From positions 1,302,001 through 1,366,000 of the forward strand of contig ML978125.1 of assembly GCA_010015805.1 (NCBI GenBank): a stretch of DNA of 64,000 nucleotides. Reading direction: 5' to 3'. The notes beneath the pieces were generated by a model. It did no database searches. It saw nothing but the letters and a program-made list of their open reading frames with translations, and was not told the DNA's origin. Positions 1 through 64,000 of this stretch are shown one piece after another. Each line of letters opens with the position of its first letter. Positions within the stretch are counted from its first letter, which is position 1. This stretch comes from Rhizodiscina lignyota. Its lineage: Eukaryota. The position numbers and the translations under genes are program-made.

Positions 1-18
1 AAGAAGGGTACGAAGGCC

Positions 19-1086
19 ATGAAACGTTGGCCTCTTTACTGCCGCAAGTGCTATCAGCAGGCCGCGTACAATCGAGCACACTGGCCAATCGCAAAATGTG
101 GACTTGTCGAAGCAACCTTCCAGTTCATTGAGATGGACGACCCGGGCACGGCCTACACGGTGATGTTGCGCAGCTCGGAGCAGGCGCGACTTGACAAAGC
201 TGCAAAGATGGGGTTCGATGCATACATTGCTAGCGGCCTAGATAATGCTGCCGAATTGCGACAAGCTACGCCCGAGGAGGATAAAGATGGTGAGGAAATC
301 TCGATCAGCGACATTAAGCACTCTCGCTTCGGTCGTGAGTCCAAACCCTTCAAGCAGGCGCCCATCCAGATTCTTCAAGATTTTCTTGACAACTTTGGTG
401 GCAAGAACAAGAGCTTGGATCACTGCCGCGAGGCATTGGCCTGGCTAAGGGAACAGTTCGAACAGGGCATGGTTGACGATCTCCCACGCGTTGAGTTCTT
501 GCCTGAACTAGAGCGCGCTGAAGCACTGAAGAGGACTCCAGCGAGGAACAAGAAGACTCCAGCCAGTTTCAGCAACACTTCTGCTAGGAGCAAGAAGAGG
601 AAGACCCCTTCTGATGATGATGCTGACGAGAGCGATGCAACTCAGCCAGAAAGTCCAGAAATTCCTGCTAAGCGAGTTAAGGCTGCTCTACCAACTCCGA
701 AAAAGACTCCTGCGGCTAACAAGGAGACTTCGGTGAGATCCAGCAACATATCCGCTAGCGACATGAAGATGCAGAGCCCTTCTGAGGATACCGATGATGA
801 TGAGGCGACTGTGTCAGAATCTTCCGGACACATTGCTAAGCGCATTAAGGCTGCATTGCCAGCTTCTAAGAAGACTCCTGCGAGTAACAAGAAGATTCGG
901 ACGGATTTCAGTCACATTTCTACCAGCGGCATGAAGAGGAAGAGCCCTTCGGAGGATATTGACGACGACGACGAAGCGACTCTGTCAGAATCTTCTGGAC
1001 GCAATGCTAAGCGCGTTAAGGCTGTATTATCTACTTCGAAGACACCTCTGCCTCCATCTCAATCTGCTCGCAGCAAGTCGATCTGA
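19..1086 (+). CDS. Hypothetical protein with C-terminal tandem repeats; may start upstream of the window
   Basis: 355-aa ORF. The C-terminal half has three degenerate ~56-aa repeats (KRKSPSED-DDDEAT-SESSG-AKRVKAALP-KKTPA) with basic NLS-like clusters. Confidence 0.65.
   Translation: MKRWPLYCRKCYQQAAYNRAHWPIAKCGLVEATFQFIEMDDPGTAYTVMLRSSEQARLDKAAKMGFDAYIASGLDNAAELRQATPEEDKDGEEISISDIKHSRFGRESKPFKQAPIQILQDFLDNFGGKNKSLDHCREALAWLREQFEQGMVDDLPRVEFLPELERAEALKRTPARNKKTPASFSNTSARSKKRKTPSDDDADESDATQPESPEIPAKRVKAALPTPKKTPAANKETSVRSSNISASDMKMQSPSEDTDDDEATVSESSGHIAKRIKAALPASKKTPASNKKIRTDFSHISTSGMKRKSPSEDIDDDDEATLSESSGRNAKRVKAVLSTSKTPLPPSQSARSKSI
553..1050 (+). repeat. Intragenic tandem repeat, about 3 x 168-171 bp
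   Basis: The anchor gctaagcg recurs at 667, 835 and 1006 (spacing 168 and 171 nt), with conserved flanks such as gactgtgtcagaatcttc / gactctgtcagaatcttc. Confidence 0.85.
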
Positions 1087-1756
1087 CAGAGTACACACTT
1101 TGCCCAACCATGATGCACTGGGGACGAGAGGTGGCGGCAATACATGTTTCAAGATGAACAGTTCGATCGATATTACGACGTACGAAAATTCCCCAAAGAA
1201 CATTAGCGACTGTGCACAAATGTTGGGGTTTCAAATTGCATGTCTTTGGGCGATGGGATGGGCAACTCACGATACCCTTGGGGGAGGTTTTTTTCTGGGC
1301 TTCCCCTTGGGTTACAAGTATTTGTCGATTTTCTTCTTTGACTGGAATGGTCGTGTTTCTCAAGGCTTTGGGTTTTGTTCAAATTTGTTTTACAGTACGA
1401 TGCGTTGGTTCTCTGAGAGAACAATGTCTCTCAGCTACATCACGGAATGGATGAGGTACGGACCATGGCAACTCTGCCAGTCATCGGCTCTTTTACGGAA
1501 TTTCCTGTTTTTAACCCACACCACGGGCTTTCATGAGGCACAATTTTCGCTCCGAAGTGTGTCGAGGACATGATGTGCATGGGCGGTGTATACAGGCGTT
1601 GGTAATTCAATACGGGGGTTGGATTTTAAGTGTTTATTTTACATCTCGTGCATCCGCCAGAGTTACTTAATTGTACAAGCGCCATCTTCCACCATCTTAC
1701 AGAACGTGAATGGCATTAAGTACCTTCCCAATCATCAGAGGAGGAAATGACTCTCT

Positions 1757-3395
1757 TCAGAAGCCCAGATCTGCACCGACAGTCCGCCGCCGCTCCCGTT
1801 CGAGCGTACGCGCTGGCGGGCGTCGCAGGAATTCTGCAGCTATGACCGAGGCAGCAACGCTGACGTTCAGGCTATCAACGCCAACATCATGCGGCCGTTT
1901 TGCTGCAGTCATTGACACAAGGTAATCCGCATGAGCAGATAACGTCTTGCGCAGACCCCTGCCTTCTCCACCAAAGAGCAACAAGCACGGATGTTGCACG
2001 AGCGGAATATGATCGACGAGCCGTTTGCTAGGAGTCTGTGCATCGGCAAGGTGTAGGGCGCTAGTAGAAGATTCACTGGGATTTACAGGGAGAGGGTGGC
2101 TCGAGGCAGTCTCTGCTGTGCTACTTTCGGAGAATTTTGATGCAAGATCTGGCGTCGGCGGTGCTGGTTCAGGCGTCATGCCGGCGTATATTGACCACCC
2201 GTTCTTCTTGCTTTCTGCGAGGAAGTTGCGAGTTGATTCGATGGAGAGCAATGGCATCACTTCAGCCGCACCGGCTGATGCCTTCAGTGCGACATTGGAC
2301 GGGGGAGCGCACGTTCCGTGATCGATCGCCAGCGCGTCCACCCCAAGGAAGTAGGCAGACCGAATGATGGCTCCGAGGTTGCCTGGATCAAGCTGGCAGA
2401 GCAAAAACGTGTCAGCATGGTCAATTGGCAAGGGCTACTCTTTCAACTATGGCCGGGCTTTGATGGCCAGGCGCAAAATACTCACAACATCATCTATACA
2501 TAGAACAAGCGGATAGCGCCATCCGTCAGAGCGGTAGGACAATGAACTTAATTCCTGCTTATTACTTGCACGTGAAGTAAAAAGCCGAAATATTGTATCC
2601 CATTCGTCAGGCTTGCGCCGGAAATCGTCGGTCTCGCCTAATGCTGCTATTGTCCACCGCGGGAGCGGTGAAGCATCAAGAATTACGCCCTTGAGGCTGT
2701 CAGTCAGCTCAGAATGGGTAGCAGGTATCAGACCCAGAGCGTCGCATGATGATGGTACTTACATTGTGGGCACGCCCAGCGGCCATTTTATCCAGGGTGG
2801 GTAACCAAGCGTCATTGACAGATCGCACGGAAACTCCAGCTTCACGTGCAAGACGCAAAAGTTCTGGAATAGAATCTGTGGATCGATCAACCGTGGATCG
2901 TGATGCTCTTGCGTGTATATACAATTTGTATAGTTTTCGACGTTTGGCTTTTAGTGCCGCAGAGACAACGGAGTGACCATAGAGGAACTGCGATTCGGCA
3001 GTGGTATAAGGAATAGAAACCGGTGTTCGTTCCTGGCTCTCGGTACTGCTTTCATGTTGGATCACAGGCCCAGATGTTCGGTTCAAGATACTGGAAGACG
3101 TCCGCGGGGATGGCTGCGGTCGTACGAGTGGTGGTGTGTATTTGACATTGTAGATCATATCTGACCGTCCAAACGTCTGGTCTCTAACTCTAGGGGCATT
3201 TTCCACTGTTTCGTAACTGTTTCGAGCAGGCCGAGAAACGCCATCTCGAGCCGGAGATGATCTGATGAGACCACGTTTGATGGCAGATGTTGTAGACTTG
3301 GGACGAATGGAGAGGGCTGTAAAAGGAGATTTTACGAAACGAGAGTGCGCTGATGAGAGATTACAAGCTGCGCGCCACCATTTGCATACTCTCAT
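1757..3395 (-). CDS. MRM1: Mitochondrial rRNA 2'-O-methyltransferase (SpoU/TrmH family), 3 exons
   Basis: Motifs SIPYTTAESQFLYG, RAHN|GVILDASPLP, DD-V|LDPGNLGAIIRSAYFLG, GGEGRGL and VDSLNVSVA. Basic N-terminal targeting-like sequence. Two GT-AG introns join the ORFs. Confidence 0.9.
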
Positions 3396-3721
3396 CGCAA
3401 TTTTCTTAGTCTATACAGGAGCTCATAATGTCTCCTATCAATTTGCCAACGCCACTATGACAGAAGCAGTCAAGCTATGGCACGGCAAGTTCCGAAAGCG
3501 CGAACGCGTCGAACGCGAGCGACTACTGTGTTACCTTGCAATAAGGCCCTATTGTCCCACCCACTCCTCTAATCTCTGTCGCATCGCGATTCTACGTTCC
3601 CCTTAGAGACTGGCGAACTGTCTGTGAACTTTGCTTTCTTCCCGTGCGCCATGGCAGGGCGTAGGATAGATCTGTTTAGCTGCATCTCAACGCTCGTTTG
3701 CACTTCTATTCCACAATCAAG

Positions 3722-6700
3722 ATGGCGCTAGATAGCGACTCGGATGAGCTTATGGAGGATCCGACTTCTTTTCTGGATAGATTTCGAAGGAAAGAAGATC
3801 TAGGATCTCGAGCGCAAACACACGGGCAGAGAAGCCCATCGCAAACCAACGAGTCTCCTTCACTCTTCTTATCCGCCGCCTTTTCACCCGCTCCCACATC
3901 TCTGCCAGAATCCCCTCGCTTCACTCGAATTGGGCGAAAAGCTTCACAGTCGCCAATGCACCGCGGCCAACTGTATATTAAGATACCATCGCCTCCAGAA
4001 GATAAGGAGGAGTACGTATTTCTGAAGGGCTGGAATACAATTCAAAAGGTTCTACGTGAACTTGAAGGAGAAGATGGCTTGATGTACGAAGTCAGATACG
4101 GAGATAACCATAATGAAACGGTACGTTAGTCTTGGAGTGAATCTGCTTGGTGCGGAAACTCTTGGCGCCTATTAAAGGCTTCGAAACTTCCCTCAACTTT
4201 CTTTCATTCTCAACCTCCACCTTCTCACGGCACAAAATTTAAACCTTGTCACTTGCCACGGCCTTGCAACTCTTGAAAGAGCTCTGAGGGTTTTGCATCA
4301 AGCCTCCAAGCTCTTACAAGTCATCCGCGTCGTACAACGACTGTTCATTCTCTGAGGTTCGGGGTAGCTAAGACCGAATCGCAAACAGTTACCATTTGAG
4401 AAAGTACTCCAAACCACAGGCGGTGAGAGCGCTCTCTCAAAGTTTGAAAGCGGTGAAAACAGCATCTCAGAGAACACCAAAAGCTCCGACTCTGAAGACG
4501 AACTGAACATGGTCGAGACGCGTCGGACCAGGGTGAAGGCAAAGCCCACCTCAGGCTTTGTCAACACAGTGGACGCAATATCAGACGATGAGGTTCCAAC
4601 ACAGCCGACGAGTCGCCAGCGTCGAGGCTCTCCAACACGGTTACGCCTCACGTACTACAATGAGCAAGAGGATGATGATGAGTCGGCAGACGAGGAACCA
4701 GGAGATGAGGAGTCGGAAGATGATGACATTCACACAAGGCGCAAGACCCGCTCCTCATTGAGATCGAATGGGCGAAGCGATCGAAGATCCTCACGACTTA
4801 AAGAGAAGTTTGTGGTTGAAGATGATACCGAGAAAGAGGGAGAAGAGTCCGATAACGACAGCGATCTTATGCTTCTGGAATCCGACATCCTTCCAAGAGG
4901 CCGCAAGCGAAAGAGCATTGGTCGTCAGAGTCTCCATCAATCTGGTCGCGCATCAAAGGCTTCGCGAGTCGCAACACGACGCTCGGATCGTACCACACGA
5001 ACGTTCAATAATATGGAGGAGATTGACATTGACAATATATATCGATCTGACTCTACCCAAGACGGTGCGCCTGTTCAGCCGAAGATCGCTGCTGTTCGTG
5101 AGGTATTCAAGTTGCTTCTAAACAGCGTGTTCCGCCGACGTCACATTGAGAACTGCGAAACATGCGGCAAGCCATCTACCTCTGGACCTTTGATCTGTTG
5201 CCAAGGATGCACACTCGCTTACCACAAAGCATGCCTTGGTACCCGCACAACACGAGAACATCTTGTGACCAAAGTCGGTGAGGATGATTTCGTTTTGCAG
5301 TGCCGCCGTTGTGTCAATGCGCACCACAAGAAAGACCATCTTGCACCCAACCTTGGACGCTGTCAAATATGCAGTGAAGCTGGTTCAAGCTGCAAGCCTT
5401 TTCGGCAACGCAAAACACCGGCTGTAGAGCAGCGGGAGCGACTTGAGAACGGCGGCTTAGACCCGGTGACCCATGTCCGGCCTGAGCTTATCAACAACGA
5501 AGAGAACGTTCTCTTCCGTTGCGTCAAGTGCTGGCGTGCATTCCATTTCCATCATCTGCCCAACATCAACCAGTACCATGTCGATTCGGAGACTGCCACA
5601 GATGCGGAAATTGCAGACAGCCGTTATAATCAATACAAAACCGATTGGATCTGCAAAGATTGCAAAGATATGCCCGCGGACGTTGGCGGCCTAGTCGCAT
5701 GGCGTCCAGTGGATACTGATGCAACTACGAGCGCTGGTACTCAATTCGCGTTCGACGAACTTGACGAAGACGACAAGGAGTATCTCATCAAATGGAAGGA
5801 ACGATCATATGCTCAATCTGTTTTTATGCCCGGCGCCTGGGTATACGGTGTAACAGCGATTGGTACGCGCGCCGCGTTTGCAAAGAAAGAAAATGGTCCG
5901 AAGATGCGCATCGAGGACGCGATCCCTGAGGAGTTTCTTCGAATCGATATCGTGCTGTCCGTTGAATACACAAACAAGATCGACGCAAATCTTTATGAAG
6001 TGGACAAAGCTCGTATCTCAGAAGTCGCCCGCGCGTACATCAAGTACAAAGGCCTCCCATATGAAGATGCAGTTTGGGAGATCCCTCCTCGGCCCGAAGA
6101 AGGTGATCGCTGGGTCGACTTTGTTACTGCATACAACGATTGGGTCCTCGGCCGATATGTGCATCTCCCCAAGCTCGCACCACTTAAGGCCCGCTTAGAG
6201 AAAGTCCGAGCCCAGGAGTTTTCCAATGTCGAAAAGAAGAAGCAGCCTGACAACGTAACCGGCGGCGAGATGATGAAATACCAGATTGACGGCTTGAACT
6301 GGCTCTACTACCAGTGGCATCAACAGAAGAACGGGATTCTCGCTGACGAGATGGGTCTAGGCAAGACCATCCAAGTCATTGCCTTCCTTGCCATGATGGT
6401 CAACGACAACAACTGCTTTCCATTCCTTGTCGTGGTGCCAAACTCAACCGTGCCAAACTGGCGTCGCGAAATCAAGAAATGGGCGCCTTCTCTACGCGTC
6501 GTGACCTTTTTTGGAACAAGCGCAGCCCGGGATATTGCTTACAAGTACGAGCTGTTTCCGGAGGGCTCTAATGGATTGAGAGCTCACGTCGTAGTTACAT
6601 CTTACGATGCTGCCGCCGATGACAACTGTCGCAAATTCTTCAGGCGCGTACCTTGGCAGGGACTGATTGTCGACGAGGGTCAGCGTTTGAAGAATGAGCG

Positions 6701-9026
6701 AAGTATCTTGCACTTGGCTCTTAAAGCACTCAAAGTTCCCTACCGAATTCTCCTCACAGGGACGCCTCTACAGAACAACGCGAAGGAGCTGTTCAACTTG
6801 CTGGAATTCCTGGATGATACCCTTGACGCAGACAAACTGGAGCGTGAATATGAGGACATGACTGAGGCAAAAATAAGGAAGCTCCATGAGCTTATACGAC
6901 CGTTCATTTTGCGACGCACAAAGGCCCAGGTCCTCACCTTCCTTCCGCCTATGGCGCAGATCATCCTACCAGTGTCGATGAGCGTTCTCCAGAAGAAAGT
7001 CTACATGTCAATTCTCGCACAGAATCCGGAGCTTCTCAAAGCTTTATTTAGTCGCCGCACTGGGTCTGAGCTCAACAAGAATGAGCACGCGAACCTCAGC
7101 AACATTCTCATGCAGCTGCGGAAGTGCCTTTGCCATCCTTTCGTGTACAGCAGGGAAATCGAAGAGCGTAATTTCAACGCAGCTGTGTTGCATCGGGGTC
7201 TCGTAGAAGCTTCGTCTAAACTGCAGTTGCTTGAACTATTGCTACCGAAGCTGAAAGAGAGGGGCCATCGTGTGCTTATATTCAGCCAGTTCTTGGATAT
7301 GCTCGACATCATGGAAGACTTCCTGGATGGCATGCAGCTGAAATTCCAACGTCTTGACGGACAGATCAGTTCTCTGGAGAAGCAGAAGCGCATCGATCAA
7401 TTCAACATGCCTGATTCGGACCTCTTTGCCTTTCTCCTCTCCACGCGTGCTGGTGGTGTTGGCATCAACCTTGCAACTGCTGATACTGTCATCATATTGG
7501 ACCCCGATTTCAATCCACATCAGGATATTCAAGCGCTTTCTCGAGCTCATCGTATCGGACAAACAAAGAAGGTCCTCTGTTTCCAGCTCATGACCCGCCA
7601 CAGCGCAGAGGAGAAAATCATGCACATTGGCCGGAAAAAGATGGCCTTGGATCATGTGGTTGTCGAGCAGCTGGATGCTGATGACGAGGGAGAGAAGGAT
7701 CTGGAATCGATCCTTCGCCACGGCGCTGCTGAACTCTTCACAGAGAACAACGAGGAGCAAGAAATCAAATATGACAATGCATCAGTAGACAAGCTTCTCG
7801 ATCGGAGCCATATCGAGAACACCAAGACCGGTGGCGACGACTCTGCCGAGTCTCAGTTCAGCTTTGCTCGTGTGTGGGCCAACGATCAGGGGACACTAGA
7901 GGAGAATATCGAAGCAGGCGAGGAGAAGGCCCCAGATCCGACGGTTTGGGACAAAATCTTGAAGGAGCGTGAGCGTGCGGCCGCGGCAGAAGCAGCAGCA
8001 AGACAACAAGCCCTTGGGAGAGGAAAACGTGCTAGAATGGTGAGTTCGTGCACATCTTTTAGTTGACAATATATTTTACTAACTCAGTATACTCCGTACC
8101 AGGCTGTCGATTACGTAAACAATGCTACGGCAGAAATCGCTGATGGCGAAATCACGGCGATGGTGGAGGCGGAAATCGCTCCTCTTCGAAACGCCCGTCG
8201 TAAGGGCCATGAGGACAGCGATACAGACTTTCAGCCGGACGAAGAGAAGGAACAGGAACAGAGCGCCGATGAAGAAATGGGTGCTGTCGATGCTGATGAG
8301 CTGTCTCCAACAAAACCGGCATCTCGCGAGATTGGTACCACTGCACCATCTTCCCAGTCTCGAGCCCAGCCTCCAAAACAGCTGCCTGGACTCCAGTCCC
8401 AGCCAAAGTCCAGAGCAACGCATCCGACGTTTAAACGCGCACGTGTGCAGCCGGCTCGAGTACCAGCAGCTCTCCCAGGAAACCGTGCGGCGTCGAATGC
8501 AGGTCAAGGAATTCAGACGACCACACCCCCTTACGAGCCACCGCCACCAGTAGTCACGTGCTCTGCATGCGGCAAGACTCATCACCAAGGTTCATGTCCA
8601 CTGAAGCTTGCCGGAGTCGAATTTTGCAACCTCTGCGGACTTGCTCACTTCGGCGTTGCGCGCACCTGCCCCCACGTCAATAGCGAGACTCAGGTCATCT
8701 TGATGATCGAGGCTCTTAAGCAGTCCCGCGAAGCACCTCATTTGAAGGAGACTGCGCTGAAGTATCTGAAAGGAGTAAAGGGAACGCTGGTTCAGGCGAA
8801 GAGAAAGGCCAGGGAGAAAGCAGAAGCTGAGGCAGAGAATGTGAGGACAGGTGCGGTGAGAACAGTTCTGAATGGCCATAGCGGGGAGGCATTGAGGCCG
8901 ACTACCGGGAATGCGAATGCAGGTTCTAGTTCGCGCGGGCGGACTCCTCAGGGCCCTGCGACACCATACGAGGAGCCGGTGGAGCATAGACTTCTAACTG
9001 CTCTGGGCCAGAATCGAGTTGCTTAG
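3722..9026 (+). CDS. mit1: CHD/Mi-2-type chromatin remodeling ATPase (Mit1-like, SHREC), 3 exons
   Basis: PHD fingers (CETC..CCQGC..H..C), chromo-like region (YLIKWK, YIKYKGLPYEDAVWE), SNF2 motifs (ILADEMGLGKT, VDEGQRLKN, LLTGTPLQNN, LLSTRAGGVGINL, QALSRAHRIGQ) and a C-terminal Zn motif (CSAC..H..C, CNLC..H). Introns at 4121-4388 and about 8040-8102. Confidence 0.9.
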
Positions 9027-9313
9027 ATATCTTTGCTGACAGGTCTCGTTCGGCACAGGCTTGTGGTGCTGCATCAAACACGATGGCCAATGACCATGGC
9101 GAGCGGAGTTAAAAATCAGTCACGGTGGCATGGATATACCTAAAACCGGCGGTGGTTACCTTCTTGTACACTACTCATAGATACTCTTTCAAAAATTCAC
9201 ACATCGGCCCCCTATTTACAGGGCATAACTTATTGCTTTTGAAGGTGATATAGCTCCTGGAGCTGCAAACATCGCGGCGCACAAGAGAATAACAAAGAAC
9301 GAAGCATGAAATA

Positions 9314-10556
9314 TCAACGCGACTTAGTTGGCAGCTTGTACGAGGAAGAAGCTACAGTCCATCCAAGCTCCTCCCCTTTTCTGAAGTTCACTACTTCCAG
9401 GTTACCGCTTTCAGCTCTTATCGATTCTGCCACTATGGTCTTCTGTTTTTTCAGTACCATACGTTCTTGTCGATCATCTGAGACCTTGTAGAAAGCTCGT
9501 CCAAATCCACCAAGGAAGCCTTCAAGCTTTTCCTTCGTAACTTGATCTTCACTCAATAGCCTCTTTTCGCATGCTCGCTCCAATGCGTCAACCACATAAG
9601 GCGTCGTGTATGGTTGCGTGAAGACTCCGGCGGCGATCTTGCCTTTGCCACTAGCTCCACCGTGTTTAGCTTCGACGGGATGCGGAGCGGAGTCGGAGCC
9701 GAAAAAGAACTTCGGGTTGCCTGATACTGCTATCTTGAGGATTGCTCGCTTATCTTTGGGAAGCTTGGCTACGGGCTGGAGGTAGTTGTTAGCATATGCC
9801 GTGAGGATACATGGGATCTGAATAAGCCAGCAGCTCAGGCTCTTACCTTGCAAAAACAGAATGCATCGCCAGCCCAGTCATCGACTGTGAGGTACAAATG
9901 ATGTGCTGTGATTGTCGCTGCGACATTGTCCCCACATTCTTTGACCGCTTCGATGGCCGCGGCAGTCGTGCAATGTTCTAAGATGATGCGTAGATTTGGG
10001 AATCGTTTGTGAAGGTCAAGCAGGGTGGGCAAAAATGCCTCTTCGGCATTCAGTACAGTGATATCAGGCCCAGATGGAGATTCGCCATGAAGATTGAGGA
10101 TCATGTCCTCCTCTTCCATGGCTTTGAAGACGGGGTAGAATTGTTCGTAGTCGACAACTCCGGAGGAGGAGTTGGTGGTCACGCCCGCCGGATATGACTT
10201 GACACCGGCAATGCCGGCTTTCTTCGCTTCTCGAATGACTTCTGGAGTAACGTCTGGATGTAAATAGAGTGACATGAGGTATTTGACAGCAGGCTCAATG
10301 GATTGGAGCTGCTTTTGATAATCAAGTGCACGCTGCACCGTCGTAATTGGTGGCACAAGATTCGGCTACATTCACAGTGAGCTTAGAATAACAGTAAGAG
10401 GGAACGAAAATGCCGACTAACCATTACGAACACTATGTTGTTTCCGCCTTGTCTGATCGTTGGCGTGACTAGACGCATCATTTCGCCATCTCTCAGGTGG
10501 ACGTGAAAATCCGAGGGAGCAGATAGCTCGAGACCATCGAATTTTTCCAAAGGCAT
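9314..10556 (-). CDS. URA4: Dihydroorotase (homodimeric type), 3 exons
   Basis: Motifs DFHVHLRDG, MPNL-PPIT, GVKSYPAGVTTNS, LNLHGE, LEHCTT, TITAHHL, FCK|PVAK and FFFGSDSAPH. Confidence 0.95.
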
Positions 10557-10829
10557 GATGAACACGAAATTTATACGATGCAGGGGTTTGGAAGTCGATT
10601 CAAGATAATGAGAAGTGGAAAGCAATTTTTGAAGCTTAGTACGGGGAGGTCAATGGTCAGGGCGACGTTGGTGATGCCTGCGGAAATAAAAGTGGAGCAC
10701 GTGGCGTTTCTATAAAAATCGTCAGCAACATTCCATCACTTCAAGCTTGTGCATATCACAATTTGCGAAATGAACTGATAAATTGTTCCAGATCTCGGGC
10801 CCCGCTTGCAATGTGCAACGGTTTTTACC

Positions 10830-12866
10830 ATGCCCAAGGAGCGTGTGTCCTTCGATGGACACTCCACGTATCTAAACGGCCGTTTCGCATCCCCTGAGCA
10901 AGTAGACTATCACTCAGATGAATATTGGGCAAAACGAAGACTTTGCCCTTCGCATCTTCTTGTTCACGATGTTGTACTGCAACCTGGCTCATCAGAGGCG
11001 TCGACAGCTCCCACTATGCTGGAAATGCAAGAGAAGCTGTCGTCTTCCTTTCTCCCGGCATTGAAGATGCGGCACTGGCTTGCGATGAACTTGAAGCCCG
11101 ACGCAATGACTGCAAACCGGCAAGAACAACATCGACTCAAGAATATCGCCATCGAATATGGCTGGATGCATGCTCTTCGACTCGAAAAGGAAGACTTGTC
11201 GCCAGAGGAGGGTGGAGCCGTGACACAGTGCAGGTGGATGTAAGCTCTTCTCTAAAAGAAATACTGCGATTAAGCACTAATCCTATACAGACACGTGTCA
11301 AGCAAATTCTCAGAATATCTTGAAGGTGTAAGTTGCTCATCTGGTTCTACTTTCAATCTCAACTTACAACGAATGTAGGCTCTTCTCGCTCTGACCAGCA
11401 GCGAAACTGCCCCCAGCGAGTCCATGTTCGCTTTTCGAGAGCTTGAAAATTGTATTCACCAGAACGAGAGATTTTCGAAGCATGGCAGATACTTTACTCC
11501 ATTTTTCCAGTCTTTGGGCCGTCATTCGACTCCAGATCGCCCGTATCCTCTCCTGATGAGTGTACCATTTCTTGATTGGAGTGTAGATGGTCCAGCACCT
11601 CCTCTGCGGTTCCAAGTAGATCCACGGGAGGGATATCAGTCCAGTCGCAGCTCTGCCCACCTTCTTAGATCCATTCTGGAATATTTCTATCGATTGGAAG
11701 ATACGAACGATCGGGAGCATAAGCAGGTATTCAATCGGCACAAACCCTGGTCGACAGATCGGGATCTCGATCTCAAGGTTCGCCGATGGTACGGCCATTA
11801 TCCTACAGCACTCAATGTTGATGAGCTTTGGATTCTAGCAGTGGATGAAAGACACATCGTTACATTCTCAAGCAATCAAAGTTGGAAAAGCCGCTGGCCT
11901 CCGCTACAATTACCGTCACGAATTGCTGAAGTTTCATTCCGGGGCATCAGGAACACACTCCTTCTATCAGAGCAGAGCCACGAATATACGGCGTTGATGC
12001 ATGTAATAGCAAGCTTGAGCGGTGCGGTTGGTATACTGCATCGTAGCTTCTGGACTGATATTCCCCTTTGCCTCACCGATCGTTACGCGGGCTACCTTAG
12101 CCACCTGCAGTATCGGCTCTATAGAGCCCCGAGCACGAAACTTGTTATGGATTTGCTACAGGTTCAGGAAGAGCTAAATATCATCCTTCAGATTACGCAC
12201 CAACAATCTGATCTCATTACCGACATCCAAAGCGCTTGGTTTCAGCAACAACACATGGCTGCTGATCGCATGTCAGTTAGAAGCAGAGCTCTATCTACGG
12301 TATCGGCCTCTGCATATCAGACCACCGCAGTGCAAATGTTATCCCTCCCTGACCGAGCGACATTCAGACAACCGTCATCATCAACACTGTCCGATCCCAT
12401 GTCACAGCTGATGGAGAATCTCCATCGTGAATTGACAGATTTGCGCGACCTCCGCGACAATACCAACAATCTCCTGAATCGGACAATATCGCTTGTCAAC
12501 ATCCGATTAGAATCTCATGGACAAGCTATTCTCGTTTTCACCATCGTGACAATCATTTTCCTGCCTTTGTCATTCGTGTCGAGCTTCTTTGGCATGAATG
12601 TATCAGATATTCGTAACCTGAACCAATCCCAGTGGATTTTCTGGACAGCCGCCTCCGTGTTGACCGTAGCCGTTGTATCGTTCTCGATTTTCATGGCATT
12701 CTACGGTGGCCACATCTACGAATCATTTGTGAACTGGAAAGATGAGAGAAAGCGAATGCGGAGGAATATGGGTGACAGATCCAAGATTCCCGAGACCGTA
12801 CAAAGAGACATCAGAAACTTCAAAGTCCTGGACGCTTCGCGCTCCGACAAATGGAGCTTGTTTTGA
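10830..12866 (+). CDS. Fungal CorA-like Mg2+ transporter domain protein, 3 exons
   Basis: C-terminal AILVFTIVTIIFLPLSFVSSFFGMN (GMN motif) followed by a second TM helix, plus a VDELW motif. Two short introns between 11240 and 11378 link the N-terminal ORF in frame. Confidence 0.8.
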
Positions 12867-13337
12867 CAACACCGCGAGATCTGCATTCATGCCCCAATCT
12901 CATTGACGGGTAGCTGCAGGATCCCGCTGTACTGCAAGATTCCCGAACAAGCGAAGTGCAACAACCACAATCACCAGTCGGCCACTGTCCCGCAACAAAT
13001 CATCGCTGCGCGCCATAAGAGTCATGTATGTCTTCAATATTGTTTGGAACATGCTAGGATCTTTGCAGGACCTGCAGCATCCCGTTCTCGGAGAGCCAGC
13101 GCAGTAAGCGCGTGAGCTGTGACAAAGTTTGGTCAATGCCACAGGTCAACTTCAGGGTATATATACAAAATGTGTTCTACCCTGAAATGTCTTCCTTTTC
13201 CTCATGGTCTGAGTTCCAGATAACCTCAAATGCGAAGTTCACTGTTGATTCTATAATCCGCCTTTAATCATTGCCGCGCAGAAACTGGAGCAGGTCTCCG
13301 CAGCGTCTCAGGAATCAACATTGGAGAAGTCTGCAGA

Positions 13338-15499
13338 ATGGCTTATACGCTTCCGACATCCGGTCCAAGAGCACAGGATGGACCCAAGCCCCAGTGGGTC
13401 CTCTCTCGCGGAAATGGAATCTTCACTCCACTAGTCCCTGTCGACGAGTTGCCCTCGTACGTCCAGCTCCAAGGAGCTCCGCGCGTGATTACCCTTCATC
13501 AGGCAAATGGAATGACACTCCTTGGAGAGCAGAAGCATACTAGCTTCTACGTTGCTGTTCCTGAGCATCAGCTCCCTATTCGACCGGCAGTATCGTGGTG
13601 CACATCTACGACCTATGGCTCATCTCCAGAATCCGTCAGCGGACATACGTTCCAGGCCCCTGGTGCACGCATTAGACAAGCATTGCACCAAAAAAGCTCT
13701 ATAATGTCAAGAGATATTCAACAACAGCACCAACAATCGAGCGACAGATCCCTTGATGTTGACGCCCGCAGGGCAGCCAGCGCGACACAATCAACGAACA
13801 GCAACGCTCTCGTGCATCATGACTCTACAGTTTGTAGCCTTCTGCGAACGATATACGTAGCTATGAAACTAACAGTCGGCAGAAGCCCTTTGTCGAAAGA
13901 ATCGCCTCCTGCAATGCCCCCCAGGTGGCCCAAGTCGGCAATCTTCCATACAACCAGCGTCCCCTTCCTCCGTCAGGTTTGGAGCCTGATGCCGCGAAGA
14001 AGGAGTACTGTACGCATTGGATCAGGACTGGCGAATGTGACTATATGCAACAGGGCTGTCTCTTCAAGCATGAAATTCCTAAGAGGAAGAAGCTGGAGGA
14101 GCTCGGTTTCCGAGATGTTCCAAAATGGTGGCGAGACCATCAAGCTGTGAAGCTCAAGAGAAGTGATTTGGTGCTGACTGAAGCACAAGAGAAAAATAAA
14201 TCCATATGCGCAGGGATGAAATCACAGCAACCTGGGGCTGATGACAGTGATTCGGAAGAGGAAGAGCTGCTTAAGACTGAGCACTCGCTCAAACCTCTAT
14301 TCAGCGCTGTACCTCTTCCTGTCATTCGCCCACGTACTTCAATTCCGCCAATAACAGTGAGGAAAGATAGCCCGACCTCATCAGACAATTCGCTCATCGA
14401 TCTGGACACTCCAGCTATGTCGCGTTCGAGCTCGCCAACTACGGTTATTGCTGGCCTCAGTGGAATGGCGTCGTCCAATGCAAGGAACAGGAGGACCTCG
14501 GCTACGTTTCGAAATAGCATCTTCATACCAGCTGGCGAAGCCTCATCTTCGTCTCTTTCAGAACTAAAGAAGCCTTGTCGAGACCACCGAAAGATCATTT
14601 CTTTACCGCCAACGAAGAGCAAGGGGTTGGATATTCGCAAAGACGCCGATGGCTTCGTCCACTATTTTCCCAGAACAGAAGACATTGCCGTGCCTTCCCG
14701 TACGACGAGTCCTCATCCCATTGAAGACAAGCTGACCCTGCAGGAATTGCAGCCTTCTCGCCACGAAGTGTCTGGGCCGCTGAAGGTTTATACTGGAATG
14801 AATCCGTACCTCCACGAAAAGCTCCAGGAGGAGAGTGGCTGGGAGCAGAAACAGAAGCACGAAGCTTCTCGTAACTCCAGAGTCGCTGAAACTCAACGCG
14901 ATCACGAACCTATAGGCCAGGGCATGGTCTCTGCAGTGACGCGTACATCACCGAGCATTCGTCGAGATCATCACTGTGCCGGAAACGAGAGAGGTAGAGT
15001 GACTCTGGCAGATGTGTCACCTGAGTTGGACTGTATCAGAAGCACAGTGGCATCAACTGCTGTCGCTCCAACTCCAAACAATAGCCCGACGGGTTCCATA
15101 TCTGGACTTGCAGCTTCAAAATACGCCACTTCTGCGAAGACCGACACTATCCCGACTGGGCCCAGCCAATCTGGAGGACGTCACACGAAGAGACAGTCAC
15201 TTGCACCAGCCAAGATTGAAACTCTGGCTCGAAATCATAAGGAAAAGCATGATACTCTGCGGCGCACTGAAAAACGTGGCAAGAATGACAGACACTTGTC
15301 AATGGCGAAGCAAAATGGGCTGAGGGTTGAAAAGGAGAGGGCAGAAAAGGCAGAGAATGAGGTGAGGGCATTGAAGGCGAAGCTCGCGATGAACAAAATG
15401 GAGAGGAGAAATGCGATAAGCGAGAAGAGTGACTGTGGTGATGTGGCGAATATAGACGTAGGCGAGGCTGCTGGTACTGGAGACTTCCTGAACACTTGA
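13338..15499 (+). CDS. CCCH zinc-finger protein (C-x8-C-x5-C-x3-H type), 2 exons
   Basis: KKEYCTHWIRTGECDYMQQGCLFKHEIP; N-terminal motif FTPLVPVDELP; probable intron at about 13831-13881; coiled-coil C-terminus. Confidence 0.8.
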
Positions 15500-16238
15500 A
15501 TTCTGTGGCGGAAATTTTGGGGGTTTCATTTTTTTTATTGGGTTTATTTATGTGCAAAGAAAGGGGGAGTGTATTTATGCTAAGGCTGGTTCCTATTAGA
15601 AAGGCGTTTAACTGGAGACGGTCAGGGTAGGATATGTGTGGCATTTTCAATATTTCATTTCTCAATACCTCATAAACATTGTTAAACATTATATATATGC
15701 TATAAATTTCTAAATATCAGTAAACTGTCAACACTCACGAATAAAGTCCTGCTCTTGTACAGCGCGGTATTAGTCTCGAACTGGGAACTCATGTCTGGAT
15801 ATCATGTGTGCAAGGCGAACTGGTCGATGACTGAACTTTCTTGTTGTTTGAGGGAACTGGTCATTCATGGGCTTATAGTCAAGGGACTAGATGTTCGTGT
15901 GTAAGAACTGATCGCTTGATTTAAATCCGGTGCGAAATTAACATGAATTGAGTTGTGAGCTGTGCTGTGCACATAATGGTGGGGTAGCTTCTCGATAAGA
16001 TAAGATGAAATTGGCGTGGGTGTGCACAAGCCATGCCATTCCTGATCCCGCGCTGCGGCGCTAGTCGTTTTTAGGATACAAGTGATCGGACGCGTCTTGA
16101 CGCGCCCTCGTTGTCCACTTTACAACAATTCATCATTCATGACAATCAGTTTGACAATGAACTTGTTGAATTGAGCTGCGTGTATGAACCGTTTTCTAGG
16201 CATTGTTCGCACATTACTATATTAAATCTATTAGCGAC

Positions 16239-19200
16239 ATGTCAACTCCCTCTACTCCATCGCGCGCCGGTAGCGCGTCTCGCGTCTCATCTCCAGCTCA
16301 TGACCGCAAGGAATCGCCAATCGAACTCACGCCACGAAGTAAAATCAGGGCCATTCTTGCGAGAGTCGACGAAGACTCCGATGATGATCCAATGCCCATT
16401 ACACATCTACCTGCCGACGATGAAGCTACACGACCTGCAAAACAAGCCCCAACATCTGTGAGATTTGACGCGCAAAAGGACTTGATCGACGACGATTCAG
16501 AAGATTCAGAAGACGACATCCCTGTGAGAGCAAGAGGTGGATTGGCCGGAAGAATGACGGCGTCTACAATAACTAAGAGCAGAACTGCGGATAAAGGAGA
16601 AGATTCTGCACAGAGCGCGTATGCGCGTATCAAGAAGCAATTGCTTGGCTCGATGGAATCGGAGGGCACCGAACAAACGGCGAAGCCTCAAGTTGCAAAT
16701 GCTGACCCTTCTGACGCATCTGATGACGAGAGCCATGCGCCTCAGCCGAGGATTGGACGTCGAAAGCTCCTGCATAGACGACGCGCAGACTCCCCCTCAT
16801 CACCTCGGCCTAATAGATCCGCCCGATCTTCTCCAGGTTTATTCGTCTCGCCTGCTAAGAGCACCACAGGAGCAGAAAAGAGAACGCGTGACGATACCGA
16901 TTCGGATTCAGGGTCTGACTCTCTACCCGACGATCCTCTACGAGACGAGAAAATACTTGCATCAGTTGCGAAAAAGAGAGCTGAACGACAAGCTGCGGAA
17001 AAGGCTGCCAAAGCACGCAAACAAGCATCCTCCGATCCAATCTCGGTCGCTGAATCAGACAGCAATGATGAAGACGCTGCAGATGTTCGAGCGAAGTTCA
17101 CCCAAGAATCCAGACCAACAAGGAAGGCAAGCAAGAAGGCATTGTTGGAAATGCAAAGGGAAACACAACGTATGAGCAGGAATATGCAGCTTGAACATCA
17201 AGAAAAGACAAGAAAGAGATACTCTACAAAAGATCTGTTCCAGAAGTTCAACTTCCGCAAGAATATAGCAACTGCGGAGCAGCAGGAGAAGCCAAGGCAA
17301 GACAATGCTCAGACGGACAATGACGACACCTCCGCTCTCGAAGGGGGTTTGGGCTTAGGAGCATCATCGGAGGCCGAAGGGATAGTCAATGGTGAGGCCG
17401 AAACGCCGCCGACAAGCCCTCCCGCAGATTATGGCGAGTTGCTAAGAAAATCATCATCTTTAGCAACAGAGCAGACTAGGCCTCAGGCCAGTTTCACTGA
17501 TGACGAAGATAATGATTTGCCTGACATGGCCAAACTGCTATCGGAACCAGTGAAGAAGGTGAACAAGGGCAAGGGACGCGCAATTGAGCCAGACCCCGCA
17601 AGAATACCGCAATCGCTTCCAAGGACATTCAAGATTAACTTATCGGGGATCCAGGAGGGCGCTGATGTCGAGTTAGACTCGGACGACGACATGGACGACG
17701 CTGCCAGACCCAAGACTAAGAGCCGACTCCCCGTGTTTGACAAGCTCCCGGCCCAAAAAGCGAAAGAATCACATTCGCTGCTCGTCCAGCGTGCATTGGC
17801 CCATTTGACTTCTCCTGGCAGAGCGCCCACTGGCAAACGAAATGGAAAGCCTACGATGACAACGGCGCAAATGCAAGCTCATCTTCTACAGAGAGCACGT
17901 CAACAAGCCCTGCAGGAGAAGCAGAATCGTATCGAGCAGCTGCGAGCAAGAGGTGTTGTTGTACTCACAGAGGAAGAGAGGGAGCAGGAGCAAATGCAGT
18001 TGGAGAATATGCTCGAGAAAGCACGCGAGGAGGCGAGGCTACTGGCCAAGAAAGAAAAGAAAGCAAGGGAGAATGGAGAAGAATATCGAGGCGAAGGCGA
18101 TATTGACATGCTGAGCAGTGAGGAAGATGGAGAATGGGAAGGCGACGAGGATGGCGATGCGGATGAAAGCGGTGGAGAGGAAGATGAGCCAGAGGGGTTG
18201 GAACTCTCGGGCTCAGAGGAGGATGAAGAGGAAGAGGGGGAAGAAGAGGGTCGGGCTCCCAACCCTCTTTTTGATGACCAGGCCGATGAGGACGAGGGCG
18301 AGGACGAGGAAGACATTGTGGATGCGAAGCCAACTGGCGCCCATGAGGAGAATTCAGATGGCGATACATCGGTTCACGACGCAGTGCATCGCCAGGCATC
18401 ACGGCCTAAACCGCGTCACCGCCAAATCATTGACGACGACGATGACGATGAGAGCCAGACACCTTCTAAGCAACACGCAACTGCGCAGCCTAGTCAGAAT
18501 GACGAGATGGCCGCCTTTGGATTCGCAAAAATGGATACATCACCTGTGACCTTCACGCAAATGTTTGCTGGAAGCATGGCAGACCTTGACTCGCAGACGC
18601 AAGCAGACACATGGGATACCCAAGCCGAAAGAAATGCTGCTATGAACACCGAGTACGATTCTTTGGCATTCTTGAAGCAGCTGCCGCCTGCAACATTGCC
18701 TGATTTTCAAGCTGAGATGCCAGCAACTCAAATCGAAGATAGTCAGACCCAGGCTTCGGCTACACAGGATGCAGACACGCCGCTAATCAAGCTTGGTTTG
18801 TCGCAATTTGAATCACAGCAACAGTCCACCCTCTCTCCCTCACGGTTCTCTGAGATGCCGGATCCTACTCAAGATGCTGGCTTCGCAATGTCTCAGACAA
18901 TGCCTCAAGCTCCTCATTCGACAGTGGAGACGGTAGTGATCCCAGTCCCTGAAACTCCGGTTGCTGAGAAAAGGCGAGCCCGGCTACATCAGCGTAGGCG
19001 AGAGGCTACAGTTATGTCGGACCCTGATGAAGAGGAATGGGCATTCTCTGATGCCAATGGAAGAACGGAGGAACATCCAGTTGTGGAAGACCCTGTTCAG
19101 GCCCAAATGGATGCCTTTACCATGCTGCGCAAAGCTGCGAAGAAGAAGGCGAAAAAGGATGCCTTTGACAAGAAGAAAAGTGAAGCAAAAGGTATGGTCG

Positions 19201-20513
19201 ATGAACAAGCCGAGGAATCCGAGGACGAATATGCTGGCCTGGGAGGTGCGAGTGATGATGAAAGCACTGGTGAAGTCGACGAAGAGGTGCAGAAAATGAT
19301 GGATGACAGCCATGTGGAAGTGGACGAGAGGAAAATAGCTGCATTCTACGCGTATGTCGAACCATGAGCCGTTGATGATCGATACTAACACAACTAATTA
19401 CAGCGACAAAGCCAAGGTAGACAATGAGAAGGCTGTCAACAAGCTGTTCAACGATCTCACTACGGGAGCTCTTCGCCGAAGACACGGGGACGGTCTTGAC
19501 TTATCTGATAATGATGATGACGACCTTGCGGAAAGACGTAGACGGAAACAGAGAGAATTTGCGCGAAGAACGAAAGCGCTGCTTGAAGACGAGAAAATTG
19601 GAAAGATCGGTGAGTCTCTTTTCTGCCAGTAATAATCCGACACAAGGACTGACATGTTGAAGCCGAGAATCCGAAGAAACAAGCCTTCTTCCATGCTCTC
19701 GAGGATCGCGACTATGACGAAGACGTTGACTTCCTTGACGCACCTCCTGATCAAGCCTCGAATACTATTACCGACTCCCAGACAGATCCGCCTGCACCTG
19801 AAGCTACTCAGGACGTGACAATGGCTGGCGCTTTGGAGCCAGCGGCCATTCCATCTACCAACCCGCAGAAGCGCAAGGCTTCTGAGATGACTGGATCGAT
19901 GGCACATCGCCGTTCGGATCCTTCCAAGCGCGCTCGCAATTTGTCCGAGGTCCAAGAATCACTGTCCTTCCTTATTGACGAGCCAGAGTCTATTCCAGAC
20001 TCTCAGCTCTCAGATCAAGATTCAGAAGGCGAACACGATCAGATGCGGCCGCCTCCTCTTCGCCGCGATAGCCCCAGTTCGCGGCCAGTCGTGAACCGAT
20101 TGTCGCTTGCTTCGTTGACGGACTCTGCTCTCAACTCGGCCTCAAATAACGGTAATGCTCACACCAATGGCGTCAATATGGCTTTCCAGACGTCTGAAAA
20201 CGCAGCGCCAATATTCAAGGTCCCCACGCTTCTCCGACGTGCTACGAATCTTTCCACAACATCATCAACAACATCTACATCTAACAGTGGAAGGACAACC
20301 CCAACTGGCGTCGAGATTGCAGGCGTGAAGAGAGGGGGAAGCAAGAAGAGCAATATCCACTACCAGGCTCGGGAGGCAGAGAGACGGAAACTTGTAGAAG
20401 AAGCCGAAAGAAGGAGGAAGGAAGGGATGAGGAAGAAGATTACAGGACGAGGCCTAAGTGGGAGTGTATTGGGAAGACTGGCTGCAGGTAAAGGAAGCGG
20501 CGGTTTTGAATAG
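16239..20513 (+). CDS. MRC1: DNA replication checkpoint mediator Mrc1, 3 exons
   Basis: Acidic low-complexity protein with many SQ/TQ sites. Motifs RPTRKASKKAL, EQAEESEDEYAGLGGASDDE, LFNDLTTGALRRR and NPKKQAFF. Introns near 19352-19403 and 19610-19662. Confidence 0.9.
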
Positions 20514-20558
20514 ATCTTTGTGTATTCGAACGTTTGTTAACCTGCGTTGCTTCCGGAT

Positions 20559-21635
20559 TTACATCATCATTCTGAGCTTTAACAGATCCTTAGTCACGAT
20601 ATCATCCTTACGCCTGGTCAACTCTTCCAAGTCCCATCGTGCATCTATATAACGTCCAGAAAGCCATTCTCTTTTCTCTTTCGATAGCCAAACACAAAGA
20701 CCTCCACCGAGACCAATGTCGTCAATTGCAACTGTCGTTCGGTTGGTCAATACTGCTCTCGGAAGAAGTCAGTAGAACTTACTTTTCTCCCATCCTCTTC
20801 CTTTCGGCAACTCTTTTCCCATGTCTATCAAATATTAGTGTAAATTTCCCTTAATCTACTCCTTCAGGCATTCAAATTGGGGAGACGAACCAGTCATGAC
20901 GGTTCCTGGCTGTATCGCAAACGCGCAAACACCCTTCTCCTTATGTCCTTCGTGGACGTATTCTGTCATTCGTGCTGCTGCATATTTAGAGAGCGAGTAA
21001 CCCATTGCCATGAGTTTCGGATCGTAGTTGTGGAGCGAGGAAGATGTGACGACTATGACGGACTGAGGCGACTGCCACCCATCTCCTCCTTCGGCATTCG
21101 TTCCGGCAGCTTCTACCAAAGGTACAAGATACTTCAGCGCTCCAACGACGGCGAAAAGATTCACCTCGAATGTCTTCCTGAAGTCCGCCAGGTCTAACTG
21201 CTGCACGGTTTTGGGCCAATCCTCTGTTCCATCTGGGTTCTTCAACGGCGTCGTCGTAACACCCGCGTTCACCACTAGTGCATCAATTCGACCAAAATGC
21301 TGCTTCACTTCGTCTGCTAGCCTTTGCAGGTCTGCATCAGAACACACGTCACACTGTACACCACGCACGTCAACACCAGGGCAAGTTGCGGCATCGCGCA
21401 CATCAGCCACCGCGGCGCTGAGTGTGTCTTGCTGGCGGCCAGTGAGCACGATGCCAGAGGCACCAGCTCGAGCGTATGAAATGCCTGTGACTCGCCCGAT
21501 TCCTCGACTGGAACCAATGATAACAGCAACGAAAGGCTTGTGGAGAGTGGTATTGGATGGATCAGTTTGCTCGGAGACGGTGTGGTGGACTGGCGGGCAC
21601 CAATACGTAGTTGGATTACGGATTGCAGTAGACAT
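20559..21635 (-). CDS. Short-chain dehydrogenase/reductase, 3 exons
   Basis: GSSRGIG Rossmann motif, IDALVVNAG, catalytic YSLSK, AIQPG, and C-terminal WLSGRYIDARWD. Confidence 0.9.
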
Positions 21636-22151
21636 GATAAAAATTGTGAGCAGTGTGAGGTCTTGCGAATAGATAACGAGTAGATTATGTACACGGACGT
21701 TCCAAAGTACCTCGGGAAAGGGATTCCTGGATTTCCTGCCTGACACAGGTTACGTCTGTAACATTTACTTGAGATTTTGGACACCTCCCGCTAGGCTTTG
21801 CCCTGGCTAACTATGTATCACCGCCATGAACTCAGACGAGACCAGGGACTTGCATAGACTCAAAGGTCGCTTGAAGACAGACTATTTCGTGGGACTATTA
21901 TGCCAGAAAAGGAATAGCGCGAATCGGAGTTATTATTTCACTGGCCACCTTCTCCTGACTTTACTTCCCTCTAAGGAAGACAGAGATAGCTGCATAAAAG
22001 AAGTACTCCTTCAAGTCGTTAAATGTTTCAGAACATATCCCTGATTTAATTAATCAAATGCATCACAATTGCTCCAGACAAATTAAATTCACTTTATCAC
22101 CGCTTTCAGTACTTTGTTCTACACACAGTCTAATCTTGGAGAAGGGTGGCT

Positions 22152-23201
22152 CTACTTTCGATTCAGTCCTCTCAATCTGTGCTCAAAGTCCTCCTTTGGA
22201 ATATCCTGCACCTTCTCTGTTTGTTTCAGCTTGACTCCCGACCTCTCCTCCCAGCCAACGAGCGCCTTTGTATGGTCCGCACTCGGTTCAACCCTGTCAA
22301 GTGAGTATTGCAGGTACCTCTTGACCAGGCCGGGCAACTCAGTCTCGAACTTGTTCTGCTCCATGAATTCTTCCGTGATACCGAGATCCTTGACCAACAA
22401 CGCCAAGCCAAAGCCACTGTTGTAGTTCCTCGTTAAGCCGTCACGCCTGAACGTATCGAGCGTGGGGAAGCATACGCCAGTACCAACGTTTAACACGTCG
22501 ATCATGGTCTGCGGATCCAGTCCAAATTTCTGGCCCATCACTAGACTATCGCTCAGCGCACAGATCGAGGACGCCATGATGTAGTTATTCAGGGTTTTCA
22601 TGGCATGGCCTGCGCCGAGAGGACCCATATGGAATACATAACCAGCCATAGTGTGGATGATAGGCTTAACGATCTCGAACGCTTCTGTGGAGTCTGAGCC
22701 GACTATGAGCGTAGACTCCCCGGCATCGGTGGCGTGCATATATGTTTGCGTGATGGGGCTGTCGATGAGCTGGAGATTGTGAGCAGCTAGTTCTTTTCCT
22801 AGCGCTACCGTGTCGTAAGGTGACGATGAAGAAGTATCGACGATAATTGTGCCTATCATCTATCAACAACTCGGGCCGCAGTTTCATTCGAAGAACAGAA
22901 GAGACGGACCAGCTTTCAAGTGCGGTGCAATCCCATCCTTTCCCAGCAACACTTCTCTTACGATTTTCCCTTGTGGGAGCATAGTAATAATGACTTCACA
23001 ATCAGAAAAAGCCTTTGGATCTCCATTTGAGGCCGTGGTGTTCTTCCATTCGGACACTGCGCGCTGGACTTTCGCCTTGTCAATATCGTGGACTACTAAA
23101 TTGTATCCTGCCTTTGGGAGATTTGAAGCCATTGAAAGGCCCGCATTACCGAGTCCCAAGTAGCCAACATTCTTGACGGACTGAACTCCGTTGGCGGCCA
23201 T
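22152..23201 (-). CDS. Beta-hydroxyacid dehydrogenase family (3-hydroxyisobutyrate/6PGD-like), 2 exons
   Basis: Motifs VGYLGLGNAG, ITMLPQG, IVDTSSSSP, GAGHAMKTLNN, GLDP and LLVKD. One intron at about 22855-22908. Confidence 0.9.
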
Positions 23202-24090
23202 ATTGCTGCTCTGCGGCTTGGCTTGGATTGGATCAATTTCTAATGAAATATGATATAAGAAGAAAACCAATGATTGGAAAGAGTTGACAATCAACAAAAT
23301 TTGGATCACGAATTTCACATCAAATAATATCTCTACAAGAATACGTCTTACATGTCCGAATATCATGACGTGCGGTCTCGGAATACTCTCGTTGCCCTTC
23401 TGAGGGGAAACCGAGGAGTTGCCGTGATCCCCATTAGACCGATTCTACTACAACATGAAATGCAGGTACGTGGTGAGTATTACGGGCAATTCTGTTGTGG
23501 TAAAGCAGATCGCCGTCGTTCTCGTAAAAAAAGTACCCTGGCATATGAGAAGGGGTCATATCCTTGGGAATAAAGGTGAAGCACGTCGTTATTTACATAT
23601 GAGCTGAAAAATATGGCAAGGACAAGTGTGTAGTAGTAAATATGGACGCGATTTCGCATTTCGGAGGCGTCAGCCACGCATCCCAAGTTCTTGGCGCCAT
23701 CCCAGCCATCTTTTGCGTCCTCACTCCCCCAGACCATTTCCATCTTGCAACACCGTCCAGCTTATGTCCTTTGATGATACTACTAATGGAAGAACCCCAC
23801 ATGCTTCCGGGGAACAAGATCTGATGTACTCTACCACCCCACATTACCGCGAACACAGTTGCCGAAAGAGCCGTGTCAAGGTGTCCACGAAGTTGCCGAT
23901 TCGTACAAGGTACCGCCCATCAGCTAGGAGAGCCTCCTACTTTCGGAAGTGTGGGGTAATTCAATGTTTCGTTTATGAATGTGTTTGAAAGTTCAATGGA
24001 CGTTGTCATTCCTTCTCCCAAGTACCTAACCAAGCAGGATATTCTCGATACGCAAACATCCACTTCTCCTATTAACTTGTATCTTGGTCA

Positions 24091-25173
24091 ATGACAAATC
24101 AATCAGTACGAAAAGTGGCCTACGTGGGCCTTGGTTCCGCTGGATATCCACTGGCATCAACTTTAGCCAGACATGGCACATACGAGCTTGTTGTTCAAGA
24201 TGCTGATCCGCAACGAGCCAAGGAGTTTGTTCGCGAGCATAGCAATGCCACGGCAGCCACAAGTCCACAGGATTTTAGCGATGTTGATGTAGTTGTCACG
24301 ATGTTACCAAATGGCCAAATTGTGCGCGAGGTGTTATTCGGCGGCGATGGGTCCCAAGGCATAGCAAAGTCTTTGAAAGACGGTGCCGTAATTATCGACA
24401 CGTCTTCTTCTTCTCCACAACATACAAGAGAGACAGGGAAACTGCTACAGGATCTCAATTCGACTCTCGCCCTCGTGGACTCGCCAGTGACGCAAGAGTA
24501 CGCGTTTGCTCTCGCGAAAGGAGACGCCACGTTCATGGTGGGCTGTTCAAATGACGAAGCTCTTGAAAAGGCCATGCCCATACTAAAAGTAATGGGCAAG
24601 TACATTTTCGTCATGGGAGATCTAGGCGCAGGCCACGTGACGAAGACACTCAACAACTACACCAGCGCTGGGAGCATTCTGGCGCTTTGCGACGCGCTTA
24701 TCGCTGGCCAGCAGTGCGGACTAGATCCGGCGAAAATGATTGATGTGATGAACGTGGGAACCGGCGTGAATTTCAGCACAAAAGAGGGCTTCCGAACCGA
24801 TGCTCTAACACGTCGTTTCAAGTCTGGCTACCAGCTTGCGCTCCTCGTGAAGGACATGAGAATCGCAAAGGAAGTTATCGAGTCCACTGGTCTTCAGTCT
24901 CCTCTTGCCGATCTCATTGTCGAGTTGCTTTCAGATGCGAGCGAGGTTGCAGGAGAGGGCGCGGACCACACCTCTTGCATCCTGGGTTGGGAGAAGAAGG
25001 CTGGCATCCAACTGAAGCAGAGCCATTCCAGTGGGGCCGGGGTGGAGAATGGTGCCATATCGAAAGAAGACAATGACCCATTGGTTCTTGAGATTGACAA
25101 GCTCCTCGATCACCACGAATATTCTAAAAATGCCATCAGAATGGCAATTGCAACTCTCGAACGTCGTTTGTAA
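24091..25173 (+). CDS. Beta-hydroxyacid dehydrogenase family; paralog of the divergent neighbour
   Basis: Intronless 360-aa ORF with VAYVGLGSAG, VTMLPNG, IIDTSSSSP, GAGHVTKTLNN and LLVKD. Confidence 0.9.
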   Translation: MTNQSVRKVAYVGLGSAGYPLASTLARHGTYELVVQDADPQRAKEFVREHSNATAATSPQDFSDVDVVVTMLPNGQIVREVLFGGDGSQGIAKSLKDGAVIIDTSSSSPQHTRETGKLLQDLNSTLALVDSPVTQEYAFALAKGDATFMVGCSNDEALEKAMPILKVMGKYIFVMGDLGAGHVTKTLNNYTSAGSILALCDALIAGQQCGLDPAKMIDVMNVGTGVNFSTKEGFRTDALTRRFKSGYQLALLVKDMRIAKEVIESTGLQSPLADLIVELLSDASEVAGEGADHTSCILGWEKKAGIQLKQSHSSGAGVENGAISKEDNDPLVLEIDKLLDHHEYSKNAIRMAIATLERRL

Positions 25174-25630
25174 CTACAACCTCAACAGCCCAACTCGGAT
25201 TTTGTTTGGTTGTCAGCTATGCTTGAGTTTGAGTCGGACTGGGATATTCTCGATGCCATTCTTGTCATCGCGGTTCCTGTGTGATATTTTCTTTGTTAAC
25301 GGCGATAGTACAGGCTGTTGAAGCCGATTTGTACGCCCTTATATTCTCATAGATAAATGCATTGTAGTAAGTTCACAAAGGTTTCCTGCACGAGCGCTAA
25401 TCCTTCACATGTTAGCCGTCCTTTCGTGTTAGAGTTGCCCAGGTACGGCTGGCGCTTATCCACATGTTGTGACGTTTATCAAGTCCAGTGTTTATATTGT
25501 GTGTACAAGTTGGGCTATATATTCTTGACAAATCCACCACTTCTCTACTCCACTCTCCCGTCACTGGCAGTTTCCTACCACCTTCAGCCCTTCCACTTTG
25601 TCGCCACTTGAGAGCAACAGCCTTCCAATT

Positions 25631-26522
25631 ATGTCTCCCCGTCGAGCAAAAATCAATGCACATGCCGGGGTGCAGGAATTTCCTGCGAGCGGAGGCCAGC
25701 GTACAAAGCCTACCTATACTGCTAGGGAGCTCCGACCCTATCGCCGCTTTCCAAAGCTCTACTACGAGCGCAAGAATGCAAGGAACTTCGTAAGAAAGCT
25801 TATTGTGTCGTTTGCTTTCCACCGTATCTAACAAGTAGTAGCCTGAGAAACCCTTCCGCCTCCTCGACCTACCTCGAGAGCTCCGTGACATGATTTACGG
25901 CTTCATGCTCATCATCGACGATCCGATCGACCTCTGCCCACTGGGTTCTTCATACGGGAACGCCGGTCTACTGCGTATGAATGCTATCCGCAACTACAAG
26001 CGAAATATCCACCCTAAACTTGGTATACTCCGCGCAAGCAAGCAGCTGAACGACGAAACGACCCTCATCTTCTATGGAGAGAACGAATTTTGCTTCACTG
26101 GCAAGGACGACTGGATGATGCTGTACGCGTTCTTGGAGACCATTGGCAGGCGAAATGTGTCCTGCATCAAGCACTTGGCTGTCAAGTTCCCTCAGCTTCA
26201 TATATCGCATCCTGGTGAAGGTCTCAACCGCGTTTCACGCACTTGGGACTATCTCATAAAACACATGGGTTTGAAGGTCGCCAAAAGGACTTTGCATGAG
26301 AGTCATCACCTCCATGACACTGCTGTTCTAGGAGTGTGCCAGATTCTCAGGCGGGATACAAACCTGCGGAGCCTGCGACTGATTGCCGTGATGATACGAC
26401 GTCCAATCGACTACAATGACGAGGGTTACGGTGGGATGCGACTTCGAAATATGGAAGAGATTGGTCGTCTTCCCATCGGGCAGTGGGCCAAGGATCTCGG
26501 ATGGAGTATTGTTGTTGAGTAG
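25631..26522 (+). CDS. F-box-like-motif hypothetical protein, 2 exons
   Basis: After an intron at about 25790-25841 it reads PFRLLDLPRELRDMIY, then ILRASKQLNDETTLIFYGENEFCF and FLETIG. This pattern is typical of fungal F-box-like (LPxEIRxxIY) proteins. Confidence 0.7.
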
Positions 26523-26963
26523 CAGGACGAGCATGGTAGGTATCCAGTCGAACCTCCTGCCCACTGCTTCCGAGGATGCTGAAGGGGGAGATGATTGAGG
26601 CAAGAGTGACTATGGTTGAGAAGAAAAAGGATGTTGAGGGCGAAGCTGAGTGAGCAGGATGGAGTATGACTATAGCATCGTCGAACCAGAACCCAATGGA
26701 TATAGATATCTGTTCGGAAATGCTAGAGCTCTCCTTTCATGGCCAAGTTTAATAGAAAGATGCTTATTCCCTATTATTTTAAGCCTTATGAGTCCCTTAA
26801 ATGGAAAATGGTAATGTTGATCGATGCAATGCGGGACGAAGGAAAGCTGATATTTATGTAAACCGCGGAAAAGCCCTAACCCTAGAGATTGCGATCCCGA
26901 GCTTCCAGAAAAAATCAGTAGCTCACGGAGCTCTGCTTTAAGGAGAACTCGAGCGATTGAGCA

Positions 26964-28508
26964 ATGGTATCACCTAATACCTCACTCTTTGCCTGCCGGT
27001 CATGTCGTCGCGACTTTGTTCAAGCTCTCAAGAGCCTTTCTACTCCTCGATATCCACGGCGCCGAACCTTTACGCGTCCGAGCAATGCGCCCAAGCCGCA
27101 ACCCGACATCAGGCACATACGGCAGAATCCAGGCTTGTATGAGCAAAACTGCGTCGATCGGAACTACGCAGCGCAGGCTCGGAACTCATGGCGAATCATT
27201 GAGTTGTTTGATGTGTGGCAGAAATGTCAGTCGAGCGCGAGACAGCTCCGTGAGCGCAACAATGTCGTGAAGAAGTCGGTTGCAAAACCCCAGGAAGGAG
27301 ATGCAGCAAGGCAGGCGTTGATTGAAGAGGCGAGGAGGCTTAAGGCGGAGTTGGGGGAGATAGAGCAGAAAGAAGAGGAGCTACAAGATAATATTCAGGT
27401 TTTGGCACTGGAATTGCCGAATCTCAGCAGCGTACACACGCCGACCGGCTTGACACCAGAAGTCTTATCCTATATCAACGTCCGAACGAACTCCTCTGGT
27501 CCTTCGCGATCACAACTTTCCCACACCGACATCGGAGCGCGCCTCAACCTCCTCGACTTCTCAGCCGCTGCGACCACCTCCGGATGGGGCTGGTACTATC
27601 TCCTGAACGGTGCAGCACTACTCGAACAAGCACTCGTGCAATACGCTCTTCATACCTGCATGCAGCGAGGATGGCGCATCGTGTCTCCTCCATCGATGGT
27701 CTATGCGCACATGGCAAGTGCGTGTGGCTTCCAACCGCGCGATCAGCACGGCGAGACACAAATATACGCGATTGAGCAGTCCGAGAAAGACAAGCAGAAA
27801 TCAGAGGAAGGGCAGTCCAGGCCACAGTATGTCATGGCTGGGACTGCGGAGATTCCTTTAGCAGGTCTCAAGGCGAACACTGTGTTGGCAGAAGAGGAGC
27901 TGCCATTGAAAGTAGTCGGAGTCAGCAGAAGCTACAGAGCTGAAGCAGGTGCAAGAGGCGTGGATACAAAGGGGCTATACAGAGTGCATGAATTCACCAA
28001 GGTGGAGATGTTTGCGTGGACATTGCCGGACACGCAGGACGCCGACGGGCAAGGGAATTTCGCAACGGGTACACAGCAAAATAGCCATTCCGAACGGCTC
28101 TTCCAGGAAATGGTAGAGCTGCAGAAGTCTATCCTTCAACCCCTTGGACTGCACTGTCGTGTGCTCTCAATGCCATCGACGGATCTTGGCGCGAGCGCCA
28201 CTAGGAAAATCGACATCGAAGCGTTCTTCCCTTCGCGAATCGAGAAAGATGACGGATATGGTGAAGTCACGAGTGCGAGCATCTGTACAGATTACCAGAG
28301 CAGAAGATTGAACACAAGAATGAAGAGCAAGGCGCAGGGAGGGAAGTTGGAGTATGTGCACACTTTGAATGGGACGGCCATGGCCATACCTAGAGTGCTC
28401 GCGGCCATCTTGGAGAACGGATGGGATGAAGAAAAGCAGGAAGTTCGAGTCCCGGAAGTGTTACGGAAGTGGATGGGTGGCATGGATGCCATTAGAAAAG
28501 ACACGTAA
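26964..28508 (+). CDS. DIA4: Mitochondrial seryl-tRNA synthetase
   Basis: Class II motifs AGTAEIPLAG, SYRAEAGARG, GLYRVHEFTKVEMF, EVTSASICTDYQSRRL and HTLNGTAMA. N-terminal presequence-like segment and coiled coil. Confidence 0.95.
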   Translation: MVSPNTSLFACRSCRRDFVQALKSLSTPRYPRRRTFTRPSNAPKPQPDIRHIRQNPGLYEQNCVDRNYAAQARNSWRIIELFDVWQKCQSSARQLRERNNVVKKSVAKPQEGDAARQALIEEARRLKAELGEIEQKEEELQDNIQVLALELPNLSSVHTPTGLTPEVLSYINVRTNSSGPSRSQLSHTDIGARLNLLDFSAAATTSGWGWYYLLNGAALLEQALVQYALHTCMQRGWRIVSPPSMVYAHMASACGFQPRDQHGETQIYAIEQSEKDKQKSEEGQSRPQYVMAGTAEIPLAGLKANTVLAEEELPLKVVGVSRSYRAEAGARGVDTKGLYRVHEFTKVEMFAWTLPDTQDADGQGNFATGTQQNSHSERLFQEMVELQKSILQPLGLHCRVLSMPSTDLGASATRKIDIEAFFPSRIEKDDGYGEVTSASICTDYQSRRLNTRMKSKAQGGKLEYVHTLNGTAMAIPRVLAAILENGWDEEKQEVRVPEVLRKWMGGMDAIRKDT

Positions 28509-28612
28509 ATGTGCATTCAGCCATTCTGATTTTCCATCCGGAAATTTAACTGGGTGTACATTAAGACGACACCTTTAGGTATGTACAATAGATCCAGCAG
28601 AAGCGTATCAAC

Positions 28613-29957
28613 TCATTTCTTGACAGAGAACTCGTACGTCGCCTGCAGGGTGTATGGGTCGTCGCCCGGACCGAAGATCTGTCTCTTGTCACGCTGCCAC
28701 TCGGGCTGGTTGATCGCATCGATCCAGTCCTCGACTTCCATGACCACACAGCCGTATTGCTCAACGACACGTGGGCGCTTGCTGTCCCCATGGAGGCCTT
28801 GCGTTTCCTTCAGAGTAAGAGTGCCTGCAGCGGTGTCAGAACGTCAAACTTGTCGGAAGCTTAGGGAGACTCTACCATTTTGTCCGCCGCAGCTGTAGAC
28901 CTGGAAGGCCTCCTGATCTGTGAAGACATTGATCTCGATTCCGCTGAAATCGCTGCTCAACGTTGCGACTGGGCCCTTCTCGCGCCAGTCGTACGGACCG
29001 TTCTGAGCTCTATTTACAAGGTAGCAGGTATCGTATCCAGTGCAGTTCGTCCCGCAGTTACCCAACAAGTCGGGATTCGAGAAGTTTGCGCCAATTTGCT
29101 TTGGTTGTGACCAGAAGTCATTTAGCCCGTACTTCTCGTTGGGCAAGATCGTTCCATTTGGAATGAGAATACCGTCGCAGCCGACGCGCTGGCCCGAGTA
29201 AGGCAGGTGAAGGGTATGGTTGAGCACCAAGGGGGTATCTGGGTTTTGGAATGCATCCAAGTTCCAGTAAGTGTGAGAGCTGAGCATTATAGGTGTCTTC
29301 TTCGTGAGCGCTTCCGCGACCATCTTGATGTGCCAGGTATATGGCGTCAAGGTGTACGTGACCCAAGAGTAAACAACGCCTGGAAATCCCTCTTTGCCAT
29401 CTGGATCGATGATCTGGAAGGTGATTGAATTTGACGTGTGTGAGAGGACAGTCCAATTTCTCTGTGGACGCATTCAGCTCTGTATTCAGCAACCACATTT
29501 AGTTCCAAGAGCGCTCACCCAGTCCCAACCGTCAGGGCCACCATGAAGGGTATCATTGTTGTTGTTCTCGTTTGGCAGAACATGGTACGTCGTGCCATCG
29601 ATATCGAACGAACTGTTCTTGATACGGTTCGCATAACGGCCTGCAATATCCATGAGCAACAGCTGAAGAAGGCGTCTCTCGTAACATACCAGGTACTGCA
29701 CCAAGATGAGGGTGCTGTTTATCGATCGTATAGTAGCTGGCATTGTCGAAACCTAGGACGATGTCTCTCTCAATGCCATGCTTGTCTTCGATCCACAGGT
29801 TTGATATGCTTGCTCCGTATGGGATGAAGTTGGCTTTAATACCCTCGGACTCAATCAAGTATTTTCCATTCTTGTCTGGTCCACTGCCCGCTGTGCCATA
29901 CTGTGCCAATGCACCCGCAAACAGCGAAGCCACCGCAAGAAATTTCATCGCGAACAT
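28613..29957 (-). CDS. Secreted aldose 1-epimerase (mutarotase), 4 exons
   Basis: Signal peptide MKFLAVASLFAGALA; motifs PYGASISNL, DIVLGFD, GRYANRIKN, LHGGPDGWD, GFPG, SSHTYWNL and EVEDWIDAINQPEW. TGA at 28615-28613. Confidence 0.9.
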
Positions 29958-31134
29958 CTTGAATCCCAATCAAAGTCGGAATCCAATTCAATTGCGGAGC
30001 AGAGAGAAGACTCGAGAGGCACCCAATTTCCGGCCCTGGCAGCAGTTCCGCGTACTTAAACATCGAGCCATCGTACTTTCCTTGTCAGCAGTGAAATCAT
30101 CCGACATGCTGGTACCGAGCCTGGTGGTTCCCCCGCAATGGAGAGAGGTCGGTATTGAGAAAGGATTGTCGGGGTTCTCGGTGGAGGATTGCCCAGATGG
30201 TCAGGAACACACGCGGGGCTCCATGAGCTTGACTTTGCGGGGGTCAGTAGCTCTCGACCAGGTCATCAAGGAATTGAGTTCCTCCGCCAATACGAGGGCA
30301 CGAAATGCGGAGAAATTCGCAAGGGTGGAGTTCTGGCGTGGTCATGACGTTTATTTCCCGCTGCTTGGCTGGCTGGGATTCAGCCGCATCTTCCAAGCAA
30401 ATTCTTCCAAGCTCTTGCTTCATGCATCTTGATGCTTGTCATGCTCGGCCAGGGCTAGCTTTCGCCGACACGTTCTTCAGGCCCAAAGGTACAGCATCGT
30501 GGTCGCTTCATGCATCGCGTAGAGCTTGTTTCCCCTCGCGATGGAAACGTGGTTGCATTGACGCGTCATGGGCCTGGGTTGAGCTACCTTACACGCGATT
30601 GCGGAGCCCTTTCCGAAGAGACAGGACTAGAAAGCAGTTCAGAACTTTAGAGGGCGAATTATTGGCTCACGAAAAGAGCATTGCGCCGCGCCGTCTGACA
30701 TGGCACAATTTCGCGACAGTACACTGTCTTATGTCTCTCTTTTCTGAAGCTCTTCCTATCCTGAAAATTTTCACGCTGCGGAGTTTGGTTGCTTCAACCA
30801 CTGGCATGCGCCATTCAGTTCAATCTATTGCAGAACCCATGCTGGAGAGTCAATTCTTATATTTCTCATCCGTTCTCAACCTCTCTTGCATGGATAACAG
30901 GTAGCCTTCCAGTCATTGGATTGGATCTGGTGGAATAGTATTCCCCGACCTTCCTTCCTTGCTCGGCAAAATGCCGATCTGTATAACATCATCCTTTCCC
31001 CACAACTGCTACGCTAGGCTTCCTTTGGGTAACTTTCAAAATGCTAGTTGTGCAGGATTTTGAAAATCTTATACTTGCGGAGTCGGCACCCTCATTGCAC
31101 AGATGGAGCGTCGAGCCAGCCCTGCACTTTAACA

Positions 31135-33367
31135 ATGAAAGGCGCAGCAGCGCGCAGTCTGTCTGCTCTTGTCTTTGGATCAGCATGCGCGAGGACGGTA
31201 GAGGGCGCATTCCTCAAACCACGCGCTGACAATGGACTTGTACTCACGCCTCCAATGGGGTAATGCTGTTCTCATCAGCATTGTCATCAACACACCATAC
31301 TGACTGAAGACAGTTGGAATACCTATAATCACTACGCTTGTCTTCCGAACGAGACTATCGTTCTCTCTAACGCACAGGCATTGGTGGATTTAGGATTGAA
31401 CGACGTTGGCTATTACTACGTAACAACGGACTGTGGCTGGACCGTATCAGAGCGAACCGACAATGGCACACTCACGTGGAACGCAAGTCTATTTCCTTCC
31501 GGTCTTCCAGAAATGGGTCGAAAAATACACGAACTCGGACTGGGCTTTGGCGTCTATTCAGACGCAGGTGTCCAGATGTGCATGAATGGATTGCCGAACC
31601 AGACAGGCAGTCTTTGTACGACATTTGCTACCGAATGATGCCACGAGGCTAACAGGAATTCAGATCATGAATCCGTGGACGCAAACACATTTTCAGCCTG
31701 GAAGGCGGATTTGCTTAAGTGTAAGGCCAGAAAGGCGGCCATTCAAGCTCATTGGCTGACAAGGCTAGATGACAACTGCTACTCCGTCAAAGAGGATGGT
31801 TATCCAGACGCCGATTACTCTCCGCCAAGTCCAATTTCGCCTCGAATGACCACAATGGCTTCTGCGTTGAAAGCTACTGGTCGATCTATTATGTTTGCTA
31901 TCTGTGATTGGGGTGTTGATTTGTATGAGCCCTGTGCGACAGCTGAGAGACTGGGGAATGGCTAACAAAAACAGCCCTTCCGCATGGGCACCAAAAATCG
32001 GTAACACCTGGCGCATCACGAACGACATCATACCCGCATGGCGGACAATCGCCCGTATAATCAATCAAGCTGTGCCCCAAACATCATACGCCGGACCCGG
32101 ACGATGGCTTGACCTGGACATGCTGGAGATTGGAAACCACTTTTTCAATGAAGCAGAAGAACAGACACATATGAGCTTGTGGAGTATCATCAAGAGCCCA
32201 TTGATAATTGGCACAGCCCTCAAGGACGAATTCACGTCAATTTCCAAGAATTCTTTAGCAATCCTGAGCAACGAAGATGTTATCGGCTTCAATCAAGACA
32301 GTCTGGGAGTAGCTGCAAGCTTCCGTAGGAGGTGGACTGAAGACGAATATGAGGTCTGGGCTGGTCCGCTATCCGGCGGTCGCACTGTTGCCGCATTAGT
32401 GAATTGGAGAAACAAGACGCGTAGTCTGGCCTTAGATCTTCCGGACATTGGGATACAGCGGGCAGCAACGGTCAAGAGCGTCTGGGACAACGGCACAAAA
32501 TCATCCAACGTTTTGACCTGGTACGGAGAGTCTGTTCCAGCTCACGGCACAATGCTACTAGAACTCTCCATGGGAAGCCCAGCTGGTACATATGAAGCCT
32601 CGCATTTTGCGTACACTAAGGGCAACCGGACAGTCTTCGAGAATGTATATGGTATTACCTCTAGCAAAGGATACGCGATGTCCATTGCATTCGATCTCCA
32701 GAAGAAGACATATAGTAAACATATGCTAGCTGTTCAGACTTCTTGCGAATCTGGCTGGACTACCAATCACACTTCGCCGAATACTGTCATTACCGTTCCA
32801 ATCACACTGGACGCCATCAATAACAATACCATTACTCTGGAATCCAGTCTATCGCTTCCGATCAAATACATCTCCATACAAGCCCCGAATGGAACATACT
32901 ATCCTTCCACGTACTTTGCGCTTACTGGATCTGCAAATCGTACAAGATGTCACCAAGATCTCTGCAAGCCGGTGGGCTCCAAAATCGGCAACATCTCCCC
33001 TTCAGGAGGCGCATCTATCTCAATGCCGCGGGGCCCGAGCGACAGAGCGGGACCGAAATATGTTGAAATTGATTTCACGAACAACGACATTGCCCTATCT
33101 ACTTCCTGGACGAATGGCACGAATACTCGGAATTTGACGATTGCCGTGAATGAAGTAACCACGCGCATTGAGTTGCCGATCTCTGGCCGAAGCAGTGAAT
33201 TGTTCTCGCCTGGAAGGGGATGGGAGGACACTGGAACGTTCGGTGTTCTTCTGGATGGCTTTGGAACGGGCAAAAAGACGTCAGACGAGGTCATCGTCAG
33301 CAATATCGGCGGAGAGCATGGCATACAACCGCAAGGTGCGGAATTTGTTGGAATGAGGGTGTTTTAG
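31135..33367 (+). CDS. Secreted alpha-galactosidase, GH27 (AglD-like), multi-exon
   Basis: Signal peptide; motifs LTPPMG|WNTYN, DCGW, FGVYSDAG, ADLLK|YDNC, CDWG, WRITNDI and WLDLDMLEIGN; C-terminal beta-rich CBM-like modules. Confidence 0.92.
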
Positions 33368-33428
33368 TATTTGCTCGAGTAAATCATGTTTTCTCTTACA
33401 TAACATGAAACGAGTCCTGAATTTTTGC

Positions 33429-34645
33429 TCATACCTTTGCCTTCAAATATTCGGCACCCAGAAGCTGCGATCCTCCGTCTGCCCGTCTCTCCATTTCATC
33501 AAGCAGCCTGTGCCTCTTCAGAGCATGCTCAAAATCAGGGTAGCCGCCTTTGCCATCAGCAAAAGCCTCGTACAGCCTTCCAATATTCCTTCCTAGGAGC
33601 GGTAGGCTGTCAAAGAAATCACTCTTCTCCAGCTCTACCTCCTCGACCTTCTCACTTTCCGCGTCGAACAATTTCAGCTCAGTGTCCGGATATCCAACGC
33701 TGAGGCTCGGTCCGGATGCTGTAACCTGGATCTCTCCTGTGCTTCCGTAGACGCGCCAGATCAGCTTCGGATCACTGGGAAAGGCATCACCTCCCCGCAT
33801 GTGATATGACAACACTGGCTTCGGATCGGAGTTAGACTGAAGACGACCTTGGACTATCATTTGGTCGAACGTGTTCTTTGGTCTATCTTTTTCAACGACC
33901 TCGTTCGTCGCGCGGTCGATGATAGTGACAGACTTCCTCTGCTGAGCGAGGAGAGAGTTGAATGACTCAAATTCGCCGAGTGCGTAGAGGACGTAGTCAA
34001 TCGCTGGAGCTCAAGTCAGAACATGGATCTGTTTTTAAACCAAACAGAATACTCACAGTGGCCAAAATGAATTGTCAGCGGGTTGCCTCCAACCTCTCGA
34101 TCGGTGAAGTAGAATACTCCTTTACCCTCCACCGCTCCACCGTTACTTGGACTTCCAATCCACGTAGTGCTGAGAACATTGCCTATCTTCCCGTGTTCCA
34201 CGAGCTCTTTTACCTTGTTCACAACAGGCGCTACATGTCCTTGCAGGCCAACCATAGTCCTTACGCGCTTTTCCCTTGCTAGCTTAGCGACCTCTTCCGC
34301 CTCGGCCACATTCCTCACAAGCGGCCACTCACAAAACACGTCCTTCCCTGCACGGAGAGCTGGGACGATACCTCCAGCGTGCTTGTCGACCCTCGTCACC
34401 ACCACCACGAGGTCAACATTGGGATCGTTGGCAATATCCTCCGGGTTGCCGTATGCCTTGGCGTCTGCGCCAAGCTCGAAAGTCTTGATCGCCTTTTCTG
34501 CAGAAGCAACAGACGAGTTGCACACAGCGGTGACGGTATACTTTGGTGAAGCGCGGAGGTAGTCAAGATGAGCTTTTTCTGCCCATGAGGTACCGCTTGT
34601 ACCTGAAGCCGAGAGGCCAATGATGCCAACGCGAATTGGAGCCAT
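33429..34645 (-). CDS. Gfo/Idh/MocA oxidoreductase, Gal80-like subfamily, 2 exons
   Basis: PIRVGIIGL..W...H, VFCEWPL, TMVGLQG, LTIHFGH|-IDY, QGRL, RGG and VYGSTGEI. These are colinear with the motifs I recall for yeast Gal80. Confidence 0.85.
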
Positions 34646-35590
34646 ACTCTTCACGCACTTGTACGAGAGTTGAATGTAGATGGAAGATGTGTAAGTGAGA
34701 AGAGAAACGTGATCACAACACCTGTCGAATCATGAATTGAAATGGTACCTTGAATATAAGGCAAGAAAAACATTATATAGCTCGAATCGGAGACAAGACG
34801 TGATTACAAATTGCGTCTTGCGTGATTCTGCGGGGAATTGTTAATGCTTCAATTTTCGAATGGTAGACGCAGCGTCGTCTCTGATTATGAATGCATTCCG
34901 GAAAAGCATTTAGCAGGTGTAACGTGCCTTTGTGCACCCCTTTTGGCCGATCACACTTCCCAAGGGGGACGGAGATCGGAGATATATGCATGGAACCGGA
35001 CAGTTGTTCGACCTAGCGTTCTACTGAAAAAAGGCTTGTTCGTGTTTCAAAGCATATCAAGACATACAACAGCCTTCGACAAGTTCCTCTTTGGTTCATC
35101 CGCATCTGCGATGACAATATTCGGCGCCAGGGGATGGAAAATCGCAGGTGGAAACGTGGCGCAAGGCATGTGCCTCTCAACGGCCCCGCGCCATCGATTC
35201 AAGTTCGGTAATCGGCAGCCTTCGATGAGAAACATCGGGAACACTTCACAGGTACCGACATAGACTTCAGTCATTAGCTGTCATTGGAAAAAGACTACGG
35301 ACGATGTTGAAGGGGGCGTTTCATTGATCTCGTGACAGCGCGTCAAATTCGCGTTTTGTGAAGAGGTGGATGGCCGTACGATACGGAGTACCGTTACGGC
35401 CAACCACTAGCGAGCCTCACTGCCTCACTCAACGAAGCGGTGAGAGGAAACCATTAATAGCTCCCCATGCAGTTCGGAACTTTTCATTTTATTTCTGGTG
35501 TCGTCTTCTATTATCCTTCCTTCTTATTATGCAATTCGGGTATGAGTTTTGTCACATCTCTTGCCGGGCAAAATTATCCAGCTCGTTCAA

Positions 35591-36930
35591 ATGACTCGCG
35601 ACGTGGTGCAAGCGTCTGCGGAGCGCGAAAGAGGCAATGCACTCTACAAAGATGGCAAGATAGTAGAAGGCAAGTACAGGCCGCACATTCAATCCAGAAC
35701 AGTGGCTGATACGCAATTGGCAGCTCTTAACGCGTATATGAAGGCCTGTACAATTGATCCTCAGGATGCAGCTGCAGCTGGTAATCTGTCAGCTGCGAAT
35801 TTCGAGATGGGCCTATACGATTGCACGATAAAAGACATTCACCGTGCATTGGAATTGTCGACAACTGGTGAGGGCCCGAGGATCAATCGTCTAAACGCTC
35901 GATTGGCGCGGACATACCTGTTTCAAAAGGCCTACGATAATGCTGCGCAAGTTCGAATAAGCTTCCGAGTGGGCAAGAGCGAGACGAACTTCAGTTATGC
36001 ATTGCCGACGCCCAGAATGACTCCATACCTGAATTTGATATTGCGCAAGGACGCGAAAAACTCCTGCGCGAGTTGCCGCGATACAAACCACCGCTGTATG
36101 TGATGAACAAGAGGCTCTGTTCCCTCTCTAACTCGGGCATTAGGACTGATGCATCTATATTTTATGTTGCCGGCCACGATGAAGCCCAACCAATTGCAGA
36201 TGACACGTTATTGCAAGAGCCCAGTGACGAGATCCTCGACTTCCTCTTTGGTGGCATTGGAGATGCTAGGCACCTCTTCGCAACCTGGATCTATCTGTAC
36301 ACGGCTGAGCAACGTCTCAAACAACCGCGGGGACGAAAATACCGATTTACAACACTTCAGGCCGGGCACCTCGTGCGACACCATTACCGATTTCAGAGAC
36401 AACTGCCAAGTACCTCCGGCAAAGATCAGCACTACACCTTTCATCCCCGAATTGTCTACTCTGACGGCAATGTGGAGTACAGTGCTTCCATTCGGCTGGC
36501 CATCCCAAAACTGCCGAAGCTCCGCTCAGTGTACACATACGAGATCACATTCGAAAAAGGTGTCGACGACATTGACTTAGAGGGTCGTACTAACAACGAA
36601 TTTGTCCTCGTATTGGTTGATGGCGCTCTCTTAAGTAAAGTCAAGAGAAAGGATTTAAGGGAAGTCCTTCTCAATAATGAGATTGGCAATCGTGCTCGCG
36701 CGGCTCAGGAGGTCCGTGAGAGTGGGATCATGGTGACAACGTTCGCTTGGATGCCTTCGACAAACACTGCGAGATTCCAGATGCGAGAAGTCGTCATTGA
36801 CAGACTCCGTGGACAACATACAAAGCCTTGGCTAATTGGCATCTTGTATACCATCAATTGGCGCATTGTGCCTTGCACGTTTCAGCCAGCTGCGTCGTCC
36901 GTTCGCAAGTTGTCCGCTTGGGCTGAGTAA
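35591..36930 (+). pseudogene. Degraded TPR + DUF4470-like gene (apparent frameshift and internal truncation)
   Basis: TPR-like ERGNALYKDGK..A..AY..A..IDP....GNLSAANFEMGLY. The frame changes near 35953 to reach ELPRYKP. GHD..FLFGGIGDARHLFAT is followed by only a short remainder. Confidence 0.6.
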
Positions 36931-37419
36931 CCATACAAAGCATTTTGATTCTTTCCCCACTCCAATTGTACTTGTGAAGATTCTAAGTAATACGTTCTCC
37001 AGAGTGCCAGACTTTGACCAAGAGTACAAAAAATTTCAGAGTATGGGAGTATTGGACTCTAGCGTGATGTGTACAAGCTGCACTGCAAGGCTGGACTGAT
37101 TTCAAGGCTTCGAGGATGAAGGTTTGGGGTACCGCAGACAACGTAAGGTATCCTATCCACTCTTTCTAAAGTTGTATCCTAACATGTTAGATGGACATTA
37201 ACATATCTTCCAAGGGGTAATGAAGAAATTACGCCACCAAGTACATATTTGGATGGGGTTGTACCGAAGATTAGGTGGGGTCCGCGCCTGGTCTGGGTTC
37301 CAGCCAGCTACCTAGCCACCCCCAGCCACCAGCGTCCTCCACAGAACCTCGGGGTAATTCGCGCGCCGTTCGGCGTCGATTCAGCAGCTCTCTTTAGCAG
37401 TCATATACGCGCAAACTTT

Positions 37420-38419
37420 TCATATCTTATCATCCCACTCTTCTCGAGGCACGTATAGTCTCCCTCCTTCTCCTCGCTCTGTTGTGAACTCACGAAGTGT
37501 ACTGAAGTCGCGGCACGTATGCACCTGATCTGAGTCGATATACGGATGCTCGAGCCCGTCGAAATGTTTCTGTGGTATGAGAGTGGTGCTGCCATAACAC
37601 TGAATCTCCTGCCTTAGTAAGTCCAGACAGTGTTCTAAGGGCCGACAGTTGTCAGTTCTCTGGTTAAGGAATGAATGATTTCATGTCACTTACCTAAGTG
37701 CACCTGTCCGTGGATGTCAGTGTACGGGTAATAATCTTGTCCCAGGGCTTTTCGCAGCGCATTCTGCACTCATTTAATGTTAGAAATTGTCAAGTCCAAC
37801 GATATCGACCGTCTTACAAGACAATGGAGTGCGTGGAACATATCCAAACTGGTACGTCGTTAGTTAAAAATGATCTTTGGAACGGAATACGATGCACCAA
37901 CCCCGCAGTATAGCCTCCTCTGTATGGATCTCTATACATCACGTATTTGTCGCCCCAGGCCTTCTTCGCCTCTTCCTCTGATACAGAGAAATATCGGTCG
38001 CCAATTAAATCATGCCAGGCCCAATCGATTTCTCGGCTCGGCTCCCCGAAATACCTTCTATTCTCCGGCCATGGAGCATTCGAGTCCACTGGAGTTCTCC
38101 ATGCAGTTCCATTGTCAAAGAAGTGGGGACTTCCAGTGAACCGGACCCTTTTGAGCCCGACCTTCGTTGGCAACGTCATGTCCGTACCAAATTCCGTCTC
38201 GTATGAGCCTGAGGGTCCGGAATATGAGGGCGACAAAAAGAGAAAGAGCAAGACAGAAGCGAACAGAATATTGAGTATCCATGGAAGAGCGCTCAGCAAT
38301 GTTACGTCCCAGATCCGTGACCGTCTTCGTTCTTGTTGCTTAGTCTGTGGAGGCTCCTTCTCATGTAGCGATTCTTCGTTTTCATTGTTAATGTATTCCT
38401 CCAATCGTGAGTACTTCAT
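37420..38419 (-). CDS. DUF3328/UstYa-family HxxHC oxidase #1, 4 exons
   Basis: Exons 38419-37902, 37848-37818, 37763-37694 and 37634-37420. N-terminal TM helix; motifs YFGEPSREIDWAW, GLDMFHALHCLNALRK, HLEHCLDLLRQEIQC and HTCRDF. Confidence 0.92.
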
Positions 38420-39009
38420 TTTGCTACATGCGTGTCAAGTTTGTCGTCGAGTGTCAGAAATATCAGGTTGCAAGGTGTGCAGACCAAAACCTCGGGCAGT
38501 AGCAGTAAGAATGTGAAAAATGCGGCAGCCACTGGACATTTAAAGCAAAGTTCACTGACTTACTCAGCCTAGACAATCTGACAACGTCACTACGAACATC
38601 ACTGCACTTGGATCTTTCATCGACGGATTGCGATGCCGACGGCGCCCATCCCATCTCAATATTCACTTAAGGCTTGGCCTCACTCTGCGTTGGATTGATC
38701 AAGCAATTAGATGGCCACTGCTTGACCATCAATTAAGGGGTCTCATTTAATGTCATGAGGAGATAAATGGTGATTATATTGACTTTCTACATCTAACTTG
38801 CGCAACAGCAAGATTTCGAAATGACCATCTAATCTCCCCATCTAGACTGCAACTTCCATCACCGCTTGCTCCACCGATGGCACTTTGGTGGTTGAAGAGA
38901 TCGTCGGACCTGATGAATGCTTCAGCACGAGTCGTCCACTGCGTCGATTAAGGGCCGCCACATACCATCGATAAGTCAACCTGCGACCGTATGAGCAGTT
39001 TGAACGAGT

Positions 39010-39210
39010 TTAGTCGCCCTACAGATACAATTAGATTGTTTACTTCTCCAGCTGGTGTCAACGGATCGAACGTACATCGTCTTCAGGAATCGGTTCAAGG
39101 TGTCTGGCAATGGGGCCAGCAGCACCGACAGCGCGTTCCTCGACAGGCAGGGCGAGGCCCATGGACCCGAAGGCTAGAGTAACAAGGGCGATGCAGAAAG
39201 TGAACTTCAT
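39010..39210 (-). CDS. Small secreted peptide; candidate RiPP precursor (not in the ORF track)
   Basis: MKFTFCIALVTLAFGSMGLA-LPVEERAVGAAGPIARHLEPIPEDD, then a 57-nt GTACGT...CTAAT...TAG intron (39075-39019), then GD-stop, giving 47 aa. A at -3 of the ATG and an upstream TATAAA. The 3' structure is uncertain. Confidence 0.7.
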
Positions 39211-39275
39211 ACTGAATGTTCAAGAGAAAGTAAGGCTTTGTTGATGGCCGAGTCTGCATCGAATTCGCGACGTTC

Positions 39276-39281
39276 TTTATA
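39276..39281 (-). promoter_or_regulatory. TATA box of the small secreted peptide gene
   Basis: TATAAA on the minus strand 65 nt upstream of the ATG at 39210, followed by a CT-rich leader. Confidence 0.5.
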
Positions 39282-39780
39282 CACGGCTGAGGACTGCTCT
39301 CGACCCAGTCGACACCGCTGGCACCGAACCCATCGCCCACGAATCTGGAATATGGTCTATGAGATCTCAGAGATGTGGCATCTGATGAAGATTTTCGCTT
39401 GGTCGTAAGCTGATGTTTCAAGGGTGTTACATGTGGGACAATGTCACAATGATTGACAACACACAATTCAACTTCCGTTCAGCATTTCCGATCCTAACTC
39501 CATTGCTCATGCAGAATCAGGAACATGGTCAATTCTTGTCGCAGCAGTTTCAGCTCGACTGAGTTACATCACGAGAATTTTGATTTCTGAGAATTGAAGG
39601 AAATTAAATCTTATCTTGAACTAGCTCAATTTGGGAAAAGATCTTTTTATCATTTTCTCAGTTCTGCGATCTCTTCGGTGTCTGCAGTACTTCCCACTGC
39701 TCAATCACACTCCTCTGCCACAATCCATTTTTTCAGATTTTGTCTCGAGGTGTCAGGAGATTGTTGTCAAATCTAACAGA

Positions 39781-40824
39781 ATGAGATCTTTCTTTCGACA
39801 TGCGCAGTCACCGCTTTATCATCGTCTCGGAGATGGCGAATCTGAAAAGGAATCTGGGGAGGATGCCAATACCTTCACGGAACAAACATCACATGAGAGG
39901 AAATATCACGCAAAATTCTTAGCGGTCTTAAGCATTTCAAACATTGTCACTGCATTCATATCATGTCTATTTTGGAGGAGGGTTTTTACGCCCACATTTG
40001 GGTCGTTTTCGACTGGTTACGCCACTGACTTCGGTAAGTAGTTGAGGAGGAGTCTAGGATTAAGTCTAACGATGATTTTAGGACCTGCACGATCTCACAT
40101 TGAAGTTGAGCTTGTGCGATTCACAGGAGGGCCATCATTTCTTCCAAACGGCTCCATGTACATTCCGCATCCCACAGAGAAGAAATATGTCGGAGATCCC
40201 GAGCCCGAAATCGATCAGAATTGGGAGGAACTCACCTGGGGTACATAAATCACATTTCTTTTGCTTGATAAAGTGATTTACTAAATGTTGCATTAAGGTC
40301 GGTACATCCTCGCGACTGAAGAGGAAATGAAAGCCCAATGGCCGGACGAATGGGATCAGTTCTGGGAGGAAGCAAGAGGTGGATATGTTGTTGGATTTGA
40401 TATGTTCCATACTCTCCATTGTCTGGTATATTATCTCCTTCATAAGCTCAACATTGAAATGAATCCTCTGATTGGCATCCAGAATCGACTTCGACGAGAT
40501 TACTATCCAGACTACTATGCGATCAAGAATACAACCAACCACTGGCTTCACCGCGGTAAGTGGTATTCCGACAAGATTATAGGGAAATATATGTTGATTT
40601 CGACCTCAGACCATTGCATAGAACAGATCCGGCAGTACATCATGTGCTCTGGAGACATGACGCCTATACCAACGCGCTATTACCCGTCGAAGGATAGAAA
40701 TTACGTGGACTCCGACTATCCACACACGTGCAGAAACTATGAAAAATTGCATAATTGGGCAACAGAAAGGTATAATGGCAGTTCAGCGATACAGCCACAT
40801 TTCCGTGAGGAGCATGAAGAGTAG
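39781..40824 (+). CDS. DUF3328/UstYa-family HxxHC oxidase #2, 5 exons
   Basis: Exons 39781-40033, 40082-40240, 40298-40425, 40483-40555 and 40610-40824. TM helix; motifs YVGDPEPEIDQNW, FDMFHTLHCLNRLRR, HRDHCIEQIRQYIMCSGDMTP and HTCRNY. Confidence 0.92.
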
Positions 40825-41738
40825 ATAGAATTCACGATCCCAAGTCACAGTCACTTAATATCTGCTCTGAACACCGATACACATACTTTCGTTGTTATCT
40901 CTACACAAAGCAAATGGACTCCAAACATGGAAATTTTCCATATTGATTGAGTTTACTCAAAGATAAATCTACATCAACTGAAACCCATGTCAAATATCAA
41001 ACTCTGGAAAGCTGTTGGGCGGGGGTTGAATCTCTGCATGTTCACGACCCACAGTTACTTGAAAATAGACTGCCCTTAGTCGGTCAATCTCACATAATTT
41101 TAGTTTGCAAATGATTATAAAGTAGTCTATTTCTAAGAGATAGATTTTAAATTGCTGTGTTGCATCGTAGACGGCCTAAAGGGACCCCAGCATGACTCTA
41201 CTTCCGACGAATCGACCAAGAAGCCGCTATCCAGAAGAATTGACAATGTAACCTGCAACATCAAATGAGAATACTAAGATATGACGGAAATGTAGCTTAT
41301 GAGCCCTGGGGAATATCTTACTTCTTCCGGGCACATAACCGTTACAGTCTTTCGAGAGAAAAGCTGAAGACATGGCCCATCGGAAATATATATAACTCTG
41401 AGGCCGCCAAGTCGTCGGAAGAATTACTTCACATAGACTAGTCTAGGCCGAGCGCTGATTTTTCTGTTACAGAGCAGACTTTGGCGGCTCTCAGTCTACA
41501 GGCTCTGGTTTGCACATCTGATTCTTAATTCCGTGAGCAGGACATACCAGAGCAGCGAGCTTCTTTACAACCTGAATGTTACTCCCTGTATTCAAGGCCA
41601 TGACTAGAGAGCTTTATCATTGAAGCAGTATGACGCCCCAAATTTGTGGAATTCATGAACATAGACTAAGTCCATGCAGGAGCAGAAGGAACTTTTCCCG
41701 CTAGAGAACTAGATAGCAATATTCAAAGCCACACAGCA

Positions 41739-42449
41739 ATGTCGGACCCAAAGAAATCGGAGGAAAATCTCGCTTCAGAGGCCTTGTTGTCTCCCACAGA
41801 TTCTGGAGACGAGCAAGACTTCGAAATTTCTGGTCGAGGAGAGAAAGGCGTACTACGTTCTCCGCAAAGGCACCGTACGCTTAAACGCATAGTACAGCTT
41901 ATTGGTAAAACTGTTGTGGTGCTACTTTGCGTGTATGGTGCAATAGAATTGAGTATCAAGGCCCACGGCTCTATTCAGAAATGGCAGACGGCCAATGATC
42001 TCACCTTCTGCAACTGCGGGGACTCAACGGACGAAGCCATCTCCCTCGGTTGCGAGTACGTGCCTCTGGCTGCAGCATGGCTCCCGCCAAAGTGCCGGGA
42101 TGAAGAACTCGAAGCCGAATTCAATCGAGCTGGTCCAGATGGTTCATGGTCGTATTACAAAGATCGGAACGGCACGGCCGAGTACGATATCAGTGAGCTC
42201 GGATGGTTATCGGACACTGGGGAGCTGTACCACACAACAAGGAGATGGCATATCGTGCATTGTGTATACTACTGGAAGAAGCTGGCAAGGTCGAAACGGA
42301 CAGGCGTACCCATCGAGCCAAGGTATGATGGCGAGGGCCACATCGACCACTGCATGAAGACCTTCCTGAAGCCTGGGGATCGTGAGAAGATTGCAACTCG
42401 GCAAGGTGCATCGCTGATTTCTGATCACGCTGTTGTTACCGAAGGGTAA
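41739..42449 (+). CDS. Membrane-anchored HxxHC protein of a second subtype (DUF3328-related)
   Basis: Intronless 236 aa. TM segment, Cys motif CGDSTDEAISLGCEY...WLPPKC, then WHIVHCVYYWKK and HIDHC. Confidence 0.8.
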   Translation: MSDPKKSEENLASEALLSPTDSGDEQDFEISGRGEKGVLRSPQRHRTLKRIVQLIGKTVVVLLCVYGAIELSIKAHGSIQKWQTANDLTFCNCGDSTDEAISLGCEYVPLAAAWLPPKCRDEELEAEFNRAGPDGSWSYYKDRNGTAEYDISELGWLSDTGELYHTTRRWHIVHCVYYWKKLARSKRTGVPIEPRYDGEGHIDHCMKTFLKPGDREKIATRQGASLISDHAVVTEG

Positions 42450-42869
42450 AGATGATGAAATTTGGTAGATGAGAATAATACGGATGAGAAATGAGACTCA
42501 ACCATGATGTTGCAGAAATCCGGCAGTGCTTGTGTTTAGGCTAAAATTGCAACCGCGCTGCACTATGTCGAAAAGGGACACTAGCGCCAAATGTGCAAGT
42601 TCAAAAAAGGGGAGAAACCAGAGTGCATCTCAAAATCTTCCCCGTAAACTTCGGACTGATACAGTTAATCGGTAATAGCTTCATAAGGTAAGACACCTTT
42701 CAAAATTCGAGGTAGATAACCTGGTTTGGACGTGCACCGTACTATCGTATCGTAAACATGGCCGCCATGATTGATCGTCAAACCACCTGCTCAGTTTTGA
42801 TACCGCCCCGCTAGACGTCCGCTTGTCTTCCGATGATTATGTACCATCTCTCACAGTACTCAATCAGCC

Positions 42870-44612
42870 ATGCGAGAACGACCTGCACCAGATCTACAGG
42901 GAGAACGACAATTTGAAGTAGTCATTGGCATCCGCGGCAATGACAGGCAAGATGAGGAAAGTTCATCCTCAAGGACGGAAACTATGCGAGAACGTATTGG
43001 GCGTGTCAAGGAAGATGTCCGGTGTCTGACAGAGTTTTACAATATCGAGGTATCTTCTACGCGTGTGAGGAGACTCCAGCGATATTTTCGTCAGCAGTTG
43101 AGCGATTTGAAGGAGAACGAAGCGTTCGATAGATTCGATCAGTCCGACAAAATCGACTATTTGAACTTACGCAACTACCTGGAGCGCAACCTTCGACAAC
43201 TTGGTTTTGATGGAGACAAGAATGAATCTGCGATTGTCCTTCTTCCATTTGCAAGTCTTCTCATCCGGCTCTGTGAAGATCGGCAACAGATGAAAGCGAT
43301 AGATGCCAAGCGCGCAGCGGATGATCTGTTCGAAGCTGAGCGACAAGCCATAATAATGTATAAGGAGATAGAACATGGCCAACATCATGTCAGCAAGAAT
43401 GATGCATTTCGGGCTACCAATATACTACAGAAACTGCGCTCCCACCTTGCGGAATGGTTCCACTTCTTCAAGGGATACGATCCAATGTTCGACTGGTGGG
43501 TGCCAGAGCCGTATTATAAGCTTGATACGGCAATGGAAAGGCTGTCGCAGATCATACGGGAGATGCTTGTCGGTATCAAGCTCGGCGATGAGGATGCCAT
43601 AGTCGGAGAGCCGATCGGTCGAAAGGCACTACTCACCGAACTGGACGCGGAGATGATCGCTTACACGCCAGAGGAGCTGTTAAAGATTGCCGATCATGAG
43701 TACACTTGGTGTGAGGCAGAGATGAAGAATGCTTCCCAGGAGCTAGGACACGAGGACTGGCGTGATGCGCTTGAATATGTCAAGAACCTTTACGTTGCGC
43801 CTGGCCAACAGACCCAGCTCATCCGCGACCTCGCTGACGAAGCAACGGAGTACGTCAAGAAACATGATTTGATAACGGTGCCGCCCATTTGCGAAGAAAC
43901 ATGGAGGATGTTTATGATGAGTCCCTCGAGGCAGAAAGTGAACCCCTTCTTTCTCGGCGGCCGCACCATTCAAGTGTCTTACCCGACAGATACCATGGAC
44001 CATGAAGCAAAGATGATGAGCATGCGCGGCAACAACATTCATTTCTCCCGGTCGACGGTGTTTCATGAACTCATTCCAGGCCATCATCTGCAGATGTACA
44101 TGAACGATCGGCACCGTCCTTACCGCCGTCTATTCTCCACGCCGTTCTCGATTGAAGGTTGGGCTCTTTACTGGGAATTTATTCTGTGGGACAAGAAGTT
44201 CCCCGAGACGCCCAAGAATCGCATCGGCATGCTCTTCTGGCGTATGCACCGCTGTGCGCGCATCACGTTCTCCATCAAATTCCATCTGGGCCTGATGACG
44301 CCGCAGGAATGCATCGACCTGCTCGTAGATAAGGTAGGCCACGAGCGAGCTACAGCAGAGGGAGAAGTACGGAGATCATTCAATGGCGACTACAGTCCCC
44401 TGTATCAATGCGGCTATATGATCGGTGCATTGCAACTGTATTCATTGCGACAGGAGCTTCTGGGGCCCGGGAGGATGACAGAGAAGGAGTTTCACGACCG
44501 GGTCATGCGAGAAGGGCAGATGCCGATTGAACTCCTGCGTGCGTTAATACGGGAGAAACGAGTGACGCGAGACTACAAGCCGTCATGGAAATTCTACAAG
44601 AGTTTAGAGTAA
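42870..44612 (+). CDS. DUF885-family putative metallopeptidase
   Basis: Intronless 580 aa. STVFHELIPGHHLQ and SIEGWALYWE match the HExxPGHH and EGWALY motifs of DUF885 proteins. Confidence 0.85.
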   Translation: MRERPAPDLQGERQFEVVIGIRGNDRQDEESSSSRTETMRERIGRVKEDVRCLTEFYNIEVSSTRVRRLQRYFRQQLSDLKENEAFDRFDQSDKIDYLNLRNYLERNLRQLGFDGDKNESAIVLLPFASLLIRLCEDRQQMKAIDAKRAADDLFEAERQAIIMYKEIEHGQHHVSKNDAFRATNILQKLRSHLAEWFHFFKGYDPMFDWWVPEPYYKLDTAMERLSQIIREMLVGIKLGDEDAIVGEPIGRKALLTELDAEMIAYTPEELLKIADHEYTWCEAEMKNASQELGHEDWRDALEYVKNLYVAPGQQTQLIRDLADEATEYVKKHDLITVPPICEETWRMFMMSPSRQKVNPFFLGGRTIQVSYPTDTMDHEAKMMSMRGNNIHFSRSTVFHELIPGHHLQMYMNDRHRPYRRLFSTPFSIEGWALYWEFILWDKKFPETPKNRIGMLFWRMHRCARITFSIKFHLGLMTPQECIDLLVDKVGHERATAEGEVRRSFNGDYSPLYQCGYMIGALQLYSLRQELLGPGRMTEKEFHDRVMREGQMPIELLRALIREKRVTRDYKPSWKFYKSLE

Positions 44613-44688
44613 TGTATTGGAACGTGACAATAGAGGGTGGTGAAGTGTCTCCATAGAGTGAAATTTTCGAAGTTGCCCTGATCTGGAA

Positions 44689-46638
44689 TCAGAAATTAAC
44701 TTCTTTGCTATGAGCCATCTTGCTATCGTAGTCAAAGGGACCACTCTCTATGCCATCCACCCCGTCAATGATAACTGGTACCACTTCCTCGGGTGACACT
44801 TCATCGTCGAAGAATCCATCAGTCTTTCCCAAAGCCTCAAATGACTTTACTTCGCCTTCTCGCTCCGGCGGGTAAATCGGTACCGGCCAGATCCTATTCA
44901 ATGTGTAGTAAAAGACCGCAGAAGTCGTTGTGGCTAGCGGAAATCCAAGGCTATACATGTGCTTGCTAACCTGACTAAAGTGTATGTTATAAGATCCGGC
45001 CAATCCGTGTATGGTAATTGCAAAGCCAGCGATCCAAGCTATTGCCATCCGCCAGTTGAAGCCGTGCCAATACCAGTACGGTGAGCTCGTGGATCCGTTG
45101 TAGACTGAAGGAATGTGGATATTGCCCTTCCGGATTATGAAGTAGTCTGTTATCGTGATGGCCAGAATCGGACCAAGGAAGCACACATACGAGCCGAGGA
45201 ACGTCAAGAACGACTGCGCCGATGCGATAATTTTCCACGGGACACATGCCAGAGACAGAACGACACAGAAGACTTGGCCTCGTTTAAGACTGGGCTCAGG
45301 TTAGTGTGGATATCAAGGGATTATCTGAAAACAAGTAACTGATCACAATGAAAGGCTGAGTTTACTCACTTGAAGTATCGTGGGAATAATCCAGTCAGGT
45401 CTGAAGCCGTTGGCACACAGTTCGATGCTAGGTTGGTGGCAATGATCGCAAAGATCTGTACCACAGATGCGAGGAAAATCGCTGTACGCGCTCCAGCGTC
45501 CCAGTTGTGGTCGAGAATTGCATCAAACAAGTCCCAAGGGTTCCAGTATGCAGTCCCATACATCGTTCTCGCCGCAGCAGACGAGGCAATGCCCATAAAA
45601 ATGACGAAGCTCTTGCTCATAAATATGGCCAAGCCTTGGGGCCAACCCGCGGCACTGGGCTTCTTTGCGTATCTGGCGAGGTCAGGATTCGAAACGATCT
45701 CTGTTACCACGCTGCCCGCAACAGAGTTGATGCCGGCCATGAATGCCCATCCCTGCGCGCTTGAGGAGACGGGTTTCGTCAGAGCGATGGCACCCGTCAG
45801 CCCATGGTTTTTCCCCACCATAAAACCAAAAATGCCAACCATAACAGGCGGAGCTATGAAGCTCTTCAGATAGTAGAACCATTTTTGGTTATGTGGGTGA
45901 ATGAACATGAAAGGAAACTGGATTACGAAGAATATCCAGAAGGCTCCCATTTGCGGACTCGTTATACCGGCTGATGCAGGAAGGTGGTTTGGGAGATCCG
46001 TCCAATTATGACTGAGGAAAGTTAAACCAACTGGAATAAGGGCGACAGAGAATAAGCTTACCCGAAAGCCGCCCGCAGAAGGACATCCATCATCCGGCCA
46101 GCGTAATAGTTCTGAGTGGCACAGTAGATGATAGCTACCGAGCCTCGAATAAAGATGAAGAAGAAGGACAGATAGTAACCAGCGGAGACGCGCATGTACA
46201 CTGGCATACCAATATGGTATACTACAAGACATATTGTGATCAGCAAAGGTCCGATTACGATGGATATCAATGCCTACCTGCAGCAGCCCGAGAATTGAGG
46301 ACGAGACATGTCGCTGTGAAGAGATTCCCGACGAGAATAGAAAGGAGCGCCTGCCACCAGAGTAGACCTTGATTTACTTTTCAGAGTCAGCATATCACGT
46401 CCATCGACAGTATATATTTAAAATCGCACTCACCCAAACTGGCGCCTGTATTCCATTGTACCGGATTGAATGAGACAGCCCAGAAAAATGCGAAATAGGA
46501 CCAAGATATCCACGTTCGCTGGCTCGGTCCAGTCGGATCCAAGTCCTCATTCCCCCATTTCTGGTTGGTCTCATTGATATCTCTGAATCGACTTTCTTTC
46601 GTCCTCAAAAAGGAATCAACTCGTCCTAGAAATCCCAT
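44689..46638 (-). CDS. NCS1 nucleobase:cation symporter (Fur4/Dal4-like), multi-exon
   Basis: Motifs WGNEDLDPTGPSQRTW, YHIGMPVYMRVSAG, NPDLARYA, WNPWDL, NLASN, DLTGLFPRY, PWKI and DYFIIRKG; many TM helices. Confidence 0.9.
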
Positions 46639-47171
46639 CGTGCCGGAAACTTTCTCGACGGTTTAGATGACTTGCAGTGCCGTATCCAACGGATCCAGTG
46701 GCATGGCTTTGGTATATCGCCATGAACTCCTGATATATGCTGGCCTCCATGGTGACCTGGACCTGGCTCGCGGACCTTACTCGCATGCTGGTATCCACCA
46801 TAGATATGAACTGATGAGATAAATCGACGTGATTGCTCCGATAGAAATGTGCATGGAAGATGTTTGCGGATGTTTACATGCGCGAGAAACGCTCTCTTGC
46901 CACAACGGGGATAAGCGCATTTTACAAGCCTGATCTGTTATCGATAGGATTTCGGACCTGCATGCGACCCTGATACCGTATCTATCGCTCACTTTTTTAT
47001 TCTCGCTATATAAGTGATAGGGCGATATTACGGTATGAATACCCTTCACGGCCACAAGGTTTCCGCTTTACGACCCTCGGCTCGATGACTCGTTTCGTCC
47101 GATGTCGACGAACAGGACATATCAGCGAGGACGCGACAGTCGCGTCCTCCAGGGCAGATGAACCTTAAATC

Positions 47172-48258
47172 ATGATTCAAGACGCCAAATACCAATTTCC
47201 GCGAGATTTTGAAGGATATGGCCAGCAGGGCCGTGACGCTCAATGGCCTGGCGGTGCGCGAATAGCCATCAGTCTATGCCTCAACTATGAGTACGACAGG
47301 TGGAAACATGACAAAGCACGCGCCTAGGGAGCTAACGCAATATCAGAGAAGGTGGAGAGATGACTGTTCTCAATGGTGATCCACATGCAGAGACGATGAA
47401 CTGGGAGAAGTGTAAGAGCGTACCGCAACCTCACAGAAATCTTTTTGGTCGTGAGAACTAACTCGCTTTGACACAGCCGGTGGACCACCCTTCGTAAACG
47501 CCCGACAGCCAAATGTCGAATCAGAGTACGAGTACGGCTCTCGAAGCGGCATCTGGCGTCTCATGCGCGTATTCTCCCAATTCAACTATCCTTTCACACT
47601 GTATGCTGTCGGTCAGGCACTTGAAAAGAATCCAGCGGTTGGGAAAGCATGCGTCGCGGCCGGGCACGAAATCGCTGGTCATGGCTACCGCTGGGTAGAC
47701 TTCAAAGATTGGCACCCAGTGGACGAGAAAGAAGACCTCAAAAAGGGCATTCGAGCAATACAAAATATTTGTGGTGTAAGTCCGAAAGGCTGGTATGTGG
47801 GACGTGGATCGCCAAACAGCACTGGTTTAGTTTATGAAGCGTTTAAAGAGATGGGCATTCCTTTAGAGTGGGAGGCAGATTGCTACAGTGACGATGTTCC
47901 AATGTGGCTCGATGTACCATCGGCTCTATCAGGCGACGAGACGAAGCAGGAAGGATTGCTTCACCTGCCTTATTCGTATGATCGTAACGACATGAAATTT
48001 CATCTAGCTGCTGATGGGTTCGGTGGTGAAAGCTGGTATCAATATCTCGTTGATTCGTTTGACATGCTGTATGCGGAAGGAGGAAAAATGATGAGCATTG
48101 GGCTTCATGCGCGTATTGTTGGAAAACCAGGACGAGCGAGAGCCTTGCAAAAGTTCTTTGAATATGTCAGTATGAAGGAAGGTGTGTGGGTTACGACCAG
48201 GGCAGAGATCGCACAACATTGGAGATCGAAGTATCCATACAAACCCAGTACAAGCTGA
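47172..48258 (+). CDS. PuuE-like allantoinase / polysaccharide deacetylase family, 3 exons
   Basis: YQFPRDFEGYG..WPGGARIAISLCLNYE|EGGE, ESEYEYGSRSGIWR, HEIAGHGYRW, GWYVGR, PYSYDRNDMKF and MMSIGLHARIVGKPGR. Confidence 0.88.
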
Positions 48259-48518
48259 ATGAGCGAGACATGTACATACACGCTCTTAGATCGAAGTTAC
48301 ATACTGAGACATCTCTGAAATAAGACATTTAAAAAGTCCATTTATTATTGCAGGATTTGCATTGACTAACGTGAATTCTGTAAGTGGATGGACAGATATC
48401 ATCCGACGTGCCGGGTAACCTATCTCCTGAACTTGCCCTTTCATAAAGCATCACCATCAGCCCACCATGGCTCATCATTGCCTTGATCGTTGTTATAGTT
48501 TCATTTATCGATATCAAC

Positions 48519-50416
48519 ATGCCAAAGTACGAAGAAATAAGCGCTGCGAAACGCGCCGAGCGCGATTCAAAAATCCCTGCCGAATTTCGCATCACTGTCC
48601 CTGAGGACGACGACAACCTCCTGGAGCTGCCTCGGGCCTGTGGCATTTTTACTGATCAAGAACTCTCTATAACAGAAGATCATGATTCAGTAGCACTCCT
48701 AGAAGCGATCAGAGATGGCCGATTCAGCTGTCTTGATGTGGTAACAGCGTTCTGCAAAGTATGTCGGCCTTCGACAACTCCCGTCAAGTGGCCGCCAAGC
48801 TGACTGTCTAGAGAGCAGCAGTAGCCCAGCAGGCTCTAAATTGCCTTACAGAGATATTTTTCGATCAAGCTTACGAGCGCGCTCGATTCCTCGATGACCA
48901 CTTCAAGCGAACAGGAAAGCCCATTGGTCCTTTGCACGGGCTTCCCATTGCGTTGAAGGATAGCATCAATGTAGCCGGCGTCGATTCGACTATCGGCGTG
49001 ACAGCTTTTGCGTTCAAACCCGAGCCGAAAAACTCCATCATTGTTGACATGCTGCTTGATCTTGGAGCTGTGATGTACGTGAAAACTAATGTACCACAAT
49101 GTAAGTCGGAGTGGCATCATCGACGAAGTCGGATCACGTTACTAAGTATCAATGTAGCAATGATGGTGCCAGATACAGAGAACTTCTGTTTTGGCCGCAC
49201 CAGAAATCCTCGGTCGAAACATCTTACTGCTGCTGGTAGCTCTGGTGGCTTGGGAGCATTAGTTGGGTTTAGGGGAGCCCCTGCTGGGATCGGAACAGAT
49301 GTTGGGGGTTCTGTCAGGGAAGCTGTTACGAAAACGTGACCTTGGGACACTGAACTGACAAACCCACAGAATCCCGGCTTATTGCAACGGTGTCTATGGA
49401 GTAAAGCCGTCGTCCGGGGTACTTCCTTATCACTATCTGAAAGGCTATCTCACAGAAGGAGCTGAGATGATCGGCATCCTATGCGTCAACGGAGTCATTG
49501 CGGTCTCCCTTCGGGATTGTGATCTCCTCCTCCGCGCCAACGCTGAAGCGGAGCCTTGGTTATATGATCCTGGTTGTGCGTATCTGCCTTGGGACCCATC
49601 GCCGCTACCCTCCAGGCCGCTGGTCTTTGGTGTGATTTCAAAGGACCACGAGACCCATCTCTTGCCACCCCTGAAAAGAGTCCTTGATGAGGCCTGCAGC
49701 AAGCTGAAAGCTGCAGGTCATGAATTGGTCGAGATAGAGCTCTATAAGAGCGACGAACTCGCGAGCAATGCCTCAAACTTTTTTCAAATAGAAGGCGCCA
49801 CTGTAACTTTTCATGTGCCCTGTCCTGTAAATTATGCTAATGCTCATACAGGCTCTTGATCTTGCGCGCTCTGAGACAGGCGAACCCTATACTGAAGCTG
49901 TCCAGAAAGGAGGGCTGTATCCGTGCAAACCAGGCACAATATGGGATTTATTTCGCTACACCACCACGCGTGCAGAGTTACAGCTCGACTGGCTTCGATA
50001 CTGGGCATCTACAGCGAAGAAGACGGCATCTGGTCGGCCGATTGACGTTATCCTCTGTCCTCCTCAAAGTGGGCTTCCACGACCCCATGATACGCTAATC
50101 AGGAGCCATTTCTCGCGAGTCTTCAATGTGCTGGACTATCCCGCGGCGATCGTGCAATGTGGGAAGGTTGACTTGGTGAAAGACAGTGTAGATTTGCCTG
50201 CCCCTAGGAGTGCACTAGATGAGCGTGTACAGTCGACTTGTAAGGGAGCCTACTCTAGGCCTTTATAAAATGCTAACGCAATGTATAGTTACGCCAGAGA
50301 AAAGAGAGAGATATAGAGATTTCCCAATTGCTCTGCAGCTTGTAGGGCAGAGGCAGATGGAAGCAAAGCTAATGGAGGTTGCCTCTGTATTCGAAAGCTG
50401 TGTGACAGCTCAATAA
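48519..50416 (+). CDS. Amidase signature family (acetamidase-like), 6 exons; one donor site is non-canonical
   Basis: LHGLPIALKD, VKTNVPQ, GRTRNP, AAGSSGG, GIGTDVGGSVR|IPAYCNGVYGVKPS and FPIALQLVG. Confidence 0.88.
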
Positions 50417-52536
50417 CGGGAGCATTGAAGAGGCACAAAAAAAACTGTTCTTCACCCAGCGGCTCAAGGCGTGGCCGTGTGGATCCGCGATAGAAGGAGG
50501 TAGTGAGGATACAGGCATCTGGGAGAGATCCGGTGTTTTGAACGTAGCTTCTGGTCTGTGGACAAGGCCTTCGTCGCGATGAATGAATCTGCAATCTGCG
50601 AGGCCTCAGCTCTCTCCTTCTGTATCAATCCGAAGTTCTCCCTCGTGAGTTTCGCGACTTTCCAGCTGCTCTGTCGTCTCTAAGGTTGAGCACTGTTGGA
50701 ACCCTAGATACACAGAAATCGAAGGCTAGAAACAGGCCTTTTTCGTAAGCAGGCTCGGATAATTCGATATCCTATCGCAACAGCCGTTTTATGGCTATTT
50801 TAGCTCGAAACAGGTATCAGAATTCTCTGACGGGAAGCCTACCGGCCCTTTCTCTTAATACAACCAATCACTTTCCGGGCGGAAACTCTGAGCGGAAACT
50901 GTAGGCGCGTGAGTGGCCTGCCACGACTGAATTGATGTATTTCACTCAAGCTACTTTAATGTCTTGAACCTTCTGACATAACCAGATTCATTGATTTTGC
51001 TCGTGTACTTTGAGTCCCTAAACATCCAATAGTAATTAAACATGTTTATCTCGCTGCGTGGACTCCGCATTTTCCAGCAACTTACATTGACATCCATCAT
51101 CTTTCAGCCACACTCCCACAAAAGTTTGGAGAACAGGTTAAGCTACAATTGCCTGTCCTAAAGCTTCGTAAACAGTTACACCTGGCAGGACGATGATGCC
51201 TTTCTCAGCAAAATACCCAGCTTCCATACCTCGTGCTGTGTGTGGTGCTAGTAGATAACGTCTGCGGGTGGCATTCGTTTTGGCAGCCATGTGGCAAAAA
51301 GGCTGAATCGTGGCTATGATATGTCGCGCCGCGAGGGTGCATATCTTTGTCAATTAATACATATTATACACGCTGAAGCTGCGCATTTTGGATAAATACT
51401 CTCCGCTGTAGATTTAATGGAGCGTTCAGATGCTCTAGCCTCTCATTCGGACGTCCTTTAGACCCATCAAATTTTGATATATAGGAGAACGAATCAGAGT
51501 AAATGATTGTAATCATAAGGTTAGCCATATCAGTCTTGGTTGGCGTACCCTCACCATCCAGTCCGGAAATCGTACAGTCCCAACTACGGGGGTGGCCCGC
51601 ATGACCTGACAAATAAGTGACTTTCAAGAAGTCGTTGAACCAGATGTGAGTCTGTTATATATCGTGGATGAGTGCATCTCTAACATCAAAGAAGGAGGGA
51701 GAGGGTTGTGGTGGTGATAAAGTTTGGCAAAATCTGGGGTAGATCGGATGGCGTACCGAGAAAGGACCGACCGCTCGTTCCTGGGCAACGTTCAAAACCC
51801 TGCCAGTCGATTTCCTGCAAGCGACTCGAGCCAGGACAAGACTTTCTTTCCAATTTGGATGCTGATAGCTAGAGTCTAGCGAAGCACAAAGGCCTGTCCA
51901 CGACTTGTGAGCATTGTTTGGTGTGGATGGTCACCTGGCTGGGGTTGAGATAACCTCTCCGTCGAGGTTCGTAGGAGCTCATGTGAAAGGCAGACGATTG
52001 CCTAACTGACGCGACAGGAGCGGCAGGTAACCTTGATTCACGCGTTTTTATCGTTCCCTACCCTTTACCATCTCGAATCACTACGCACTCTCGAAACGAA
52101 CTATCGTACGTCTCTAAGAGCGTCCACAAGCATACAGACCGCCAACCCCACTACCTAGAACCCTACGGCCCTCTACGATATCCTACGATAATCCTCGCAA
52201 GGTCTTGGATCTTACTGTTCGTATCCAGCAGAGGTAGCCCGGCGGATTGTGAGACGCCTGCCCTCTTGGGCGTGGGAATGACCGGAGGAAGGAACCAGTT
52301 TCCACCCTCCCGTTAGACCCCGCCCATCCAGGGAGTGGGTGATCAGGAAATTCCAGTTTTAGAGCGGATCTCTGCCCTGGGATCCATGCTGTGAAAGAAT
52401 TATCTTGCTGCCTTGTGGACTGGACCGTGCCTGAGCCGGGAAGCAGCGTTACCGTCCACCTTCGAACACCACACAATTTGTTTCTTGCCCTCAAACATCG
52501 AACACACAACTTTCTTGTCGAAAAGCACAATTCGCA

Positions 52537-55500
52537 ATGGACGATGAAGCGACCCAACCATCGACGCAGCAAGTGCTCGATCCGCGTCGGCTCGGACGAA
52601 ACAACTCTGGCCTAAGCGAGAACGACATATCTGATGTTTTGTGCATCCTACACCCAAGCTCGCCCGCTGCATTTCGAGTGGTGCAGCAGACAGCGGAGAA
52701 GAATCCCCAACATGTTCTCCAAAACAGTTCGTTGGGACTATCTGCGGACAACGCGGCCTCGGTCGATATCGAAGAGCAAGAGACTTTCATACTGGCCCCG
52801 AATAATCAAAACCAAGGTCCAGCGATGGATCTCGCATTGCGGTTCTCCTCAAAGAATATTGACCCACTCCTGGGCTTCTGCTTCGGACGCAATCCAAAGC
52901 AGTGCGACATTATCTTTGACATGGATACATCGAAGCGAGTCAGCAACCTGCACTTTCGGATCTATATCAACAGCTCCGGTGTGGTCATGCTCGAGGATAT
53001 ATCTACCAACGGTACGCTGGTTGATAGTTCACACTTGAGGGGTAAGAATGCTCCGAAGAAGGCCACTCGAATGTTGAGCCCTGGGTCCATCATTCAGATA
53101 CTCTCACCAAACCCAGAAGAAGCCCTTAAGTTCATTTTGCGCATTCCCTCAAGAGAAGGGCATATCGAGGAGTACTCGAGAAAATTCCAAGAATACATGG
53201 CACGGATTGCAGTCGCTGAGGAGCACTACCGGGACGTCCATGGGGTCGCAAAGGAAGAAGGAAGGAGAGCAAACGTGCCACATGCTGCTTTGCCTTTCGC
53301 TGGTGCGGCTCCCGCAGGTGGTGGGATACAGGCACCAATCGTGACTTCCAACTACTCTTACGGTATGAAATGGGACGGTGGTACAGAGTATAACGTGACT
53401 GGACTCCTGGGCAAGGGCGCCTTTGCCATGGTCTATCGCTTAGCGACAACTATGGATGGGCAACCACTCGCCGCAAAAGAGCTAGAAAAGAAGCGATTTG
53501 TCAAGAATGGCCAAGTCGACGCAAGACTTGACAATGAGATGCGAATCATGAAGACGTTGCGGCATCCGAACATCGTCGAATATATTGATTACCGGGAAGT
53601 AGCAAATCACTTGTACATCATCATGGAATATGTACCATGTGGTGATTTGCAACGTTATCTTTCCAGGCATGATGTCTTGCCAGAACCATCTGCAAAGTTG
53701 ATGGCAGCTCAAATCCTGGACGCATTAGCATACTTGCATCGCAAGAAGATTACCCATCGCGATATCAAACCCGACAACATCCTCATTGCTTCTGAGGAAC
53801 CTTTCACTGTCAAACTTTCTGACTTTGGGCTCTCAAAGGTGGTGCAGAACAACGAAACCTTCCTCAAAACGTTCTGTGGAACACTCCTGTATTGTGCGCC
53901 AGAAGTGTTTCCCCATTACGACACCAACGCCAATAGCAAGGGAACGAAGCGAAGGCGTACTGGCGCGGCTCCAAAACAATTCCACTCCTACAGCCAATCA
54001 GTGGATATCTGGTCTTTTGCGGCTGTGTTGTGGTTTGCGTTGTCGGGCAACCCACCGTTCGAAGGCGTTGTAGATAATACAGGAAAGGGCATGTTTGATA
54101 GGATCATGGCTACGCGACTAGATGCTTCACCGCTGCTGTCGCAGCGCATCTCTCCACAAGCGGTTGATTTGCTGTTGAAGATGTTGAATACGGATCCTGC
54201 GCAGCGGCCGTCAGAGAAGGAATGTTTGGAGCATCCATGGCTGGCAGGCATTGCGTTATCCCAGGATATTTACGATGACGATGATCTGGCTTCGATTGCC
54301 GAAGAAGAGGAAGGCGCGACCGGCTCGGGCGAAGACCAGGCAGAAGCGCAACTTTCGCAACTCAGTATCAACGGGGAAGACAACGACGACAACGAAGACG
54401 CTGATGAAGAGAACGAGGACACACCGGCGGACTACCTTCACCCTCGCCAATCCAAGAGAGTCCGCGCGGATCGCCTTGTGCCTCGAAACCAACTTCGAGA
54501 CCAACTCGAGTTTGACTCGAGCCCCGAGATTTCGTTCCAAACCTCTCTAGTGCAAGATCAGTCAGGCAATTTCGCTGCTGTTGTGCAACAGCCATCCCGG
54601 AATCCAAGGCTGTTTGGAGAGATTGGACAATCTGCTCTGCGAAGCTCGGGTCTGCTAGGTGAGCACACTACAGCGGCTCTTGAAATGCCTCAACACGACG
54701 GTTCAACATCACTCGACACGAACGGCGTTGGGAACGAGGCAACTGCAGCAAATCGCAGTCTTCATTCCTCTTTTCCCGGTCCGAATGGATCGGGGTCTCA
54801 AATCGAAAAGTTGCCTGCTCATAGTCCACAAGCGGCAGCCAGCTTGCTTGGAGCAGAGTCTTTGATGCGTGATATTAACATGGTGGACTCACCAGGGTCT
54901 GCAAACTCTCTATCGAATGAGCCGCGAACACCGAAGACGCCGGATTTCAGCCAGTTCTCCGCACCCCTTAGCTCCGAAGAGCCTACACCGAAGCCTCCTA
55001 CGGTAACCAGCTTCAGCAGGCAGATCAATCTTCCAATACCTCCATCATTCCTCTTCAACCCCGAGAGCCCAAACTCGAGTCCTATCGGGAACTCGAAGAT
55101 TGACACTATGGATAAGCCGGCAGCCGATGCGCCTGATAAGACCCTCCTTGGCGAAGCAGCTCTCGCTGCTAGACTACCTGATACAATGCATCATTCCCTT
55201 GATGGCTCGGTGGCAGATGATGCCAATGATGAGGAACGAACATCTGCTGGTGCCGAGGACGAATCGAATGCGACGCCAACAACGACAGCAGCAGAAAGCA
55301 ACACGGATTCACAATTTCGTCGACCAGCAACTCGTCTTGGTAAACTCTCCTCGACAACTTCCTCTCGCGGCATTCCACAATTGCCTATCATCCTACGTCT
55401 GGAAAATCGGATCACTATGTGGGGACGCGACCCATCGAACACTGTCGTCTTTCCAGACCCGAAGAACGTTCATATTCCGAAGCGAGGCATTGTGATCTAT

Positions 55501-55800
55501 TTCCATGCCCTTGGCATTGAGAAAGCAGAAGAGGAAGGGCGGGATTGGACGAAGTTGGAGGGTCTCCATACCGTCATCACAACAGGGAGCAAAGTGGGCA
55601 TCTGGATCAATGGCGTGAAGCTGAGATACGAGGAGGGCGGCAGCACGAACTACGGCAGATTGTACACTGGCGACATCATCACGGTTTGCAAGAATCCATT
55701 GGAGGGAGGCGCGACGCTTGAGTTCGTCTGCGAATTCTATCACGGCGAGGCAGCTAACAAGAGGCCGGAAGGCGAGACGTTCGAAGTTCTGAAGTCTTGA
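52537..55800 (+). CDS. Rad53/Cds1/Chk2-type checkpoint kinase (TQ cluster, FHA, kinase, C-terminal FHA-like)
   Basis: N-terminal ATQPSTQ; FHA motifs FGR, VSNLHF and STNGT; kinase motifs GKGAFAMV, AAK, HRDIKPDN, DFG and CGTLLYCAPE; second WGR...NG FHA-like domain. Confidence 0.9.
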   Translation: MDDEATQPSTQQVLDPRRLGRNNSGLSENDISDVLCILHPSSPAAFRVVQQTAEKNPQHVLQNSSLGLSADNAASVDIEEQETFILAPNNQNQGPAMDLALRFSSKNIDPLLGFCFGRNPKQCDIIFDMDTSKRVSNLHFRIYINSSGVVMLEDISTNGTLVDSSHLRGKNAPKKATRMLSPGSIIQILSPNPEEALKFILRIPSREGHIEEYSRKFQEYMARIAVAEEHYRDVHGVAKEEGRRANVPHAALPFAGAAPAGGGIQAPIVTSNYSYGMKWDGGTEYNVTGLLGKGAFAMVYRLATTMDGQPLAAKELEKKRFVKNGQVDARLDNEMRIMKTLRHPNIVEYIDYREVANHLYIIMEYVPCGDLQRYLSRHDVLPEPSAKLMAAQILDALAYLHRKKITHRDIKPDNILIASEEPFTVKLSDFGLSKVVQNNETFLKTFCGTLLYCAPEVFPHYDTNANSKGTKRRRTGAAPKQFHSYSQSVDIWSFAAVLWFALSGNPPFEGVVDNTGKGMFDRIMATRLDASPLLSQRISPQAVDLLLKMLNTDPAQRPSEKECLEHPWLAGIALSQDIYDDDDLASIAEEEEGATGSGEDQAEAQLSQLSINGEDNDDNEDADEENEDTPADYLHPRQSKRVRADRLVPRNQLRDQLEFDSSPEISFQTSLVQDQSGNFAAVVQQPSRNPRLFGEIGQSALRSSGLLGEHTTAALEMPQHDGSTSLDTNGVGNEATAANRSLHSSFPGPNGSGSQIEKLPAHSPQAAASLLGAESLMRDINMVDSPGSANSLSNEPRTPKTPDFSQFSAPLSSEEPTPKPPTVTSFSRQINLPIPPSFLFNPESPNSSPIGNSKIDTMDKPAADAPDKTLLGEAALAARLPDTMHHSLDGSVADDANDEERTSAGAEDESNATPTTTAAESNTDSQFRRPATRLGKLSSTTSSRGIPQLPIILRLENRITMWGRDPSNTVVFPDPKNVHIPKRGIVIYFHALGIEKAEEEGRDWTKLEGLHTVITTGSKVGIWINGVKLRYEEGGSTNYGRLYTGDIITVCKNPLEGGATLEFVCEFYHGEAANKRPEGETFEVLKS

Positions 55801-56208
55801 CTTTAACTTTTTCACGAACAATTGGTGCGGTTTCATTTGACTTTTCTTTTAAGCATCGGCGCCGGCGGTTCTTTGATTGAAAGTGGCGGGAAAAGCTGAT
55901 CGACGTTACTAGATTGCTACGAAACAAAGGAACCAGGCCTGGCTCATAGTATCATACCTGTAGATATCCAAACTTAATCAAAATCAATGCAGAATTAAAC
56001 AAAAACCCGCCGTTGCAATATCTTGCCTAGCAGCATAATGTAACGCAATTTTAAGTACCAGGCTGACAGAAATGCTTACCCCTAACTGAAAGAGCAAGCA
56101 ATGCATCATATATATCAAAATAAGAAAGAGCAACTGATGCGATAGACTATCTGCCATCTTGCTTCCTTTGTCTGCCTCATTAAAGATAACGTTGCCTTGG
56201 GACTTCCT

Positions 56209-58038
56209 TCATCTTGTGTGCCTAGCTCCCTTGGAGGATGTCTGCTTTGGCACATTTGCACAACTTTCCTCCGCCGGCGCTTTGCTGCTATTCCTCGTAC
56301 TCCGCCGCACATGTGGTTTCTTCGCCTGCCATTCGGTGTTTTCTACCTCTTCTTCATCAGTCATTTTCCGTTTCGCAGCTTGTGTGGGCGGAGGCGTTGG
56401 AGGATCGTCGGCTTGGGTTACTTTGTGCTCAGGAGATTCGACAGGATAGCGGATGGATGCAATGAGTTGTTCCCCGACCACCATGAATGGATCTTCAATA
56501 ACTTGAATCTTTGGCTTTTGGACAGGCTGTTTTTTTAGAACGTTTTGCTGGTGGCCGGCTGTTTGAACTTGCCCAGCGATGCGTGCGCTCCTACGCGTAG
56601 GAGACCGGGAAGCTTCGTCGATGGGGTCACGTCTCTGTTCGTCTCGATCACAGGTCCTTGGGTCCTCGTACACAACGACAGAGTTTCGGAATCGCTCTGT
56701 ATCTCCCTCGGTCTGTGCCGAGCTCAAGAGAAAATCGCGCCAGTGTTCCAGAATAGCATCGTGTATGAGGAATGTAATAGTAGGTGCAGGCCCAAAGATT
56801 CGTCCTTTAATCAGGTTATGGAGCTCTTGGTCACCTACGCGACCCTGCCGTTTGATGTCGAACGAGGAATCGTCCTCTGCTTGAAGCTCAACATATTTTA
56901 GGAAGCGTTGCCCCCAATGAAACTCTGCTGCTGGAACTGTTGACGAAGATGGTTGAGGTGAGTGTCTTGGGCTTGAAAGAGGAAGGATCGGTTGTGCTTC
57001 GCCTCTACGGACTTCGGTGTCTCCATGGCTCGTTCCAGGGGTGATTGGGCGTACGCAATTGGTGTCGTGGGACTCATTTCGCGGTTGTCCAGCGGTTATG
57101 ATTCTATTCGTCTCAAGTTGTTCCTGGATCTGCTGCAATTTCTGTCGCTCCAGGCAGTCAACTCGGATTGTGGCAGGTGTTGGGGGCCGCTCCTCATGAT
57201 CCTCGTGCATCCATGTACGCCCTGGAAAGTTGACCCACTTGGGGTTCCAGATTTCCCTCTCTACCCAGGATTGCTTCACAGCAGTGAAGGCAGCTATGAC
57301 TAGGTCTTCAGTATTCCGTGGCATTGACCAGAATTCTCGCTTATTCTGTATCCAGTCCATCTCAATGGAAGCTTGGAACATGAATTGACGATCAGGACGA
57401 GATGCCGAAACGTCGGTAAGCCAAGGATAGCCCTCAGATATGGATCGGGCCTGCAGTTTTTCGTAGCGGTCCAACATGGGGTGCTCAACGTCATCGGCTT
57501 CATGAGCCCAATGGCCATGGACAGACATTCCGCCATCGAGATAACCCCATTTCTGGCCAGTCTCAGGGTCCGTCTCAGTTCTTGCACTCCAAGCACGACC
57601 CCATCCCGATTTCCAGATTCCTTGTTGAATCCAACGATTGCGTACGTTGTTCTGTGCGTTCAAAAACCAGTCGAGACTCTGATCGAGCGGAAGAGTATGT
57701 TGACGTCCGTCTTGCCAGAGTGTATCTTGATGATGGATGCGCAGGATTTCCATGTCAACCTGAGAAATGAATTGACTGGCTGGCATGGATGCGTTCAGGC
57801 GCTTCCATTTCCACTCGTAGATATCTGACTTGTTGAGCTCATCCCATGAAGGGCTCGGCAGCGAGAGAGGCGAGACAGAGATACCAGAATCATATATAAT
57901 ACGCAATGGCGGATCTCGTTGAAAGCGTTTTTCGGTCACCGCCTCCCATCGCTCGGGGGGGTACTTCTCCAGGCGGCGGATGGTGTACTGAATAATTTCC
58001 AATGACTCCCCACTTGATTCGCCTTCGAAGTAGGGCAT
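56209..58038 (-). CDS. Hypothetical Trp-rich protein
   Basis: 609-aa ORF with a duplicated motif (VRNRWIQQGIWKSGW / VKQSWVEREIWNPKW, each later followed by WxHE) and a disordered basic C-terminus. Confidence 0.65.
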   Translation of the reverse strand: MPYFEGESSGESLEIIQYTIRRLEKYPPERWEAVTEKRFQRDPPLRIIYDSGISVSPLSLPSPSWDELNKSDIYEWKWKRLNASMPASQFISQVDMEILRIHHQDTLWQDGRQHTLPLDQSLDWFLNAQNNVRNRWIQQGIWKSGWGRAWSARTETDPETGQKWGYLDGGMSVHGHWAHEADDVEHPMLDRYEKLQARSISEGYPWLTDVSASRPDRQFMFQASIEMDWIQNKREFWSMPRNTEDLVIAAFTAVKQSWVEREIWNPKWVNFPGRTWMHEDHEERPPTPATIRVDCLERQKLQQIQEQLETNRIITAGQPRNESHDTNCVRPITPGTSHGDTEVRRGEAQPILPLSSPRHSPQPSSSTVPAAEFHWGQRFLKYVELQAEDDSSFDIKRQGRVGDQELHNLIKGRIFGPAPTITFLIHDAILEHWRDFLLSSAQTEGDTERFRNSVVVYEDPRTCDRDEQRRDPIDEASRSPTRRSARIAGQVQTAGHQQNVLKKQPVQKPKIQVIEDPFMVVGEQLIASIRYPVESPEHKVTQADDPPTPPPTQAAKRKMTDEEEVENTEWQAKKPHVRRSTRNSSKAPAEESCANVPKQTSSKGARHTR

Positions 58039-59183
58039 TTTTGTGTTGTAGCAGGGGCCAAGAGCACAGGGAAGACGAAACGATCGGATCGATACAAGAA
58101 CAGAATCTCACGAAATATCTGAGAAATTTTGACTCAAAGAATTGTCAATGTTGACTGATTTCAACGAATGTAGGCATGTAGAACGACGACGACTTGTCTA
58201 GGGATACAACAATTTCGAAGTAGACTCTCGTCCGCACATATTCAGCTCTTTAATCGGTACACAAGCCCATAAGCGCCTGACGAAGTTCTCTACATCATGA
58301 CTCTGGTTGGTACTACCTACCTTGTTGCTGGCGTCCTAGACGACGTGTATGGAATGACTGCGGTGTGGTTGTCAACTTGAGGAGATGGCGATCTGAACAT
58401 TCTTTGTTGAGACAAAACAGGAGGTCAGAAGGGCGCTAATCCGCTTTCGGGATAGGATAGGCGTTTGTCGTGTTCTTCACCAACGCCACCGCTACGCTCT
58501 ACTACCTTAGCTGTCCTACCCACACTTCCTCATTGACCTCTCGGAATCCGATTCTAGTACAGTCCATGATAGATTTCATGGTGTTTGTCTTAAATCTGGT
58601 GTCTAGCTGTCGAGAATTTGACATTCCATAGGCTCCGTGTGGTTGGAGCTATCGTATCCGCCACGCCCTTCCTCAATTTCAACCCTAGCTATCGAAAAAA
58701 TTTGCTTACGCGTCACGAGCTAGTCCTTTGATTCTCAACTTTCTGGGGATTATCTTGCATATAACGCCCATTTCGTTGCCCCGTGAACCAGCAAAGGACG
58801 AATAATATTTCATGCTAAACCAGCTTTTCAATTCCTTTTCATATGATCCGATTCAGATATACACCTCCCAGATGGCACTAACGCCTCTTCAGTCGACAGT
58901 GCAGATTCCACCAGACATGCGGAAAAGTGAGGCTTCCACTCGAACATGTCGTCTAGCAGTACGGGTTTTCCCAAAAAAAAAAAATATGGAGAAAGAGCCC
59001 TAATCTCATGCTATTCGTAGAATATCGTTTTGTGGCGTATTTGCCTCAAAGCGTCTGCATCATTTTTCTACTTATATACTACGAATCGGATGAATAGAAC
59101 AGTTCAGATACCTCCACCCCTCTCAATTTCTCTTTAGCATTTCTTTACGTGCGTCCCTTCGTCATCCTCGCTCCGCAACCTCA

Positions 59184-59702
59184 ATGATGCCTCGTAACTA
59201 TATTCCCTCTGACGCTCTATTCACACTCGTTGCTGGCAGCGATCGTGTCAGAGGCGTCGATGCCAGTTACATCTAGTACCATTTTGAAATTCACAACGTC
59301 TCCGACGAAATCATACTCGGAGTTGATCATCATTCGGGGCCATCCAGACGTACGCCGATAACGCTCAACGACTCGACCATAAACGTACTACTGCTCCCGC
59401 CGCGTTGTTGTCCGAAGGAAGTTTTTGGCTTCGGCAGAGTCACCAAACGCCTCATGTTCAAGATTTATTGGTTCAAGCCGAGCCCTGAACTTGGTACCCT
59501 CTTCGAGTATCGACCGGACGATGATCCATACCATGCTATTACCATCGACCCTCTTGACCAACAGAAACTTCACTTCCTACAAAGCGGGTGCTCAGAATCT
59601 ATGCCCCGGTTCCGGATATACACACATAGCGATTCCTAACTCGACGGGAGCTCGGGCACGGTACATTTGGGCGCACGGAGGCGCCGCCGCACATCGCCCT
59701 GA
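59184..59702 (+). pseudogene. Possible decayed gene remnant
   Basis: One frame from ATG 59184 reads as protein-like through TAG 59274 and TAA 59637. It ends with LDGSSGTVH, which resembles a kinase Gly-rich loop. Confidence 0.3.
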
Positions 59703-60467
59703 AATCGTGTTAGAATATCGCGCCAAGTCGCCGAGGGGCCTACCCGAGTTATAAATGAGAGTAAGATGCGAGAGAGTGGTGTCGAGCAAGTAACCGCTTG
59801 CAACCATATCGGCATCGGTGTGTTTCTTAGGGGACAGGTATTGGCATGTTTGTTTTTTGCAACTTCCCGTATTGACGGAGTATATTTTGTACAATAATGC
59901 CGTCTTTGGTGTTCTATTTTAGGTTGTAATCCTTTCTCGTCTTTCTATACGGCTTTAAGAGGACCAAGTCGTTCAGGGCCATAGACATTCAAGCTGCTGG
60001 TTGTGCTGCTTCTATCGTGTTGTGTTCTTGGATTATCAACCATTAGCCCTGAAATCGCTAATTTTGTCTATGAGAATACTTAATTTTGATTAGAAATACT
60101 GCTTTACATGAACTTCCAAGATAAATTGTTATGATTCCATTATATATGTTGCTCTGGGGCCTACACGGAGACACGCAATCAACGTCGCTCATGCGGGGCA
60201 CGTGGAGGTTGCGTCCGCGAACGACGGGATGCAGCTCGCGCAGCATTTCTCAGCCAACAGAACGCGTTTATTTCGCGCATTTCGTGATGACCAGCAGGGA
60301 ATCGATTGTGTCCAAGCAGGCTAACTTCTGACGATAGATCGTGCACAGCCCTATACATCACCTCGCAGTTACTGACCACGTCCAACCTCCTCTCCAGGGC
60401 ACTCACTTCTTATGACTTGAGGGTATTATGATGAGCCTTCTATCAGCATAAATCTAACCCTACTAGA

Positions 60468-63060
60468 GATACGTCGAGTTTCCTCCGCAGAAGGAGCAAG
60501 TTCAGACGAAGATCTCAGCCGTCATGTTCGTTACCTTATGTGGCTGAATCTCGCATATAAATCACGTCTAACCTCTGCTCTACACAGGAACGTCCATTCA
60601 GAGACGCATGAGCAGCGTGAATATGAACAGCATGTTCTAAATCAAAATTTCGCAGATGTAAATCCACAAGAAGAGTTGGCAAGCGACCAAGCGTCGGTAA
60701 GCTCTGAGACATCGTCGAAGAAGTCGAAAAGTGGAGTCTCCGGCTTCTTCAAGAACTATGTGAAGCCGATTTACGATGATGCCAGAACCGATTTTTCGAT
60801 CGTAAAAGCGGCTCTGTCGGTGGAAAACAATATCACGAAGGATCTCCGCGATCCGCAGCGTTTTCCGGAGGTAGCACATGTTGCAGAGGTGCGCCGCGGA
60901 GCGGATCTGTCCACCAGCGAGAAGGCTTTCATCTATGACCGGAAGATACACACTCGGGATGCCTTTGCCAGATATATTGGTCTCGACCCAAGCCGAGTCC
61001 ATCCTGAGGATGTGCCCACCGTTGCATTCGGGGGTAGTGGGGGCGGTTTCAGAGCCATGATCGCTTGTATGGGCTATTGCGAAGAACTCAAACAAGCTGG
61101 AATGTGGGATCTTTTAACGTATGTGTCCGGAGTCTCCGGATCTTGCTGGGCTCTAGCATCGTACTATACGTTTGGCGAGGCGAATATGACCAAAGTGATC
61201 GATCACTGCAAGAAACGCCTTTCGCCTTACCATCCTCTATCTCCGGATGCCGTCCGGACGTTGCTTAAGCAGAAACCGTATGAAACACTGGGGCCAATCA
61301 TGGCAAAGCGCCATAGTGGACTGCATACGGTTGCGATGGACTTGTATTCGGTATTCACAACAGGATACGTGTTCATGGTAGACGATCCATCCACGCAGCC
61401 GGGCATGATACCGCAGACTCCGCAAAAGGAAGTGGCTGGATACCATTCGCAGTGGTACAAATGGTCTAATGCGCTCAAATATCTGAATGGCGGAGCGGAA
61501 CCAATGCCTATTCTTACCGCCATCAGGCACGAGCGTCCTTGGAAGGACTGGGCCGATCCGGAGCACGCTTTTAAAGAGGATGATCCGACAAAGAAGGAAC
61601 ACGCCGAAGCATCAGATGCATGGTTTCAGTGGTTCGAACTGACACCCCTCGAAGTGGGATGCGATGAACTGGCATGCTGGGTGCCGACTTGGGGTTTTGG
61701 ACGACCATTTGAAGGAGGCAGGTCTACGATGCAGCTTCCCGAACAGTCACTGGCCCTCGTTCTTGGTCTATGTACAGCTGCTCCGGCGGGGCCAATGACG
61801 AGCTACTTGGCAACAATCAAGAGGGCATTACCGACTGGTATCATCGGCGATAGTGTCAATTCCATCTCACATGGGATCTCGAAGATGTGGGGAAAGCAAG
61901 GGAAAGAAGTATTCCAGCAACACCATCCGCTGCATGCCAGCAATGAGCACAACTATATGTATCATTTGACACCAGTTGCTCCTGGCCAGGGACGCCCTCC
62001 TGGTATTGAAAACTCGCCACGTCTGCATCTAATCGACAGCGGAATGGACAACAATTGCCCTACTTACGTACTTCTTCACCCGAACCGAGAGGTCGATGTG
62101 ATCCTCAATATGGACGCCTCCAGTGATGTTCAGAAGGATACCTTCCAAGAGCGTGTAGACCAGATTGGCAGTCGGCGTGGGCTGAAATTCACCAAGCGGC
62201 ACGACATCAAACCCGATCCGGATAAGAAGAACCCAGATCGGTTCCAAGGACTGTATGCTCAGATATATGATGGAATCCTCATCGAGCGTCCCCCGACGGT
62301 CACCGACTCATACGGCCACGCCGTTACTAATCCACCAGCGCCAGTCTGCCACCAAGAATGTACAATGGTGTATATGCCTTTGCTTCCCAATGAAAGGGCT
62401 GTGCCAGACTTTGATCCTTCAACTGCAAAGTTTTCTGGTTCGTACAACCTTGTCTGGACCGCGGAGCAAGTCGACATGCTGGTGAAGGTATGCAAACAGA
62501 ACTTTCATGACGGCCATGAAGCGATCCAAACTGCTTTGATGGATGCGTATCTGCGAAAGAAAGCCAAGCGAGAAGGCACTTGGGACCCCAAAACCTACCA
62601 GCCCGGTTCTCGACCGTTGGATCTTGGATACCAGGGTCAAGCGCATGCTCAGCAGGAGGCACATTCAGCTCAGGTCCAGCAGCAGTATGAGGCGCAACAG
62701 CCAATCCAGACATCAACTTATTATGCCCAACAAGTTGCCTTTGAACAACATAGTGGCACTGAGCCGAAGCCAGAGCAGCAACAGCCTCCATATAATCCGC
62801 AGACCTCCTTCCCTCCGCCGCCTCCTGGGCCGCCGCCAGCACAGCAACAACAATCTCCGTATCCATCGCAGGCTTCGTTTCCACCACCTCCGCCTGGGCC
62901 ACCACCAGCACAACAGCAGGAAACATCGTATCAGCCGTACTCCGAGTACCAACCGCAACAGGATGAAGCTGCACACCAGCCACACTCCGACTACCAGGCG
63001 CACCAGAACCAGATGTCATATTCATCGCAGACTGAATTTCCGCCGCCGCCGAAGCAATAA
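60468..63060 (+). CDS. Cytosolic phospholipase A2 / lysophospholipase family; start uncertain
   Basis: GGSGGGFRAM, catalytic GVSGS, WFQWFELTP and LIDSG; Pro/Gln-rich tail. An intron at about 60527-60587 splits an AT|G codon. Confidence 0.88.
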
Positions 63061-64000
63061 TTCAATTAGTATTCTTGCTTGATTAGCAGTTGGAGACAGA
63101 TCTATTTTCGTCGGTAATCCCGATATCCCGATATCTTTACTTGCTGGGATTCCGTTCGGTTTGTTGCTTATGCTCGAGCTTCTATGTGCTTGGAAACCTT
63201 ACGTCTTGTTTATTGCGCTCCCAATGCCGAAATGCAGTTCTACTTAGCCCCAAATCGTTCCTGATGATAATGACGTAGATCCACGCCAGTTGTGGATCGT
63301 AGAGTTGTGGAGACTATGCTTGATTTATAGCGGATATTCCAATGTCAACCTACTTTAGCTTTGCAATAAGCTTCTAACCAAGGTGAGATATTTCTTAGTT
63401 GGCGCAAATTGTATGACTGGATCCTGCGCTTATATGCATGCGCACCCTTCTCACAGGCAGACGTCTTGCCTGATATCCGAGCACTTGGTCAAATCAGCTC
63501 CGCGGACAATGCCCTCCCAGTCCCAGAAAGCTCAATGGTACAAAATTTTGCTCTTGCGCCGTGCGAGTTTCACAGTTATCTCTGACTTCTGAACAAGTCA
63601 GAAGACTTTCTAAGGTAGTGCGGTACCCCATGAATAGATTCCACTTAGTGTCAACCGCATCCTTCACCCGCGGTCGCACCCATGACATATAATTTCAAAA
63701 TGAACATAGAAACATCGGATCCTTTGAGTTCCCATACGTCAAATGAACTACTCGATTACCTGCCAGCGTATGACATAAGAAATGCAGACTCCAGGTTCTC
63801 CAATAGGCGATTCAATTCTGTACAACGTTTCAGTTTAAAGGAGTGCGACCATGTGCGGCCGCTTTGTGGGATCTTTGCCGAGGCCGGAAAAAGGTACGTC
63901 GCTGTCAGCTACGACAGTTCCACCAACAGTAAAAGAGGCACTAATTTAATGATGTTTCAATGATGGCTCATAGGGTTATTCTCCTTTGAGTAACAAAGCA

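Follow-up and report, generated by a model that had tools for sequence, protein, structure and literature searches.

A probable UstYa/DUF3328-type cluster for a ribosomally produced, oxidatively modified secreted peptide in Rhizodiscina lignyota

Introduction

The closest described counterparts of the locus reported here are the dikaritin clusters (ustiloxin, phomopsin and asperipin-2a), which are defined in PMC12048977 (a five-gene definition) and PMC7329392, both available as partial texts. As described there, multiple DUF3328/UstYa proteins occur together with a tyrosinase, a small-molecule methyltransferase and a precursor whose tandem repeats are split by KR, and the characterised members have Tyr-based cores. 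A minimal cluster is that of the epichloecyclins (gigA/gigB/gigC/kexB), in which the genes of the small secreted precursor and the DUF3328 protein are accompanied by those of a dedicated kexin-type protease and a SET-domain methyltransferase. The listed cores contain aromatic residues, and single-repeat gigA-like genes reported in a relative are a precedent for one-unit precursors in DUF3328 clusters (PMC10540207, sections available).

The cyclochlorotine hydroxylase CctR is an O2-dependent binuclear copper enzyme with two Cu per monomer. Its disordered N-terminus is followed by one membrane helix, and HxxHC(x)nHxxHC lies on a helical pair at the homodimer interface, which is formed by the membrane helix and a four-helix bundle bearing the motifs (PMC12435403, sections available). 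In lichen fungi, the orphan UstY clusters of Clans R1 and R2 combine two conserved HXXHC motifs with the lack of a recognised repeat precursor; some lichen UstY clusters contain signal-peptide genes without repeats, and a single core peptide was raised by the authors (PMC12048977, sections available). Of 9399 DUF3328 genes, no more than 31.8% had a Kex2-repeat precursor at a distance of up to 15 genes, according to the available part of PMC7329392.

Here we describe a locus from a 64-kb window of R. lignyota, the window being the whole stretch of DNA that was analysed (64,000 nucleotides). We consider it fairly probable that this locus is a small filamentous-ascomycete cluster for a ribosomal, oxidatively modified secreted peptide (UstYa/DUF3328-type RiPP), plausibly a variant of the known fungal route to modified peptides.

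Results

Gene organization of the locus

The features of the locus and of two related loci are summarized in Table 1. Spliced gene models, in which all introns are of the GT..AG type, confirmed the claim of the first-pass annotation that three membrane-anchored proteins with two HxxHC motifs each (g1, g2 and g3) are encoded inside 5 kb. All three are predicted type-II membrane proteins with a single hydrophobic helix near the N-terminus, which was read from the gene models and, for g1 and g2, by inspection of the sequence. The two motifs are spaced by 28 residues in g1 and g2 and by 30 residues in g3. An unspliced six-frame scan of the window (approximately 128,000 residues) yielded 12 HxxHC motifs, four of them in g1, g2 and g3; in g1 and in g2 an intron interrupts the second motif, which such a scan therefore misses.

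Table 1. Coordinates of the features of the R. lignyota locus (positions in the window) and of the small genes at two related metagenome loci (positions in the respective locus).
Feature	Position	Strand	Description
g1	37420-38419	minus	UstYa/DUF3328; 4 exons, 277 aa, N-terminal membrane anchor
g1 exons	38419-37902, 37848-37818, 37763-37694, 37634-37420	minus	introns of 53, 54 and 59 nt
Microgene	39058-39210	minus	50-codon ORF; signal peptide and ~30 residues, one acidic, proline-rich unit
Microgene, splice alternative	intron 39075-39019	minus	intron of 57 nt; product of 47 aa
TATAAAG box	39275-39281	minus	71 nt 5' of the microgene start codon; consensus match
g2	39781-40824	plus	UstYa/DUF3328; 5 exons, 275 aa, membrane anchor
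g2 exons	39781-40033, 40082-40240, 40298-40425, 40483-40555, 40610-40824	plus	introns of 48, 57, 57 and 54 nt
g3	41739-42449	plus	single exon, 236 aa, membrane-anchored, HIVHC and HIDHC
DUF885 gene	42870-44612	plus	580-aa ORF; PF05960 E 1.2e-45
L003 small gene	5566-5931		signal peptide and four 26-residue repeats
L007 small gene	7698-7421		one intron, two copies of a ~8-residue motif

The membership of g1 and g2 in PF11807 (gathering cut-off 25 bits) was examined with single exons or frames. For g1 (motifs HALHC and HLEHC) exon 1 matched with an E-value of 6.3e-07 (29.9 bits) and the last exon with 1.9e-13 (51.2 bits). For g2 (HTLHC and HRDHC) the frame 40297-40821 matched with an E-value of 1.4e-26 (94.2 bits). 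Both proteins exceed the cut-off and are indeed members of the family to which they had been assigned. They are 31% identical to each other and have two introns in common, one after the first motif and one inside the second, and in each protein two cysteines follow the second motif. A 95-aa fragment of a g1 relative (P0013) was 63% identical in tblastn and stops at the exon boundary of g1.

The Pfam scan covered 44 pieces of the window: 8 came from the locus, and the other 36 were taken from a total of 126 stop-to-stop frames at least 110 aa long. Among these pieces no NRPS, PKS or tyrosinase was found, in agreement with the earlier annotation. The scanned pieces contained a single methyltransferase, a SpoU-type RNA methylase at 1760-3410, approximately 34 kb off. 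Apart from a long nuclear-looking frame at 1-1083, no repeat-peptide ORF was present in the window.

g3 belongs to a separate family

The third protein had been annotated as DUF3328/UstYa as well. Its double HxxHC motif was retained in our model; the family assignment was not, as g3 fails PF11807 and belongs to a separate family linked to UstYa by the motifs alone. No Pfam model matched g3 at an E-value of 0.01, and UstYa did not appear even at E-values up to 10. Twelve proteins, g3 included, were collected at E ≤ 0.001, and the residues H171, H174, C175, H201, H204 and C205 were invariant in all 20 family sequences compared. g3 falls into an ascomycete family for which Pfam has no model. Sub-threshold PF11807 matches of 17.3 and 20.5 bits (cut-off 25) were obtained for two of the 18 sequences scanned, the same two proteins in the sets of 12 and of 17; both matches span profile positions 119-177, where the two HxxHC motifs lie. 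A comparison of the g3 family with UstYa by hhalign gave an E-value of 0.0041 at a probability of 8% and also one of 0.026 at 1.9%. Outside the motifs, homology between g3 and UstYa is weakly indicated.

An AlphaFold2 model of g3 (mean pLDDT 82.8) placed the motifs in the adjacent helices 168-188 and 199-210; residues 1-40 were of low pLDDT and were followed by a helix from 43 to 88. Two copies of residues 40-236 were modelled as a homodimer with a score of 0.75 in all three runs versus 0.01 for the best control, a mark that 21 of 30 solved same-chain pairs attained but none of 23 solved single chains, and, for eukaryotes, 17 of 29 pairs but none of 30 single chains, with just one of seven among those without an older solved relative. 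At least 97% of the contacts were common to the runs, and the pLDDT of the partner was at least 87. The modelled interface consists of the membrane helix (60-71) and the motif helices (169-184 and 198-215). Four cysteines precede the motifs of g3, and three of them (C93, C105 and C119) show little or no variation in the family; none follows the second motif. We propose that g3 may be a DUF3328-like binuclear copper enzyme.

The microgene and its product

The first-pass annotation had placed a signal-peptide microgene between g1 and g2, divergent from g2, and this arrangement was corroborated. The signal peptide was called heuristically: the N-terminus has a hydrophobic core, and positions -3 and -1 are occupied by small residues. 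In a rough scan along the entire window, no second small ORF between genes had a convincing signal peptide. The start codons of the microgene and of g2 are 571 nt apart, and the TATAAAG box falls in the space which they share.

A phmmer search of 1.84 billion proteins detected a homologue inside P0016 (E 1.6e-04; 61% identical to residues 1-46 of the query), which likewise appears to contain a single unit. Without its signal peptide the window peptide scored 56 against P0016 (shuffles 22.8 ± 4.6) and 49 against the repeat unit of the metagenome locus L003 (shuffles 19.5 ± 4.6); in neither case did any of 5000 shuffles reach the score. BLASTP of the peptide after the signal peptide versus the L003 unit gave an E-value of 2e-04. 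This likeness was seen in the pairwise tests alone, since tblastn with the microgene against the eight metagenome loci (L001-L008) returned nothing at an E-value of 0.01. Past the signal peptide the window peptide contains no Tyr, Trp, Phe or Cys. It has no KR or RR, and R-H occupies the position of K-R in P0016. The peptide is a candidate precursor and the probable substrate of the three HxxHC enzymes.

Related metagenome loci

All eight metagenome loci contain a g3 relative, and flanks of approximately 10 kb on both sides are available for L003 and L007 alone. In both of these a Pfam-positive UstYa gene is located near the g3-family gene, at approximately 0.8-1 kb in L007 and, in L003 with its two g3-family copies, at approximately 3.5 kb from one and 5.2 kb from the other. 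On the one available side of L005, 6.4 kb long, no UstYa gene was found. In three of three loci with enough context the UstYa gene has a divergently oriented small gene with a signal peptide beside it; this is a small sample that consists of the window, L003 and L007, the latter two possibly from a single campaign as their contig names form one series.

The L003 peptide contains one KR, its other units end in A-R, and the unit is free of Tyr. With 46% identity, the g3 relative of L003 is one of the two nearest to g3 in the eight loci. Since this locus also has the matching peptide, the likeness of the peptide and that of the enzyme run together. A similar TATAAAG is found upstream of the ATG of the L007 small gene; the L007 peptide is unrelated in sequence, and its designation as a precursor therefore follows from position and form alone.

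Discussion

Comparison with described systems

Like the dikaritins, the R. lignyota locus has a signal-peptide gene for a candidate precursor beside several membrane-anchored proteins with double HxxHC motifs, here two Pfam members and the motif-only g3 within 5 kb. A tandem-repeat precursor of the dikaritin kind is present too, but in the relative L003. Measured against the partial descriptions of dikaritins, neither a tyrosinase nor a small-molecule methyltransferase is found here (44 scanned pieces), the third enzyme represents a family that Pfam UstYa does not include, and the window peptide has one unit without KR or RR instead of KR-split repeats. In contrast to the characterised Tyr-based cores, the window peptide and the L003 unit lack Tyr. 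Because the window precursor is a single unit without KR/RR and without Tyr, Tyr-ether chemistry is inapplicable here.

The minimal format, a small secreted precursor with DUF3328 protein, resembles the epichloecyclin cluster; its kexin-type protease and SET-domain methyltransferase are not present here, and the window has three HxxHC enzymes and a peptide other than the aromatic cores listed (PMC10540207, sections available). With CctR, all three enzymes share HxxHC(x)nHxxHC and a single N-terminal membrane helix that precedes the catalytic domain, and g3 also shares a predicted disordered N-terminus; the catalytic domains of the three would be lumenal. The modelled g3 dimer, formed through membrane helix and motif helices, has the same type of interface. 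CctR differs in its non-ribosomal substrate and in C-terminal cysteines engaged in inter-monomer disulfides (PMC12435403, sections available); g3 has no cysteine after motif 2, and it fails the Pfam UstYa model. The combination of two HXXHC motifs with no recognised repeat precursor recalls lichen Clans R1 and R2. The accessory genes of these clans differ (a tyrosinase and methyltransferases for Clan R1), and the available sections of PMC12048977 report neither a g3-like family nor a related repeat precursor for these clans.

Proposed pathway

In the pathway that we infer, as regards copper, lumenal topology, substrate, chemistry, cleavage and secretion alike, the 50-residue microgene product would be directed into the ER by its signal peptide. 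Within the secretory lumen the N-terminally anchored g1, g2 and the divergent g3 would modify its single unit, which follows the pattern [IV]-[TA]-[KR]-x-L-x-P-[IV]-[PA]-E-[DE]-D-[VI]. Each enzyme would form a homodimer with a binuclear copper site built from HxxHC(x)nHxxHC. The chemistry is likely an O2-dependent attack on C(sp3)-H bonds, that is hydroxylation, desaturation or cross-linking. Proteases would then cleave at the basic residues that flank the unit, after which secretion of the product would follow.

Whether the locus and its metagenome relatives form an undescribed copper-oxidase-dependent fungal RiPP subclass, with regard to precursor, partner enzyme and chemistry, is a more tentative matter; we regard it as possible, though rather doubtful. 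In such a subclass canonical UstYa enzymes and an obligatory partner from a new double-HxxHC family without a Pfam model would mature the precursors. These would be invisible to Kex2-repeat mining because their acidic, proline-rich units lack aromatics, end in single arginines and occur in one to four copies. The enzymes would then have to attack C(sp3)-H bonds of aliphatic, prolyl or acidic residues, a chemistry so far not known for their class, and part of the large precursor-less share of DUF3328 genes would be accounted for.

Alternative readings

The HxxHC enzymes could act elsewhere, on an unlinked NRPS or PKS product or another secreted substrate, and the microgene could encode an unrelated small secreted protein whose gene shares a promoter region with g2. 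Non-ribosomal substrates of DUF3328 proteins are established, as CctR acts on cyclochlorotine and ApnU is named a halogenase (PMC12435403, sections available). About two thirds of DUF3328 genes have no Kex2-repeat precursor nearby (PMC7329392, part available), and the window peptide has neither dibasic sites nor the aromatics used in known DUF3328 cross-links. This reading is nevertheless unlikely in our opinion. The divergent small gene recurs beside UstYa in all three loci with enough context, internal repeats as in known precursors are found in two of them, to one of which the window peptide is related, and NRPS or PKS genes were absent both from the scanned pieces of the window and within 10 kb in L003 and L007.

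A peptidase-like DUF885 gene after g3 had been counted as part of the system. The gene itself was verified by its PF05960 match. It follows g3 on the plus strand at a distance of 420 nt, and its product contains an H-E-x-x-x-G-H-H stretch; DUF885 is placed in a metallopeptidase-like clan. It could accordingly be imagined as a dedicated pathway peptidase which frees the core peptide at basic residues. This is quite improbable: its start and the sequence upstream revealed neither a signal peptide nor a membrane anchor, whereas substrate and catalytic domains are expected in the lumen. No counterpart was detected by tblastn in L001-L008, hence none at L003 or L007. By sequence, it is related in the PDB to three bacterial (lipo)proteins, all uncharacterised, and the DUF885 literature available in part gave no tie to fungal peptides among the matches listed. 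Membership of the DUF885 gene is unsupported because no signal peptide was found and it is absent from both related loci. The earlier proposal of a minimal RiPP system acting on the adjacent peptide is supported comparatively by the module of peptide, UstYa and g3 family, which recurs in L003 and L007, and by the likeness to the L003 unit.

That the preferred modified-peptide cluster is instead a decayed or silent remnant, its precursor down to one unit (four in L003) with the processing site lost (R-H where P0016 has K-R) and no mature product, is very improbable, as none of the four ORFs is broken, the splice sites are canonical and the seemingly single-unit P0016 has kept 61% identity over 46 residues. 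This value is similar to the 54-63% of the enzymes' nearest relatives (P0016, P0013 and P0002 possibly derive from different organisms), which argues for selection on the peptide.

Organization of the locus

The locus around g1, g2 and g3, three membrane-anchored proteins with two HxxHC motifs each, is best read, with somewhat more confidence than doubt, as a UstYa-type RiPP cluster in a new form, with an adjacent microgene as the probable precursor gene. The window consists of fungal DNA whose introns are short and bounded by GT..AG, and its G+C content is approximately 50%. Gene models were built from the sequence (see Table). On these models, all motifs and positions reported in the first-pass annotation proved to be correct. 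Each of the three proteins possesses a single hydrophobic helix behind a polar N-terminus, and the spacing within the motif pairs is 28 residues in g1 and g2 and 30 residues in g3. Furthermore, g1 and g2 have two introns in common, one located after the first motif and another one splitting the second motif. The microgene lies upstream of g1 and is divergent from g2, with a distance of 571 nt from ATG to ATG and a TATAAAG element 71 nt upstream of its own start codon. The stretch from g1 to g3 (37420-42449) shows the lowest G+C content of the 64 kb (46.2% compared to 49.9% elsewhere), which fits an accessory gene island amid housekeeping genes.

Features of the locus and peptide genes of two related metagenome loci
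Feature	Sequence	Position	Strand	Description
g1	window	38419-37420	minus	4 exons, 277 aa, HALHC + HLEHC; model built from sequence
g2	window	39781-40824	plus	5 exons, 275 aa, HTLHC + HRDHC; model built from sequence
g3	window	41739-42449	plus	1 exon, 236 aa, HIVHC + HIDHC; model built from sequence
Microgene	window	39210-39058	minus	50-codon ORF, signal-peptide-like start
DUF885 ORF	window	42870-44612		580 codons, begins 420 nt past g3
Peptide gene	L003	5566-5931	plus	121-aa ORF: signal peptide, one K-R site, four 26-residue repeats
Peptide gene	L007	7698-7421	minus	two exons, own TATAAAG, signal peptide

Family assignment of g1, g2 and g3

All three proteins had initially been assigned to DUF3328/UstYa. 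Single exons or frames, not the spliced proteins, were analyzed with Pfam using a cut-off of 25 bits. The UstYa model (PF11807) was matched with up to 51.2 bits by g1 and up to 94.2 bits by g2, and the Pfam scan of g3 gave no match. Thus, the assignment holds for g1 and g2 and not for g3, which represents a separate family. Among the proteins searched, g3 had 11 relatives at E ≤ 0.001, none of them with a precomputed Pfam domain; the two that carry names come from a Cadophora species and Aspergillus brasiliensis and are annotated as hypothetical proteins. The ESM Atlas placed g3 in unnamed ascomycete clusters with 114, 51 and 51 members; a UstYa-bearing cluster at rank 18 (score 0.85) serves as a lead only. 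In an alignment of 20 g3-family sequences both H-x-x-H-C motifs as well as C105, W114 and C119 were invariant.

Sub-threshold Pfam UstYa matches were obtained for 2 of 12 and 2 of 17 g3-family members scanned, in both cases the same two proteins (17.3 and 20.5 bits). Alignment of the g3 family with UstYa by hhalign yielded an E value of 0.0041 and a probability of 8% over 56 columns covering both motifs, and another run gave a probability of 1.9%. In the former comparison the UstYa side was a four-sequence alignment drawn from the related loci, because g1 exon 1 as protein query had matched one 95-aa fragment only. Confined as they are to the motif region, these sequence matches hint only faintly at a kinship of the two families.

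Structural models of g3

The nature of DUF3328/UstYa proteins as binuclear copper enzymes acting on inert C-H bonds was demonstrated only in 2025. According to excerpts of that report, CctR, the DUF3328 hydroxylase of cyclochlorotine, is a membrane-anchored binuclear copper enzyme that forms homodimers, and the helical pair bearing its HxxHC(x)nHxxHC motif lies where the two monomers meet (PMC12435403). For g3, AlphaFold2 returned a confident model (mean pLDDT 82.8) with the two motifs located in helices 168-188 and 199-210. Modelled as two copies, residues 40-236 of g3 reached 0.75 in three out of three runs; the highest value among three controls was 0.01. In a calibration, 21 of 30 proteins solved as one-chain pairs and none of 23 solved as single chains attained this mark; among eukaryotic proteins 17 of 29 and 0 of 30 did so, with only 1 of 7 among those without an older solved relative. 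The g3 runs had at least 97% of the contacts in common with a partner pLDDT of at least 87, and the predicted interface consists of the membrane helix (residues 60-71) and both motif helices. Since Foldseek detected nothing at E ≤ 0.001 for the g3 model in the PDB, it seems unlikely that the dimer passed through memory of solved structures. In contrast to CctR, g3 has no cysteine after the second motif and contains four cysteines before the motifs.

Related metagenome loci

Scanning metagenome contigs with the g3 alignment uncovered eight loci (L001-L008); flanks of about 10 kb in both directions are available only for L003 and L007. In each of these two, a UstYa gene detected by Pfam lies near the g3-family gene, and a small signal-peptide gene is divergent from the UstYa gene. 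The window has the same order of peptide gene, divergent UstYa gene and g3. Moreover, of the two intron positions common to g1 and g2, one is present in the UstYa gene of L003 and one in that of L007. The two contig names belong to one series and may derive from one campaign. The contigs of L001, L002, L004, L006 and L008 are too short for judging neighbours. No Pfam domains were found in the flanks of L004, L005 and L006; for L005 this refers to 6.4 kb on one side only, which also contained no UstYa gene. The g3 family, a second double-HxxHC family absent from Pfam, stands next to UstYa genes wherever the available context suffices, which suggests that both families may act jointly and that the superfamily may be broader than its Pfam model.

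The peptide gene of L003 is located between the UstYa gene and an ankyrin-repeat gene. Its repeats end with A-R rather than K-R. Judged from its sequence it looks like a repeat precursor, which KR-based mining might overlook. Two divergent g3-family copies follow 2.1 and 3.8 kb beyond this ORF (8031-8819 and 9683-10435; approximately 27% and 46% identical to g3). Another pair of neighbouring paralogues is present in L006 (481-909 and 2304-2576). Such pairs suggest local duplication within these clusters.

In L007 a motif of about 8 residues with Trp, Phe and Cys occurs twice in the peptide. The UstYa gene starts approximately 350-480 nt from the peptide gene and is followed by the g3-family gene. 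The core of this peptide is unrelated to the peptide of the window. The g3 relative of L003 exhibits 46% identity (one of the two highest values in the eight loci, equal with L004) and that of L007 32%. Consequently, with a similar peptide in L003 and an unrelated one in L007, peptide likeness tracks enzyme likeness.

The microgene and its relatives

The microgene peptide contains one acidic, proline-rich unit and neither a dibasic site nor an aromatic residue or cysteine. An exhaustive phmmer search yielded four matches at E ≤ 0.001. Only P0016 is credible, matching query residues 1-46 at 61% identity with an E value of 1.6e-04; it is a 167-aa frame on a 5.9-kb assembly contig and includes a signal peptide and a unit homologous to those of the microgene. 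The other three are long proteins with several short matched stretches and were rejected as composition-driven. A word-indexed protein search gave no candidate, tblastn found no match in L001-L008 at E 0.01, and the bacterial lipoprotein clusters returned by the ESM Atlas at 0.78 are noise. The tblastn result counts against the RiPP reading, as do the make-up of the peptide, the UstYa-free side of L005, the short contigs of the other five loci and the possible common origin of L003 and L007.

After removal of the signal peptides the microgene peptide was aligned with the L003 unit with a score of 49 (shuffles 19.5 ± 4.6, reached by 0 of 5000) and with P0016 with a score of 56, again reached by none of 5000 shuffles. 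The score of P0016 against L003 was 42 (reached by 10 of 5000). BLASTP gave E values of 2e-04 and 0.004 in these peptide comparisons. The peptides have the pattern [IV]-[TA]-[KR]-x-L-x-P-[IV]-[PA]-E-[DE]-D-[VI] in common. The locus offers a candidate precursor family that repeat-based mining would overlook, and its four-repeat relative marks the likely core.

Splicing of a 57-nt intron (39075-39019) would lead to a product of 47 aa. This reading is less favoured than the unspliced one, because without splicing the tail reads R-S-I-R, similar to the R-S-I-Q-A-R at the end of the L003 unit, and because the similarity to P0016 continues just beyond the putative donor site. In the best local alignment the tail is set against a different stretch and not against R-S-I-Q-A-R.

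Comparison with known systems

Like dikaritin and epichloecyclin clusters, the locus pairs a probable secreted precursor with DUF3328 enzymes. It differs from the five-gene dikaritin definition, as given in the available part of PMC12048977, in having no Kex2-separated repeats, tyrosinase, methyltransferase or core Tyr. The same part describes orphan UstY clusters of lichen fungi without repeat precursors, including repeat-free signal-peptide genes, and single-repeat precursor genes are known beside DUF3328 genes (PMC10540207, in excerpt). For most DUF3328/UstYa genes the substrate is not known; about a third, 31.8% of 9399, are found near a Kex2-repeat precursor (PMC7329392, in excerpt). In the accessible portions of the acalitide paper UstYa appears only in the introduction and references. 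What is new about the locus is a candidate precursor family whose unit lacks aromatic residues, together with a repeatedly associated partner, the g3 family, unrecognised by Pfam. The four-gene set is compact enough to be expressed directly in a heterologous host. If nothing of this holds, the locus simply adds to the orphan "fungal RiPP-like" clusters that genome-mining tools already flag abundantly.

Neighbouring genes

Pfam was run on 44 pieces, 8 from the locus and 36 of the 126 long frames. In agreement with the initial description, none of these pieces within the window was an NRPS, PKS or tyrosinase. The neighbours are ordinary genes, among them a Mit1-type remodeller, a CorA transporter, an MRC1-like protein, dehydrogenases, seryl-tRNA synthetase, a purine-cytosine permease, an amidase and an FHA kinase. 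The DUF885 gene had been proposed as a peptidase-like part of the cluster. A search for a signal peptide in it found none, L001-L008 contain no counterpart, and none of the papers listed for the term DUF885 shows a link to fungal peptides. Therefore, it is not counted in the system and is probably a bystander. The observation behind the first-pass annotation was confirmed and its RiPP interpretation partly supported, without the DUF885 gene.

The intergenic spaces showed no common promoter motif above chance-sized repeats, and the long inverted matches reflect only the coding similarity of g1 and g2. Open frames of 632 aa (56212-58107, minus strand) and of 297 and 553 aa (13257-15496, plus strand) gave no Pfam match at E 0.01. 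The first long frame of the window is lysine- and proline-rich and nuclear-looking, and harbours a 168-nt tandem repeat (666-1040) with 2.2 copies and 77% matches.

Follow-up and report, generated by a model that had tools for sequence, protein, structure and literature searches.

Background

Among the described fungal systems, the nearest in kind to the locus reported here are the dikaritins, which include ustiloxin (UstA, with UstYa/Yb), asperipin-2a (AprA, with AprY), victorin and the epichloecyclins (PMC10512285, PMC9233826, PMC6514808). Their original definition, as summarised in PMC12048977, names five genes including a tyrosinase, a methyltransferase and a transporter or peptidase, and was later relaxed. 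Several DUF3328 enzymes per cluster are described for phomopsin (PMC10880069, PMC10512285), in which PhomYc, PhomYd and PhomYe lead to dehydro-Ile, dehydro-Asp and dehydro-Pro (PMC10880069), and the cyclochlorotine hydroxylase CctR is described as a lumenal, binuclear copper beta-hydroxylase (PMC12435403).

The KEPs (Kex2-processed repeat proteins) combine a signal peptide with a short peptide released by Kex2; of the 9399 DUF3328 counts in a survey of 1461 genomes, 31.8% had a repeat precursor nearby, and the KEPs recorded beside DUF3328 genes include some that lack Tyr (34% without Tyr; PMC7329392). A manual search allowing one or more repeats has also been reported (PMC9632046). In lichens, the RiPP clans R1 and R2 are DUF3328 clusters without a repeat precursor and, as far as that account goes, no precursor was identified, a single core peptide being raised as one possibility (PMC12048977). 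AcaA of acalitide (81 aa) is a short single-core fungal RiPP precursor (PMC10840396). The open-access papers searched held no characterised DUF3328 product that is single-core or aromatic-free.

The window (the whole stretch of 64,000 nt of Rhizodiscina lignyota DNA that was analysed) contains a small gene for a 47-residue precursor which, as far as the cited accounts describe these systems, resembles dikaritin precursors in its predicted ER signal peptide and Kex2-type processing, its several DUF3328 neighbours and its ED-like acidic motif, and differs from them in having one core, no repeats, no KR or RR and a mature part without Tyr, Trp or Phe. Tyrosinase and methyltransferase genes are absent among the neighbours scanned. 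The locus would function much as a dikaritin cluster does, yet it falls outside the usual definition because repeats, dibasic sites and an aromatic residue are missing. As in the phomopsin cluster there are several enzymes of this kind, three in our case, and the core contains the Pro, Ile and Asp that PhomYc, PhomYd and PhomYe oxidise; phomopsin is further described with an ether ring that joins Tyr and Ile, with a tyrosinase and with a precursor containing repeats. CctR shares the single membrane helix and the double HxxHC copper site, as well as the lumenal domain and the aliphatic C-H oxidation that we propose below, but its substrate is non-ribosomal (PMC12435403).

The signal peptide and the short peptide probably released by Kex2 are also those of KEPs; the precursor at locus L066 of the same genome is a typical KEP, whereas the peptide described here falls outside the KEP mining definition of PMC7329392 because it has no repeats. 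K2PP (Kex2-processed pro-domain) proteins, as described, have a short, disordered pro-region ending in KR, RR or aliphatic-x-x-Arg, a pattern that VEER (residues 23-26) fits, but in place of their folded mature effector domain only 21 residues without Cys remain. Compared with lichen clans R1 and R2, concrete unannotated single-core genes can be named here. AcaA differs in its disulfides and its protease-made lactam, and its description states no DUF3328 role (PMC10840396).

Anatomy and reality of the precursor gene

Re-reading of the minus strand placed the TATA box, ATG context, leader, 57-nt intron and final Gly-Asp-stop where the initial annotation had put them (Table 1). The start ATG lies at 39210 with A at -3, the leader of 20 residues is hydrophobic (best 9-residue Kyte-Doolittle mean 2.72) and the intron fits the introns modelled in UstYa clusters (46-68 nt, median 56, n=24). 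The product has 47 residues when spliced and 50 when unspliced, the latter ending as had been claimed. Counts of residues and repeats likewise bear out the description of one core lacking repeats, dibasic sites and Tyr/Trp: there are no repeats in the peptide or in the local DNA, nor any trace there of a lost tandem core, KR and RR do not occur, and neither Tyr, Trp nor Phe is found after residue 20.

Table 1. Positions of the features discussed (window coordinates unless a locus or contig is named)
Feature	Position	Strand	Remarks
TATA box, TATAAA	39276..39281	-	71 nt 5' of ATG
Exon 1, coding part, residues 1-45	39076..39210	-	coding-like in its own frame only
Predicted signal peptide, residues 1-20	39151..39210	-	heuristic: hydropathy, boundary between Ala and Leu-Pro
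VEER, residues 23-26	39133..39144	-	likely extended aliphatic-x-x-Arg Kex2 site; P4 Val, P2 Glu
PIAR	39103..39114	-	putative weaker second single-Arg site
Intron, 57 nt, GTACGT...CTAAT...TAG	39019..39075	-	branch CTAAT 11 nt before acceptor
Exon 2, coding part (Gly, Asp, stop)	39010..39018	-	TAA 39012-39010
Left UstYa/DUF3328 gene, 277 aa	37420..38419	-	PF11807; introns 37849-37901, 37764-37817, 37635-37693
Right UstYa/DUF3328 gene, 275 aa	39781..40824	+	PF11807; four introns; HTLHC, HRDHC intact
Third membrane-anchored double-HxxHC protein, 236 aa	41739..42449	+	UstYa-like; HIVHC, HIDHC
DUF885 gene	42870-44612	+	420 nt behind third enzyme
L066 repeat precursor, 103 residues	L066:3725-4036; G000:C15:539227-539535	-	unannotated; divergent from UstYa gene
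L036 single-core precursor	L036:7938-8117	+	Trp-x-Cys-Asp-x-Thr-Pro-Gly-Phe-Cys pattern
L074 single-core precursor	L074:4841-4999	-	Trp-x-Cys-Asp-x-Thr-Pro-Gly-Phe-Cys pattern
L073 metagenomic precursor, about 104 residues	L073:5726-6099	-	23% Asp, no aromatic residue

Whether such an ORF could arise by chance was addressed with a detector that requires a signal-peptide ORF, a TATA box and a purine at -3. In 3000 sequences resampled from the intergenic stretch with a Markov model it never fired (34 times when the TATA box was not required), and it fired at 20 of 39 UstYa loci of the same genome, the precursor's own included, as against none of 20 control loci placed at round coordinates, a contrast that is somewhat inflated because the detector was tuned on UstYa loci. 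Within the 9.9 kb around the three enzymes the precursor is the only match under the strict setting. Exon 1 scores 0.17 bits/codon, the median of the training coding sequence, and its other two frames and the intron score negative; the codon model is a weak one, limited in that the first exon of the left enzyme scores only 0.04. A contig from run X1 (depth 158) is identical over positions 37000-42800 and probably derives from the same source DNA, which excludes an assembly error and nothing more.

That the ORF is a chance product or a silent relic would be consistent with its absence from the annotated proteins and with the lack of homologues in the collections searched. No homologue of exon 1 was found by word-index search among proteins of 24-79 aa (such searches covered forms of up to 181 aa), and phmmer against 1.84 billion representatives gave three matches at E<=0.001, of 884-5783 aa, in which no homologue was recognised, the two inspected being unrelated repeat proteins. 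A two-row alignment of the peptide with the L066 precursor returned 108 candidates, none at E<=10; the best ESM Atlas match of the peptide (0.79) was bacterial and uninformative; the peptide had no match in Pfam, and no Rfam match was obtained; and in its own genome the peptide matched only itself at protein and DNA level. Its absence from the protein collection can be put down to gene calling, since its siblings are equally absent: the L066 precursor and all five other single-exon, single-core short precursors of this genome that were looked up are missing as well (0 of 5 found). Together with the empty resamples and control loci, this leaves hardly any credence for a chance ORF. The proposal of a small secreted-peptide gene beside DUF3328 enzymes is thus upheld by the anatomy, the chance tests and the intact neighbours; the unannotated gene is very probably real, it is likely to encode the substrate of the neighbouring DUF3328 enzymes, and there is a reasonable likelihood that the 47-residue form is the working one.

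Flanking enzymes and neighbourhood

An intact UstYa/DUF3328 gene stands on either side of the peptide gene, and the gene for a third HxxHC enzyme follows past the right one. Both flanking enzymes have one membrane helix; the left one retains HALHC and HLEHC, and the right gene is divergent from the peptide gene. The right enzyme corresponds to the annotated protein P0002 apart from a 57-nt GT-AG intron (window 40426-40482) which is kept in P0002 and gives 19 extra residues directly behind the first HxxHC motif, probably an annotation error. The third protein stays under the Pfam cut-off for PF11807, yet a function like that of DUF3328/UstYa proteins is suggested by its helix and by the presence of both HxxHC motifs. 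Its ESM Atlas matches are ascomycete clusters, the one at rank 18 bearing UstYa. Of the 12 places in its own genome that match it, 8 fall inside UstYa regions. This double-HxxHC family is widespread in ascomycetes and is missed by PF11807; it also occurs at L111 (C1:1583576), and three copies stand together at G000:C6:1681422-1684406 (L110), where neither a UstYa match nor, by ORF scan, a precursor was seen.

Farther out lie a TPR-bearing gene and the DUF885 gene. Of the 95 ORFs listed for positions 25000-55000, 14 neighbouring ones were scanned, and among these no tyrosinase, methyltransferase, NRPS or PKS was found, nor the transporter or peptidase of the original dikaritin definition. The DUF885 gene carries a His-Glu motif which we take to be zinc-peptidase-like, and its product could be a trimming peptidase; its solved relatives are all uncharacterised, and among 20 metagenomic loci from the group of the right enzyme none gave a DUF885 match. 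For DUF3328, a sequence search returned no solved relative.

Precursor candidates across the genome

With the PF11807 profile 89 exon matches were obtained in the genome and grouped into 36 regions (L032-L069), 28 of which hold a total of 29 precursor candidates with predicted exon structures, the other eight having no clear candidate. By our own reading, 14 candidates are single-core (47-69 residues), 13 have repeats and two are unresolved. A single core alone is therefore ordinary here, and the initial annotation, which had called the precursor atypical for it, has to be qualified on that point. The unusual trait is the lack of aromatic residues and Cys in the core: among the 28 candidates of this genome that were tabulated (L033 left out, the L049 model having a wrong acceptor), the 47-residue peptide is the only one without Tyr, Trp, Phe or Cys after the signal. 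Single-Arg sites recur among the candidates, even within the repeats of L043, and with single cores common and VEER fitting the Kex2 motif, the missing repeats and KR sites are not distinctive either. Cys-bearing single-core candidates were found at L036, L054, L057, L058, L064, L067 and L069.

Single-core and repeat precursors can be related to each other. The single-core candidate of L062 and the repeat candidate of L037 are homologous (0 of 1000 shuffles), as are their enzymes (tree support 98/92), and the single-core and repeat versions at L065 and L042 are likewise homologous (4 of 1000 shuffles). One single-core type is also kept across species: the precursor of L036 resembles that of metagenomic locus L074 (0 of 1000 shuffles), the L074 enzyme falls in the same clade as the L036 enzyme in the full-length tree, and each of these loci has UstYa and third-type HxxHC genes. 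In the UstYa paralogue P0040 (L045:4310-5166, plus strand) Asp replaces the second His of the first HxxHC motif; the roughly 25 kb surrounding it yielded no precursor, and the locus is possibly decaying.

Acidic precursors beside related enzymes

In the full-length enzyme tree (26 rows, two short models left out) the left enzyme forms one clade with the enzyme of L066 and that of metagenomic locus L086 (support 100/98), trees from the last exon only being poorly resolved. L066 is nearest to its exon 1 (E 3e-21, the next being 6e-10) and to its last exon (60%); whole-model scores are 532 against L066 and, only slightly lower, 503 against L042, whose precursor contains Trp and Phe. The L066 region holds a single UstYa gene and, divergent from it, a precursor whose six acidic units are of the QDEDGPL type. 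All six lack Tyr, Trp, His and Ile, and five are without any aromatic residue, Phe occurring in one. An acid-acid-Asp-Gly motif is common to this precursor and the peptide, and three acids followed by Gly occur in these two alone among 31 precursors, the motif having been picked post hoc; overall similarity between them is not significant (262 of 1000 shuffles reach the score).

Three of the 20 metagenomic loci, many of which are on contigs that are too short or transcript-like, showed precursors (L073, L074 and L088), and the L073 precursor lies divergently beside a UstYa gene from the wider group to which the right enzyme belongs. None of the three is orthologous to the peptide, and neither these loci nor the protein collections gave an orthologue, so conservation cannot point to the residues that matter. 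The initial annotation had made conserved homologues beside DUF3328 genes a condition; none turned up, the test being a weak one that covered protein collections and these 20 loci. L086 carries relatives of both the left and the right enzymes around a Pfam-confirmed M3 peptidase gene, and no precursor was seen in its 10.6 kb. Right-group UstYa genes adjoin an M3 peptidase gene at L086:4012-6107 and, by eye, at L075 after position 2500, where no precursor was seen either; a tyrosinase-like frame can be made out by eye at the end of L086.

Proposed product and chemistry

From the gene anatomy, the intact enzymes, the genome-wide association and the paralogue pairing, all observed here, we infer expression, secretion, cleavage sites, the enzyme-substrate relation and the chemistry, taking the capability of the enzymes from the literature. 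The proposal, which we regard as about evenly balanced between right and wrong, is a four-gene, dikaritin-like system with a single-core, aromatic-free precursor whose acidic product is oxidised by its neighbours. The precursor would enter the ER and lose its signal of 20 residues, after which Kex2 would cut behind VEER (residue 26) and perhaps also behind PIAR (residue 36), releasing an acidic peptide of 21 residues or of 11 (residues 37-47) with the end EDDGD. The extended Kex2 motif as described has an aliphatic P4 and Glu among the accepted P2 residues (PMC8528282); since VEER fits it, no other protease is required.

In the secretory lumen both UstYa proteins, together with the third HxxHC protein, would act as membrane-anchored binuclear copper oxidases on unactivated C-H bonds in the core, most likely those of Asp, Glu and Pro around the acid-acid-Asp-Gly motif. 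The outcome would be beta-hydroxylation or desaturation, possibly with a ring closed by a carboxylate C-O bond, and not the aryl-ether ring of known dikaritins. Oxidation of Asp, Glu or Pro is favoured by the L066 pairing, by L073 and by the phomopsin precedent. The initial annotation had suggested modification of His, Pro or Ile, of which Pro is retained together with Asp and Glu as the likelier targets, while chemistry on His or Ile is set aside because the six units of L066, the nearest paralogous system, have neither. That ED is described as a recognition motif beside the ustiloxin cores, and not as core (PMC6514808), counts against the acidic stretch being a core. A metal-binding role of the product is a guess from its composition.

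Alternative explanations

The same ED motifs flanking ustiloxin cores (PMC6514808) also suit an explanation in which a single-core precursor of the L062/L053 type lost its aromatic tail through a nonsense change after Gly-Asp, what remains being mainly leader and recognition sequence, with little or no product. L062 and L053 are the best matches among 30 other precursors (3 and 13 of 1000 shuffles), both are single-core with an acidic stretch and an aromatic tail and stand beside enzymes of the right-hand type, and the stop aligns with a Trp of L062, an Arg two places on being common to both. After correction for 30 comparisons, however, the best p is about 0.09, and the generic Leu-Pro start contributes part of the alignment score. 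When the stop is read through, the L062 score rises by only 3 (34 to 37), the codons past it score -0.16 bits/codon as non-coding sequence does and are not acidic, a change from Trp to TAA takes two steps, and all three enzymes are intact, as are the TATA box and splice signals; we consider truncation the strongest of the alternatives, yet unlikely. That the peptide is secreted and processed yet never oxidised, as a linear acidic signal or metal-binding peptide, with the enzymes acting on another substrate or the linkage being ancestral, appears quite improbable. Such a peptide would accord with the absence of the residues known to seed dikaritin rings, with the eight UstYa regions lacking a clear candidate and with reports that the reach of DUF3328 enzymes extends to non-ribosomal products, cyclochlorotine among them (PMC12435403), but it leaves aside the tight nesting among three enzymes with a divergent promoter layout, the genome-wide pairing of TATA-plus-signal ORFs with UstYa genes and the absence of NRPS and PKS genes among the ORFs scanned.

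Two further explanations concern the C-terminus. The initial annotation had raised a hidden aromatic core behind an RR site, reached by continuing past the TAA, and both the open frame with Tyr, RR and Trp 3' of the stop and the second GT-AG pair of typical length (38965-38910) exist as it described them. No canonical CTRAY branch site lies near the acceptor of that pair, however, and no intron of 45-120 nt ending in CAG or TAG connects exon 1 to the frame. The downstream segments score -0.16, -0.05 and -0.04 bits/codon, and the TAA, which was to be checked, recurs in the second assembly and is no assembly error, but that assembly probably represents the same source DNA. Read-through is thus very unlikely and the hidden core is unsupported; with its flanking frames negative, the pair at 38910..38965 (minus strand) was rejected as a coding intron and could at most be a 3' UTR intron. 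Another C-terminus might be reached from exon 1, either unspliced or through a 95-nt intron (acceptor 38981; 55 residues with one Cys) that has a CGCAG acceptor with CTCAT 10 nt upstream and whose product scores 36 against L062, compared with 34 for the 57-nt form. Its length falls outside the range of the 24 modelled introns, negative values are obtained for its exon (-0.31 bits/codon) and for the intron when translated in frame (-1.14 bits/codon), and the 57-nt form alone raises the match to L053 from 19 to 29, so that these other ends can be given only very slight probability.

Implications for fungal precursor mining

Mining for fungal RiPPs, as described in the literature cited, depends on repeats and dibasic sites, and single-core genes escape it. 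In this genome roughly half of the DUF3328-linked candidates proved to be single-core, and the five single-exon ones looked up were absent from the protein collection, which points to a simple remedy for missing precursors that can be tested. The product of the 47-residue precursor would show DUF3328 chemistry independent of an aryl ring, because its mature part has no aromatic residue or Cys, and L066, with one enzyme and an acidic precursor, could serve as a minimal setting for studying aromatic-free chemistry; types like L066 may be listed in the KEP tables of PMC7329392. A broader and rather doubtful extension is that this locus, L066 and L073 represent an undescribed branch of fungal ribosomal peptides, whose carboxylate-rich cores without aromatic residues are modified by copper DUF3328 enzymes, and that tiny unannotated single-core genes like this one supply the substrates still missing for a large share of those fungal DUF3328 genes, two thirds of the total, with no repeat precursor nearby. 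If true, the products would carry hydroxy- or dehydro-Asp or rings closed by Asp/Glu, e.g., as ribosomal metal chelators.

For the origin of repeats, the L062/L037 and L065/L042 pairs provide a natural comparison. At L060:6459 (minus strand) another candidate of 47 residues is found, in which the intron starts 135 nt past the ATG, as it does here, and the last exon codes for three residues.
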